A stretch of DNA of 56,083 nucleotides. Origin: Clostridia bacterium (GTDB taxonomy: Bacteria; Bacillota; Clostridia; Oscillospirales; QAKW01). Position 1 is the stretch's first letter, and the number at the start of each line of letters is the position of its first letter. The stretch spans positions 67,931 through 124,013 of the forward strand of contig JAFUNM010000046.1 of the NCBI GenBank assembly GCA_017482195.1. Reading direction: 5' to 3'. A program made the translations under genes and the position numbers. This document shows, piece by piece, positions 1-56,083 of the stretch. The notes beneath the pieces are model-generated. The model was not told where the DNA came from. It worked only from the letters and a program-made list of their open reading frames with translations, and did not search any database.

Positions 1-444
1 CATGATGAAGGAAAAGATCATCATAAAAGGGGAACGGAAGGCGGTGCGCACCAGCATCATATAGGCCATCTGTACATTGGCCACATCGGTGGTAAGACGG
101 GTCACCAGGCTGGAGGTAGAGAACTTATCGATATTACTGAAGGAAAAGCGCTGCACATTATAGAACAGATCTTTTCTTAAATTTTTTGCAAAGCCGCAGG
201 AGGCGGTGGCACAAAAATGACCCGCCAAGGCTCCGCAGGTCAGGGACAGGACTGCCATCAACACCAGAAGCAGGGCGTAGCGCAAAAGCACATTCATATC
301 GCAATTGCCCTGGATCTCATTGACCAGTTCGGCAGTCATAAAGGGAAGGATGCATTCCAAAACGACCTCCAGCATCACGATGACCGGTGACAAAATGGAG
401 GCGGTCTTATATTCCCGAATGCATCCTGCAAGACGTTTTAGCAT
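1..444 (-). CDS. ABC transporter permease/ATP-binding protein (exporter type), N-terminal part; runs off the window edge
   Basis: Not in the ORF track. My translation from ATG at 444 (GGGAGG RBS upstream): MLKRLAGCIREYKTASILSPVIVMLEVVLECILP...FAKNLRKDLFYNVQRFSFSNIDKFSTSSLVTRLTTDV, a typical ABC exporter TMD start. Confidence 0.9.
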   Translation of the reverse strand, partial: MLKRLAGCIREYKTASILSPVIVMLEVVLECILPFMTAELVNEIQGNCDMNVLLRYALLLVLMAVLSLTCGALAGHFCATASCGFAKNLRKDLFYNVQRFSFSNIDKFSTSSLVTRLTTDVANVQMAYMMLVRTAFRSPFMMIFSFIM

Positions 445-482
445 TAAGGGACCTCCCAACATAACAGATTTTTAACTGTATT

Positions 483-511
483 ATTTTAACAGATATATTT
501 TAAAAGGTCAA
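483..511 (-). promoter_or_regulatory. sigma-A-like promoter for the ABC exporter
   Basis: Minus strand TTGACC-17 nt-TAAAAT with TG extended -10. Confidence 0.65.
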
Positions 512-566
512 TCTATCGAAAACCAAAAACCTCTCAAAACTCCGTAAACTTTTTGTGAACAATAAT

Positions 567-601
567 AAAGAGAACCCGAAGCTATGCTTCGGGTTCTCTT
601 T
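567..601. terminator. Intrinsic terminator after the Cthe_2159-like gene
   Basis: Perfect inverted repeat AAAGAGAACCCGAAGC-tat-GCTTCGGGTTCTCTTT right after the stop at 603. Confidence 0.85.
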
Positions 602-602
602 A

Positions 603-2410
<1,808 letters not shown>

Positions 2411-2414
<4 letters not shown>

Positions 2415-3889
2415 TCTTCACACACCTTCGGTAAACGGAGCCAAAAACGGACACCGCTTTGTTCATTGAGTGCACCGCAACTGCCCCCATGGGCCGTCAC
2501 GATGGTCTTTACAATATATAACCCCAGCCCCACATTGTTCTGCTCATTGCGGGTACGGGCCTCATCGGCCTTATAAAAGCTGTCCCAAATCTTATGGATC
2601 TTTTCTTCGGGGATAGGAACACCGTCATTATAGACCGAGAGGAAGAGGCCGTCCTCCCCTCTTGCCAGCATCACCGCGATCCGTCCTTTGGGGACGGTGT
2701 GGTTATCGGCATTTTGCAAAATATTCAGCACCGCCCGCTCCAGATATTCGGGATCCGCATCTACCATAAGACCGGGGGCAACGACCGTATCCACGGTAAA
2801 CCCCTTTTTTTCCAGTAAGGGCCTCTCCCGATCCATCAACTCCTTAAGCCACTCACTCAAAGAGAACCGTTCTTTTTTCAGTTCCTTGATGCCGTTTTCC
2901 AAAGCGGAAACATCCAGCATGGAGCGAATCATTTCACTCATGACCGCCGTTTCCTCGATGATCACATCATAGCAGGTCTCCGGGTCGATCCCCTCAGTAT
3001 GCTCCTTGAGCATCTCGGCATAACCGCCCAAAACGGCCAGGGGACTCTTTAGGTCATGGGATACATTGGCCACAAAGGAACGGCGCATCTCCTCTTCTTT
3101 TGCAAGACGCTCATTGTCCTCGGCCAGCTGGCGGTTTTTGGCCATCAGCTCATCAATAAAGGACTTCAACTGAACACTCATGGTATTGATGCTGACCGCA
3201 AGATCGGCGATCTCAGCAGTAGAGCTATCCTCTTCGCCACAATGGGCAAAATCCAGCGCCGCCACCTGCTTTGCGGTATTGCTGACGGCAATGATCGGCT
3301 TAGAAAAACGGGCGGCATAAAGATAGGCAGCCACACAGCCTGCCATTGCCACGATCGCCGCAATGATCAGAATCAGCTGCTGCAATACCGAAACGGTGGC
3401 AGAGATCGCTGCCACAGGTGATTCGATGGACACATAGCGGACCCCTGCATCGGTATGAAGGATCCCCCGTATCGTCAACAGTTCTTCCTCATTGCGGCCC
3501 AGTCGCTCTACCTGAGGATCATCGGAATAGTCCCCCTCATGACGCATCATTTCTCCATCAGGGCGGCCGGGCTGGAAATTCCCCTGAAAGCCATCAAAAC
3601 CCTCTGCCATCTTTCGTCCGGAGGTATAGAGAAGGGTGCCGTCCTCCTTAAAGATCTCCACCTGAACGGATTTTTCCTCTTCGTAGGCGGCGGTAAGCCG
3701 GCTCAGTTCCTCTGCATCGTCGGAATACATCGTCTCCAACGACTGATAAAGATTTTGAATAGCGGTTTTCTGCCGATGGATCATAAAAGGCTCGGCCAGA
3801 AACAAAGTGGCGGTCAGGAGTGCACCGATCAGGGCCACGATAATGATCGCCACCAGCCATGTCATTTTTACTTTAATGGAATATTTCAT
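2411..3889 (-). CDS. HAMP-domain sensor histidine kinase
   Basis: Two TM segments, H-box FVANVSHDLKSPL, N-box NILQNA, G boxes YNDG and GLGLYIVK. Confidence 0.95.
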
Positions 3890-4578
3890 GCTTCCGGGCC
3901 GTCGAAAAGATAGCCTCTGCCGTGAACGGTACGGATAAAGGCACCGGCCTCTTTCAGCTTGGCTCGCAGCTGCTTGATATGGGTATCTACCGTACGGGGA
4001 TCGCCCTCATAATCGTAGTTCCAAATGGCATTAAGGATCTGATTGCGGGAAAGAACCTCCCGGGGGTTGGTCATCAGATAGGTCAGCAGATCAAATTCTT
4101 TTTGGGTGAGGATCACAGTCTCCCCGCTCAGCTTCATACATTTACTCTTAAGCATCAGCTCGATGGGACCGCAAGTAACGGTCTGGTTCTGAGCCTTCAC
4201 CGAGCAGCGGCGCAGCACCGATTCAATACGGGCCAGCAGCACGGTGGGCGAAAAGGGCTTGCTGATATAATCATCGGCTCCGCACTTAAAGCCTTTAAGC
4301 TGATCGTATTCCTGATCCTTGGCGGTGACCATGATCACGGGAACCAGCGTGCTGTCCCGCAGTTCTTCCAAAACCTCAAAACCGTCCCGCCCCGGCATCA
4401 TCACATCCAAAAGGATCAGGTCGATCTTATTGGTGTTGGCATAGTAAAGATCCAGCGCCTTCTCTCCATCCTCTGCCTCCATGACCTGGTAGCCGTGCCC
4501 CTTCAGGTAGGTGACCAGCATCTGGCGGATCCGTCGATCATCGTCGGCAACCATAATAGTAAATTCACTTTGATTCAT
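3886..4578 (-). CDS. OmpR/PhoB-family response regulator
   Basis: VADDD, LLDVMMP, GADDYISKPF, winged helix RTVDTHIKQLRAKL...GRGY. ATG 4578 is better spaced from the RBS than 4587. Confidence 0.95.
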   Translation of the reverse strand: MNQSEFTIMVADDDRRIRQMLVTYLKGHGYQVMEAEDGEKALDLYYANTNKIDLILLDVMMPGRDGFEVLEELRDSTLVPVIMVTAKDQEYDQLKGFKCGADDYISKPFSPTVLLARIESVLRRCSVKAQNQTVTCGPIELMLKSKCMKLSGETVILTQKEFDLLTYLMTNPREVLSRNQILNAIWNYDYEGDPRTVDTHIKQLRAKLKEAGAFIRTVHGRGYLFDGPEA

Positions 4579-4603
4579 TTTCTGCATCCCCTTTCTTTAA
4601 AAA

Positions 4604-5269
4604 TTATAATGTTTCTTTTTCCGGAACCGCTGCAATCAGGGAAACGGTCAAATTACCGTTGCGACAGCGGATAGCGTCCAGCATTTCCTTTTCCTTGGCG
4701 GGATCCTTGATCCGTACCCGGTAGGTCAGCTGATAAAGGCTGCCCATATTGGTGGTCTTAGTACGAACCAACCGATGATGGGCGGTATATTGCTTGAAGA
4801 GATCCTCGAAGGCTGTCATATAATCCACATCCTCAGCGATCAGAATCTTTAAGTGCTTCTCCTGCACTCTTTGGGAGAAAAGCACCTTACAGGCAATGAA
4901 AAAGACGGCCATCATCAATGCTGTGAAGGCGGTTGCAAATGCAACATATCCCATTCCGTTGGTGAGACCTACGGCCATAGCCAAAAAGATAATACAGATC
5001 TCCTGCGCCGAGCCCTGGGCCGAACGGAAGCGCACTAAGCTGAAGGCTCCTGCCACCGCCACACCGGCACCCAAGTTCCCGTTTACCATCATAATAACAC
5101 ATTGCACCAAAGCAGGCAACAATAAAAGTGCCACCAAAAAATGGCTGGTGCAATCCTTATTGGTCAACTTATAAACCAAAGCGATAAGGCAACCCAGAAG
5201 CAGGGAAGCTGCAGTACAGATTGCTACGGAGGAACCCGTCATGGTCGTTCCTAAAATACTTTCGAGCAT
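4604..5269 (-). CDS. DUF4956-family membrane protein
   Basis: GAGVAVAGAFSLVRFRSAQGSAQEI and IRCRNGNL motifs; overlaps the VTC gene. Confidence 0.85.
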   Translation of the reverse strand: MLESILGTTMTGSSVAICTAASLLLGCLIALVYKLTNKDCTSHFLVALLLLPALVQCVIMMVNGNLGAGVAVAGAFSLVRFRSAQGSAQEICIIFLAMAVGLTNGMGYVAFATAFTALMMAVFFIACKVLFSQRVQEKHLKILIAEDVDYMTAFEDLFKQYTAHHRLVRTKTTNMGSLYQLTYRVRIKDPAKEKEMLDAIRCRNGNLTVSLIAAVPEKETL

Positions 5270-5952
5270 TGTAACATATTCTCCTTCTCATAAATTTTCC
5301 CGTATTTGGAAAAAGAAACGGGATAGATTTTTAAATCCGTTAAAATATCTGAGAGCCAGATAGGCATCCCCTCATTGACCTTCAGTTCCAGAAGATGCTG
5401 CTCCATAGGATAAAGGGTACAACCCTCGTCCCCCAAGGTGAGATCCAAACGATTCCAGCGGTATCGGATATTTTCATCGAAGGTGATCCGCACCTCATGG
5501 TCATCCTTCGCGTAATAGGCCACCCGATCATAGGCCAGATAGATACGGGGGCGCAGATTCTGGCGCTTACGCTCATAATCCAACTCTCGAAAGGTCTGAC
5601 TGTCGGGCAGGGGGCTCCCTTCGGCGAGGTATTCCTCCATGGCACGGCAGGTGGTAACGATCCGCCGCTTATAACCCACATGATCAAATTTCTTTTTCAG
5701 TTCCCAGAAAATCGGATCGTCGGGGGCAGGAGTACCGTAGGCCCGCAGACGCATTTTCTCTTTGAAGGGCGGTTTCTCCATAGAACGGCGGATGCTGTCA
5801 AAGCTATCGTTATCAAAATAGAGATTGGCAAGGGTATACCGACCGTATTCATCCTCCTCTACAAAAGGTGTGATCCGCTCTATAAATTGTTCTTTTTGCG
5901 TTTCGGTCAGCAGGTACTTCTTTTCCAGCCGCCGAAAGATCATCTTCGCCAA
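5251..5952 (-). CDS. VTC (polyphosphate polymerase / TTM) domain protein
   Basis: ExK motif RRLEKKYLL, LYFD, KEKMRLRAY, ELKKK..KRR, YDRVAY, RITFD, LELK, SFSKY; TTG start with GAGGTG RBS. Confidence 0.9.
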   Translation of the reverse strand: MAKMIFRRLEKKYLLTETQKEQFIERITPFVEEDEYGRYTLANLYFDNDSFDSIRRSMEKPPFKEKMRLRAYGTPAPDDPIFWELKKKFDHVGYKRRIVTTCRAMEEYLAEGSPLPDSQTFRELDYERKRQNLRPRIYLAYDRVAYYAKDDHEVRITFDENIRYRWNRLDLTLGDEGCTLYPMEQHLLELKVNEGMPIWLSDILTDLKIYPVSFSKYGKIYEKENMLQCSKVF

Positions 5953-5977
5953 AGATCTTCACCTCGATTCCATCGTC

Positions 5978-6009
5978 ATTATAGCAGGGGTTTGTGTTAT
6001 TTTTGTGAA
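5978..6009 (-). promoter_or_regulatory. Extended -10 promoter with two 11-bp-spaced direct repeats (candidate OmpR/PhoP-type box)
   Basis: Minus strand TTCACA-aaaat-AACACA-aacccc-TGCTATAAT; no good -35 at 17 bp. Confidence 0.5.
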
Positions 6010-6029
6010 GAAAATAAAAAAGAACGAAA

Positions 6030-7907
6030 TCATTCGATTCCGTTCTTTTTTCTGTTTTCATAATCATCCAGGGCATAGCGGAACTGCGTCTCATAAAGCT
6101 GACGGTAAACACCGTTTTGCTCCACCAGATCGGCGTGTTTGCCCCGCTCCGCGATCTTTCCATGATCTAAGACCAGGATCTCATCGGCTGCCAGGATCGT
6201 GGTCAGACGGTGAGCGATGACAATGGAGGTGCGACCCTGCAGCAGGGGGCGGATGGCTTCCTGAATCAGACTCTCGGAAATGGAGTCCAGCGACGAGGTA
6301 GCCTCATCCAAAATCAGCACCTTTGGATTTTTTAAAATTGCCCGTGCGATGGAAATCCGCTGCTTTTCACCGCCGGAGAGCTTAAAGCCGCGGTTGCCCA
6401 CCTGGGTATCGTAGCCTTCCGGCAATGTCATGATGAAATCATGGATATTGGCGTCCTTACAGGCTCGGATCAGTTCTTCCTCGGTGGCATCCCATTTGGC
6501 ATACAAGAGGTTTGCCCGCACCGTATCATTAAACAGATAGGTCTCCTGGGTCACCATGCCGATCTGTTTCCGAAGGGCGGTGAGATCCCAACTGCGAACA
6601 TCCACACCGTCTAAGGCAACACTCCCCTCCTCCACATCGAAGAGACGGGGAATCAAATTGACCAGAGTGGATTTTCCGCTGCCGCTGGAGCCCACGATGG
6701 CAATGGTCTTGCCTCCGTCCGCACGGAAGGAGACCTGCTGCAGCAATTCTTTTTCATTGGAGTAGGCGAAGGTGACCTGTTCAAAGGCCACATCGCCCCG
6801 CACATGTTCGGGCTGATAGCCGTTTTCGGGGGCTTCCACATCGGGTTTTAAATCGAAATATTCAAAGATACGGCTAAACAGCGCCATGGAGCGCATAACA
6901 TCCGACTGGATATTCAGCAGCTGATCCACCGGATGATAGAGTTTATTGACGAGGGTAACCATAATCGTGACATCGCCGACGGTGAGATCGGTATTGCCCA
7001 TTCGATACATGATCAGCCCGGCGGCCACATAGATCAGCAGCGGACCCATATTCCGAAGAATATTCAAAGTGCGCCAGAACCACAGACCCACCAGCCGCTC
7101 CTTGATGGCCAGCTTGGCAGCTTTGAGATTTACCGTTCGGTAAGCCTCGTATTCCTTTTGCTCATTGGTGAAGAGCTTGACCAGCAGCTGACCGCTGACG
7201 CTCAAGGATTCATGTAAGATCTGGTTGGACTGATCCCGCTGTTTTTGAGTCTCGTCGGCAATAGCCCAACGCTTTTTGCCCACCGCACGTGTGGGAAGTA
7301 CGCAGAAAGGTACCATGGCCACACCCACGAACGCCAGGATCCAGTTTTCCCGAAAAAGGGTGATCAGCACGATGATCACGGTAGCTACATTGCTGAATAA
7401 ATTTAAAAAGGTATGGGTGATCACCGACTGCACACCGCCGATATCCTCGGTCATACGGGTGATGATATCTCCCTGATAATTGGAGGTAAAGAACCGATGG
7501 CCCATCTTCTGCAGATGGGCATACATCTTATTCCGCATATCATATGTAATAAACTGACCGATCCAGGTGGTAAGCATGGTCTCCCCCGCAGAGATCAGGT
7601 TGGAAAGGATCAAAACCAAAAGGGACAGCATCGCCAACTTGATTAAAAGAGGAACATCTCCACCGTAGAGACCGGCATCGATCATCTTACCGGTGAGGAT
7701 GGAAGGAACCACACCCAAAAGTCCTGCAGCGGTAATGCAAAGAAGCACCAGCAGGAACTTCCATTTATAAGGGGCCATCCAGGAAAGGATCCGCTTGACA
7801 AAAGGCCAGGTCAGCTTGGGCAGCTTCTTTTTTTCCTCGGGAGTCAGCTCCCGATGGGGCCCGCGGCGAAATCCGCCGCCGGGAGGCGGAGGAGGGGGCA
7901 TTGCCAT
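6030..7907 (-). CDS. ABC exporter, fused TMD + NBD
   Basis: Walker A GSSGSGKST, LSGGEKQR, ILDEATS, AHRL; multi-TM N-half. Confidence 0.95.
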   Translation of the reverse strand: MAMPPPPPPGGGFRRGPHRELTPEEKKKLPKLTWPFVKRILSWMAPYKWKFLLVLLCITAAGLLGVVPSILTGKMIDAGLYGGDVPLLIKLAMLSLLVLILSNLISAGETMLTTWIGQFITYDMRNKMYAHLQKMGHRFFTSNYQGDIITRMTEDIGGVQSVITHTFLNLFSNVATVIIVLITLFRENWILAFVGVAMVPFCVLPTRAVGKKRWAIADETQKQRDQSNQILHESLSVSGQLLVKLFTNEQKEYEAYRTVNLKAAKLAIKERLVGLWFWRTLNILRNMGPLLIYVAAGLIMYRMGNTDLTVGDVTIMVTLVNKLYHPVDQLLNIQSDVMRSMALFSRIFEYFDLKPDVEAPENGYQPEHVRGDVAFEQVTFAYSNEKELLQQVSFRADGGKTIAIVGSSGSGKSTLVNLIPRLFDVEEGSVALDGVDVRSWDLTALRKQIGMVTQETYLFNDTVRANLLYAKWDATEEELIRACKDANIHDFIMTLPEGYDTQVGNRGFKLSGGEKQRISIARAILKNPKVLILDEATSSLDSISESLIQEAIRPLLQGRTSIVIAHRLTTILAADEILVLDHGKIAERGKHADLVEQNGVYRQLYETQFRYALDDYENRKKNGIE

Positions 7908-7912
7908 TTAAA

Positions 7913-8413
7913 TCACTCCTTCAGTTCGGAGACCAGCAGCTGCCGGTCGATCAAAAAATTATAAAGAGCAGTATTGCCCCGGGGATCGGCAAGATCTCCG
8001 AAGGGATCGGAAAAGCAAAGCTCGAAATCCTTCTCGCCCACATCCCGGATATAAACGCCTGCGTTGTTCTCGCTAAAGCCGCCGGAATAAAGGAGCTGTT
8101 TCCCGAGAACCAGCACAAAAGCATCGCCGCTTGCGGTCTGGAACAGAACGCTGCCGTCAACGGTGCTGTTCTTTACATTCACATTTTTCAGCCGGACAAT
8201 ATGGTCGCTCCAAAGCCAACCCTCCAGCTCTGCGCCGGTGAAGGCAACACGGCCTTTTTCCTTTGCAGCGGAAAGCATAGCACTTTCGGTCATATCAGCG
8301 TTAAAATCCGCTTTTTTGAGTACATAAAAGGTCAGATCCTCCGACTTTGCTTTACAGCCGGAGAAGACCAGCAGCATCAAGGCCGCCAGGAACCCTGCAA
8401 TCGTTCGTTTCAT
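7913..8413 (-). CDS. Hypothetical lipoprotein
   Basis: Lipobox FSGC; tightly packed in the operon. Confidence 0.75.
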   Translation of the reverse strand: MKRTIAGFLAALMLLVFSGCKAKSEDLTFYVLKKADFNADMTESAMLSAAKEKGRVAFTGAELEGWLWSDHIVRLKNVNVKNSTVDGSVLFQTASGDAFVLVLGKQLLYSGGFSENNAGVYIRDVGEKDFELCFSDPFGDLADPRGNTALYNFLIDRQLLVSELKE

Positions 8414-8418
8414 TCCGC

Positions 8419-9441
8419 TTACCTCAAAGCCACCACCGAGACGGTACCGCCGCTGCGGCGGATCAGGGCGGAGGACAGACTGTTGTTATTGGTGCCGAAC
8501 TCCAGATAAAGCACGTCCCCTACCTGCAGTTGATAAGCCACCTGATACTGTTGCTCATTTCCCTCCAGCCAATCAGGCTCGCCGAAACGGCGAAAGATAT
8601 CAGCAGGAGTAGCGCCCTTTTTCATGGTAGAAAACAATGTCTCATTTTTTGTAATCCGGAAAAAGCCCTGCGGCTTTTCCTCAGCTCCCCAGGTGCCCAG
8701 ATAATTGGAAGCGTTGCTTCCCTCGATCTTCCGAACGGCCCGTAGCTCACTGCGCAGATAGCCATAGTCCAGATAGAGAACGCTGCCGTCCTCCATCACA
8801 TAGACATCAATAATATAGCTATCCTTGGCATAGTCTACCGATGCAAAGCGATTGGGCTTCCCCAGAGCAGAAACCACCGTTTCCCGAAGGGCACCCGGTG
8901 TTAAGATCTGCTCCGCCATGGCATAACTATAGGTTTTATTGGAAAAATAACCGGTATCCTCCGATACAACAGGTGTTTGGGATTCTGCTTCCGTATCAGG
9001 GGTAACGGGAGTCTCCTCGGTGTTCGGAGTCTCCGCTTCCGGAACATCGGGAGCGGAAACGGCGGCCTTCAGCACTCCCACCTGAACCAGGTAATCAAAA
9101 AGGCTCTGTGCCTTGCCCTCTGCATCGGTAAAGAGAGCAGACTCCACGATCTCCCGGGCGGAATAGGTCAGCTCCAGGCTCTGACCGTCTTTTAAATAAT
9201 AGGTCTCCGTCGCATTGGTGCTCATCAGCGATTCCTGAGGACTGCCCAGTTTCTCCAGCACAGTAGCGCGGGTTGTAGTATGGGTAAAAAAATACAGATC
9301 CTGCTCGGTGAGTACACTTTTTTGGGTGGCACCGTAACCGGTACCGCCGCTTTCCTCTTTAAGTGCAGTCTGCCCGGCGGTTTTACAGCCGCTCAGCAGC
9401 AACGCAAGACACAGGATCATCGCCGCAAAACGATATTTCAT
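8419..9441 (-). CDS. Lipoprotein with three internal (V/I)xxx(L/F)GxP repeats
   Basis: Lipobox LSGC; TVLEKLGSP, TVVSALGKP, DIFRRFGEP; Pro/Glu/Thr linker; start overlaps the ribF stop. Confidence 0.8.
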   Translation of the reverse strand: MKYRFAAMILCLALLLSGCKTAGQTALKEESGGTGYGATQKSVLTEQDLYFFTHTTTRATVLEKLGSPQESLMSTNATETYYLKDGQSLELTYSAREIVESALFTDAEGKAQSLFDYLVQVGVLKAAVSAPDVPEAETPNTEETPVTPDTEAESQTPVVSEDTGYFSNKTYSYAMAEQILTPGALRETVVSALGKPNRFASVDYAKDSYIIDVYVMEDGSVLYLDYGYLRSELRAVRKIEGSNASNYLGTWGAEEKPQGFFRITKNETLFSTMKKGATPADIFRRFGEPDWLEGNEQQYQVAYQLQVGDVLYLEFGTNNNSLSSALIRRSGGTVSVVALR

Positions 9442-10301
9442 TTGAGCATCTCCAATCTTGCCAAACTTTGCTCCCCATCCTTTTTGATCTGCAAAAATAA
9501 TGCTTCTTGATTCTCGAACTTCATCTCCCGCCGCAGATATCCCTTCAGCTCCAAACGGATCTCTTTTCCGTAGAGCTCCGGCACTTCGGCCAGGATATGG
9601 GCCTCTGCATTGGGGATGCCCTCTTTTTCCACCGTAGGCCGTACACCGATATTGGCAACAGCCGGATAGCGGACACCCTCGGCCTCCACCCAGGCGGCAT
9701 AGACGCCGAAGGGAGGCAACAATTGCTGCTCCGAGACCGGCAGATTAACGGTAGGCAGTCCATATTTCCGCGCCAGTCCCTTACCATGGCAAACGGTTCC
9801 CATAAGACAATAGGGATGCCCCATCCGTTGTTCTGCTTCCTGCAGACTGCCTTCCTCCAGCAGCTTTCGGATCTCCGTGGAGCTGATCCGCAGATCCTCT
9901 ACGGTTTGATTTTCTACTTTTTTGACCGCAATGCCGTTTGCAATGAGGGTGAATTCATTACCGGCGCGGTCCTTGCCGAAATGGAAGTCCTTTCCGCAAA
10001 CAAGGCCGACGGCACCCAGCTCCTCTTTCAGGAAATCCCGGGTAAAATCCTCGGCGGACATCTCCTTCCATTCTTCAAAGGAGAGGGTCAGCCAGTGCTC
10101 TATTCCGTATTGCCGGAAATAGAACTCCTTAACTGCCTTTTCGGTGATCACTTTGCGGTTTTTGGTGTTTTGATCAAAGGACAGCAAAAAGGCCTCCGCA
10201 CGAAGGCTTTCTGCCCACTCCTTTAATTCTCGGAAGATCTCCCGATGCCCCAGATGGACACCGTCAAAATCTCCGATGGCGATCACTCGGTTTACTCTCA
10301 T
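9438..10301 (-). CDS. ribF: Riboflavin kinase / FAD synthetase
   Basis: IGDFDGVHLGH, ISSTEIR, GLPTVN, NIGVRPT, EAHI. True start ATG 10301 overlaps the truB stop. Confidence 0.95.
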   Translation of the reverse strand: MRVNRVIAIGDFDGVHLGHREIFRELKEWAESLRAEAFLLSFDQNTKNRKVITEKAVKEFYFRQYGIEHWLTLSFEEWKEMSAEDFTRDFLKEELGAVGLVCGKDFHFGKDRAGNEFTLIANGIAVKKVENQTVEDLRISSTEIRKLLEEGSLQEAEQRMGHPYCLMGTVCHGKGLARKYGLPTVNLPVSEQQLLPPFGVYAAWVEAEGVRYPAVANIGVRPTVEKEGIPNAEAHILAEVPELYGKEIRLELKGYLRREMKFENQEALFLQIKKDGEQSLARLEMLK

Positions 10302-11179
10302 AAATGCGTCACGACCTTCAAACAGGTCTCTCCGTCCTTTTCTACCCGCTCGCCGAGGCCCACCAACTGTCCGTCGGCATAGACGGTACAAAGGCTCTCG
10401 GGAGCGTTTTTGAGTTTAGCCACCGAAACGGCACAACCGTTTTTCAAAAGGGTGGCGAAGAATGCCGGCGGCTCATAGGCCGGCAAAAAGGAAAGAACAT
10501 CAGGGAGCGGAATCAGATCCTCCGCTGTACCTTCCTCTAATTTTTTCATTAATGCTTCCAATGGGACGGCGTTTTCCAAGGAAAAGCGCCCGGCTTTGGT
10601 ACGTCTTAAAGCAGACATGGTGCCCACCGTTCCGGCGGCCTCTGCCAGATCCGCAAAGAGAGTGCGGATATAAGTACCCTTGGAGCAATCTACCTCCAGC
10701 ACCGCCTCCTGCTTTTCAAAATCAAAGGATCGCAGTCTGATACCATAGATGGTCACAGTACGCTCCGGAATCTCCACCCGGCGGCCTGCGCGGGCATGGC
10801 GATAGAGGGGAACGCCGTCTACCTTAATGGCGGAATAAGTCGGCGGCACCTGCTTGATCTCCCCGATGAAGGCGGGCAGTAATGCCGACAGCTGCTCCTC
10901 AGTGACCGCACTTTTTTGTTCCTTTAAAACCTTTCCGGTGATATCTCCCGTATCGGTGCAGATACCAAATTTCAGAGTCCCCATATAGCCCTTATCGCCG
11001 ACAGTCAGCAGTTCACAAAGTTTGGTACCCTTCCCCACCAGCACCGGTAACAACCCGGTGGCAAGAGGGTCGAGGGTACCGCTGTGACCGCATTTTTCGC
11101 CGGTCAGGCGGCGCAGACGCGCCACCACTCCGAAGGAGGTCATATCGGTAGGTTTATCCACTAAAAATAATCCGTTCAT
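10298..11179 (-). CDS. truB: tRNA pseudouridine(55) synthase
   Basis: GHSGTLDPLATG, QVPPTYSAIK, CSKGTYIRTL. Confidence 0.97.
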   Translation of the reverse strand: MNGLFLVDKPTDMTSFGVVARLRRLTGEKCGHSGTLDPLATGLLPVLVGKGTKLCELLTVGDKGYMGTLKFGICTDTGDITGKVLKEQKSAVTEEQLSALLPAFIGEIKQVPPTYSAIKVDGVPLYRHARAGRRVEIPERTVTIYGIRLRSFDFEKQEAVLEVDCSKGTYIRTLFADLAEAAGTVGTMSALRRTKAGRFSLENAVPLEALMKKLEEGTAEDLIPLPDVLSFLPAYEPPAFFATLLKNGCAVSVAKLKNAPESLCTVYADGQLVGLGERVEKDGETCLKVVTHL

Positions 11180-12120
11180 AATTGTTCTTTAATGGCAGAC
11201 AGCACCTGCTCTTTTACTTCTTCATAAGTACCGCAGAGAGAGCAGCCTGCCGCTTGAACGTGTCCGCCGCCGCCTAAAGCCGCGCAGACACGACCGCCGT
11301 GAACCGTACCGTCGGTACGCAAAGACACCTTATACTGTCCTTCTTCCAATTCCTTGAAGGTGGCCGCCGCGGCTACACCCTCGATCTGGATGGGCAGAGA
11401 GGAAATGGTTTCCAGTTCATCGGCACCGGCGCCGGTCTCCTCCAGCATAGAAAGGGAGATCAGCATGGTAGCCACCTTGCCGTCCTCATAAAAGCAGACG
11501 GTCTCGGTGGCCTTGCGGTTCAGTTCCAGTTCTGCCCAACGGCTGGTCTGGAACAGATGCTTATTCAGCGCTTTAAGGTCAAACTCCGTCTCCAGAAGCT
11601 TGGCCGCCGCCTGATGAGTGCGGCGGGTGGTATTCCCGTACTTAAAACAGCCGGTATCGGTAGCAATAGCGGTATAAAAAGCTGCCGCCGCTCTGGGAGA
11701 AATTGTGCCCAAAAGTTCTGCCAGCTCTACCATAATTTCGCCTGCCGCCGCTGCAGTACCATCCACATAGTTATGTTTTCCGTAACAGGGGTTGGTAGCA
11801 TGATGATCAATGACGCAGTCGGCCTCCAGCGCCAATTCTTTATAAGCACCGGCCATATCGGGAGAGGCAATATCCACCGCCACAATGGCCCCCTCCGGCT
11901 CGCCTTTAAGCTCTGCCGCACCGTCATTTAGAAATCGGTAACGGGGAGAAATGGGGTCGGCGCAGAGGATCTTGACCTTTTTACCCTGTGCCTCAAGACA
12001 GTCCTTCAAACCAAAGGCAGAGCCTAAGGTATCGCCGTCCGGCCGGACATGGCAAAGCAGGGTCAGTGCTTGCTGACCCTTTAAAAACTCTGCAATTTCG
12101 ACGAGTGAATTATTCTTCAT
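11176..12120 (-). CDS. nrnA: DHH/DHHA1 phosphoesterase (NrnA-like oligoribonuclease / pAp phosphatase)
   Basis: HVRPDGD, IDHH, TDTG, SLR, GGGGHVQAAG; start ATG 12120 (MKNNSL). Confidence 0.88.
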   Translation of the reverse strand: MKNNSLVEIAEFLKGQQALTLLCHVRPDGDTLGSAFGLKDCLEAQGKKVKILCADPISPRYRFLNDGAAELKGEPEGAIVAVDIASPDMAGAYKELALEADCVIDHHATNPCYGKHNYVDGTAAAAGEIMVELAELLGTISPRAAAAFYTAIATDTGCFKYGNTTRRTHQAAAKLLETEFDLKALNKHLFQTSRWAELELNRKATETVCFYEDGKVATMLISLSMLEETGAGADELETISSLPIQIEGVAAAATFKELEEGQYKVSLRTDGTVHGGRVCAALGGGGHVQAAGCSLCGTYEEVKEQVLSAIKEQL

Positions 12121-12475
12121 CGTCGTTTTCTCCTGTCCCATCAAGACCCAGCTCATGCAGTTTCTCATTGATATGCATGCCGTATTTGATGGAGGGGTCG
12201 GCATAGAAGGTCAGCTCCGGGGTGTACCGCAGCTTCAGGTTGCGGGCCAAAGCGCCGCGGATATAGCTGCCGGAGGATTTTAATCCCCGCAGCATCTCCT
12301 TTTCGTCACCATTTAAAGCGGAAACGAACACCTTACATTCCTTCAAATCGCCGGTAGCCTCCACCGCGGTGACGGAAATCAGGGAGGGGACCCGCGGATC
12401 CTTCACGGAAGGAAGGATCCGCGCCAATTCCCGGCGGATCTCTTCATTGACCCGCGCCATACGATGAGTAGCCAT
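12110..12475 (-). CDS. rbfA: Ribosome-binding factor A
   Basis: RMARVNEEIRREL, KDPRV, LRYTPELTF; follows infB. Confidence 0.97.
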   Translation of the reverse strand: MATHRMARVNEEIRRELARILPSVKDPRVPSLISVTAVEATGDLKECKVFVSALNGDEKEMLRGLKSSGSYIRGALARNLKLRYTPELTFYADPSIKYGMHINEKLHELGLDGTGENDDEE

Positions 12476-14979
12476 TAGTCTTTAATCTCCTGCATTTCGA
12501 AGGCTTCGATCATATCGCCTTCCTTAATATCATTGAAGTTTTCGATGGTGATACCGCACTCGAAGTTTTCAGCGACTTCCTTCACGTCGTCCTTAAACCG
12601 CTTGAGGGAGCCCATAGAGCCCTCCAGGATGACCACATTGTCGCGGATCAGGCGGATAGAGGAATTACGCACCATCTTACCGCTCTTAACATAGCAGCCG
12701 GCAATGGTACCGATACCGGAAGCCTTAATGGTCTGCCGAACCTCGGCAGTACCCAGAATGACTTCCTTAAACTTGGGTGCCAGCATTCCCTTCATAGCGG
12801 CCTCGATCTCCTCAATACAGTCATAAATGACGCGATAGAGACGGATATCCACCTGAGATTTCTCGGCATGGGCCTTGGCATTGGCATCGGGGCGGATGTT
12901 AAAGCCTACGATGATGGCACCGGAGGCCTCAGCCAGCATGACATCGCTTTCGTTGATGCCGCCGACACCGTTGTGGATGACGCGAACACGGACTTCCTCA
13001 TTGGAAAGCTTCTCCAAAGAAGCCTTGACCGCCTCAGCAGAGCCCTGTACGTCAGCCTTAACGATGATATTGAGATCCTTGACATTACCCTCCTGAATAC
13101 GGGAGAACAGATCGTCCAGAGAGACCTTATACTGATTCTGAGAAGCCAGCTTCTGATCGGCTTTGCGCTGATCGGCCAGTTCACGGGCCAGACGCTCATC
13201 TTCGACCACGAAGAAGTTGTCGCCTGCCTGGGGAACCTCAGCCAGACCGATGATCTCCACGGGGGTAGAGGGGCCTGCTGTCTTGAGCTTACGGCCCTTA
13301 TCGTCGGTCATGGCACGGATCTTGCCGACTGCCGTACCGGCGATGATGATATCCCCCATATTGAGGGTGCCGTTCTGCACCAGAACGGTGGCAACGGAGC
13401 CGCGGCCCTTATCCAGCTTTGCCTCGATCACAGTACCCTTGGCAAGGCGGTTGGGATTGGCCTTGAGATCCCGCATCTCGGCAACCAAAAGCACCATCTC
13501 CAACAAAGTATCGATATTCTCGTGCTTAAGGGCAGAAACGGGAACACAGATGGTATCGCCGCCCCAGGCTTCGGGAACCAACTCATACTCGGTCAGCTCC
13601 TGCATCACCTTATCGGGGTTGGCGGCGGGTTTATCCATTTTATTGATGGCAACGATGATGGGGATCTCCGCTGCCTTGGCATGGTTGATGGCCTCTACGG
13701 TCTGGGGCATGATACCGTCGTCGGCAGCCACCACCAGAATAGCAATATCGGTAGCCAGCGCACCACGGGCACGCATAGCGGTAAAGGCGGCATGGCCGGG
13801 GGTATCCAAGAAAGTGATATCCTCGCCGTTGCACTGTACTTTATACGCACCGATATGCTGAGTAATACCGCCGGCCTCGCCACTGACCACATTAGCATCG
13901 CGGATAGCGTCCAGCAAAGAGGTCTTACCGTGATCAACGTGACCCATCACAACCACGACGGGACAGCGCTTAACCAGTTCATCTGCATTATCCTCACGGT
14001 CATCGATCAGACGATCCTCAATAGAGAGGATGACCTCTTTTTCTACCCGAACATCAAATTCCTCTGCGATGAGATAAGCGGTATCGAAGTCGATCATCTG
14101 GGAGGCAGAGGCTAAGATGCCCATACCCATGAGCTTTTTGACCACCTGCGCCACATTGACCTTCATCCGCATAGCCAGCTCGCTGACGGAGATCTCATCG
14201 GGAACCAAAATCTTCATCTTAGCCTGCTTGCGCTGCAGTTCAATTCTCTTGAGACGCTCGGCCTCGGTTTCTTTCTTTTTCTTCATGCCGAACTGATTCT
14301 TCTTCTGCCAATCCTTCTTCTTTTGGATCTTCTGCTTAGAAGTCGTCATATTGCGGCTTTCATGGCTGCCGGCCAGATCCAGCAGCTTATCGTCGTATTT
14401 ACCCAGGTTCACATCGTTGGTACGGGTATCCACCACGCGGACAGTACGTTCATAATTCTGTACCTGCTTGGGACCCTTTTCCTTCTTCTTGGTAAAGGGT
14501 TGGGCATTATTGACCGGCTGCTTGGCAGCAGGCTTTGCAGGCTCTTTCACGGCAGGTTTTGCAGGAGCCTTAGCCGCAGGCTTTTGAGGCGCCTTCTCAA
14601 TAAGACGGGGGCCGCTCTTCTTGGGTTCTTCCTTCTTTACAGGCTGGGGAGCCTTTTCGATGAGGCGAGGGCCGGTCTTTTTGGGTTCTTCCTTCTTAGG
14701 CTCTTCGGCCTTTACTTCAACCTTTGGCTCTTCCTTCTTAGGTGCCTCTTTTTTGGCACCTTCGGGATCGGGCCGGTTGGCAAGCTCAAAATAAGCGTTG
14801 AAATTCTCAACCGCACTCTTCTTGGTATAGTAGTTAAAGAGATAGTCCAGTTCGCGCTGGGTCAGCACCGCCATATGGGTGCGCTCTTTGGTCTCAAAAC
14901 GAGTCAGCAGATCCATGACCTCCACACTCTTCATGCCGAAGTCTTTAGCAAACTCGTGAATTCTGTATTTTTGTTCCAT
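12475..14979 (-). CDS. infB: Translation initiation factor IF-2
   Basis: [41 protein letters not shown]. Confidence 0.99.
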
Positions 14980-15282
14980 TTAATTACCCCCTTCGATCGT
15001 TTTGGTCAGACTGCCGGAAAAGCCCCGGTCGGCCACGCCGATGATTCCCACCGGTTTCGTGCCGATACTGACACCGAGAGATTCTTTGGTATACGGTATA
15101 TTCATGACCGGAACGCCGAATTCCTCGGCTGCCTCCCGGACATTGCGAAGGGTACGCTCCGCGCAGTCCTCCGCTAATAATATAAGATAGGTCTTATGCA
15201 AATTGGAAAGAACCATATCAAACCCATAGGTCAGCTTTCCCGCTCTGCGGGCAAGGCCTAAAGTAGAAAGAAATTTATTCAC
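14980..15282 (-). CDS. ylxQ: L7Ae-family RNA-binding protein (YlxQ-like)
   Basis: LGLARRAGKL..G; position between ylxR and infB. Confidence 0.88.
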   Translation of the reverse strand: MNKFLSTLGLARRAGKLTYGFDMVLSNLHKTYLILLAEDCAERTLRNVREAAEEFGVPVMNIPYTKESLGVSIGTKPVGIIGVADRGFSGSLTKTIEGGN

Positions 15283-15547
15283 CGCCGGTCAACTCCTTTT
15301 CCAGCGCCGCATAAACCTCCATGGGTACTGCTCTTGCAAAGGCCCGATCCAACGCCTTGCTCTTGCTGAGCTTTTTGACACATTCAGGCTCTCTGCATAG
15401 ATAAGCGCCCCGTCCGGGAGCCTTGCCGGTGAGATCTAAGGAAACGGCACCCTCTTTATTGGCAACCACCCGCACTAGATCTTTTTTCGGCTTCATTTCC
15501 CGGCAGCAAAGACACATCCGCATCGGGATCTTTCGTTCTTTTGCCAA
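15275..15547 (-). CDS. ylxR: YlxR / RnpM RNA-binding protein
   Basis: PMRMCLCCRE.KPKKDLVR, GRGAYLC. Confidence 0.92.
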   Translation of the reverse strand: MAKERKIPMRMCLCCREMKPKKDLVRVVANKEGAVSLDLTGKAPGRGAYLCREPECVKKLSKSKALDRAFARAVPMEVYAALEKELTGGE

Positions 15548-15550
15548 GGC

Positions 15551-16597
15551 TTACTCACCTACTTTGGAAAGCGGCTTGATATCGATCTTATAGCCGGTCA
15601 ATTTGGCGGCAAGACGGGCATTCTGACCCTCTTTACCGATGGCCAAGGAAAGCTGATCATCGCTGACCACTACCACACAGGTCTTGGCTTCGGGATCGGC
15701 GGCAACGCTTAGAATCTTAGCCGGTGCCAAAGCGGAGGCGATGTATTCTTCGGGATCCTCGCTATAGCGGATAATATCCACCTTCTCGCCCTTTAGCTCA
15801 TCACAGATCTTGGAGATACGCATCCCCCGGTTACCGATGCAGGAACCGACGGGATCCACATTCTCCTCATTGGACCAGACCGCGATCTTGGTGCGGCTGC
15901 CGGCCTCACGGGAGATAGCCTTGACTTCCACAGAACCGTCGAAGATCTCGGGCACTTCCAGCTCAAACAGGCGCTTGACCAGACCCGGATGAGTACGGGA
16001 GATGAGGATCTGCGGTCCTCTCTGGGCATTGCGGACTTCTACGACATAGATCTTCACAAATTCACCGGGTTTGAATTCCTCGCCGGGGATCTGCTCATTT
16101 TTGATCAGCATGGCCTGGCTCTTCCCAATGTCCAGGATCACATTACCGTTAGGCTCCACGCGGTTAACGGTGGTAGTGAGGATCTCGCATTCCTTGCTGT
16201 TGAACTCCTGATACAACAGACCGCGCTCCCCGTCGCGAATGCCGTGGATAATGACCTGCTTGGCGTTCTGGGCAGCAATTCTGCCGAACTCCTTGGTCTT
16301 GATCTCTACCTTGGCTTCACTGCCCAGCTTCAGCCGCTTGTTCACGGTATCGTGAGCCTCCTCCAAAGAGATCTCCAATACGGGATCGGTTACCTCTTCG
16401 ACGACCAGCTTTTTCTGGATCAACTTGATCTCGTTCTTCTCGCGATTGATCACGACCTCGGCATTGTCGGAAGTACCGTATGCTCTTTTTGCGGCAGCCA
16501 GCAGAGCGGCCTCTACCTTTTCCAGCATGTAATCAGCGGGGATGCCTTTTTCTGCCTCGATCAGATCCAATGCTTTAAAAAATTCTGCGTTTTTCAT
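15551..16597 (-). CDS. nusA: Transcription elongation factor NusA
   Basis: FGRIAAQNAKQVI, LFELEVPEI, LSLAIGKEGQNARLA. Confidence 0.98.
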   Translation of the reverse strand: MKNAEFFKALDLIEAEKGIPADYMLEKVEAALLAAAKRAYGTSDNAEVVINREKNEIKLIQKKLVVEEVTDPVLEISLEEAHDTVNKRLKLGSEAKVEIKTKEFGRIAAQNAKQVIIHGIRDGERGLLYQEFNSKECEILTTTVNRVEPNGNVILDIGKSQAMLIKNEQIPGEEFKPGEFVKIYVVEVRNAQRGPQILISRTHPGLVKRLFELEVPEIFDGSVEVKAISREAGSRTKIAVWSNEENVDPVGSCIGNRGMRISKICDELKGEKVDIIRYSEDPEEYIASALAPAKILSVAADPEAKTCVVVVSDDQLSLAIGKEGQNARLAAKLTGYKIDIKPLSKVGE

Positions 16598-16614
16598 CTT
16601 ATCCTCCTAATATG

Positions 16615-17088
16615 TCAATCTTTATATTCACTAAAATCGATCCACGGACGGATCAGGCGGCATTCCTTAACCGCAACGGTCATCTCACCTTTTACCGTTT
16701 CCATGGAAAACTGTCCGTCCTCATATCCGGTGAGAGTTCCCACCCAATAATCGCTGCCCTCAAAGGCTTTAAACAGCTTGATCTCGATCTTCTCGCCCAT
16801 AAAGTAGAGAAAATCCTTTTCTTTTTTCAAGGGTCGATCCAACCCCACCGAAGAGACCTCTAAATAATAACGATCCTTGATAAAATCCGCCTCATCCAAG
16901 AGAGGATCCACCGCCCGTGACATGGCTTCGCAGTCCTCAATGGCAATGCCCTCTTCCTTGGTAATATATAGACGAAGGTAAAAATCCGGCCCCTCTTTTA
17001 CATATTCCACATCAAACAACTGATAGCCCAGACTCTCCGCCACCGGCGCTGCCAGCGCTTCCACTCTGGATGCAATATTTTCCTTCAA
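16615..17088 (-). CDS. rimP: Ribosome maturation factor RimP
   Basis: YYLEVSSVGLDRPLK; TTG start at 17088 with AGGAGG RBS. Confidence 0.95.
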   Translation of the reverse strand: MKENIASRVEALAAPVAESLGYQLFDVEYVKEGPDFYLRLYITKEEGIAIEDCEAMSRAVDPLLDEADFIKDRYYLEVSSVGLDRPLKKEKDFLYFMGEKIEIKLFKAFEGSDYWVGTLTGYEDGQFSMETVKGEMTVAVKECRLIRPWIDFSEYKD

Positions 17089-17115
17089 TTGCTCTCCTCC
17101 TATTAAGCAAATAGT

Positions 17116-17144
17116 AAGGAGGTTCGTTTGGAACGAACCTCCTT
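17116..17144 (-). promoter_or_regulatory. rimP leader hairpin (candidate attenuator)
   Basis: Perfect 13-bp stem AAGGAGGTTCGTT / AACGAACCTCCTT between the promoter and the RBS. Confidence 0.6.
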
Positions 17145-17162
17145 GATATTCAAGATATACAT

Positions 17163-17191
17163 AGTATAACACAAAAATAATGAAAATGCAA
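17163..17191 (-). promoter_or_regulatory. sigma-A-like promoter of the rimP-nusA-infB operon
   Basis: TTGCAT-17 nt-TATACT with TG extended -10. Confidence 0.75.
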
Positions 17192-17198
17192 CTATTTT

Positions 17199-17390
17199 TT
17201 ATTTACTATATAATGTATTTTCATCGATCGCGATTTTACCGTTTTCTTTTTCAAATTCATTTACACAGTTTTGCGCCAAAAACTCCAACTGCGCGTTCAA
17301 AGAGCGTTTATTCTGCTTTGCCACATGGGTGATCTTATAAAGTAACTTCGGCTCAAAGCAAATCCCGGTTTGGATTTTATTGGTAGCCAT
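17199..17390 (-). CDS. Small Arc-like ribbon-helix-helix DNA-binding protein
   Basis: MATNKIQTGICF..KLLYKITHVAKQNKRSLNAQLEFL; the RSLNAQ(L/I) pattern is typical of Arc-like proteins; GAGGTG RBS. Confidence 0.7.
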   Translation of the reverse strand: MATNKIQTGICFEPKLLYKITHVAKQNKRSLNAQLEFLAQNCVNEFEKENGKIAIDENTLYSK

Positions 17391-17488
17391 AATAACACCT
17401 CGCAAATATTTTAATAACATTATACTAACTTTTTACTACACTAACAAAGTGTTATCATATTATTGTGATTTATCTTTGGAGGTTAACC

Positions 17489-17686
17489 ATGAGGAATTAC
17501 CGTGAATTTTTGATCTTAAGCTATAATATCCGGGTCTTGCGGGAACGGTTATCTAAAAAAGAGATGGCAAAGCGGTTGGGCATCGGCACCTTGACCAAGA
17601 TCGAAAAAGGCATCCTGCCGCCGCGGCTGATGGTGGATGTTTTATTTGACATTGAAGTTAAAGATTTACTTCGTCCAATAATCTAA
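17489..17686 (+). CDS. XRE-family HTH protein, apparently eroded
   Basis: NIRVLRERLSKKEMAKRLGIGTLTKIEKG; helices look shortened versus the XRE consensus; GGAGG RBS. Confidence 0.55.
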   Translation: MRNYREFLILSYNIRVLRERLSKKEMAKRLGIGTLTKIEKGILPPRLMVDVLFDIEVKDLLRPII

Positions 17687-17808
17687 GAATCAAGACCATA
17701 ACAATCCTCTTGCCCAAATAAAGCCTGTTGAAATTGGATGCAGATCAGCGTTTCTTTTCCCCGACCGTGTACCGTGAGTACGCCGAGGGTAAAAAATGAC
17801 GAAACCAT

Positions 17809-17844
17809 AAAAAAGCCCCCCTTTGGGCAGTCCTTCGGGGAGGC
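17809..17844 (-). terminator. Probable terminator after the DUF4340 gene
   Basis: Minus strand GCCTCCC...GGGGGGC followed by TTTTTT. Confidence 0.5.
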
Positions 17845-17891
17845 ATTCCTTATTTTGGCGTTCTGCGCTGATTTCAGCGGTCAAACCGGTC

Positions 17892-19295
17892 TTACCACTC
17901 TAGGGTAATTACTTCTCCGTTATAGAGCTTTTGCGCGTTTTCAAGGATCTTCTCCACATTCATCTTACTGACCCAGAACTGACCGGAGCCATTGACTTCA
18001 CAGAAGCATTTCAGACCGGAAACGGGATAGAATTTCATCTCTTCCACCGTACCGTCTTTAAGGGTAAAGGTAACGGCGAGGGTCTCCTGCAGTTCCTCTC
18101 CCTTCTGCCCCAGATCGGTAATACTGATGGTCAGGATATGGGAGTAGAAATCAGAGAACAGCTCGCTATCGACCTTTTTATTATTGATAACAACATTATA
18201 GTTGCCCATCTCATCTTGCTCGCCGATGGTGATGTTATAGGTCTTATTGCTGCCCTCCACCTTGATGGCGGCCAGTTGATCCACCGAGCGGGTATAGATC
18301 ATATCCTCGCAGTAATTGAGGAGGGGATCGCCCAGAATCTCAGCATCACTGGCCAGAATAGAGTAGATAAACTTTCCGCCGGTTTCATAGCAATACTGAT
18401 AACCGGACGCATTGACATCGCCCAGGTGCACCTCAAAGGTTTCGCCACCCTTAATATAACGATAGATATAGGTGGGATCGTCCAGTCCCTTTTCAGCCAG
18501 CGCTTCGGGGGAGGTATCATCACCCACAATGCTTGCCACATTCATGGCCACCATCATATCGGAAAGATCGGTGAGCATGGTATTGGAAAGAGAGTGACGG
18601 AAAGGCTCGGTAAGGATATAGGAGGTACCGACCTCATCCTCTGCCAGCTGCTGCTGGGTGATGGACAGCGCTTGCTCCCGACCGGAGCCGCTGATAAACA
18701 TATCAGTAAGATCTTCGTTTTCGGTGGTATCCTCATCACTGTACTCGATCATCTGTCCGTAGTAGAACTGATAGCGGGACAGCAGTACGATATCCGGCAC
18801 GGCAGTTGCCACCAGATAAACGGAAGGATCACCCTCCAACTGGCAATAATAATTGCCGGAGGCAGAGGTGGTACCGAAGGTAAGGGTATAGGTGTCGTCG
18901 TTATTGACGATCACCACCGTACCCTCCGGATCATCGAGGCCGTAGCCTTCCATCTGCTCAGCGGTAGGCGCCTCCACCAGTTTTTTAGTGGCAGTAAAAT
19001 CGGTGAGCTTTTCCAACAGATAAGAAACATTATCATAGAGAACGGGATAGTCCTCCTTGCCCTCGATATAATAGGATTCGATGGCTTTCTTGACCAGGGT
19101 ATATTCATCAAAGGTATTGGTCACCTCGACGCGGTCGGCCTCGGTAAGGTCGGCATCGATCAGCAATACCTCATTGCCCTTTTCCTCGCCTGCATCGTCC
19201 TTGGGCAGCACGAAAGCCACCAGCACCCAAAGAAGGATGCCAAGCACCAAGGCTGAGCCGGCAAGGATCAGCATCGGTCTTAAACGCTTTATCAT
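17892..19295 (-). CDS. DUF4340-like membrane-anchored protein
   Basis: N-terminal TM, two (Y/K)GLDDP motifs; start ATG 19295 overlaps the upstream stop; usual partner of GldG-like ABC systems. Confidence 0.8.
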   Translation of the reverse strand: MIKRLRPMLILAGSALVLGILLWVLVAFVLPKDDAGEEKGNEVLLIDADLTEADRVEVTNTFDEYTLVKKAIESYYIEGKEDYPVLYDNVSYLLEKLTDFTATKKLVEAPTAEQMEGYGLDDPEGTVVIVNNDDTYTLTFGTTSASGNYYCQLEGDPSVYLVATAVPDIVLLSRYQFYYGQMIEYSDEDTTENEDLTDMFISGSGREQALSITQQQLAEDEVGTSYILTEPFRHSLSNTMLTDLSDMMVAMNVASIVGDDTSPEALAEKGLDDPTYIYRYIKGGETFEVHLGDVNASGYQYCYETGGKFIYSILASDAEILGDPLLNYCEDMIYTRSVDQLAAIKVEGSNKTYNITIGEQDEMGNYNVVINNKKVDSELFSDFYSHILTISITDLGQKGEELQETLAVTFTLKDGTVEEMKFYPVSGLKCFCEVNGSGQFWVSKMNVEKILENAQKLYNGEVITLEW

Positions 19296-20752
19296 AAGAA
19301 TCTCCTCCGGATATACACAATGATACCGATCACCAGGAAGATGGCGGGGATGATCACGATAAAGACGATGGATCCCCATCGGATGGCAGAGGTGCTCATG
19401 GTCATATAGGTGGACTCAGCGGTCTTGGTGGTACCCACCAGCTCATTCTCGGTCTCACCGACCATCATCTTATAGACCTCAAAAAGGAAGCCGCTGTTGC
19501 CGTTATAGGTCATATAGGTGGCGCCCAGCATTTCCACAGAGCCGGCCACAAAAACATGGCTTTCGATGGCCACGTTGTCCTGATAGCGATAGCGGGTCGC
19601 AATGGCAGCCACATTGAAGGGACCTTCCCGATCGCCTTCTACCTTCTCATAGGTATTGATGGCATCGCTGCTCTTGGCGTAGGATTCATCGGAGGTGGTC
19701 ATCAACGCCGCCGTCTCGGTGATATCCTGAGCATCAAACAGCAGCTCCACAGAGCTCGCAGAGGGAACGACACTCAAATAATCGGTGGTGATGGGAACAC
19801 CGCTGATCTCAGCCTCAGTATAGGTGGGGATCAGATAGCGGGGGACTTCATCGGTGGAAGAAGCATAGGTAGAGGCGGTATAATCATCGGTCTCCATCAC
19901 CAGGTCATGACCCAGCGCCAGACCCCATTCGGCCAGAAGGCCTTCCAGGTTGGGCAGTTCAGGAGCCTCGGGGTTGGAGAAATAAAAGATATCCCGCTCA
20001 TAATTATAATCGTTAGCCAGGAATTGCTGCAGCTGATAGATCTCCGCCTCGGAATAGTCCATGGTGGGGCCGCAGATGACCATGACTCTTGCCATTTCAT
20101 CGAAGGTGGAAAGCTGACTCAGCTTGACCTCCTGTACATCGGCACCGTTATTGGCAATGAGATTCATAAAGGAATCATAGCCGCTCTCCCCGTGACCGGT
20201 GACAAAATAGACCAGGGGAATCTCGGCCTTGGTGACATACAGTACCGCAGAAGTGAGACACTCCTCCGTCTTATAGGTTACATTATAGCTGGAGCTATCC
20301 TGTTCATACATATCGCTGAAGGCGATAACACGCTTGCGGTCGCCGTTTTCCACCACGATGGCCCCCTCTTCGATGCTGAATTCCGCACCGAAGGAGGTGA
20401 GGATCTGAGGATTGACATCGGGATCCACATATTCAATGGTGATATTATCGGACAGATTGACAAACCGCTTTAAGGTCTCCTTAAACTGGTCAGGGTATTC
20501 CTCTTCGCTGTACATAACGGTCAGCTTGATCTGCTGATCGTCGGAGAGGGCGTTGACTACCTGGCGGGTACTGTCGGAAAGGCTGTAAAGATCATACGAG
20601 GTCATATCCAGCTTCCAGGAATAGGTATCGGCCAACAGAGAGAAGATGACATTGATGATGATCACCACTGCCACGAAGGCAACGGTCAGGCCGGTTGCCA
20701 CAGAGCCATATTTAAATTTTCGGCTTTTAAAGAAATTGGTATTCTTAGCCAT
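19292..20752 (-). CDS. GldG-like ABC transporter auxiliary protein
   Basis: KLDMT...LYSLSD.T, YVDPDVNP, VYFVTGHGE; N- and C-terminal TM; ends RRRFL. Confidence 0.85.
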   Translation of the reverse strand: MAKNTNFFKSRKFKYGSVATGLTVAFVAVVIIINVIFSLLADTYSWKLDMTSYDLYSLSDSTRQVVNALSDDQQIKLTVMYSEEEYPDQFKETLKRFVNLSDNITIEYVDPDVNPQILTSFGAEFSIEEGAIVVENGDRKRVIAFSDMYEQDSSSYNVTYKTEECLTSAVLYVTKAEIPLVYFVTGHGESGYDSFMNLIANNGADVQEVKLSQLSTFDEMARVMVICGPTMDYSEAEIYQLQQFLANDYNYERDIFYFSNPEAPELPNLEGLLAEWGLALGHDLVMETDDYTASTYASSTDEVPRYLIPTYTEAEISGVPITTDYLSVVPSASSVELLFDAQDITETAALMTTSDESYAKSSDAINTYEKVEGDREGPFNVAAIATRYRYQDNVAIESHVFVAGSVEMLGATYMTYNGNSGFLFEVYKMMVGETENELVGTTKTAESTYMTMSTSAIRWGSIVFIVIIPAIFLVIGIIVYIRRRFL

Positions 20753-21456
20753 CAGCTCCACCTCCGTTTGTCAATAATGCGGATGATCAGGAATAAAAAG
20801 ACCACCGTCAGACTGATAAAGTAGAAGATAGACGAGAAATCGAACAGTCCGCTGGCCAGCTTTTCAAAACGACTGGACACGGAGATGACATCCACGATTC
20901 GGTCGGCAATGCTGATATTGATGACCGACTTTAAAATATCACAGATGGCGAAGATCAGCAAGGTGAAAAAGCCCATCATAAAGGCAATGATCTGGCTTTC
21001 CGTCACACAGGCCATCAACATGGCAATGGCGATATAAGCAGCGCCTACCAGCAGAATACCTACATAGTTGCCGACCAGGATACCGGTCTCCACATGGCCG
21101 TTGAAGTATAAAAAGCCCATGGCGAAAATACTGGGAACCAGGCTGATCAGGAACATGGTATAAGCCGCAAAGAACTTGCCCAGCACCATCTTGGTAATAC
21201 TGATGGGGGCAGTGATCAGGATCTGATCGGTCTTATTCTTCCGCTCCTCAGGGAAGAGCTTCATGGTAAGAATAGGGACAGTCAGGATCATAATATAGCA
21301 ACTGAAGTAGAAGTACAGGCTGACTTCCGAACTGTTGCTTGCCAGATTAAACAGGCTATAGCAGGCACCGGCAATGATCAAATACAGAAACAGGTACACA
21401 TATCCCACCGGGGATTTCAGATAAGAGCGGAGCTCTCTTTTCCAGACAGCACTCAT
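20752..21456 (-). CDS. ABC-2 type permease (GldF-like)
   Basis: KRELRSYLKSP.GY, LTMKLFPEERKNKTDQILITAP, VLGKF. Confidence 0.9.
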   Translation of the reverse strand: MSAVWKRELRSYLKSPVGYVYLFLYLIIAGACYSLFNLASNSSEVSLYFYFSCYIMILTVPILTMKLFPEERKNKTDQILITAPISITKMVLGKFFAAYTMFLISLVPSIFAMGFLYFNGHVETGILVGNYVGILLVGAAYIAIAMLMACVTESQIIAFMMGFFTLLIFAICDILKSVINISIADRIVDVISVSSRFEKLASGLFDFSSIFYFISLTVVFLFLIIRIIDKRRWS

Positions 21457-22400
21457 CCTTCGGCACCTCCTTCATTAGCAATCAGATTGACAAATACATC
21501 CTCCAAGGACATATCCATGGACTTAAGACCCATTAAGAACCAGCCGCGCTCGGCCAACAAACGGAAGAGGGGTTTACGGATATCCACGCTGGGCTGACAC
21601 TCAATGAGAAAATCATGGGAGCCCTGCTCCTTGGAGCCGATCTCTTCTACATACAGTACACCGTCCATGGCGCGGACAGCCTTTTTGATCTCGGTCTTAC
21701 CGCCGGCGATCCGGGCCACCAGCTTACGGTTGCCTGCGGTCTTATAGGTGAGGGTCTCAGCATTCCCGTCGGCCACCAGCTGGCCCTTATTGATGACGAT
21801 AATGCGGTCGCAGACCGCCTGTACCTCCTGCAGGATATGGGTAGAAAGGATCACCGTATGCTTTTTACCTAAACGGCTGATCAAATTCCGGATCTCAATG
21901 ATCTGGCGGGGATCGAGACCGACGGTGGGCTCATCCAAAATCAAGATGGGGGGATTCCCCACCAACGCCTGAGCAAAACCCACACGCTGACGGTAACCTT
22001 TAGAAAGGTTCTTGATCATCCGGTCATAGACATCGGTGATCTTGATCAGTTCGCAGATCTCCCTAAGATGCTCCTTACGGGGAAATTTACAGCCCTTCAG
22101 GTCATAGACGAAATTTAAGTATTCCTTCACCGTCATATCCATATAAAGGGGCGGCTGCTCCGGCAAAAAGCCGATCAGTCGCTTGGCGGCGGTGGGATCC
22201 TCCAAAATGTCGATCCCGTCGATGATCGCCGTACCGCTGTTGGCAGAAAGGTAGCCGGTCAGGATATTCATGGTGGTGGACTTACCGGCACCGTTGGGGC
22301 CCAAAAAGCCCACGATCTCGCCGGTATCGACCTTGAAAGAAATATCGTTGACGGCGTATTTATCACCGTACTGCTTGACGATATTTTTTACTTCAATCAT
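21453..22400 (-). CDS. ABC transporter ATP-binding protein (GldA-like)
   Basis: GPNGAGKST, LSKGYRQR, ILDEPTVGLDP. Confidence 0.95.
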   Translation of the reverse strand: MIEVKNIVKQYGDKYAVNDISFKVDTGEIVGFLGPNGAGKSTTMNILTGYLSANSGTAIIDGIDILEDPTAAKRLIGFLPEQPPLYMDMTVKEYLNFVYDLKGCKFPRKEHLREICELIKITDVYDRMIKNLSKGYRQRVGFAQALVGNPPILILDEPTVGLDPRQIIEIRNLISRLGKKHTVILSTHILQEVQAVCDRIIVINKGQLVADGNAETLTYKTAGNRKLVARIAGGKTEIKKAVRAMDGVLYVEEIGSKEQGSHDFLIECQPSVDIRKPLFRLLAERGWFLMGLKSMDMSLEDVFVNLIANEGGAEG

Positions 22401-22474
22401 CAATTTTCTCCTTACTAATGGATTTTTCGATTTTATCTTAACATATACAGCGAAAAAATGCTGTAAACAAACTG

Positions 22475-24241
22475 TTAATCTTTATTTTCAATGATTGCAA
22501 TGCCCAGCTCTTTAAGCTGCTCAGGGGAAACCTCAGAGGGACATTCGCTCATCAGTTCAGAGGCATTTTGCACCTTGGGGAAGGCAACCACATCCCGCAG
22601 GTTCTTCAGGTTCAGCAGCTGCATCACCAGACGATCCAGACCGATGCCCATACCGCCGTGAGGAGGCGCACCGTACTGGAAGGCGTCAGTCAGGAACCCG
22701 AACTTTCGATGGGCTTCCTCGGGGGAAAGGCCCAGCATATCAAACATTCTGCCCTGCAGCTCAGGATCAGTGATCCGGATGGAACCGCTGGCCAGCTCCA
22801 CGCCGTTCAAGACCAGATCATAGGCCTTGGCGCGAACATTGGCTTTATCGGTTTCGAGATATTCCAGACACTCATCCATGGGTGAGGTAAAGGGATGGTG
22901 CATCGCTACCCAGCAATGATTGTCCTCATCCCAATCGAAGAAGGGGAACTCGGTGATCCAGAGCAATTGATAACCGCTCTTTTCGATATTCAGCTTATCG
23001 GCCACCATCAGGCGAAGAGCGCCCAGGGTATTCAGCACGGTGCTGTTCTTCACATCGGCCACAAAGAGAACCACATCCCCTTCTTCGGCACCGGCTCTCT
23101 TCAGAATAGCGGCCATCTCTTCCTCGGTCATAAACTTACCGAAGGAGCAATTGAGGCCTTCCGGCATCCAGCGAATAAAAGCCAGACCCTTAGCCCCGAT
23201 ACCTCTGGCATGCTCGGTCAGCTTATCGATCTCCTTACGAGTGAGAGTAGCAGCGCCGCCCTTGGCGGTGATACCGCGGACGCTTCCCCCTGCAGCAACT
23301 GCGCCGCTGAAAACGGAGAATCCGCTATCCCTTACGATATCACTGATATCAAAAAGCTCCATACCGAAACGGGTGTCCGGCTTATCGGAGCCAAAGCGCT
23401 CCATAGCCTCTTTATAGGTCAGGCGGGGCAGGGGCAAAGGCAGCTCCACATTCAATGCCTCTTTAAAGAGACGGCGCATAAAGCCCTCGCCCATAGCCAG
23501 CACATCCTCCATCTCCACAAAGGACATCTCCAGGTCGATCTGGGTGAATTCCGGTTGACGGTCAGCTCTTAAGTCCTCATCCCGGAAACAGCGGGCGATC
23601 TGCATATAGCGATCAAATCCGGCTACCATGGAAAGCTGTTTATAGATCTGGGGGGACTGGGGCAGAGCATAAAAGCTGCCGGGATGGATCCGGCTGGGAA
23701 CCAGATAGTCACGGGCGCCCTCGGGGGTGGACTTCATCAGCATGGGGGTCTCGATCTCGATAAAGCCATTCTCATCAAAATAGTCCCGCGTGATCTTGGC
23801 GATGCGGTGGCGCATCAGGATATTGCCCTGCAGATCGGGACGGCGAAGATCCAAAAAGCGGTATTTCAGCCGCAGTTCTTCATTTACATTGCTGTTTTCC
23901 ACGATCTCGAAGGGCGGGGTCTTCGCCTTAGACCAGACCTTTACCGTCTTAGCCAGAATTTCCAGCTCGCCGGTTTTGAGATTGGTATTTACGGCACCGC
24001 CGCGCTTGGCAACGGTACCGGTGACTTCCAAAACATATTCGCTGCGGACGGTAAAGGCTGCGTCAAAGGCTTCTTTATTCACCGACTCGTCAAACTGCAG
24101 CTGCACCAGGCCGGTGCGATCTCTCAGATCAATAAAGATCAGGCCGCCCAGATCCCGCTGGCGCTGAACCCAGCCGCAGACGGTAACCTCGCTGCCGATC
24201 ATCTCTTTGGTGATCTCTCCGCAATAATTTGTTCTTCTCAT
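22475..24241 (-). CDS. aspS: Aspartate--tRNA ligase
   Basis: RDLGGLIFIDLRD, LPQSPQ, CFRDEDLRADRQPEFTQ, PPHGG.GIGLDR; ATG 24241. Confidence 0.98.
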   Translation of the reverse strand: MRRTNYCGEITKEMIGSEVTVCGWVQRQRDLGGLIFIDLRDRTGLVQLQFDESVNKEAFDAAFTVRSEYVLEVTGTVAKRGGAVNTNLKTGELEILAKTVKVWSKAKTPPFEIVENSNVNEELRLKYRFLDLRRPDLQGNILMRHRIAKITRDYFDENGFIEIETPMLMKSTPEGARDYLVPSRIHPGSFYALPQSPQIYKQLSMVAGFDRYMQIARCFRDEDLRADRQPEFTQIDLEMSFVEMEDVLAMGEGFMRRLFKEALNVELPLPLPRLTYKEAMERFGSDKPDTRFGMELFDISDIVRDSGFSVFSGAVAAGGSVRGITAKGGAATLTRKEIDKLTEHARGIGAKGLAFIRWMPEGLNCSFGKFMTEEEMAAILKRAGAEEGDVVLFVADVKNSTVLNTLGALRLMVADKLNIEKSGYQLLWITEFPFFDWDEDNHCWVAMHHPFTSPMDECLEYLETDKANVRAKAYDLVLNGVELASGSIRITDPELQGRMFDMLGLSPEEAHRKFGFLTDAFQYGAPPHGGMGIGLDRLVMQLLNLKNLRDVVAFPKVQNASELMSECPSEVSPEQLKELGIAIIENKD

Positions 24242-25506
24242 TTGCAAAATTCCTCCAGCCACTCGGCATTCAATTCCGAAAGGGCAATCTTTTCCTGCTT
24301 CCCGTCCGCCATATTCTTGACGGTGAGCGCGCCTTCCTCCAACTCACTGTCGCCCAACACTGCAGTGCAGGCAGCTTTGATCTTATCGGCATATTTCATC
24401 TGGGCTTTCACCGACCGACCCAGTAGGTCATACTGGACTTTAGCGCCCTGATCCAGCAGTGCGCCGGTGAGACGAACCGCCTCTTTCTTCGCGTTTTCAC
24501 CCATGGGGATCAAAAACAGATCACAACCCCGTTCCTCTTCTAAGGTGATGCCGGCCGCTTCCAAAAGCAGCATAAACCGTTCCATCCCCATAGCAAAGCC
24601 GATGCCCGGCTGGGGTGCGCCACCGAACTGCTCGGTCATCCCGTCGTAACGTCCGCCGCCGCAGACGGTACCCTGAGCACCGATCTCGGTGCTGACAAAT
24701 TCAAAGACCGTACGGTTATAATAGTCCAAACCGCGAACGATACGGGGATTGACTTGATATTCAATCCCCATTATCTGCAGGTAATCCTTCACCTGCTCAA
24801 AATGGTCGTGGCAATCGGTGCAGAGGTAATCGGTGATCAGCGGAGCATCCTTGGCAACTCCCTGACAGATCTCGCTCTTGCAGTCTAATATCCGCATGGG
24901 ATTCTTTTCCAAACGCTCCCGGCAGGTAGGACAGAGTTTTTCCTGATCCTTTTCAAAATAAGCGATCAGAGCCTCACGGTATTTTGCACGGCATTCCTTA
25001 CAACCGATGGAGTTGAGCTCCAAGGACAGATTATTGAGACCGACCTTTTTGAAAAGGCGGGCAGGCAGAGAAATGACCGTCGCATCGGTGATGGGATCGG
25101 GAGCACCAAAGAGCTCCAGTCCAAACTGATGAAACTCCCGCAGTCTGCCCTTCTGGGGCTTCTCATAACGGAAGCACTGGATCAGGTAATAATATTTGGC
25201 AGGCAGCGCCTCATTAAACAGGCCGTTTTCCACAAAAGCACGGACGATACCGGCGGTACCCTCCGGACGCAAGGTGACGGATCTGCCGCCCTTATCCTCA
25301 AAGGTATACATCTCCTTGGTGACCACATCGGTGGTCTCCCCCACGCCGCGGACAAACACTTCCGTATGCTCGAAAACGGGGGTGCGGATTTCTTTAAAGC
25401 CGTATTGTGCGCAAAGTTCCCGGATAATACGCTCGGCTTTCTGCCATTTTCCGGATTCCTTTGGTAATATATCCTGGGTGCCCTTGGGGGCGGTGATTTG
25501 AGCCAT
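24238..25506 (-). CDS. hisS: Histidine--tRNA ligase
   Basis: LRPEGTA, FRYEKPQKGRLREFHQ, VRGLDYY, GGGRYD. Confidence 0.98.
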   Translation of the reverse strand: MAQITAPKGTQDILPKESGKWQKAERIIRELCAQYGFKEIRTPVFEHTEVFVRGVGETTDVVTKEMYTFEDKGGRSVTLRPEGTAGIVRAFVENGLFNEALPAKYYYLIQCFRYEKPQKGRLREFHQFGLELFGAPDPITDATVISLPARLFKKVGLNNLSLELNSIGCKECRAKYREALIAYFEKDQEKLCPTCRERLEKNPMRILDCKSEICQGVAKDAPLITDYLCTDCHDHFEQVKDYLQIMGIEYQVNPRIVRGLDYYNRTVFEFVSTEIGAQGTVCGGGRYDGMTEQFGGAPQPGIGFAMGMERFMLLLEAAGITLEEERGCDLFLIPMGENAKKEAVRLTGALLDQGAKVQYDLLGRSVKAQMKYADKIKAACTAVLGDSELEEGALTVKNMADGKQEKIALSELNAEWLEEFCK

Positions 25507-25542
25507 TTCTTACTCCTCTTTTCTTTCGTTAAAACGCCGTAA

Positions 25543-25570
25543 ATCCCTGCTCTTGAAAAAGAGCAGGGAT
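25543..25570. terminator. Hairpin between the mgsA-like gene and hisS
   Basis: ATCCCTGCTCTT / AAGAGCAGGGAT stem; only a short, interrupted U-tract on the minus strand. Confidence 0.5.
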
Positions 25571-25574
25571 CTTT

Positions 25575-25973
25575 TTATTGTCTGCTGATTTCCCGCCAGT
25601 CGAGATCGCCGCGCTCCAAGGCCATGATAATGACCTCAGCAGTCGCGATATTGGTGGCTACGGGCACATTGTGCACATCGCAAAGACGGAGGATATTCAA
25701 TTCCTCGCGCTCCCGGGTGGTAGGGGTCAGGGGATCCCGGAAAAAGAGCAGCACGTCGATCTCATTATAAGAAATACGCGCCGCGATCTGATCCTCTCCG
25801 CCGTGAGGACCGCTGAGCACTTTATTGATTTCCAAACCGGTGGCTTCTGCAATCAGGTTGCCTGTGGTGGCGGTGGCACAAAGCTGATGCTTAGCCAGAA
25901 TACCGGCATAGGCGATGCAGAACTGAACCATCAGTTCCTTCTTCTTTTCATGGGCAATCAATGCTATTTTCAT
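25575..25973 (-). CDS. mgsA: Methylglyoxal synthase-family protein with divergent active site
   Basis: IALIAH.KK, ATATTG, SGP.GG, FFRDPL, LRLCDVHNVPVATNIATAE. Confidence 0.8.
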   Translation of the reverse strand: MKIALIAHEKKKELMVQFCIAYAGILAKHQLCATATTGNLIAEATGLEINKVLSGPHGGEDQIAARISYNEIDVLLFFRDPLTPTTREREELNILRLCDVHNVPVATNIATAEVIIMALERGDLDWREISRQ

Positions 25974-25979
25974 TTATTC

Positions 25980-26726
25980 CTACTTTCTCCAGAAGGATGC
26001 CAGAGGGATATCCTCACCCTGCAGTCTCCCGGCGATATTCAAAAAGGCCTTAGCGGTAGGGGATTTGCTTTGCGGAAGGATCTCGCCCCGATTGGAGCAG
26101 ATGACCACCGCATCATCGTGAGGCACCAAACCTAAAAGGGGCAGGGACACCTGATCCATCACCTGATCCACATTCTGCAAATATCCTTTTTTGATCATTT
26201 GCTTACGGACTTTATTAATGACCAGTTCGGTCTGCATATTCCTCATCTTCGCCACGATCCCGGCAGTACGGCCCGCATCTCTCACAGAGGTGAGGTCGGG
26301 GGTAGAGACCACGATACACCGCTGAGCACAGTAGATGGCATTGCAAAAGCCTTCGCCCACGCCTGCAGGTGCGTCGATCAGCACATATTCATAATGGTTG
26401 CCAAGATAATGGCACAGTCGCCGAAAGGCCTGCCGGTCCACCTGCGCGGTATAATCCTCGGAGCCGGGGATAAAATGCAGGTTGGGCAGGGTATCGTGAA
26501 CGGCAACGCCCTGACTAATGGGACAGCGATTCTCCAAAATATCCTGCAGATCATAGGGAACCTTACTTTCCATTCCCAGCAGAATATCCAGATTGCGCAG
26601 CCCCATATCTCCGTCGATGGCAATGACGGTATGCCCTGCCATGGCGAGGGAGAAGGCAAGATTGGCACAAAGAGTGGTCTTCCCGACGCCGCCCTTGCCG
26701 GAAACGATGCTGATGATGGTTCCCAT
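25980..26726 (-). CDS. minD: Septum site-determining ATPase MinD
   Basis: SGKGGVGKTT, GLRNLDILLG.E, LIDAPAG, SVRDA, short C-terminal amphipathic tail. Confidence 0.9.
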   Translation of the reverse strand: MGTIISIVSGKGGVGKTTLCANLAFSLAMAGHTVIAIDGDMGLRNLDILLGMESKVPYDLQDILENRCPISQGVAVHDTLPNLHFIPGSEDYTAQVDRQAFRRLCHYLGNHYEYVLIDAPAGVGEGFCNAIYCAQRCIVVSTPDLTSVRDAGRTAGIVAKMRNMQTELVINKVRKQMIKKGYLQNVDQVMDQVSLPLLGLVPHDDAVVICSNRGEILPQSKSPTAKAFLNIAGRLQGEDIPLASFWRK

Positions 26727-26829
26727 GCAACAATCCTCTTAATATTTTCAACATTATTTCGACAGCAACTCTTAAAAAAGCCGCTACTTTGTCATTGTAA
26801 CATAAATAATATTATTAGTAAAGCATTTT

Positions 26830-28074
26830 TTATTGGATATTGGCGGAAAATTCCAGTTTTTCAGGGACATGGAATTCATTCATTTCCTCGCGGCAATAAG
26901 CGAGAACCTTTCTGCCCAGAGCAGCTGCATCTGTATTTCCCGCAGGCTGCAGTCGCAAACGGATGCCGCTGCCCTCACCGATACATTGGCAGGCGGCGAC
27001 CCCCGGCAAGGAGGAGATGGCCCTTTCCATATCCGCAAGACGCACTCCGAAATCCTTCACAAAATAAAGTTCTTCTTTTTGCACCTTCAGGGGGATCGGC
27101 GCGTTGAGCAGTGCCCCTTTTCCGCCCGTTTCCAGAAAGGCTTTAGCAGCAAATTTAGACATCAGCGGTGTCCGGTCTTTCCCGATTTGGATGCCGCCCA
27201 AAAGGTTGACCCAGTTGCCTTTAAAGAGGTCTGTTTTTTGGCGCAGTTCCCAAAAAAATTCTTCGGTTCCCACCAAATAATCCGGCATTTTTTTTGCAAG
27301 ATACGGCAAGGGATCACCGACACTCCAAAGAACGGTTATTCCCCGGCATAATGCGCTGTGTACCGCCAGAAATCCTCCTTCGGAAGCAAAAGAATTTTCC
27401 ACAAATACAGTTTGGATCCGTTCCCGGCGGCAGTCAAAGATCTCCACCGTTTCCTCTAACTCCCCGGACAGATAAGAGACCGGTTCACAGCTTAAAAAGC
27501 CGCTGCTGCCGAAAAGGATCACCGCCGGGATTTCAGGTTCCAAAGCCGGGATCTCATTGGCATTATAACGGTTGGCTTTCAAAAGCTCCTCAAAATCAAA
27601 TCCACCCACTTGGCAAGCAGGTTCTTTTTCCGAAAATTCTTTCTGTTCTCTTCCTTTAAGATCCCGTTCGGGACGGCATAAGATCAGATGGCTGTCGGGA
27701 AAGGTGCCTATCCGCTCCAGGTATTGCCGATAGCGAAACGGCGTCGTAACCAGCAGCTTACTTTGGGTGGTCTCCATTTGGTTTTGGAGTTCTCTGGGAA
27801 CACTTTGAGGATGGCAAAGCACCGGGATAGCACCCAAGCGGGAGAGCCCGTAAAAGGCCGCCAACAGATCAGGGCAATCGGGCAGCCAGAGGCAGACTCT
27901 CTCTCCCTTTTCCACCCCCATCTGCCGAAAGGAATTGTAAGCATATTCCGCCCGCGTGAGCAGGTCTCCGTAGGAGAAGGCCTTACTGCCGAAAAACAGC
28001 GCAATATCAAATTTTTTCCGGTAAGCACAACCCCGCAGACCGCGGTAGGCTGAGCCTGCTTTTTTTTCGTCCAC
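26830..28074 (-). CDS. Degenerate AMP-binding (acyl-CoA synthetase-like) protein
   Basis: N-terminal GVEKGERVCLWLPDCP...YGLSRLGAIPV resembles acyl-CoA ligases; P-loop and catalytic motifs are altered; GTG start with AAGGAG RBS. Confidence 0.65.
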   Translation of the reverse strand: MDEKKAGSAYRGLRGCAYRKKFDIALFFGSKAFSYGDLLTRAEYAYNSFRQMGVEKGERVCLWLPDCPDLLAAFYGLSRLGAIPVLCHPQSVPRELQNQMETTQSKLLVTTPFRYRQYLERIGTFPDSHLILCRPERDLKGREQKEFSEKEPACQVGGFDFEELLKANRYNANEIPALEPEIPAVILFGSSGFLSCEPVSYLSGELEETVEIFDCRRERIQTVFVENSFASEGGFLAVHSALCRGITVLWSVGDPLPYLAKKMPDYLVGTEEFFWELRQKTDLFKGNWVNLLGGIQIGKDRTPLMSKFAAKAFLETGGKGALLNAPIPLKVQKEELYFVKDFGVRLADMERAISSLPGVAACQCIGEGSGIRLRLQPAGNTDAAALGRKVLAYCREEMNEFHVPEKLEFSANIQ

Positions 28075-28103
28075 AGCGGTCTCCTTTCCGGCATTTTTTT
28101 ACT

Positions 28104-28133
28104 ATTTTATCAAAAAAAAAGCCTCTTTGTCAA
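28104..28133 (-). promoter_or_regulatory. Promoter of the AMP-binding-like gene, with a T9 run in the spacer
   Basis: TTGACA-18 nt-TAAAAT with TG extended -10. Confidence 0.65.
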
Positions 28134-28150
28134 CTGATCCGAGATTTCTC

Positions 28151-28179
28151 TTGACTTTAACTTTTTATTTTATTATATT
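28151..28179 (+). promoter_or_regulatory. Promoter of the GH20 gene (divergent pair)
   Basis: TTGACT-17 nt-TATATT. Confidence 0.65.
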
Positions 28180-28215
28180 ATAGGCAAGCAATCAAAAAAC
28201 AGGAGGAGATCCACG

Positions 28216-30087
28216 ATGTCTTATTGTTTCTCTAAATTGCCCGAAGAGCTTTTGACCGGTGCCCGTGCCCTTTTGCCCATGCTGGAGCTCAGCGAAAGCG
28301 AAAACGGCATTCCCGTTTACGCAGAGCAGAAGGAGGGAGATCCTTCCCTTGAGAAAACAGCGAAAAAAGTAGTCATTACTTACCATAAGAAAGTACAGTT
28401 TTTTCGAATGCTTTCCTTCCTGGAAAGCACCCTGATCGGGGATACCTACACCGAGCATCCGCGGCACACAAATCTTTGCTATATGGCAGATCAATCCCGC
28501 AATGCGGTATTCAATATTCCCACCGCCCAGCGGATGGTTCGTTCTTTGGCGCTCCTTGGATTTGATGAACTGCAGCTCTATACCGAGGATACTTATGAAC
28601 TGGAAAAATACCCCTATTTCGGTCATATGAGAGGCCGCTGGAGCAAGCAGGAGCTGAAAGACATCGTAGCCTACGGTGAGCAGTTCGGGGTCACCCTGGT
28701 CCCCTGCATCCAGACCCTGGCGCATTTGGAGCGAATCTTCCATTGGCCTGTTTTTAAAAGCGTATTGGATCGGGGTTCAGTGTTGCTGGTCGATGAGGAA
28801 AAGACCTATGAACTGATCGAAGAGATGTTCAAAACCTGCGCCGAGTGCTTTAAATGCCGCAAGATCAATATCGGCATGGATGAGGCTTGGGCTTTGGGAA
28901 CCGGTGCGTTCTTTAAACGCAACGGGCATGTTCCTCATACCGAGATCATGCACCGCCATCTAAAACGAGTAGCGGAAATTGCCAAAAAATACGGCTTTAA
29001 GCCCATGATGTGGAGTGATATGTATTTCCGTGCCACCTTTGGGGGCTACTATGTCACCGAGGGGGAGTTTCCCCAAGAGGTGTTGGATGGGGTACACCCC
29101 GATGTAACCTTGGTCTATTGGGACTATTACACCACTGACCGTGCCGCTTTTGATCATATGGTCAAACTGCACCGTTCCTTTAAAAATCCCACCGCCTTTG
29201 CCGGAGGATGTCAGAAGTGGGATGATTTTGTAGCCAGCAACAAGGCTACCAAGGTCATCGAGCCCATGCACATCGACGCCTGCTTAGAGCACGGTATTAC
29301 CGACATCTGGACCACAGGCTGGGGCGATAACGGTGCTGAAGCCGCCCACTTCTCCATTCTGCCGGGTCTGGCCCTCTATGCCGAAAAATGCTACAAGGCC
29401 GATATGACGGATGAATGGCTCTCCACCCGCTTTGAAGAGCTCTTTAAGGTATCGATGGAGGCCTTTGACCTGATGAGCGATATGAGTTATCCTGACCGCA
29501 CCGCCGAGGAACTGAAGGCACAAGCTCATTTCTGCAAGGAGCTGCTGTTTTCCGATATCCTTTACGGTCTTTACAATAAACACATTGACCGAGATCGCTA
29601 TCTCAACCATTATACTGCCATTGCCGAAGGCTTAAAAAAATATGCTGAGAATAAAAACTTCGGCTACCTCATCGATCCCATTCAGAAACTGGCTGAGGTC
29701 TGTGCCATGAAGGCCACCCTGCCCATCGATATCCGCACCGCTTATGAAAACGGCGATAAAGCCGCCCTCAAGCAGATCGCCGAGAAACAGATTCCCACCT
29801 GCATCGCTAAAGTGGATACTTTCTTAAAGGCGCAGGTGGCTATGTGGAAAACCGAAAGCCGGAACTTCGGCATCGAGGTTCAACAGATCCGTCTGGGCGG
29901 TTTAAAGGAGCGTATGGCCGGTATTGCTGACATTTTAATGGACTATGTGAACGGCAAAGCAGAGCGCATTGAAGAACTGGAGCAGCCCCAGCTTTGGCTG
30001 GATGGCCGCAGCAACGATAGCGCTCTTCCCCAACAAACCACCTGGCAGAAAAGCTGGGATACGATTTCTTCTGTTAACATTTTATAA
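28216..30087 (+). CDS. GH20 beta-N-acetylhexosaminidase, cytoplasmic
   Basis: D.SRNAV, LYTEDTYE, PCIQTLAH, catalytic NIGMDEA, MWSDM, YWDYY, TGWGDNG; no signal peptide. Confidence 0.9.
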   Translation: MSYCFSKLPEELLTGARALLPMLELSESENGIPVYAEQKEGDPSLEKTAKKVVITYHKKVQFFRMLSFLESTLIGDTYTEHPRHTNLCYMADQSRNAVFNIPTAQRMVRSLALLGFDELQLYTEDTYELEKYPYFGHMRGRWSKQELKDIVAYGEQFGVTLVPCIQTLAHLERIFHWPVFKSVLDRGSVLLVDEEKTYELIEEMFKTCAECFKCRKINIGMDEAWALGTGAFFKRNGHVPHTEIMHRHLKRVAEIAKKYGFKPMMWSDMYFRATFGGYYVTEGEFPQEVLDGVHPDVTLVYWDYYTTDRAAFDHMVKLHRSFKNPTAFAGGCQKWDDFVASNKATKVIEPMHIDACLEHGITDIWTTGWGDNGAEAAHFSILPGLALYAEKCYKADMTDEWLSTRFEELFKVSMEAFDLMSDMSYPDRTAEELKAQAHFCKELLFSDILYGLYNKHIDRDRYLNHYTAIAEGLKKYAENKNFGYLIDPIQKLAEVCAMKATLPIDIRTAYENGDKAALKQIAEKQIPTCIAKVDTFLKAQVAMWKTESRNFGIEVQQIRLGGLKERMAGIADILMDYVNGKAERIEELEQPQLWLDGRSNDSALPQQTTWQKSWDTISSVNIL

Positions 30088-30090
30088 TTT

Positions 30091-30122
30091 AAAAATCGGC
30101 ACCCCGTCGGGTGCCGATTTTT
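30091..30122. terminator. Bidirectional intrinsic terminator
   Basis: AAAAATCGGCACCC-cgtc-GGGTGCCGATTTTT between convergent genes. Confidence 0.88.
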
Positions 30123-30162
30123 ATTCTTCGTCGGTACTCAGAGTGAATCGATTCGAATCAAT

Positions 30163-30969
30163 TCACTCTATACTATTGTTCTCGATGGTCTCATCCACCA
30201 GTGAGCAAGCCGTATAGAGATAATCGGTGACGGTCATCTCCACGCCGTCTACGGTATGCAGCTCCTCCACCTCCTGGAGAGTAACGGAGATGCGCTTGCT
30301 GAACTTCGTGGAATCGGTGGTAACATCCACCTCACTGAGGCCATCGTCAATATAACAATCCACCAGAAGAGTATAAATCCCGGTAGCCTCATCGTATTTT
30401 ACATCGATCACATCCGGAACCAGAAAGGTTGTACTCATCCCGGAGGGAACCCGATAGCACCCGCTCAGCTTTTCATAGGTAAATGCTCCACAAACCTCTA
30501 CACTGCGGAAAGAGATCTCCCCCACATAATTGAAACTCTGACGGGCATATTTTTCCACATCCTCTTTCGGGATCAGGTAACTGCCGTCCTCCTGCAGAGC
30601 ATAAATACCCTGGCCGTTGACCTTAATGGCCTGCCAGATCCCATAGGAAACAAAATAATCGGTATTCAACTCCAGCGGATCGGTAAAGCTGGGAAAATCC
30701 TGCTTAACAAAATTATTGATATACAGCTCAAAAAATTCCTTAGAGCCAACCTCATAGCCGGAGGAACGGGCCTCTTCAAAAGGAGCATTAGCATCGATCA
30801 GATCGGGATCTACGCCTTCTTCATAGATCTTTTCGGGTTTGAACATATGATAGACCCGATTACCGCCCAAAAACAGCAAAAAGGCACAGCCGCCCAAAAA
30901 GGCCAAGCCAATACAAAAGGTCAGGATCTTATGGCCGTATTTACGGAAAAAGATTGCAACTTTATTCAT
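30163..30969 (-). CDS. Hypothetical membrane-anchored extracellular protein
   Basis: Basic N-terminus, one TM, acidic extracellular part; own promoter. Confidence 0.7.
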   Translation of the reverse strand: MNKVAIFFRKYGHKILTFCIGLAFLGGCAFLLFLGGNRVYHMFKPEKIYEEGVDPDLIDANAPFEEARSSGYEVGSKEFFELYINNFVKQDFPSFTDPLELNTDYFVSYGIWQAIKVNGQGIYALQEDGSYLIPKEDVEKYARQSFNYVGEISFRSVEVCGAFTYEKLSGCYRVPSGMSTTFLVPDVIDVKYDEATGIYTLLVDCYIDDGLSEVDVTTDSTKFSKRISVTLQEVEELHTVDGVEMTVTDYLYTACSLVDETIENNSIE

Positions 30970-30998
30970 AAATGCACTCCACATTAAAATTTGTTTTT

Positions 30999-31059
30999 AT
31001 TTTACCCCTTTTTTGCTTTTTCGTCAAGGGTTGCATTCTTTTGTGAAATCTTATATAAT
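30999..31059. promoter_or_regulatory. Back-to-back divergent sigma-A promoters
   Basis: Minus: TTGACG-17-TAAAAT (30999-31027). Plus: TTGCAT-17-TATAAT (31031-31059). Confidence 0.7.
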
Positions 31060-31089
31060 ATCAATATTAAACCCAAAGGAGGGAATCGC

Positions 31090-33114
31090 ATGGAGATCTT
31101 AGCCCCTGCCGGCAATTTCGAGGCAGCCAGAGCCGCAGTTTTAGGCGGCGCCGATGCTATCTATGTGGGTGGGCGAGTTCTTAACGCCCGTCGGGCTGCC
31201 GCAGGCTTCAGCGGCGAGGAACTCAAAGAACTGGTCTCCTTTTGCACCCTCCGCAGGGTAAAGGTTTATGTCACCGTGAATACCCTGACCCGGGAAGACG
31301 AGCTTCCGGTTTTAGAGCAGCTGGTACGGGAGATCGCCGAGGCCGGAGCCGACGGCGTGATCGTAGCGGATCTCGGTGTTGCCCGAATCATTCGCTCCCT
31401 CTGCCCCACCTTGCCTCTTCATGCCTCCACTCAGATGAATGTCCATACTTTAGAGGGAGTGCGTTTTCTGGAAAAGCAGGGCTTTAAGCGAGTGGTTTTG
31501 GCAAGAGAGCTTTCTTTAAAGGAGATCTCCGAGATCTGCCGAAACACCTCCATGGAGATCGAGGTGTTTGCCCACGGGGCCCTCTGTATGAGCTGCAGCG
31601 GAAACTGCTATTTATCGGCCGTCATCGGACAAAAGAGCGGCAACCGGGGTCTTTGCGCCCAGCCCTGCCGTCTGCCCTATGAAAACGGAAAATACCCCTT
31701 AAGCCTGAAGGACTTAAGTCTGCTGTCCCGCTATAAAGAACTCAAATCAGCAGGCATTGCCTCGCTCAAGATCGAGGGGCGTTTGAAATCTCCTGAATAT
31801 GTAGGCAGCGTATGCCAAGCCTTTTCCAAAGCCAAAGCCGGTAAAGATGTAACTGCCGAGGAAGTGCAGCGCCTCCGGCACATTTTCTCCCGGGACGGTT
31901 TCACCGACGGATATATCACCGGAGATTTGGGGCCCCAGATGTTTGGCACCAAGACCAAGACTGCCTATGAAGACTATAAGCAAGCTGTTTCCGAGGTGGT
32001 TAAAACCTTTAAAGAGGGATTTGAACTGAAAAAACGGGAGCTTTCCTTCCGCCTTTCCTTAAGGGAAGCCTACTGCCGTCTGCAGGTGACCTGCGAAGAT
32101 TTTGAAACCACCGTTGAAGGCGCGCTTCCGGAGGCGGCCTTTAAACGGGAAGTGACCGAAGAGGATGCCATTCGCGCCCTTTCCAAGCTGGGCGGCACCC
32201 CCTTTGCTTTAAAAGACTGTACCGCCAAGGTACAGCACGATCTCTTTTATCCGGCTGCTGCTTTTAACGATTTAAGACGGCGGGCTATCGAAGCAGTAGA
32301 GCGGCATTTTGCGCCGGTTCCCCATAAGATTTATGACCTACCGCCGATAGTGGGCAGAAATCATTTTTCCGGCAAGCCGGTTTTAGAGGGCTGGTTCTGG
32401 GAGCCGCAATATGCGGTAGCAGATCCACGTCTCTCCCGCTACTGGCTCAATGGAAACAAAACGGCCTTTTGCGCTCCCTTTGCCACAGACCCCAAAGCAG
32501 GAGTCTTTTTTCCCGTCCTCATTCAAGACGATGCCTTGGAGAAAATGGCCAACCGCCTATACACCATGGGGTTTCGCCATGCCCTGATCCGTAACATCGG
32601 GCAAGCAACCCTCCTGAAAAAGATGGGCTATACGGTACACGGAGATTTTTCCATGAATTTAGCCAACAGTTATGCGTTGCAGACGGTCAGTGAGCTGCTG
32701 GCGGATGCCACCCTCTCTTTTGAGCTGACCCTGCGGGAGATCCGAAATCTGCCCAAGCCCATCCCCTGCGGCATGATCGTCTACGGCAGGCTGCCCCTGA
32801 TGCAGACCAAAAACTGCATTCTATTAAATACCGGTGATTGCCGTCATAAAAAAGGCGGTGCTCTCTGCGATCGCACCGGCCGAACCTTCCCCATTGCCTG
32901 TGATTATGATTGCCAAAATGTGCTCTTTAACAACACACCCCTTTATCTTGCCGACCGCAATCGGGAATGGCAGGAGACGGGAGTGACCTTCGGGCGGTTG
33001 CTCTTCACCGACGAACCCCCCACCGAGATTCAAAAAATTCTGGAGGCCTATACCAAAAACAGCACTCCTCCGGAGGAATATACCAGAGGATTATATTACA
33101 GAGGGGTCTATTAA
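31090..33114 (+). CDS. U32-family Fe-S protein, long form (RlhA-like RNA hydroxylation factor)
   Basis: MEILAPAG, GADAIYVG, LHASTQ, VVLAREL, HGALCMSCSGNC...RGLCAQPCR, SLKIEGR; ATG 31090. Confidence 0.88.
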   Translation: MEILAPAGNFEAARAAVLGGADAIYVGGRVLNARRAAAGFSGEELKELVSFCTLRRVKVYVTVNTLTREDELPVLEQLVREIAEAGADGVIVADLGVARIIRSLCPTLPLHASTQMNVHTLEGVRFLEKQGFKRVVLARELSLKEISEICRNTSMEIEVFAHGALCMSCSGNCYLSAVIGQKSGNRGLCAQPCRLPYENGKYPLSLKDLSLLSRYKELKSAGIASLKIEGRLKSPEYVGSVCQAFSKAKAGKDVTAEEVQRLRHIFSRDGFTDGYITGDLGPQMFGTKTKTAYEDYKQAVSEVVKTFKEGFELKKRELSFRLSLREAYCRLQVTCEDFETTVEGALPEAAFKREVTEEDAIRALSKLGGTPFALKDCTAKVQHDLFYPAAAFNDLRRRAIEAVERHFAPVPHKIYDLPPIVGRNHFSGKPVLEGWFWEPQYAVADPRLSRYWLNGNKTAFCAPFATDPKAGVFFPVLIQDDALEKMANRLYTMGFRHALIRNIGQATLLKKMGYTVHGDFSMNLANSYALQTVSELLADATLSFELTLREIRNLPKPIPCGMIVYGRLPLMQTKNCILLNTGDCRHKKGGALCDRTGRTFPIACDYDCQNVLFNNTPLYLADRNREWQETGVTFGRLLFTDEPPTEIQKILEAYTKNSTPPEEYTRGLYYRGVY

Positions 33115-33117
33115 AAG

Positions 33118-33154
33118 AAAAAAATACGGAGTGTAAAACACTCCGTATTTTTTT
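33118..33154. terminator. Bidirectional intrinsic terminator
   Basis: AAAAAAATACGGAGTG-taaaa-CACTCCGTATTTTTTT between convergent genes. Confidence 0.88.
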
Positions 33155-33207
33155 ACAGTTTCCCGTATATATGAACTGCTTTTCGTATCCGTCTTTCCTT
33201 AAAAAGC

Positions 33208-34200
33208 TTACTGCACATACGGAATATAGAAAAGATCAATAACCAATTGCTTCAATGCGGCATCATCCATATAAAACTCTTCCAATTCCGACTCTTCATT
33301 GAAAGTCCCCTCCGGAATAAGAGTCTCGTTCATCTCATAGTCTGCCGTTTCGATGACCAAAGCAGTCATTTCTGATGCAGCCAATGAGGTGGCCATATAA
33401 TCGTAAAGTTCATTATACAAGGTATACGCTGATACGCCGCCCTCGGAAATACTGGTTCGAATCAGCTCGGTCAATCCATCCATATAATTGCCGATTCGTT
33501 CCAACCGGTTCCGGTTGGTAGGCTCATTCATTTCTTTTCTGGCACGAATATAATTATAGGCCTGAGTCCCGTTCAGCTTGATTCGCCGCCAACGGACAAG
33601 AGTGGGGTCCACAGCAGAAAAATCATCCTCGATCCGCACCTCTACCCCTCCGAAAAAGTCATTGAGGGTAGGAATTGCACCCATGTTTAAGAACAGATAC
33701 TTATCGATATCGATACCATAGAGCAAATTCTCTACTGCGCTGACGGTATTATTACAGCTGATACTGCCCCCGTTGCCATAGGCATGAGACAAGGCGATCT
33801 GAGCCGTCTGAGTTCCTTCTGCCAGATAATTTTCATTGAGCACAGTAAACTGCGTCATGGTATCACGGTCGATCTGGATCTTGTCAATGGTTTTGGTCTC
33901 ATTATTAATGACCAAAAGCAACAAAACATCAGCCTGGCCGCCGGAGCCGTTACCGCCCGAAAGATCGATCTTCCCGTCATTATCCACGCCGCCCAGCAGA
34001 ATCGTTTCCACCTTGGAGTTTTTAATATATTTCTCTCCGTTAAATTCAATATATTCCTGCTCCAGAGTCGTGTTCCACACATAGTCCTCCGGCGGCGCGG
34101 CAGTCTCATCCTCATCATTTCGCAAATACCAAATTCCGATTGCTAATGCCGCAATCAGAATCAAGAGGAACAGGTATTTTAACTTGCGTAAAATTTTCAT
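33208..34200 (-). CDS. LCP (LytR-CpsA-Psr) family glycopolymer transferase
   Basis: N-terminal TM, ILLGGVD, ADVLLLL, QIDRDT, HAYG, FGGVEV, YIRARK, R..R. Confidence 0.9.
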   Translation of the reverse strand: MKILRKLKYLFLLILIAALAIGIWYLRNDEDETAAPPEDYVWNTTLEQEYIEFNGEKYIKNSKVETILLGGVDNDGKIDLSGGNGSGGQADVLLLLVINNETKTIDKIQIDRDTMTQFTVLNENYLAEGTQTAQIALSHAYGNGGSISCNNTVSAVENLLYGIDIDKYLFLNMGAIPTLNDFFGGVEVRIEDDFSAVDPTLVRWRRIKLNGTQAYNYIRARKEMNEPTNRNRLERIGNYMDGLTELIRTSISEGGVSAYTLYNELYDYMATSLAASEMTALVIETADYEMNETLIPEGTFNEESELEEFYMDDAALKQLVIDLFYIPYVQ

Positions 34201-34203
34201 GAA

Positions 34204-34737
34204 TTACTCAGCTTTATTTCTAATAGATTTCTTCAGATAAACTCCGGTCAAAACACCGACTAAAAGGAGTACACCCGCGATAACGAAGGTGAGATCATCA
34301 CCGGTATCGGGAGATTTGACATCCTCATCCTCAGGCGAAGCTGCAGTATCTTTGACCTCAAAATCAGCAGTTGCTTCACCGTCTTCAAACACGATCGTGA
34401 CCGTATACTGACCGCTGCCCAAAAGACGCAGATATTCCTTCAGCAAAGTAACAATCGCCCGGGAAGGATCCACTTCATAATTCTTGGTGTCGATCAATAC
34501 ACCGTTTACCTTCACACCGGTGATCTTTTTCACATCGCCGTTGGCTTCAAAAGACAATTCTTTATCAGGATCAGCTTGATCCCATACATCGCCGTCGCCA
34601 TCCACGATCACATAGCCGGGCGCCGGATCCTCCTGCTCCAATTCAGGGCTGTCCTTGGCTTCACCTGCCGCAAAAGAAGTAAGGGTCATAGAGCCGATCA
34701 GCAAAAGCAGCATCAGGAGCGTTCCTATTCTTTTCAT
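34204..34737 (-). CDS. Small sortase-B-anchored protein with one X2/Ig-like domain
   Basis: Signal peptide; VKVNG.LID..NY...VTL.KEYL..L..G.YTVTIVFEDG.ATADF; sorting signal SPDTG + TM + KKSIRNK. Confidence 0.85.
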   Translation of the reverse strand: MKRIGTLLMLLLLIGSMTLTSFAAGEAKDSPELEQEDPAPGYVIVDGDGDVWDQADPDKELSFEANGDVKKITGVKVNGVLIDTKNYEVDPSRAIVTLLKEYLRLLGSGQYTVTIVFEDGEATADFEVKDTAASPEDEDVKSPDTGDDLTFVIAGVLLLVGVLTGVYLKKSIRNKAE

Positions 34738-34740
34738 TGT

Positions 34741-35478
34741 TTATTCCTCCGTTTCTTTCCAGATAACCAAATATCGTTTACTTTTAATATTATAATAGCA
34801 AGTTGATAAAATGACAAGCCGATCTTTTTCGGAAATTTCCGCACCGCCGGCAATCACCGCATTGAGATCCCTTACACTCAACAGCTCATTGACCAAAGCG
34901 CGATAGACCTCCGCGTCGGTATAATCGGCCTTATACAACAGGTGTCGGTCATCAAAGGGCACAGCCGCCACCAGCGTATAATGCTTTTCCTCCGTAGGAA
35001 GATAGATGGTCATTTGATTATGCGTGTTAAAATATTCCTGATCGGAATAATCTTTCAGATCGCCGAACATCCTGCCGGCGGTAATATTATGACCGTATAC
35101 AACGGTAATGGGATCCTCAAAGGTGAGGGTATTATAGTTTTCGGTAAAGATACTGCCATGATAAGCCCACTCCCCGGCAATGTCTCTTCTCAGATAGTAA
35201 GAATTATCCTCCGTCCGCTGAACGATGGGATAATCGACGCAGGTATCGGGGATCCGGATCCAGGCATAAATGTCTTTATTTTGATTTTGCAGGCCTGAAA
35301 AATCAACAGGGGAGACATACTCCGACGTTTGAGGAACGTCTGCAACCGGCGGAGCGCTCTCTTGAATCATCTCTTCTGCCTGCCGTCCGCTGAGCCATTT
35401 CCAGCCGAGTAGCGCCAGCAATAGCAGGATCAGCAGCAAAATCACCGCTGATAATACTCTTTTTTGTTTTATTTTCAT
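34741..35478 (-). CDS. srtB: Class B sortase
   Basis: N-terminal TM, WIRIPDT.VDYPIVQ, YGHN, LSTC catalytic Cys, RYLV Arg. Confidence 0.93.
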   Translation of the reverse strand: MKIKQKRVLSAVILLLILLLLALLGWKWLSGRQAEEMIQESAPPVADVPQTSEYVSPVDFSGLQNQNKDIYAWIRIPDTCVDYPIVQRTEDNSYYLRRDIAGEWAYHGSIFTENYNTLTFEDPITVVYGHNITAGRMFGDLKDYSDQEYFNTHNQMTIYLPTEEKHYTLVAAVPFDDRHLLYKADYTDAEVYRALVNELLSVRDLNAVIAGGAEISEKDRLVILSTCYYNIKSKRYLVIWKETEE

Positions 35479-36155
35479 TGCAACAAACCCTTCATCCGCT
35501 GTTGAATTACATCGTTTTGCACACCCAACCGGCGAATTGCTTTTTTCAAGGAACGGTAGGCGCGCTTGCCGCTGCCATGGACATCACTGCCCAAAGCATA
35601 CACCAGGCCGCTTTCCAGAATCTGACGAATATTTTGCTCTAACAATAAAGGGGTAAAGGCTTCTGCATTAAGCTGAAGCATATACTTTCGATCCAATAAT
35701 TTCTGTACGGTTTTCTTCGGATATCGGTTTACATGGGCGATCAGCACCCGCATCCGCTTATGGATCCGTTCGATCGTCTCAAACATTTCGGCCGTCATCG
35801 GCATATCGGGGATCTCCAGCAACAACAAATCGGTACCTTCGATACACAGCTTCTCCAGATTCTGCATTTTATCAAGGCCGATACAAAGCTGCACCTCTGC
35901 CCCTTTCAAAACGGTGATCCCGTAATCAGCCAGGTGCGGCTCCAACAATTGAAACCGCCGATCCCGCAGGCTCAGAAATTCTTCAACCTGATGGAGATGG
36001 GGATAAAAATGGGAAGTTGCTACGATCGTTCCGATTTCGGCCTCCCTGGCCGCCTCTAACTGCTGAAGAGAGGTTTCTAAAGAACTGCTGCCATGGTCAA
36101 CTCCGGGAAGGATATGAGCATGAAAATCCAGATACATCTGCTCTGTATTATTCAT
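35475..36155 (-). CDS. CpsB/CapC-like PHP tyrosine phosphatase
   Basis: DFHAHILPGVDHGS, ATSHFY, GAEV, IAHVNRY, GSDVH. Confidence 0.9.
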   Translation of the reverse strand: MNNTEQMYLDFHAHILPGVDHGSSSLETSLQQLEAAREAEIGTIVATSHFYPHLHQVEEFLSLRDRRFQLLEPHLADYGITVLKGAEVQLCIGLDKMQNLEKLCIEGTDLLLLEIPDMPMTAEMFETIERIHKRMRVLIAHVNRYPKKTVQKLLDRKYMLQLNAEAFTPLLLEQNIRQILESGLVYALGSDVHGSGKRAYRSLKKAIRRLGVQNDVIQQRMKGLLQ

Positions 36156-36172
36156 TTTCAACTCCCCTATCC

Positions 36173-36931
36173 TTATTTTTCGCTTTTACTTTCGCCGTAA
36201 CCGTAGCCATAGCCTCCGTAGTAGCCGTAGCGCTTATAATACTTATAACGGTGCTTATTATAATATTTTGATGTTTTATAGTAGTATCGCCCTGCATTGA
36301 AGGGAACATTATTCAAAATCGTGCCCAGGATAGTGGAATGGGAAGCTATGATCTGGTTCTTACTGTCCAAAACCTCCTGCACACTGACCACACCGTAGTT
36401 AATAACCAGGATGGTGCCGTCGCACTTTTGGGCAATATAAGCGCCGTCGATGACCGGTTGCACCGGCGGTGTATCCACCAACACCAGGTCATAACGCTTG
36501 CTCAATTCCTCCAGTAGCTCTTCAAATCGGGGCTTTTTTAAAAGATTGACCGGATTAGATACCGTTTTGCCGGCCAAAATAATGTCGGCATTTTCAATAT
36601 TGGTTTCATAAATAACCTCATCAATAGAGGCAATACCGGCCAGATAATGGGTCAGGCCCATCACATAATCGTCGCTCTCAACACCATAATCGGTGGCAAT
36701 ACGGGATTTTCGCAGGTCGCAGTCTACCAGAACCACCTTTTTGCCGTTGTTCGCGCAAGTCCGCAGCAGCTGCATGGAGACGAAGCTTTTTCCTTCATTT
36801 TCACGGGTACTGGTAATGCTGATCTTTTTAATATCATCACCGCAGAAATCCAGGTTGACGCTGATGGAGTTGAACTGCTCCGCACGGGTATACTCTAATT
36901 TATCAAAATTTTTAAATGTAATCTTTTTCAT
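36173..36931 (-). CDS. CpsD/CapB-like BY-kinase
   Basis: Walker A-like TSTRENEGKS, LVDCDLR, LVDTPP, C-terminal Tyr cluster. Confidence 0.93.
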   Translation of the reverse strand: MKKITFKNFDKLEYTRAEQFNSISVNLDFCGDDIKKISITSTRENEGKSFVSMQLLRTCANNGKKVVLVDCDLRKSRIATDYGVESDDYVMGLTHYLAGIASIDEVIYETNIENADIILAGKTVSNPVNLLKKPRFEELLEELSKRYDLVLVDTPPVQPVIDGAYIAQKCDGTILVINYGVVSVQEVLDSKNQIIASHSTILGTILNNVPFNAGRYYYKTSKYYNKHRYKYYKRYGYYGGYGYGYGESKSEK

Positions 36932-36943
36932 GATTCAAATCCC

Positions 36944-37696
36944 TCACGAAGCCTTTTCCGTTTTTTTGCTTTTTTTCTTTCTGCTGCGCTTTTTATCACC
37001 GGTCTGCGCCTTAGTGGGTGCTTCATTGACCATACCCAATACATTCAGCTGCAGCATAGAATCGATATCCTCGACGGATTTGATGGTATCATCGGAAACC
37101 GTTTTTAAATAAGAGAATACAAAGAAGGCCAGAGCGCCCAACACAAAGCTGACCATCGCATTCATCGTAGAATTGGGACTTACCTGTGCGCCTCTTGCCG
37201 CGGCATATTCCGTAATCTTCGGATGAGAGGATTCCATAATATCTGCCAATTTGGTGACGGAGACCTCCGCTAAAGCATTGGAGATATCGGCAGCCAGTTT
37301 ATCATCCTTGCAAACCGTCGTAATCTCAATCGCATGAGTACCCGTTGGATTAGTGACCGAGATCATATCACTGAGCATGGCATAGGTATACTCACTGCCC
37401 AGACCGATACGAAGCTTCATTTCGGTGATGAAGGGACGGCTGGTGATCAGGTAAATATAATCGTCCGTCAAGGAAGAACCGATTTGAATATCATCCAACT
37501 GCAGCACCGAATCAGAGGCGGAAGCAATATAAAGTGCAGACTTTGCAGAATACTTCGGATCAATAAACTTTTTGCTGAAAAGACCTACGCTGCCGCCCAA
37601 AACCAAGCCGGAGATGATCATGCCGATCAGACTTTTCTTTATAATATAAAACAACCCGGCAAGGCTTCTTTTAAAATCGGTTTCTTTCTGTATCAT
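36944..37696 (-). CDS. CpsC/Wzz-like polysaccharide co-polymerase
   Basis: Two TMs, PKYSA, SPN, DDTIKSVEDI...LNVLG. Confidence 0.9.
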   Translation of the reverse strand: MIQKETDFKRSLAGLFYIIKKSLIGMIISGLVLGGSVGLFSKKFIDPKYSAKSALYIASASDSVLQLDDIQIGSSLTDDYIYLITSRPFITEMKLRIGLGSEYTYAMLSDMISVTNPTGTHAIEITTVCKDDKLAADISNALAEVSVTKLADIMESSHPKITEYAAARGAQVSPNSTMNAMVSFVLGALAFFVFSYLKTVSDDTIKSVEDIDSMLQLNVLGMVNEAPTKAQTGDKKRSRKKKSKKTEKAS

Positions 37697-38958
37697 ACTA
37701 CTTCCCTTTCTAATTGAATATTTTCTGTTTCAAGCTGTTCTTTTTCAACAATTTCTGCCAATGCCATCAATAAGCCGAACTCTGCCCAGTAATAGAAGTA
37801 ACCGACCATGGTGGACATACAGATGGTTGAAGGCACAAAGATGATGAAAAACATCAAGGCATATTTCATTAACGAATCCTTACTGCCGCGATAAACGACG
37901 ATCATATTATAGATCATCTTTCCCAGCCAAAAGACAAACATAATGGCTGCAATAAAGCCGAATTCCTCAAAAACCGTCAAAACATAATTATGAGCCGCTC
38001 CTACCGCAGTGCTGTTCACTTTATACAGTATGTTAACGGTAGTGCCGTTTCCGGGGCCGACACCCATAAAATAGTACTTCCAGGAAACGCCGATGATGTT
38101 TTTCCACGCCTCCAGCCGAGGCTCATTGCCCGCCGAATAATTGATCAGTTCGTAAAAAACATTTGCCACAACAGAACCAAAAGCGATCAAAATCATAGCA
38201 ATGACAGCAATGATCAACCAGGCAGTTTTTCGCTTGCGGTCCATGATCACATACATCAGCAGTACAGCACAAAGCAGCAACAGAGCCGTATTACACCCGG
38301 TCAGCACGATCACAAATCCGCCAAATGCCATTAATAAAAGATCGATCAGCCCCTTAGCCTTCAGCTTGGTGGTTCCGATAAAACAAATCGGCATGGAAAG
38401 CGCCATAAAGATTGCCAAATTATTGATGTTCATCATAATAGAGGCCGGCATATATAAACCCAACACATTGGTCTGGCGGGTATAAAACTCATAAGCCAAA
38501 TTGAAATAATCACCGGTAAAGCTTTCATAAATACCGATACCGCCGATGATCAAATAGTTGATAATATAAATTCCTGCTGCAAAAATAATGTTTTCCCGTT
38601 TTTTTAGAAAAGACAGGCTGATCGCGATACAGGCAAAAGATGTGACCCAAGTAACCAGATCCACGATTACTGCTATCTGATTGTACGCCCAATACATCGT
38701 AAGCAGACCGGTCACCATCATTACAAGAAAGGTATAGAGAGTAAGATTCCGGAGACGAGGCCCCCTGAACGGAGAATTCTGCAAAACCGTAATCGGCTCC
38801 CCGATAATATAGGTCTTATACCATACCAGGATGACAAATAATAGGATTGCGATCCGCAAAGGAAACAGAGATCCGATAAAAGGAAACCGGATTCCGTCCA
38901 CGGCATTTCCCCAAACGGCAGAAGAAATGAAAAATAGAATAAACCATTTATCCCACAT
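37693..38958 (-). CDS. Wzy / O-antigen-ligase (Wzy_C) family membrane protein
   Basis: Polytopic; N.NNLA, R...W, GVGPG, AHNYVL..FEEFG. Confidence 0.82.
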   Translation of the reverse strand: MWDKWFILFFISSAVWGNAVDGIRFPFIGSLFPLRIAILLFVILVWYKTYIIGEPITVLQNSPFRGPRLRNLTLYTFLVMMVTGLLTMYWAYNQIAVIVDLVTWVTSFACIAISLSFLKKRENIIFAAGIYIINYLIIGGIGIYESFTGDYFNLAYEFYTRQTNVLGLYMPASIMMNINNLAIFMALSMPICFIGTTKLKAKGLIDLLLMAFGGFVIVLTGCNTALLLLCAVLLMYVIMDRKRKTAWLIIAVIAMILIAFGSVVANVFYELINYSAGNEPRLEAWKNIIGVSWKYYFMGVGPGNGTTVNILYKVNSTAVGAAHNYVLTVFEEFGFIAAIMFVFWLGKMIYNMIVVYRGSKDSLMKYALMFFIIFVPSTICMSTMVGYFYYWAEFGLLMALAEIVEKEQLETENIQLEREVV

Positions 38959-38979
38959 CTATTTTTCGCTCCTTCCGTC

Positions 38980-40131
38980 TTATTTTAAAACTTTTTTGTA
39001 AAGAGCTTCATAAGCCCTTGCGATGCTGTCTTCCGAATAGGCTGCAAGCGCCTTCTCCGAAATCCCTTTGCAATCAAATTGAGCATAGGTTTCGATCATC
39101 TTTTTCATAGCCTCTGCCAAAGAATGAGGATCGTCCGGCTCGGCCAGATAGCCGTTACTCTCATTGATCAATTCATAAGCACCGCCGTTCTCGGCGGTAA
39201 CCACCGGTCGCCCGGAGGCCATACTTTCAATATAAACCACGCCAAAGGTCTCGGTAACGCTGGCATGAACCAGTGCATTGGACTGCCCGAGCAGTTCATA
39301 AACTTCTTCTCTGGAAAGGTTTCCGTGAAACTTTAAGAAATCCTGTACATGCAGTTCTTTTGCCTGACATTCCAAGCTTTCCCGCAAAGGGCCGTCACCG
39401 GCAATATGGACCAACACCCGGATTCCCTGTTGTTTTAACTCTGCAACTGCGGATATAATATGATTCACTCGTTTTATTTCAGTGAGACGGGCAATCATCA
39501 CAAAGGTAAACACTTCATTCTCCGGCTTTGGCAGATATTGAAACACCGGGTTCAACACGTTTCCGATCATGATCGGCTTTTTCGCAAGATCATATTTACG
39601 ATAGATATAATCAGCCAAAAACTCTGTAACACAAACGGTGGCATCTGCCTCATCAAAAGTAGGTTTTACATAATCGTAGACCCCTTTTATATGAAGCCAG
39701 TCTTTAATGAAGGAAGAGGAATGCTCCGTCAGAACCACCGGGATATTATACTTTTTCCCTAAGCGGACCGCAGCGATACCCGAAGGATAAAAAGAGTGGG
39801 CGTGTAAAACGTCGATTTTTTGCTTTCTGAGCACCTTCTTCAGGAGCCGTTCTACCTTCATCTCATATAGTTTAATCGTCAAAGGAGCAGATCTTCCGGT
39901 CAAAAAAGCTCCGGTCTTATATTCATAGATCTCCACGCCGTTCTCTATATAATGCTTGATCCCGACATCCCGCTCAGTAGCAAGATAGATACGGGTCGGA
40001 ATGAGCTGAGCATTGATCAGCGTCACCTTATGGCCGGCCTTTGCCATGGCTACTGCCTGCTCCAAAAAGAAGGACCCATTGGTTCTGTTCGCTTTTAAAC
40101 GAAACCACGCAGGCAGAATCACAATATTCAT
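38980..40131 (-). CDS. GT4-like glycosyltransferase
   Basis: DVLHAH, TEH, ETFGVVYIESMASGRPVV. Confidence 0.92.
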   Translation of the reverse strand: MNIVILPAWFRLKANRTNGSFFLEQAVAMAKAGHKVTLINAQLIPTRIYLATERDVGIKHYIENGVEIYEYKTGAFLTGRSAPLTIKLYEMKVERLLKKVLRKQKIDVLHAHSFYPSGIAAVRLGKKYNIPVVLTEHSSSFIKDWLHIKGVYDYVKPTFDEADATVCVTEFLADYIYRKYDLAKKPIMIGNVLNPVFQYLPKPENEVFTFVMIARLTEIKRVNHIISAVAELKQQGIRVLVHIAGDGPLRESLECQAKELHVQDFLKFHGNLSREEVYELLGQSNALVHASVTETFGVVYIESMASGRPVVTAENGGAYELINESNGYLAEPDDPHSLAEAMKKMIETYAQFDCKGISEKALAAYSEDSIARAYEALYKKVLK

Positions 40132-40182
40132 CTTTCAACAATTTTCCTTTCATCAAACATCTGCGAAGCTCCCGCCCTAAAA

Positions 40183-41244
40183 TCAGTTCGGCACAGCGGA
40201 ACAAGAATTCCTCTCCGGATATTCGGCCCAGATGGTCTTTTTGTACTGTTCTTTATTATTCATTCCCTTAGACTGAGCCACTGCATTTACAGACAAGCTT
40301 TGATGTAGATCCTTATTATTGAGGACCTGCAAAATCTTTTCGGCAAGCACATCGTCACTCTCGCTTAAATAACCGGTTTCGTCATTCTTGACCAACGCTG
40401 TTAATCCATCTGCCGGAGTGCTGACAATGGGTACACCCAAGGCCTGTGCCTCCAGGGCACACATGGGGGTCCCCTCCCAACGGGAAGTCATCACCATGAC
40501 CTTCGCGCCCTTAAGCATCTTATGGGGATTTTTCCGAAAGCCCAGGAAATCCACATTTTTTTCCAGGTTCAGCTGCTGTGCAAGCTTTTTGGTTTCCTCC
40601 TCCAGTTCACCTACGCCTACTACAGCAAATTTGGTGCCCGGCCGCTGCTTTGCGACCTTAGAAAAAACCTCCATCAAGCGTTGCGGATTCTTTTGATAGG
40701 TCAGACGGCCGATATAGATCACATCATAAGGATACTGATTTGGATCCTCTTCCGCATTCCGACAGACGCTTTCCGTATCAATAATATTATAAAGCACCGT
40801 GCTTTTTTTGGCCAAAAGTGAGTGGAAACAATATCCCTTATAGGAACTATCGGACACCCAAAAGATATGCTTTGCCTTCCATCCTGCCAACAAATAGGCA
40901 ATGGATTTAGGCGAGACCCCCCTGGAATTGAAATTATTGTTGTGAATATGGGAGATCAACGGAATTCTTTTACAGACCAAGGCCGCATTGAAGCTTGCCC
41001 CCATATCATGAGCGTGGATCACATCCGGCTGAAATTCCTTAATGACCCGCCGCACCTCTTGGGAACTTACCTTCTCCATTGGAAAGAAACGAATGCCCTT
41101 ATCTGCCAACGCTTCACCAATGGGCCCATTTGGGCTGGCATAAGCCGATTCAGCATGCTCTTCGGCCATCATTTGAATAATCTGACAGGCCACATTCTCG
41201 GCCCCGGAATATTTATCGGAATTTAATAAATGAAGAATCTTCAT
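40183..41244 (-). CDS. GT4-like glycosyltransferase
   Basis: SGAE, PDVIHAHD, GRLTYQKN, SRWEGTPMCALEA. Confidence 0.92.
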   Translation of the reverse strand: MKILHLLNSDKYSGAENVACQIIQMMAEEHAESAYASPNGPIGEALADKGIRFFPMEKVSSQEVRRVIKEFQPDVIHAHDMGASFNAALVCKRIPLISHIHNNNFNSRGVSPKSIAYLLAGWKAKHIFWVSDSSYKGYCFHSLLAKKSTVLYNIIDTESVCRNAEEDPNQYPYDVIYIGRLTYQKNPQRLMEVFSKVAKQRPGTKFAVVGVGELEEETKKLAQQLNLEKNVDFLGFRKNPHKMLKGAKVMVMTSRWEGTPMCALEAQALGVPIVSTPADGLTALVKNDETGYLSESDDVLAEKILQVLNNKDLHQSLSVNAVAQSKGMNNKEQYKKTIWAEYPERNSCSAVPN

Positions 41245-42419
41245 TTCACAGACACCATTTTTCTTGTTTCATCTTTAGAAAAGCCATAAACTTCTCGCAT
41301 TTGTCCGGAAATATGAGAAACATCAAAGGCCCAGGCACTCTCCTGCACCTTGGCAGACAATTCTTTCCGCAGTTTCTCACTATTAATTAGTTTGGAAATC
41401 GCAGTTGCAAAAGCATTTACATCTTTATAGTGACATAAAAAACCATTTGTTTCATTGATCACATCCACATTTCCGCGAACAGTGGAAACAACTGCCGGCA
41501 ATCCGCTGGCAGCCGCTTCTGCCAAAGCAATCGGTAATCCTTCGCGGGTGGACGGATGACAAAACACATCTGCTATTCGATGCAAAGCAGCAATATCTTG
41601 CACATATCCAATTAAATGCACGCGTTCACTTAAACCAAGACGTTCGGCAAGTATGATCAAATCATCGCGGTTACCGCCGGTTCCCGCCACCACATAATGG
41701 AGATCCGGATCTTGAATCTTTGCCATAGCTTTAATAATCACACAATGATTTTTTAATGCATACAGTTCACCAACAGAAAGTAAAACCTTATCCGTCTCTT
41801 TTAGACCATATTTTTTCCTTTCTTCCATGCGATCTGCATTGCATTCTGCAAAGCGACGATAATCAATACCTACACTATTGGTATAGTAGATCTCCGGTAC
41901 TTTTTTGAATTTCCGTTTTGCTAAATTATAATCCTCTTTATTAATCGTCACCAAAACATCGGTAAAACGAGACAGGAACCATTCGATAGGATAGTAGATC
42001 ATCCAATCCTTTTTAGAGCCACCCTTATAAAAGAAGAAACCGTGAGCAGTATAAAGAACTTTTGTCCCTCTTTTACGGTATTTAGATGCCGCAAGGCGTA
42101 CAATAACACTAACTACCGGATTATGACAGTGGATCAGATCAAAATGGTGCTCTTTTAACAAATCCCTTAATACAACATAAGCGTCAATGTTGCACTTTTT
42201 AAAAGGACTTCGTTCAACCGGAAAATGATGCAGATACAGCCCTCTGCGTTCCCAGTCTTTAATACAAGCCTGGGTCTGCTCCGGTGAAATCTTACTGTTT
42301 TTCTCCATGTTACAAGCCAGATGAACTTCATAACCTTCTTCTAATAAAAGCTGAATATTACTTTCCAGAAACAGATGGATCATAGATACAGCATTTGCAA
42401 TGATCAACGCTTTCTTCAT
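41241..42419 (-). CDS. GT4-like glycosyltransferase
   Basis: DLIHCHNP, YTAHGF, INKEDY, PSTREGLPIALAEA; start ATG 42419 with GGAGG RBS. Confidence 0.92.
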   Translation of the reverse strand: MKKALIIANAVSMIHLFLESNIQLLLEEGYEVHLACNMEKNSKISPEQTQACIKDWERRGLYLHHFPVERSPFKKCNIDAYVVLRDLLKEHHFDLIHCHNPVVSVIVRLAASKYRKRGTKVLYTAHGFFFYKGGSKKDWMIYYPIEWFLSRFTDVLVTINKEDYNLAKRKFKKVPEIYYTNSVGIDYRRFAECNADRMEERKKYGLKETDKVLLSVGELYALKNHCVIIKAMAKIQDPDLHYVVAGTGGNRDDLIILAERLGLSERVHLIGYVQDIAALHRIADVFCHPSTREGLPIALAEAAASGLPAVVSTVRGNVDVINETNGFLCHYKDVNAFATAISKLINSEKLRKELSAKVQESAWAFDVSHISGQMREVYGFSKDETRKMVSVK

Positions 42420-42480
42420 AAAATGAATCCCTCCTGTGTTTTTAAAACACAAATTGGCTTCTGCCAACACATTTATTTAA

Positions 42481-42509
42481 AGTATACTTCAAATGCAACA
42501 AACCTTCAA
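42481..42509 (-). promoter_or_regulatory. Candidate promoter of the polysaccharide operon
   Basis: TTGAAG-17 nt-TATACT. Confidence 0.55.
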
Positions 42510-42573
42510 GGCTTCCTTTTTTCCAAAAGAGGAAATATCCTCCCCCAAAAAACAAAGCATTCAAGGTTTTTGC

Positions 42574-42611
42574 AGCCATACTGCACCGCCTTCGGGCGGT
42601 GCAGTATGGCT
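42574..42611. terminator. Strong hairpin after the 2545-aa gene
   Basis: 17-bp stem AGCCATACTGCACCGCC-ttcg-GGCGGTGCAGTATGGCT; the T-tract follows only on the plus strand. Confidence 0.6.
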
Positions 42612-42635
42612 TTTAGATTTAACAACTTAAAGGCA

Positions 42636-45600
42636 TTATCCTTCTACATAAACGGTGATATAAGCATCCTTTGTAACATCACCCAACGTGTAGTTCACAA
42701 CAAAGGTGTAATAACCGGCATCGGAGAGAGTCACCGTGTAGCCGTCCTTCGGTCCGAAGTGGCTGGTGTTGTTCAATCTCTTGGCAACAAAATCATTCCA
42801 ATTGGTAATGGTTACTTCTTCCGTTCCCATATAGCCGACATACATCTTGTTGACCTTGGTTCCGTTGTAGTTCAAAGCAGCAATATTCCCGTCTACTGCG
42901 ATCTTGGGTATACCAAGGGCCAGATCCTCTTCCTTTACTTCTACGGTGTAAATAGCATCCTTAGTGGCGCCGTTTACATTGTAGTTTATAACGAAACGCC
43001 AATATCCGGCCTGATCCAAATTATAAGTTTGACCATGATTGTCACCAAAGCAGGATGTAAAGGTATCTCCGGTATCGGCAATAAAGCCATTGAAATCCTT
43101 ATACTTGGTGTTCTCCGTTCCGATATAACCATAGTATACCTTTGCGGTATAGTCGTAGTTATCAGTCAGTACTGCCACATTGCTCAGTGCTTCATTGCTG
43201 ATGGAGGGAGCCTCGGCGGGAGTACCGGTATAAATTGTACAAATATAGTCTACCCACTGCCCGTCCTTCTCATAGTTAAGCAGGAACCGATAGTAACCCG
43301 GCTTATTCATGATATAGCCTTCATTGTCTTTTACATCATAATCGGGCAGATAAGTATCGCCAATCCGCTCTAAGAATTCATACCAGTTTACATACTTATA
43401 ATTTTCTTCACCGATATAGCCCCAATACAGCTTACGAACCTTCATGCCGTTCTTGTTCAGCCAAGCGACCTTACCATCCTCGCTGGCCTCTAGATACGGT
43501 CTGCCGTAGTTCTCATCAATGGAACCGGCCACCTGCAGGGTGTAATAAGCTTCTTTGGTTGCTCCCGCGGCATCCGTATAACGAACAACAAAGGTATAGT
43601 AACCGGGTTTGGTCATCGCATAGGTCTCACCGTTGATAGGAGCAAAGTCTGCCGTATAGGTATCCGTTGCGCTGACTGCGCTGTAGAATGCATTCCAGGT
43701 GGTACACTCCATGTACTCTGTGCCGATATAACCCCAATAAACACGGGTGGTCTCCAGCCCATTGGTATGCAGCACGCCCAGGTTCACATTCTCTTCCGAA
43801 ACCGCCATATAGGGCTTGTCGGTGGGATACTCAACGACCTCGGCGGTCACGTTGGCAGTAGCAGTACCGGCAACGGTATTCAAAGCCTCAACCGTTTCAC
43901 CGTTTACGGTGCAATCCTTTACGGTAGCGGTAACGGAGACCTCACCGGCGGCGGCTGCAGCGAAGGAAACGGTAGCGGAGGTGCCGGAAACGGAGATGAT
44001 CAGATTACCATTCTCGTCCACGCTGCCTGCAGTATTATCAGCAGAAGCAGTCATATTCAGGTTAGAGGTTTCCAGAACCACGGTGAAGCCTTCCACATTG
44101 GCATCAGCCTTCGCATTCAGGTTCAGGACGATGGTATCAGCAGTCTTGTATTCTGCTGCATCGAAGGTGATCTCAACGGGAGCGGTAATGCTCTCGGCAG
44201 AGCCTTCCACCACTTCCGTCCAGGTATTCACACCGCAGACTTCACAGACATAAACATTCTTCGCCAGTTCGAAGTAGGTAGCAGCCACATAATCGGGGGT
44301 TGCATCGGTACAGGGAACTGCATAATTATGAGTCTCATTGGTACAGCCTTCGACATCGCAGACCACATAGTGGTTTTTAGTGTCCTCGGGCTTGGTTTCA
44401 ATGTGATTGCCCTCATGAACAGCAGCGGTCAAAGCTACTGTATCGGTACCGCCGGAAACATTCAGAGGAGCCGTATAGGTCAGGTCGCCCAATACGACTT
44501 CTGCCACTTCGCCGGAGATGGAAGCCTCGCCGGCCTCATCGGTGATTACATCGAAAGTCAGGGTGAACGCGCCCTCGGTCAAAGCCATACCGTCAACAGA
44601 GTTGATGGTCACATTCAGCAGACCGGGGATGGCCGTTCCGGTGGCTTCATCCATGGCGGGAGCAACGGTGATCATTGCGGAAGCGGGGCCGGAAGCAGAT
44701 ACATAAGCCAGCTTCTCAGCATCAAAGGTCACGGTAGCGGTCATGGCGGCGATATCTGCTGCCAGAACCACATTCAGAGTAGCCGCAACCATCTCATCAG
44801 TGGTATAGGAATCGGCGTTGAACACCACATCCAATACAGTAGGTGCATTGGCGGCAGAAGCCTCATCCTCGGTCTCCCAGGTATTTACGCCGCAAACTTC
44901 GCAGACATAAACATTCTTACCCAGCACGAAGTAGGTGGGATCCACATGATCGGGATTCTCATCGGTACAGGGAACCGCATAGGTATGGCCCTCCACGGTA
45001 CAGCCTGCATTGTCACAAACCACATAGTGGTTTTCCTTATCGTCTTCTTTGGTCTCAATATGAGTACCCACATGCTCTGCAGCGTTGTAGGTGGTATCTG
45101 CGGTGTAAACGGCATCCCAATCGATGGTTACCGCCTCCCCGGCAGTATTCAGCCAGTTCTCACATCCAATCAAAGTCTTTGCGGTATCATCCGCTACCAG
45201 AACACCGTTGGCATCGGTAGCCAGAATGATTTTACCGTTCAGCAGATTGAAGGTTACGAAATATGCGCTCTGCTCTTCTGCAGCCTGAACAGGAGTACCG
45301 TCTGCCAGTGTCCAATCGGCCGTGGTATTGGCATTGTACATAGCCAGAGCGGTGTAGGTGCTCAAGGCAGTGATTTCTTCAACAGTCGTCTCACTGCCTT
45401 CATTTAACAACATTTCGGTATCTGCCATTACAGCGTCGGTTGTATTGACTGCGGCAGGATCATTGTTGTCCCAGATCATATGGCTGATAGGAACCAAAGC
45501 AGCCGTATCAGAAACATCTGTCCCGCGCAGGTTATTGACACTGTAAACATTCTTCACATTGAAGGTTCTTCCGGTACCTGCATAGAAGGTCGTCAAAACA

Positions 45601-48600
45601 GCACTTCTGTCTGCATCGTCATTCTGCACCAGATTGTTGGCCATCAGAATGTTTTCAAAGTTCAAAGTATAATCATACTCGTTCAAGTCCGCGATCAGCA
45701 GACCGCCGCCGCGGTTGGCAATATTATTGGACAGCAACCGGCTGTTTGCAACAACGATATCCTTAAAGCTTAAGGTATAACCGGGCCATCCCTTGTATTC
45801 GCCGACAAACAAGCCGTTTCCTTGTACTTCGCTGCCGGCCGCAGCAGCATCCACGGTACAATTGATCACACTGCAGTTCTCAAAGGTCAGATTCCCTTCC
45901 TTGCCGTTCTGGAAGCCCATGAAAAATGCATTATTTTTTACGGCAGACATCTTGGAATCGATTACATGCACATTCTCAACAATGGACGTTCCGCCGCCGG
46001 TCAGGACATTAACACCAAGGATCATACCGTAGTTACCGTCCGGAGTGGGAATATCGGCACTCTTAAAGGTAATATTCCGGATCTCATTGCCGGGAAGTAA
46101 AGTAATAAAGGAAGTAGTGGAGTTATAACCGATGATGTTATGATTCTCACCGTCCAGATTCACGCCGGCACTCAAATTAAAGCCGACGAACTGGCTGGCA
46201 AAGGTAGCAGATGCGGATGCATTATACTCGGTGATATTCAGATCACTAATAATGTAAAGGGTATCCCCTTCGGTGAATTTGGAAATATTAGCAGCCGCCC
46301 AGATCAACTCATCTACGGTAGAGATCGTGAATGCGGTAGCATCGGCAAAGTTCTCCACCTGACCGACAGGAACCTTCATGGCTGCCACCGCTTCAACGGT
46401 GGTGGTGCGGGGAGTAACCTCAACGGTCAAACCTTCGGCATTCACACCCAGAACCGTGCCCAAAGCAACTTCGATGGGCAGTTCAGCAGCAAGCGCATCT
46501 TCTGCAATGGTAAATTCCAGAGTGATGGAAACAGCGCCCGGAGTACCGTTCTGAGACAGTACATTTAGAGTCAGCGTACCGTCGTTGACACCCACGCTGC
46601 ACCAATCGGCATCTACGCCCACATAGGTCAGCTTGGCAGCATCATAAGTAACGGTGGCATCATAGCCAAGAATTCCGGCATCCTCATTCAGCGCGATGGT
46701 AACCTTTGCGGTCTCGCCTGCCACATAAGGGGAATCCTTATCAAAAGTCACGCTGAAGGGAGCGGGGCTGACAGAACTGTTATCTGCCACAGACCAATTT
46801 CCTTCACAGACTTCACAGGTATAACCGATCTCGGCGGGAGTATAGTAACCGGCAGCCACATCGTTCTCAGCCTTCGGTACTGCGGTACAGGTCACACCGG
46901 TAGCGGCATGCTCGCAGTCGCCCTCGGAACAAACGACATTATGGGTCCCGTCGTTATTGGATACATATTCCAGGGTATAGTCCAAAACATAGGTGGTATT
47001 TTCGGTATAAACCTCATCCCAGTTTACAGTCCAGGAGGATTCCGCACCTTCTACCTTCCAGGTCTCTTCTTCGATCAGAGCCTTGGTCGCATCATCTGCG
47101 ACGATCTTTCCGGTAGCGGCATCGGTACCCAGCTGAACGGTTTCATCATTCAGCTTGAAGGTTACAATATAAATGGTGACATCGCTGCCCACATATACGG
47201 GAACACCGTTTTCAGCAGCCCAGTCGTTGGTGGTGTTGGCATTCATTTTAGCCAGAGCAACATCGATGGGATAACTGCCGACTTCATAAACGGGGTTCTC
47301 AATGACTGCATCCGCCTTATTGCCGCTCAGCAGCACAGCAGGAGCCTCACCGTTTACTGCTGCATTGGAAACATACAGATCATTGACATTAATGGTCAGA
47401 GCATTGGTATCATTACGAGAGCCGGCAATAATTGCAGGACTGCAGGTAGAAGTTTCATTGCGGGTATAGTTGACCACAGCAACATTATCTACATTAAATG
47501 TAATCCCTCCGGAAACCTTGGGATAGAAATGGCCGACAAGGATACCGCCGTCGCGCTCTGCGTTGGTCGTATCGGAGTTTACGGTAATATCCTTAAAGAC
47601 GCAATTTTTAACAGTGACCGCACCGGCATCACCGATCGCACCGGTAATAATACCCAAGCCATTGGATTTCAGCCCTTCGCCATGGCTCAAGGTACAATCC
47701 ACAGCGCTGGAGTTTTCAATGATGATCGTTCTGGTTTTAGCATGGTTATAACCAAAGAAGATACCGCCGATACCGCTATTCACTGTCGAAATAACCTGCG
47801 CACCGCTGATATGAACATTGGACACGGTAAGCGTATTATTCTGAGCAGGACCGGTCAATCCGCTCAACACACCGGGATAGTTTGACTGAATCACCGGATC
47901 CACAATGTTTAGATTTTTAATATCGCCGGAAACATAGCCGAAAATACCGGAAACATTATCCGCGCGAGTGCCCTGATAGTAAGCGAAATTCTTAATGGTA
48001 TAGCCTTGGCCGTCGAAATCAGCCTTCAAAGAGGCTGCTACCGTCTGATTGGTACCGAAGGGTACATAAGTCTTCGCAAATGCCTCCTGAGCGGAAGTAT
48101 AGGTTGCGGTATCATAGACATAGTCGTTGATATCAATATCATTTGCCAGATAAAGGGTGTCACCCTCTGCAAAAGAAGCCCACTTTTGAGCCGCAAAGAT
48201 CAGCTCTTCAGGAGTAGAAATCGTGAACTCGGTAGCAACATCATTGGTCTCAACCTCCTTAACGGAAACCTTACCGCCGATGATGGCATTTGCCGTAACA
48301 GAAGGAGTCATAGGCGCCAGAGCACCCTCGTTTACATTTGAAACGGTCACCGTTACGGGAGCCTTTACACCGGCCGCTTCCGTTGCAACCGTGAAGGTCA
48401 AGGTCGTGCTGTCGGTCAGATCGGTCAACTCAATGGTCCCCTCAGCGCCTTCATAGGTCAGCTTGGCCGTATCGTAAGTAACCGTGGCATCGTAAGAAGT
48501 GATCCCGGCATCGTCAACCGTATCAACGGTAACGGTAACGGTATCGCCTGCCATATAAAGCTCCTGATCCACAGTCACACTGAAGGGAGCGGGGCTGGAG

Positions 48601-50273
48601 CCTTCGATCTTTTCCGTCCACTCGCCAAGGCAGACTTCGCAAGCATAGCCTTCTACACGGAGAGAATAATAAGTGGCGGGAACATCCTTATTGTCTACAT
48701 CGATTACGGTACAAGCAACACCGGTTGCGGCATGCTCGCAGTCCCCCTCGGAACAGCTAACATCATGCGTACCGTCTTCATTGCACACATAGGTCAAAGA
48801 GAAATCAGGAATATATACCGTATCAGCAGTTACCGCAGTAGTCCAAACGTCGGCAACACCTTCGCCGGTACTTTCAACTCTCCAGGACTCTGCATCAACG
48901 ACCGCCTTGGTCGTCTCGTCGATCACGGGAAGACCGGTAGCAGGATCGGTACCGACAATGACGGTCTCCTCCAACAGCTTGAAGGTTACTGCATAGGGAA
49001 CCGCATCGGCAGCAGGAGTGGGAACGCCGTTGGTATCCAGAGTCCAATCAAAATCGGTGTTCTGGTTCATGAGAGCCAGAGCCGCGTTGGCATTAAAGCC
49101 GTTCAGATTGTTCTCGTTTACAATCGATGCCGCGCCGTCTTCTACAACATTTACAACAGCCGGGTCGGTAACGCAATTGTTGACGGATTGGGTCGCCGCA
49201 CTGTTGGCAGCCACAGCAAACAGATCCGGCATCGCAACCGTAGCAGTCGTAACGTTCGCCTCGGCAGACATCATATTGCCCACCGCATAGATATGGTTTG
49301 CATTGATAAATGTATAGCTGGCATTTTTACCGTAGCTGGCGATAATGGAGGTACTGTCATGCGCATTCGTACCGTTGCTGCCGTAGTTAACAAATTTACA
49401 GTCAATGGCAGCAACATTTTCAAAATTACCGGTAACAGCCGTTCCGCTGCTCTGCCGTTTCAAGTCACCGACCAGGATACCGGCACCGTTGTTGTTACCA
49501 TAGGTATAGGTACCGGAAACCGTACTGTTATAAGCCACGCAATTGGTTAGATAAAAAGTGTTCGTATGGTCGATACGGCCGGCAAACAAACCGGTACCGG
49601 GAACGATAGCGACCGTATTATTTTGATTATAAGTATTGCTTACCGTGGTATTGATAACGGAGCTGTTTTTGATCGTAACCGTTGCTCCGCTCCCGCCATT
49701 CTGTAATGCAAAAATAGCAGCCGATCTTTGGTTGCCGGACTGGGTAACCGTGGAGTTGCGGACATGGATATTATCCATAACGACCGTCGCACCGGTACCG
49801 ACACGTTTCACAAGGATCGCACCCTCCAGATTCGTCAGGGTCAGATTGGCACCTTCAAAATTCAGGTTGGAAACATTACCGTTCAACGAAGTGATCATGG
49901 AATGGGTATCTGCATAGCCGATAATAGTATTCCCCAAACCGTTCAGATCAGCATTCAGAGTGCTGAAACCGACAAAAAGATCCTTAAACTTGGTTTCAGC
50001 CGTTTCGTTGTACGCAGTGATGTCCAGAGCGGATGCCAAATACAACGTATCATTGGCATCCCAGAAGCCTGCGTTAGACGCCGCATAGATCAAATCGTCA
50101 ACGCTGGTGATCTTGTAGTTCTGGGCACCGTCTTCCGCCGCGCCGATTTCCGCAACGGATTTCATGGAATCCAGATCCACCTCTTCCGCAGCCGCAGGCA
50201 ATACGATGCAGGTCAGCATGGAGATGACCATCATCACAGCCAGCAGAGCAGAAAGCCAATTTCTTCTGTTCAT
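42636..50273 (-). CDS. Giant secreted modular surface protein A (2545 aa): 3 beta-helix-like domains, 4 His/Cys fingers, 4 cohesin-like domains, 4 C-terminal Tyr-rich repeats
   Basis: Sec signal ending LPAAA-E; AGGAGG RBS; repeated FTIST..ELI.AA...GDTLYL..D.DI domain starts; CEVC motifs; ATVT(Y/F)D..KL.Y motifs. Confidence 0.9.
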   Translation of the reverse strand: MNRRNWLSALLAVMMVISMLTCIVLPAAAEEVDLDSMKSVAEIGAAEDGAQNYKITSVDDLIYAASNAGFWDANDTLYLASALDITAYNETAETKFKDLFVGFSTLNADLNGLGNTIIGYADTHSMITSLNGNVSNLNFEGANLTLTNLEGAILVKRVGTGATVVMDNIHVRNSTVTQSGNQRSAAIFALQNGGSGATVTIKNSSVINTTVSNTYNQNNTVAIVPGTGLFAGRIDHTNTFYLTNCVAYNSTVSGTYTYGNNNGAGILVGDLKRQSSGTAVTGNFENVAAIDCKFVNYGSNGTNAHDSTSIIASYGKNASYTFINANHIYAVGNMMSAEANVTTATVAMPDLFAVAANSAATQSVNNCVTDPAVVNVVEDGAASIVNENNLNGFNANAALALMNQNTDFDWTLDTNGVPTPAADAVPYAVTFKLLEETVIVGTDPATGLPVIDETTKAVVDAESWRVESTGEGVADVWTTAVTADTVYIPDFSLTYVCNEDGTHDVSCSEGDCEHAATGVACTVIDVDNKDVPATYYSLRVEGYACEVCLGEWTEKIEGSSPAPFSVTVDQELYMAGDTVTVTVDTVDDAGITSYDATVTYDTAKLTYEGAEGTIELTDLTDSTTLTFTVATEAAGVKAPVTVTVSNVNEGALAPMTPSVTANAIIGGKVSVKEVETNDVATEFTISTPEELIFAAQKWASFAEGDTLYLANDIDINDYVYDTATYTSAQEAFAKTYVPFGTNQTVAASLKADFDGQGYTIKNFAYYQGTRADNVSGIFGYVSGDIKNLNIVDPVIQSNYPGVLSGLTGPAQNNTLTVSNVHISGAQVISTVNSGIGGIFFGYNHAKTRTIIIENSSAVDCTLSHGEGLKSNGLGIITGAIGDAGAVTVKNCVFKDITVNSDTTNAERDGGILVGHFYPKVSGGITFNVDNVAVVNYTRNETSTCSPAIIAGSRNDTNALTINVNDLYVSNAAVNGEAPAVLLSGNKADAVIENPVYEVGSYPIDVALAKMNANTTNDWAAENGVPVYVGSDVTIYIVTFKLNDETVQLGTDAATGKIVADDATKALIEEETWKVEGAESSWTVNWDEVYTENTTYVLDYTLEYVSNNDGTHNVVCSEGDCEHAATGVTCTAVPKAENDVAAGYYTPAEIGYTCEVCEGNWSVADNSSVSPAPFSVTFDKDSPYVAGETAKVTIALNEDAGILGYDATVTYDAAKLTYVGVDADWCSVGVNDGTLTLNVLSQNGTPGAVSITLEFTIAEDALAAELPIEVALGTVLGVNAEGLTVEVTPRTTTVEAVAAMKVPVGQVENFADATAFTISTVDELIWAAANISKFTEGDTLYIISDLNITEYNASASATFASQFVGFNLSAGVNLDGENHNIIGYNSTTSFITLLPGNEIRNITFKSADIPTPDGNYGMILGVNVLTGGGTSIVENVHVIDSKMSAVKNNAFFMGFQNGKEGNLTFENCSVINCTVDAAAAGSEVQGNGLFVGEYKGWPGYTLSFKDIVVANSRLLSNNIANRGGGLLIADLNEYDYTLNFENILMANNLVQNDDADRSAVLTTFYAGTGRTFNVKNVYSVNNLRGTDVSDTAALVPISHMIWDNNDPAAVNTTDAVMADTEMLLNEGSETTVEEITALSTYTALAMYNANTTADWTLADGTPVQAAEEQSAYFVTFNLLNGKIILATDANGVLVADDTAKTLIGCENWLNTAGEAVTIDWDAVYTADTTYNAAEHVGTHIETKEDDKENHYVVCDNAGCTVEGHTYAVPCTDENPDHVDPTYFVLGKNVYVCEVCGVNTWETEDEASAANAPTVLDVVFNADSYTTDEMVAATLNVVLAADIAAMTATVTFDAEKLAYVSASGPASAMITVAPAMDEATGTAIPGLLNVTINSVDGMALTEGAFTLTFDVITDEAGEASISGEVAEVVLGDLTYTAPLNVSGGTDTVALTAAVHEGNHIETKPEDTKNHYVVCDVEGCTNETHNYAVPCTDATPDYVAATYFELAKNVYVCEVCGVNTWTEVVEGSAESITAPVEITFDAAEYKTADTIVLNLNAKADANVEGFTVVLETSNLNMTASADNTAGSVDENGNLIISVSGTSATVSFAAAAAGEVSVTATVKDCTVNGETVEALNTVAGTATANVTAEVVEYPTDKPYMAVSEENVNLGVLHTNGLETTRVYWGYIGTEYMECTTWNAFYSAVSATDTYTADFAPINGETYAMTKPGYYTFVVRYTDAAGATKEAYYTLQVAGSIDENYGRPYLEASEDGKVAWLNKNGMKVRKLYWGYIGEENYKYVNWYEFLERIGDTYLPDYDVKDNEGYIMNKPGYYRFLLNYEKDGQWVDYICTIYTGTPAEAPSISNEALSNVAVLTDNYDYTAKVYYGYIGTENTKYKDFNGFIADTGDTFTSCFGDNHGQTYNLDQAGYWRFVINYNVNGATKDAIYTVEVKEEDLALGIPKIAVDGNIAALNYNGTKVNKMYVGYMGTEEVTITNWNDFVAKRLNNTSHFGPKDGYTVTLSDAGYYTFVVNYTLGDVTKDAYITVYVEG
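42639..43817 (-). repeat. Four tandem ~90-105-aa repeats, consensus (K/R)(V/L/M)Y(W/Y/V)GY(I/M)G.E...W..F...GY(Y/W).F(V/L)(V/I/L).Y
   Basis: Read from the translation; approximate units 43503-43817, 43209-43502, 42912-43208, 42639-42911. Confidence 0.9.
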
Positions 50274-50411
50274 GAATTCTTCCTCCTAAATTTGTGAGCA
50301 CATCCCTTCAAATGCCCTCATTATTACCCAAACGGCAAAAATTGCCGAAAAAGCCAATAAAAAGTCTACCCCTGACCATGGTTTTGCGTAGGGGCATACT
50401 TATACACCTTT

Positions 50412-50440
50412 ATTTTAGCACTTTAACACTCCTTTTTCAA
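50412..50440 (-). promoter_or_regulatory. Promoter of giant protein A, giving a ~130-nt leader
   Basis: TTGAAA-17 nt-TAAAAT with TG extended -10. Confidence 0.65.
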
Positions 50441-50513
50441 CAGTAAAATGTTGTTTTTACCAAACAATTTGTGACATTTGCGCAAATTTCAATTCTTATT
50501 CTCTGTAAAAAGA

Positions 50514-50547
50514 AAGATCCCGCAGCGCCGAAGCGCTGCGGGATCTT
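50514..50547 (-). terminator. Intrinsic terminator of giant protein B
   Basis: 15-bp stem with a C(UUCG)G loop on the minus strand, followed by TCTTTTT. Confidence 0.9.
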
Positions 50548-50566
50548 ATTCAATTCAGGTTACACC

Positions 50567-53500
50567 TTATTCTGCAGGAGTTTCCTCTTCAACAGGGGTT
50601 TCCTCCTCAACAGGGGTTTCCTCCTCAACAGGGGTTTCCTCTTCAACAGGAGTTTCCTCCTCAACGGGGAGCTCCACTGCGATGGTATACAGAACATCAA
50701 CGTTCTTGGAACCGTCGAAGTAGTTGATCAGGAAGGTGTAGTAGCCGTCGGTCTTCAGCTCGTAGGTAGATGCATCAGCGGGAGTAGCTACGCCTTCGCG
50801 AACGATTGCGGCAGCAACAAACTCATCCCAATTGGTAACAGTCACTTCTTCAGTGCCCATGTAACCGATATACATCTTATTTACAGCCGGAGCATTGTTG
50901 GCAGCCAGAGTGGCAACACCGTTCTCAACCGTTACGGTGGGAACGCCAAAGCCTTCGGAGGCCTCGGCAACTTCCAGGGTGTAAACCACATCATAGGACA
51001 TATCGCCAACCTTGTAATTCACAACAAATCTGTAGAAACCGGCAGTGGTCAGAGCATAGCTGTCACCGTCATTACCGGTATAATCAGCAGTAAAGGTCTC
51101 TCCGGTGGCGGTCACAAAATCTTCCCAACCGGCATAAGCGGTATTCTCTGTGCCGATGTAGCCATAGTATACCTTAACGGTATAGCCATCCGCATTGCCC
51201 AGAACTGCCACATTGTTGTCGGCCTCATTGCTGACAGCGGGAACAACGATGGGAGTCTCGGTATAAACGGTAGAAGCAACATCCACACTTCTGCCGTCCT
51301 CACCAACATAGTTGATCAGGAAACGGTAATAACCGCCTTCGGTCAAGACATAATTCTGACCGTCTACGGGAGTATAGTCAACCTTCACATTAAGAGCTTC
51401 CTCCATGAAGGTAGCATAATCCACAAAGTATGCAGGCTCCTCAGCGCCCAGATAACCAATGTAGACCTTATTGACCGTCAAACCGTTGCAGTTCAGAGCA
51501 CCGTACTTGCCGTCCTCGGTGAGTGCAACATAAGGTCTGCCGTAATTTGCATCCGTGTTCTCGCTGGTGGTGGACTGCTTGATCACGATCAGATCCTGAT
51601 CATTGCCCTCTGCATCCGTGTAGCGGATCACGAAGCAATAATAACCGCTTTGAGTCATGTTGTAGACACTTTCATCAGAAGGATTGTAGTCTCTGGTGAA
51701 GGTAGAACCTGCATCCTCAACGAATTGAGGCCAGCTGACATACTCATATTCCTCAGTACCTACATAACCCCAATATACGCGGGTAGCGTTCAGAGCATAC
51801 TCATCGAGAGTTGCATAGGAAACGCCGTCCTCATTGGTTTCAACAGTAACCTCGGGGATGATTTCCTTAGCAGAATCCAGAACTGCGGTGTAGGTAGCAT
51901 CCTCAGCTACAGCTGCAGCCAGATCAACGGTAACCGCCTCACCGGCAGCGTCGGTCCACTCCTCAGCCTCGATAGCAGCCTTGGTTGCTTCGTCAACAAC
52001 CAGAACACCGTTGGCATCGGTACCGACAACAACCTTGCTCTCATCCTGCATTACGAAGGTAACAACATGGATCACAGGCTCGGTCTCTGCGTGAACAACT
52101 GCGCCGTCCACAACCGCCCAGTCAAACTCGGTATTGGCATTCATCATAGCCACAGCAGCCTCAACCGTAAAGACTGCAGCAGTATTTTCATTGGCAACAG
52201 AAGCCGTACCGTCTTCAACGGTATACTCGACACCTGCATCGGTCATGCAATTGCCGACCGTAACGGTAGCAGTAGCATTGCCGCTAACCGCAAAGAGGTT
52301 ATTAATTGCAACCGTCGCTTCCATGGAGCCCGCCTCGGCAGCTCTCATATTACCGGAAGCATAGATATTGTTTGCATTTACGGTAGCACCTGCCACCTTG
52401 CCGGGAGAGGTGATCACAGCAAAGTTATCCGTAGCAGCCGCTCCGGAACCAAAGCCGACAAAATCGCAGTCAAATACGCCGACATTATTGAAGTTACCGT
52501 ATACAGCCACACCGTTGGCCTTCAGATCACCGATCAGCAGACCGGCACCGTTATTGTTACCATACGAAAAGGCACCGGAAACCGTACCGTCTTTGGCAAC
52601 AAAATTGGTCATATTGATCGTAGAATTTTTATCCACACGGCCGATCACCAAGCCGATACCGTAAACCATGGTTTCATTACTGGTATCGGTCAGCAGATTA
52701 TTATCTGCCAGGTAGGTATTTGAAACCGTAGTACCCGCAACGGAGCTGTTGCTGATGGTAAGAGCTCTTGCAGTATTGTCAGAGCCCTGCATCTGAGCAA
52801 CGAAAGCACCTGCATAACCGGCGGCTTCCGAAACCTCAACCGTGGAATTCTTGATATGCACATTGTCAATGACTGCATTGGCTCCGCCGTATACACGCTG
52901 AGCGATGATAGCAACGAGGCTTTCGCCATCTACATATGCACCGTCAACGGTCAGGTTGCTGACCTTGGCAGTACCGGCAAGCGTGCCGATCAAAGCATGG
53001 GTATCTTTATAATTGGAAATGGTATGACCCTGACCGTCGATGCTTGCATAGAATTCGTCTCCGATATTGAAGCCGACAAATGCAGTGGCAAAATCCTCGG
53101 TATAGGTGCTGATATCCAGATCATTCTCCAGATAGATCACATCGCCGTCTACAAAAGAAGCGGCATTGCTTGCAGCAAAAATCAACTCTTCAACAGTAGA
53201 AATCGTAAACTCGGTGGCGATCTCGTTGTCGGTCACCTGAGTAACGGATACCTTACCGCCGATGATCGCGGTAGCGGTTTTCTCGTTGTTCAAAGGAGTC
53301 TTGCTCTCTTCGCCAACGGTGACGGAAGTCACTTCGACCTTGATGTCGGTTGCAACAGCGGCAACGCCTTCCTTAACCGTCAGTGCTGCATAACCGCCGG
53401 CTTCATTGGTAAACTGAATGCTCAGTTCGCCGGACTCTTCCTCACCCTCAGTCAGATAGGGATTGGTCAGCTTCTCGGCATCATAGGTAATGGTAGCCGT

Positions 53501-56083
53501 AGCAGAGGTATAATCGGGATCAGCCACGGTAATGTAGATCTCAACCGTATCGCTAGCCAGATACTTCTCGGCACCCAGCTCAACACCCTCGATCACAGCA
53601 GGGATCTCAGCCTCGGTATCCTCTACCGTCCAAGTGCCGCCGCAGAGTTCGCAAGCCTTGCCCAGCTGAGCAGCTGCATAATAGGTAGCAGCCACATTGC
53701 CCTCGGCACGGTCGATCACGGAACAAGCAGCTGCATCCTGATTATGATCCTCGGCGCAAGAAGCATTGGAGCAGGTGACCTTATGGGTCTGATCACCGTT
53801 ATAATCGTAGGAAAGATTATGATACTCTACATAGGTGTAGGATGCATCGGCGGTAACGGCTGCAGTCCAATCGAACTCAGCAGCGGTTGCGCCTTCCTCA
53901 CCGTCTTTCGTCCATTCCTCGGCGTCGATCAGAGCCTTGGTCTCGTCGTCTACGACCAGCAGACCGGTAGCAGGATCAGTACCCAGGATAATAGTGGAAT
54001 CCTTCAGGTTGAAGGTTACGGTGTTGATCACCACTTCACCCTCAGCCAACTCAACTGCACCGTCAACAACAGTCCAGTCCGTAGCGTTGGTAGCGTTCAG
54101 CTTTGCAACAGCCGCATTCAGATTCATTTCAGCGATATCGCTCTCATTTGTAACAGTCGCAACAGCTTCTCTATTGCTCAGTACAGCATAAGTCACGCCG
54201 GCATCCGTTACATAATTGGAAATATCCACAGTAATGGATCCGGTGGAAGCAACTTCTACCAAACGATCCAGAGCAGCATAGGTCACACCGTCATCGGTGG
54301 ATCTCTCATTGCCTGCCACATAAACATTGCTGATCTTCAAAGCGCCTTCATATTTAGCAGCAGTGGTAATAATACCGGAAAGAGAAGTTTCCAGATTGAC
54401 CAGCTTGTTGTTGATTGCGGCAACGTTGTTAATGGTCAGGGCAGGAGTTCCGGCATCGGTAGCATCGGCAGCCATATCGCCGACAACCAAGCCGCCGCCC
54501 TCATTATTGTTGTTTTCCGAGATCAACTTACTGTTCGCCACAATACAGTTCTCCAGAGTCAAGGTGGAGATACCGTCGTCACGATAACGTCCGATAAAGA
54601 TACCGGGAGCATTCGTTGCAGCAAGGGGTGCATTGATCAGGCAGTCCACAACAGAGCAGTTGGTGAAAGATACCTGACGTGCGTTCTTGTTATTCAACGA
54701 ACCGAAAATACCGGCTACATAACCCGTAGTTACGGATTCAGCAAACTGTACAGTCGCACCGGACACATGAACATTGGTGATGGCAGTCTTGGTATACGCA
54801 GCATTGGACTGACCGTGGCGAACCGTATTGTAACCCAAAACAAAACCGCCATTGGTGTCCAAGGTTACCGTACCGCCCTCAAAGTTCAGGTTCGACAGAT
54901 TACCGCCAAGACCCGTGAAGAATGCATGCGTATCGGTATAGTTATAGATGGTATGACCCATACCGTCAAAATCAGCCTTGAGTGTACTGCCATCCTGTCC
55001 GTTACCAAGGCCAACGAATTCATCAGCGAAGGTCTTTTCAGCGCCGGTGGAATCCGTATATTTCTCGGTAATAGTCAAATCATTAATGAAATAAATGGTA
55101 TCGCCATCGGTAAAGCTTGCACGGTTTGCGGCAGCGAATACCAATTCTTCGATGGTGGAAATGGTAAACTCAGTGGCAACATCATTCGTCGTCACCTGAG
55201 TGACAGGAACCTTACCGCCGATGACAACATCTTCAGTCACAGCAGGAGTTCTGGCAACCAGAGCACCTTCGTTGATATTGGAAACGGTCACAGTTAAAGT
55301 ATCCTTTACTGCAACTGCCTCAGTAGCTACGGTAAAGACCAAAGTAGTATCGCCGGTCAGACCGGGCAACTCGATGGTGCCCTCAGCGCCTTCATAGGTC
55401 AGCTTGGCAGCATCATAAGTAACGGTAGCATCGTAAGATGTGATATCAGCATCGTCGGCCACATCAACGGTGACGGTGACGGTATCACCTGCCAGATAGA
55501 TCTCTTTATCCACAGTCACGCTGAAGGGAGCGGGGCTGACGGACTCAGCATTTACTTCAGACCAGTTGCCTTCACAAAGCTCGCAGGTATAACCGATCTC
55601 GGCAGCAGTATAATAAGTAGCAGCCTTATCATTCTCTGCCTTCAACACCTTGGTACAAGCTTCCGCTTCTAATTCATGCTCGCAGTTGTCCTCGGTGCAA
55701 ACCACCTTATGAGTACCGTTATTATTGGGCTCATAGGAAATGGTGTAGTTCAGTTTGTAAGAAGTATTGGCAGTATAAACCTTTTCCCAATTTACTGCTT
55801 CTACTTCCCCGGTGGTCTCGTTGATCCACTCATTCTCCTCAATAGCAACCTTGGTGGTATCATCTACAACGACTAATCCTGTCTCAGGATTGGTATACAG
55901 ATCAACCGCACCGTCAGCCAATTTATAAGTGACGGTATAAGGAACGGCATCTTCAGCACCTGCTAATACAGGTACACCGTTCTTGATGGTCCAATCCGCA
56001 TATGCAGTCTCACCATCTGCAGCCTCGTTTTTATTCATCAGCGCCAATGCAGTAAGCATAGTAAAGGAGGCATCAGAATAATC
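50567..56083 (-). CDS. Giant modular surface protein B, 5'-partial (>1838 aa), paralogue of protein A
   Basis: Frame stays open beyond Met 56059 to the window edge (DYSDASFT), so the true start is outside; same module types and same 4 C-terminal repeats as protein A. Confidence 0.9.
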   Translation of the reverse strand, partial: DYSDASFTMLTALALMNKNEAADGETAYADWTIKNGVPVLAGAEDAVPYTVTYKLADGAVDLYTNPETGLVVVDDTTKVAIEENEWINETTGEVEAVNWEKVYTANTSYKLNYTISYEPNNNGTHKVVCTEDNCEHELEAEACTKVLKAENDKAATYYTAAEIGYTCELCEGNWSEVNAESVSPAPFSVTVDKEIYLAGDTVTVTVDVADDADITSYDATVTYDAAKLTYEGAEGTIELPGLTGDTTLVFTVATEAVAVKDTLTVTVSNINEGALVARTPAVTEDVVIGGKVPVTQVTTNDVATEFTISTIEELVFAAANRASFTDGDTIYFINDLTITEKYTDSTGAEKTFADEFVGLGNGQDGSTLKADFDGMGHTIYNYTDTHAFFTGLGGNLSNLNFEGGTVTLDTNGGFVLGYNTVRHGQSNAAYTKTAITNVHVSGATVQFAESVTTGYVAGIFGSLNNKNARQVSFTNCSVVDCLINAPLAATNAPGIFIGRYRDDGISTLTLENCIVANSKLISENNNNEGGGLVVGDMAADATDAGTPALTINNVAAINNKLVNLETSLSGIITTAAKYEGALKISNVYVAGNERSTDDGVTYAALDRLVEVASTGSITVDISNYVTDAGVTYAVLSNREAVATVTNESDIAEMNLNAAVAKLNATNATDWTVVDGAVELAEGEVVINTVTFNLKDSTIILGTDPATGLLVVDDETKALIDAEEWTKDGEEGATAAEFDWTAAVTADASYTYVEYHNLSYDYNGDQTHKVTCSNASCAEDHNQDAAACSVIDRAEGNVAATYYAAAQLGKACELCGGTWTVEDTEAEIPAVIEGVELGAEKYLASDTVEIYITVADPDYTSATATITYDAEKLTNPYLTEGEEESGELSIQFTNEAGGYAALTVKEGVAAVATDIKVEVTSVTVGEESKTPLNNEKTATAIIGGKVSVTQVTDNEIATEFTISTVEELIFAASNAASFVDGDVIYLENDLDISTYTEDFATAFVGFNIGDEFYASIDGQGHTISNYKDTHALIGTLAGTAKVSNLTVDGAYVDGESLVAIIAQRVYGGANAVIDNVHIKNSTVEVSEAAGYAGAFVAQMQGSDNTARALTISNSSVAGTTVSNTYLADNNLLTDTSNETMVYGIGLVIGRVDKNSTINMTNFVAKDGTVSGAFSYGNNNGAGLLIGDLKANGVAVYGNFNNVGVFDCDFVGFGSGAAATDNFAVITSPGKVAGATVNANNIYASGNMRAAEAGSMEATVAINNLFAVSGNATATVTVGNCMTDAGVEYTVEDGTASVANENTAAVFTVEAAVAMMNANTEFDWAVVDGAVVHAETEPVIHVVTFVMQDESKVVVGTDANGVLVVDEATKAAIEAEEWTDAAGEAVTVDLAAAVAEDATYTAVLDSAKEIIPEVTVETNEDGVSYATLDEYALNATRVYWGYVGTEEYEYVSWPQFVEDAGSTFTRDYNPSDESVYNMTQSGYYCFVIRYTDAEGNDQDLIVIKQSTTSENTDANYGRPYVALTEDGKYGALNCNGLTVNKVYIGYLGAEEPAYFVDYATFMEEALNVKVDYTPVDGQNYVLTEGGYYRFLINYVGEDGRSVDVASTVYTETPIVVPAVSNEADNNVAVLGNADGYTVKVYYGYIGTENTAYAGWEDFVTATGETFTADYTGNDGDSYALTTAGFYRFVVNYKVGDMSYDVVYTLEVAEASEGFGVPTVTVENGVATLAANNAPAVNKMYIGYMGTEEVTVTNWDEFVAAAIVREGVATPADASTYELKTDGYYTFLINYFDGSKNVDVLYTIAVELPVEEETPVEEETPVEEETPVEEETPVEEETPAE
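50576..50665. repeat. 5 x 18-bp tandem repeat encoding (VEEETP)5 at the C-terminus of protein B
   Basis: AGG(A/G)GTTTCCTC(T/C)TCAAC x5. Confidence 0.95.
50669..51860 (-). repeat. Four tandem Tyr-rich C-terminal repeats of protein B
   Basis: RVYWGYVGTE, KVYIGYLGAE, KVYYGYIGTE, KMYIGYMGTE, each followed by G(Y/F)Y.F.(I/V).Y. Confidence 0.9.

Follow-up and report, generated by a model that had tools for sequence, protein, structure and literature searches.

Why should an operon that looks equipped to build a capsule end in genes for a sortase, a small sortase substrate and an LCP enzyme? Two routes of capsule attachment are known, direct linkage to peptidoglycan and linkage to lipid. In the window, that is the whole stretch of Clostridia bacterium DNA analysed here (56,083 nucleotides), the srtB–small gene–LCP trio lies at the 3' end of a capsule-type operon, with all three genes on the minus strand. 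We consider it rather probable that the LCP enzyme transfers the polymer to a serine (S30) of the small protein, hereafter the carrier, and that SrtB anchors the loaded carrier. The operon comprises the following features, given in gene order:

38980..42470, minus strand: three genes for GT4 glycosyltransferases, first in the operon
37693..38958, minus strand: Wzy_C / O-antigen ligase-family membrane protein, probable polymerase
36944..37696, minus strand: CpsC-like chain-length protein (profile matches below curated cut-offs)
36173..36931, minus strand: CpsD/CapB tyrosine kinase (TIGR01007 above cut-off)
35475..36161, minus strand: CpsB/CapC phosphatase
34741..35478, minus strand: class B sortase SrtB, 245 aa (TIGR03064 and H130/C227/R235)
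34204..34737, minus strand: small protein of the sortase-substrate type, 177 aa, the proposed carrier of the glycan
33208..34200, minus strand: LCP-family phosphotransferase, 330 aa, member of a carrier-linked clade
33118..33154, minus strand: terminator-like 17-bp hairpin closing the operon, between the LCP gene and a convergent U32 gene

Hairpins flank this unit on both sides (42574-42611 and 33118-33154). The tight spacing described in a sequence-only reading of the locus was confirmed to the base: cpsB overlaps srtB by 4 bp, and gaps of 3 bp separate srtB from the small gene and the small gene from the LCP gene. A promoter-like site (11/12) inside srtB, at 34817-34789, was set aside, being degraded in both close relatives; the search that gave it returned 25 such sites versus 19.3 +/- 5.5 in shuffles, that is, no enrichment. 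The operon carries features of a Wzx/Wzy-dependent capsule locus, namely Wzy, CpsB/C/D and glycosyltransferases. Neither a priming phosphoglycosyl transferase nor a flippase lies within it, which counts against our proposal; candidates are encoded on other contigs (PF02397 on C22; PF01943 on C22 and C1) of the source genome, which is 62% complete and in which the window forms the end of contig C38.

SrtB scored above the curated cut-off of TIGR03064 (155.2 versus 153.75 bits) and carries the His/Cys/Arg triad (H130, C227, R235). It is the only sortase found in the 62% complete genome, where credible SPxTG signals occur in three proteins (4 raw matches), and its gene adjacency suggests that it cleaves the SPDTG protein and anchors it in the wall. 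The layout first described for the 177-aa protein holds, with a predicted signal peptide, a CBM_X2 domain, SPDTG, a hydrophobic stretch and a basic tail:

34669..34737, minus strand: carrier signal peptide, residues 1-23 (predicted by a simple rule-based predictor)
34648..34650, minus strand: Ser30 within A-K-D-S-P, proposed acceptor
34369..34587, minus strand: CBM_X2 / Ig-like domain, residues 51-123 (31.5 bits versus a cut-off of 28.9)
34300..34314, minus strand: SPDTG sorting motif, residues 142-146, with a hydrophobic helix and a basic tail (KK..R.K) behind it

One correction concerns the serines. The ectodomain is not rich in Ser and Thr (6 Ser and 7 Thr in residues 25-142), and the conserved serine is S30, directly behind the signal peptide, rather than a residue of the acidic linker to which attention had been drawn. 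A structure predicted from the carrier sequence alone was of low quality (pLDDT 65), and a fold search with it returned nothing at E<=0.001. Used as a query in 60 relatives, the small protein retrieved larger proteins with an X2 domain but not the true positional partners, which were identified by gene order.

The conservation of the trio was followed from the LCP enzyme. The window LCP matched PF03816 with 63.6 bits (cut-off 24.6) and fell slightly short of the TIGR00350 cut-off (61.6 versus 62.3). Its model has the LCP fold (pLDDT 86.8) and aligned with Cps2A (2xxq) at Z 24.7 and an rmsd of 3.1 over 244 aligned residues. A search profile made from 18 relatives gave matches at E<=1e-45 in 43/301 genomes of the order and in 22/399 genomes of the class, one of which (G373) turned out to contain an ordinary LCP; in a phylum-wide sample of 301 genomes, only three matches fell below 1e-80, the next best being 2e-42. 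Flanks were retrieved at 76 clade loci, which are spread over 71 genomes and 20 families. In a quick tree, the 77 clade LCPs (these 76 and that of the window) occupied one side of a branch with 100% SH-aLRT support, with 40 other LCPs on the opposite side, including two further, ordinary LCPs encoded elsewhere in the window's genome. Scans of named-genome contigs yielded 0 relatives among 109 pattern matches with the window LCP and 2 loci with a Lachnospiraceae LCP; an LCP alignment tried as the query proved too diverse for use.

A small signal-peptide partner was encoded close to the clade LCP in 72 of the 76 loci; the four loci without one comprise two at contig edges and two true orphan LCPs. 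Under a strict rule demanding a signal peptide, a sorting motif and a membrane anchor within 1.5 kb, partners were present at 49/76 clade loci versus 0/38 ordinary LCP loci. The coupling of LCP and partner exceeds chance. Around this pair, srtB lay within 3.5 kb of the clade LCP in 31/76 loci and was not adjacent in 45/76, cpsB/C/D lay within 5 kb in 53/76 with none in 23/76, and gene order differed between loci. A survey of the trio's conservation had been proposed in the sequence-only reading as its own check, and these counts do not refute it. The frequent distance of srtB, the loci with no cps gene nearby and the two orphan LCPs nevertheless count against a carrier role of the partner. In a reverse search of 60 relatives with the main carrier family, all 23 strong matches were located in such loci (21 beside a clade LCP and 2 behind cpsD-cpsB at a contig end), many of them being sequences already in the query alignment. 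The trio of srtB, small gene and LCP gene is thus a real, conserved module that closes the capsule-type operon. That three cell-envelope genes stand together merely by accident, as their varying order might suggest, is extremely improbable and largely refuted by the linkage across 20 families versus 0/38 controls, together with the published genetics considered below.

The partner is conserved in its position and its ends, not in its middle. Among 70 scored partners, 9 carry a membrane anchor but show no clear sorting motif, and another 5 lack an anchor altogether, which also counts against a carrier role. At least four architectures occur among the partners, one being the absence of a body: one large family, an InlB-like group, the X2 of the window, a few singletons and three domainless proteins of 80-82 aa. 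BLAST suggested 15 unrelated carrier bodies, an overestimate, since profile searches joined most of them into the large family, whose 59 members include the M. gnavus protein and gave no Pfam or NCBIfam match above cut-off except for the anchor. Since 58 of the 72 partners belong to this one family, the partner counts are not independent.

The two closest relatives of the window locus (G023 and G011) have such domainless partners. Their LCPs are 60-61% identical to the window LCP, and between srtB and LCP they encode carriers of 81-82 aa that lack a folded domain, share A-K-D-S-P and SPDTG with the window carrier and contain several additional Ser residues. With 18 synonymous versus 4 non-synonymous codon changes, these micro-carriers evolve as coding sequence. 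The X2 domain of the window carrier, absent from other carriers, may be a mere spacer.

These architectures bear on a different reading, voiced by a reviewer in the peer-review file of PMC13121745, according to which the LCP still ligates the polymer to peptidoglycan, while the small protein would help as an accessory, positioning or activating Cps/LCP or holding the polymer non-covalently. Partners without any anchor, the two LCPs without a partner and the CBM_X2 domain of the window partner would all suit such an accessory. In contrast, the 80-82-aa partners leave only about 25-30 mature residues and no domain, and an N-terminal Ser motif is the only feature common to all body types. Taken together with the enzyme residues discussed further below, we regard this reading as unlikely.

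Every one of the 72 scored partners (71 full-length proteins and that of the window, with one truncated partner excluded) has a Ser within the first 12 residues past the cleavage site, as predicted by a simple in-house rule and with kin among the partners that are not independent. In 58 of them, this Ser is next to a Pro (SP or PS). Plain Ser is also frequent in control proteins (22/40 and 25/38), so that it is the dipeptide that carries the signal: SP/PS was found in 1/40 secreted proteins of the window's genome, in 1/38 secreted proteins from the fetched loci (those left after removing 38 carrier, LCP and sortase homologues) and in 30/720 internal windows. Resolved by architecture, the dipeptide is present in 3/3 bodiless partners, 1/1 X2, 3/4 InlB-like proteins, 3/3 singletons and 48/58 members of the large family, and in 0/3 of a group whose sortase lacks catalytic motifs. 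The 14 partners without Pro count against a carrier role. The invariant Ser in one of our alignments (A4) is not evidence, because that alignment was anchored on Ser; when 45 family members were aligned without such an anchor, the column of the N-terminal Ser was conserved in 37/45 and ranked among the six most conserved.

The same counts speak to a third reading, in which the LCP does glycosylate the small protein, at another residue, following a priming step by a different enzyme, or using a polymer not made by the operon. It draws on A. oris, where LcpA seemingly acts on GspA that is already modified (PMC6381275), and on the 23/76 loci without a cps gene within 5 kb, the 14/72 partners without Pro and the further Ser residues of the micro-carriers. 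Against it stand a Ser in the first 12 residues of 72/72 partners, the 37/45 Ser column and the M. gnavus genetics, which links the LCP to the capsule (PMC13121745). We therefore hold this third reading to be distinctly unlikely, and S30 remains the proposed acceptor.

On the enzyme side, the residues of catalysis and those of the presumed acceptor site behave differently. D73, D91, R112, R221 and R232 (the Mg-binding Asp pair and the pyrophosphate-binding Arg) are invariant in both the clade (77/77) and the other LCPs (40/40). At Q89 of the window LCP, by contrast, R is found in 3/77 clade versus 35/40 other LCPs; the corresponding counts are 0/77 versus 35/40 for K at Q134, 0/77 versus 36/40 for N at A136 and 4/77 versus 37/40 for D at N229. 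Potential peptidoglycan-binding sites of S. aureus LcpA have been placed near R99, K135, N137 and D224 (review PMC7831098, as far as consulted), a role that is a structure-based proposal, and the consulted part of a preprint names a similar residue set for pneumococcal Psr (10.1101/2024.10.21.619401). Counted along the 6uex alignment, the S. aureus residues fall in the R-x-D, K-I-N and G-D-F-G-R motifs, that is, at the four swapped positions. The clade LCP thus looks retuned on its acceptor side, judging from sequence comparison, with about a dozen further positions also distinguishing the clade from other LCPs. Single swaps at the four positions exist in some ordinary LCPs, and A. oris LcpA still has the first Arg; both would weigh against reading the swaps as the mark of a protein acceptor.

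Ordinary LCP ligases (Cps2A, TagT/U/V and S. aureus LcpA) share with the window LCP the fold (Z 21-25), the catalytic Asp and Arg residues and the place in a cps operon; they differ from it in keeping the four proposed peptidoglycan-binding residues and in lacking a small sortase-type partner (0/38). Continued ligation to peptidoglycan would be normal LCP chemistry, for which all five catalytic residues are intact, and it would also account for the knockout phenotypes described next. Opposed to it are the clade-wide replacement of those four residues and the two ordinary LCPs elsewhere in the genome. Whether a dedicated LCP clade now loads a short N-terminal Ser(-Pro) tag in place of peptidoglycan, so that many gut Clostridia, M. 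gnavus among them, would have capsules that are giant glycoproteins anchored by dedicated class B sortases, appears to us evenly balanced.

Genetic evidence comes from M. gnavus. According to the parts of PMC13121745 consulted, deletion of srtB4 abolishes the capsule and can be complemented, and disruption of the LCP gene adjacent to srtB4 likewise abolishes it. Using a primer from that paper, we found the cluster in 48 metagenome stretches; on one of them, the LCP reached 320 bits with the clade profile and shows all four residue swaps, and the start of the SPQTG protein reads A-P-S-T. Like the window, the srtB4 cluster (RGna_12030-12060) thus combines a clade LCP, adjoining cpsB/C/D and a small SPxTG protein, in M. 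gnavus with an N-terminal Pro-Ser. Its gene order is different, the LCP and carrier genes are separated by an additional membrane-protein gene, and instead of X2 the carrier has the widespread unnamed domain as its body. The sortases fall on the same side of their tree, in which a 99% branch splits 27/33 LCP-linked SrtBs, including the window SrtB and M. gnavus SrtB4, from 13/13 unlinked SrtBs; the remaining six LCP-linked SrtBs cluster with the unlinked type. A Butyrivibrio fibrisolvens plasmid carries the arrangement cpsC-srtB-LCP-SPRTG protein-cpsD, with a partner whose start has a Ser without Pro and an LCP that keeps the first Arg.

In the sections of PMC13121745 that we covered, the authors treat the LCP as a peptidoglycan-attachment enzyme and offer no mechanism for the sortase, whose contribution to the capsule 'remains unclear' in their words in the peer-review file; the covered part of the preprint version adds nothing further on the sortase substrate. 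The requirement for a sortase in M. gnavus capsule display would make sense if the polymer were linked to the small protein and not to the wall itself. The main evidence against a carrier role comes from the same peer-review file, in which RGna_12050 with a FLAG or fluorescent tag went undetected in the wall and showed no dependence on SrtB4; the authors concede there that the detection may have been unsuitable, and the negative outcome could be due to a tag placed at the mature N-terminus or to a glycan of capsule size. A disruptant of RGna_12050 exists, for which the paper reports a growth curve. The M. gnavus capsule is released by heat at 95 C (PMC13121745, in the part consulted), a behaviour compatible with the competing models alike. 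The idea put forward in the sequence-only reading, that the LCP loads polymer onto a small carrier which SrtB then anchors, hence gained comparative and genetic support from the conserved pairing, the swapped residues and the M. gnavus knockouts.

The chemistry of the proposed transfer is modelled on A. oris, where, as far as PMC6381275 was covered, LcpA glycosylates the sortase substrate GspA, and a phospho-glycan transfer to GspA followed by sorting has been proposed. In the window module, the product of the GT4, Wzy and CpsBCD proteins would be the polymer, carried on undecaprenyl-PP. The LCP would move this lipid-carried polymer as a sugar-phosphate onto S30, giving a sugar-phosphate-Ser phosphodiester, and SrtB would then cut SPDTG and join T145 of the loaded carrier to peptidoglycan. 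Loading would precede sorting, as proposed for GspA.

As in the clade loci (72/76), the LCP gene of A. oris is linked to a sortase-substrate gene, and we propose that the window module works like the LcpA-GspA-SrtA pathway without belonging to it by orthology. A. oris is of a different phylum and uses the housekeeping class A sortase SrtA, whereas the window encodes a class B sortase. Its LcpA contains a disulfide that the window LCP, with one Cys only, cannot form, retains Arg where the window LCP has Q89, and, of the 18 solved LCPs matching the clade profile, gave the weakest score (E 0.00039). No tie of the A. oris pathway to a CpsBCD/Wzy locus appears in the parts of PMC6381275 covered. 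Capsule-type loci of the present kind also invite comparison with PEP-CTERM/exosortase systems. These encode a sorting enzyme and its substrates inside polysaccharide loci, yet they belong to the Gram-negative envelope, use unrelated enzymes and have no LCP.

What is likely new here is a proposed mechanism for the M. gnavus-type module, whose published genetics left the role of the sortase unclear; the literature searched, with most subscription journals outside its scope, contained no paper stating a carrier mechanism for Clostridia. If the proposal is true, these Clostridia would have a third route of capsule attachment, protein glycosylation by LCP enzymes would no longer be an oddity of A. 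oris, and the Ser(-Pro) tag, on any body or none, would be a portable signal for polysaccharide-to-protein ligation in Gram-positives. A short tag that accepts Wzy polymers could then serve glycoconjugate engineering. In M. gnavus, the capsule determines success in competitive gut colonisation and is inversely associated with inflammation (PMC13121745, in the part covered). The carrier, its candidate acceptor Ser and four enzyme residues are now named, and M. gnavus has genetic tools.

Finally, the giant secreted proteins encoded upstream, which have no sorting signals, had led the sequence-only reading to an alternative in which the small protein is their wall-anchored dock. The giants are adjacent to the operon, one of them has cohesin-like matches, and the four-repeat module at their C-termini is present in the three genomes whose LCPs make up the subclade of the window LCP. 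These three genomes are close kin, however, and in two of them, the closest relatives with an 81-82-aa partner, the partner lacks a folded domain. The module was detected in 3/61 genomes, far more rarely than the LCP–partner pair, a giant homologue was present in 1/87 fetched loci, and a terminator-like hairpin lies between the giants and the operon. Docking of the giants is thus poorly supported and, in our estimation, very improbable. An Atlas search on the giants' repeats gave weak Ig-like leads only. The C-terminal module of the giants might conceivably bind the polymer rather than the small protein.

Two giant proteins are encoded upstream of the operon carrying the sortase gene srtB, the gene of the small carrier (the proposed glycan acceptor) and the LCP gene:

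window 42636-50273, minus strand: giant secreted-type protein, 2545 aa
window 50567-56083, minus strand: second giant secreted-type protein, at least 1838 aa, gene running off the contig end

The C-terminal part of both giants consists of four repeats of about 100 aa each, for which no family match was obtained. Among 61 genomes, this four-repeat module was found only in the genome under study (G000) and its two closest relatives, G011 and G023, the latter containing 16 matches. The module may serve as a non-covalent anchor binding the wall or the polysaccharide. In both relatives, the region downstream of the LCP gene holds a gene resembling that of a membrane-anchored protein, itself without match in Pfam and NCBIfam:

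window 30163-30984, minus strand: membrane-anchored protein, 273 aa

The relatives' carriers are short; their membrane helix contains an Asp, and their tail is acidic instead of basic:

L026:6666-6911: 81-82-aa carrier gene
L027:10321-10569: 81-82-aa carrier gene

A promoter-like site lies 52 bp upstream of the carrier gene and is degraded in close relatives:

window 34789-34817, minus strand: sigma70-like site, 11/12 match, within the srtB 3' end

For M. gnavus, a published study reports a promoter predicted ahead of the carrier gene (PMC13121745).

Elsewhere in the LCP clade, the module itself varies. At three loci of one genus in family f29 (L143, L144, L145), the His and Cys motifs are missing from the sortase adjoining the LCP, and the partner has neither membrane anchor nor Ser-Pro motif, possibly representing a decayed or secreted-polymer version of the module. 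Partners at L030, L043, L138, L141, L182, L192 and L198 retain a membrane anchor without a clear sorting motif, and no sortase was found in the fetched flanks; here, the polymer might be membrane-tethered. The LCP at L138 has the same sequence as a protein assigned by name to Acetobacterium. At L149 and L152, partner, sortase and cps gene are all absent within ~7 kb.

Finally, the genome contains a second polysaccharide locus, which may supply the priming step absent from the srtB/LCP operon:

G000 C22:71213-74842: second polysaccharide locus, running off the contig end and starting with the only priming transferase found in the genome
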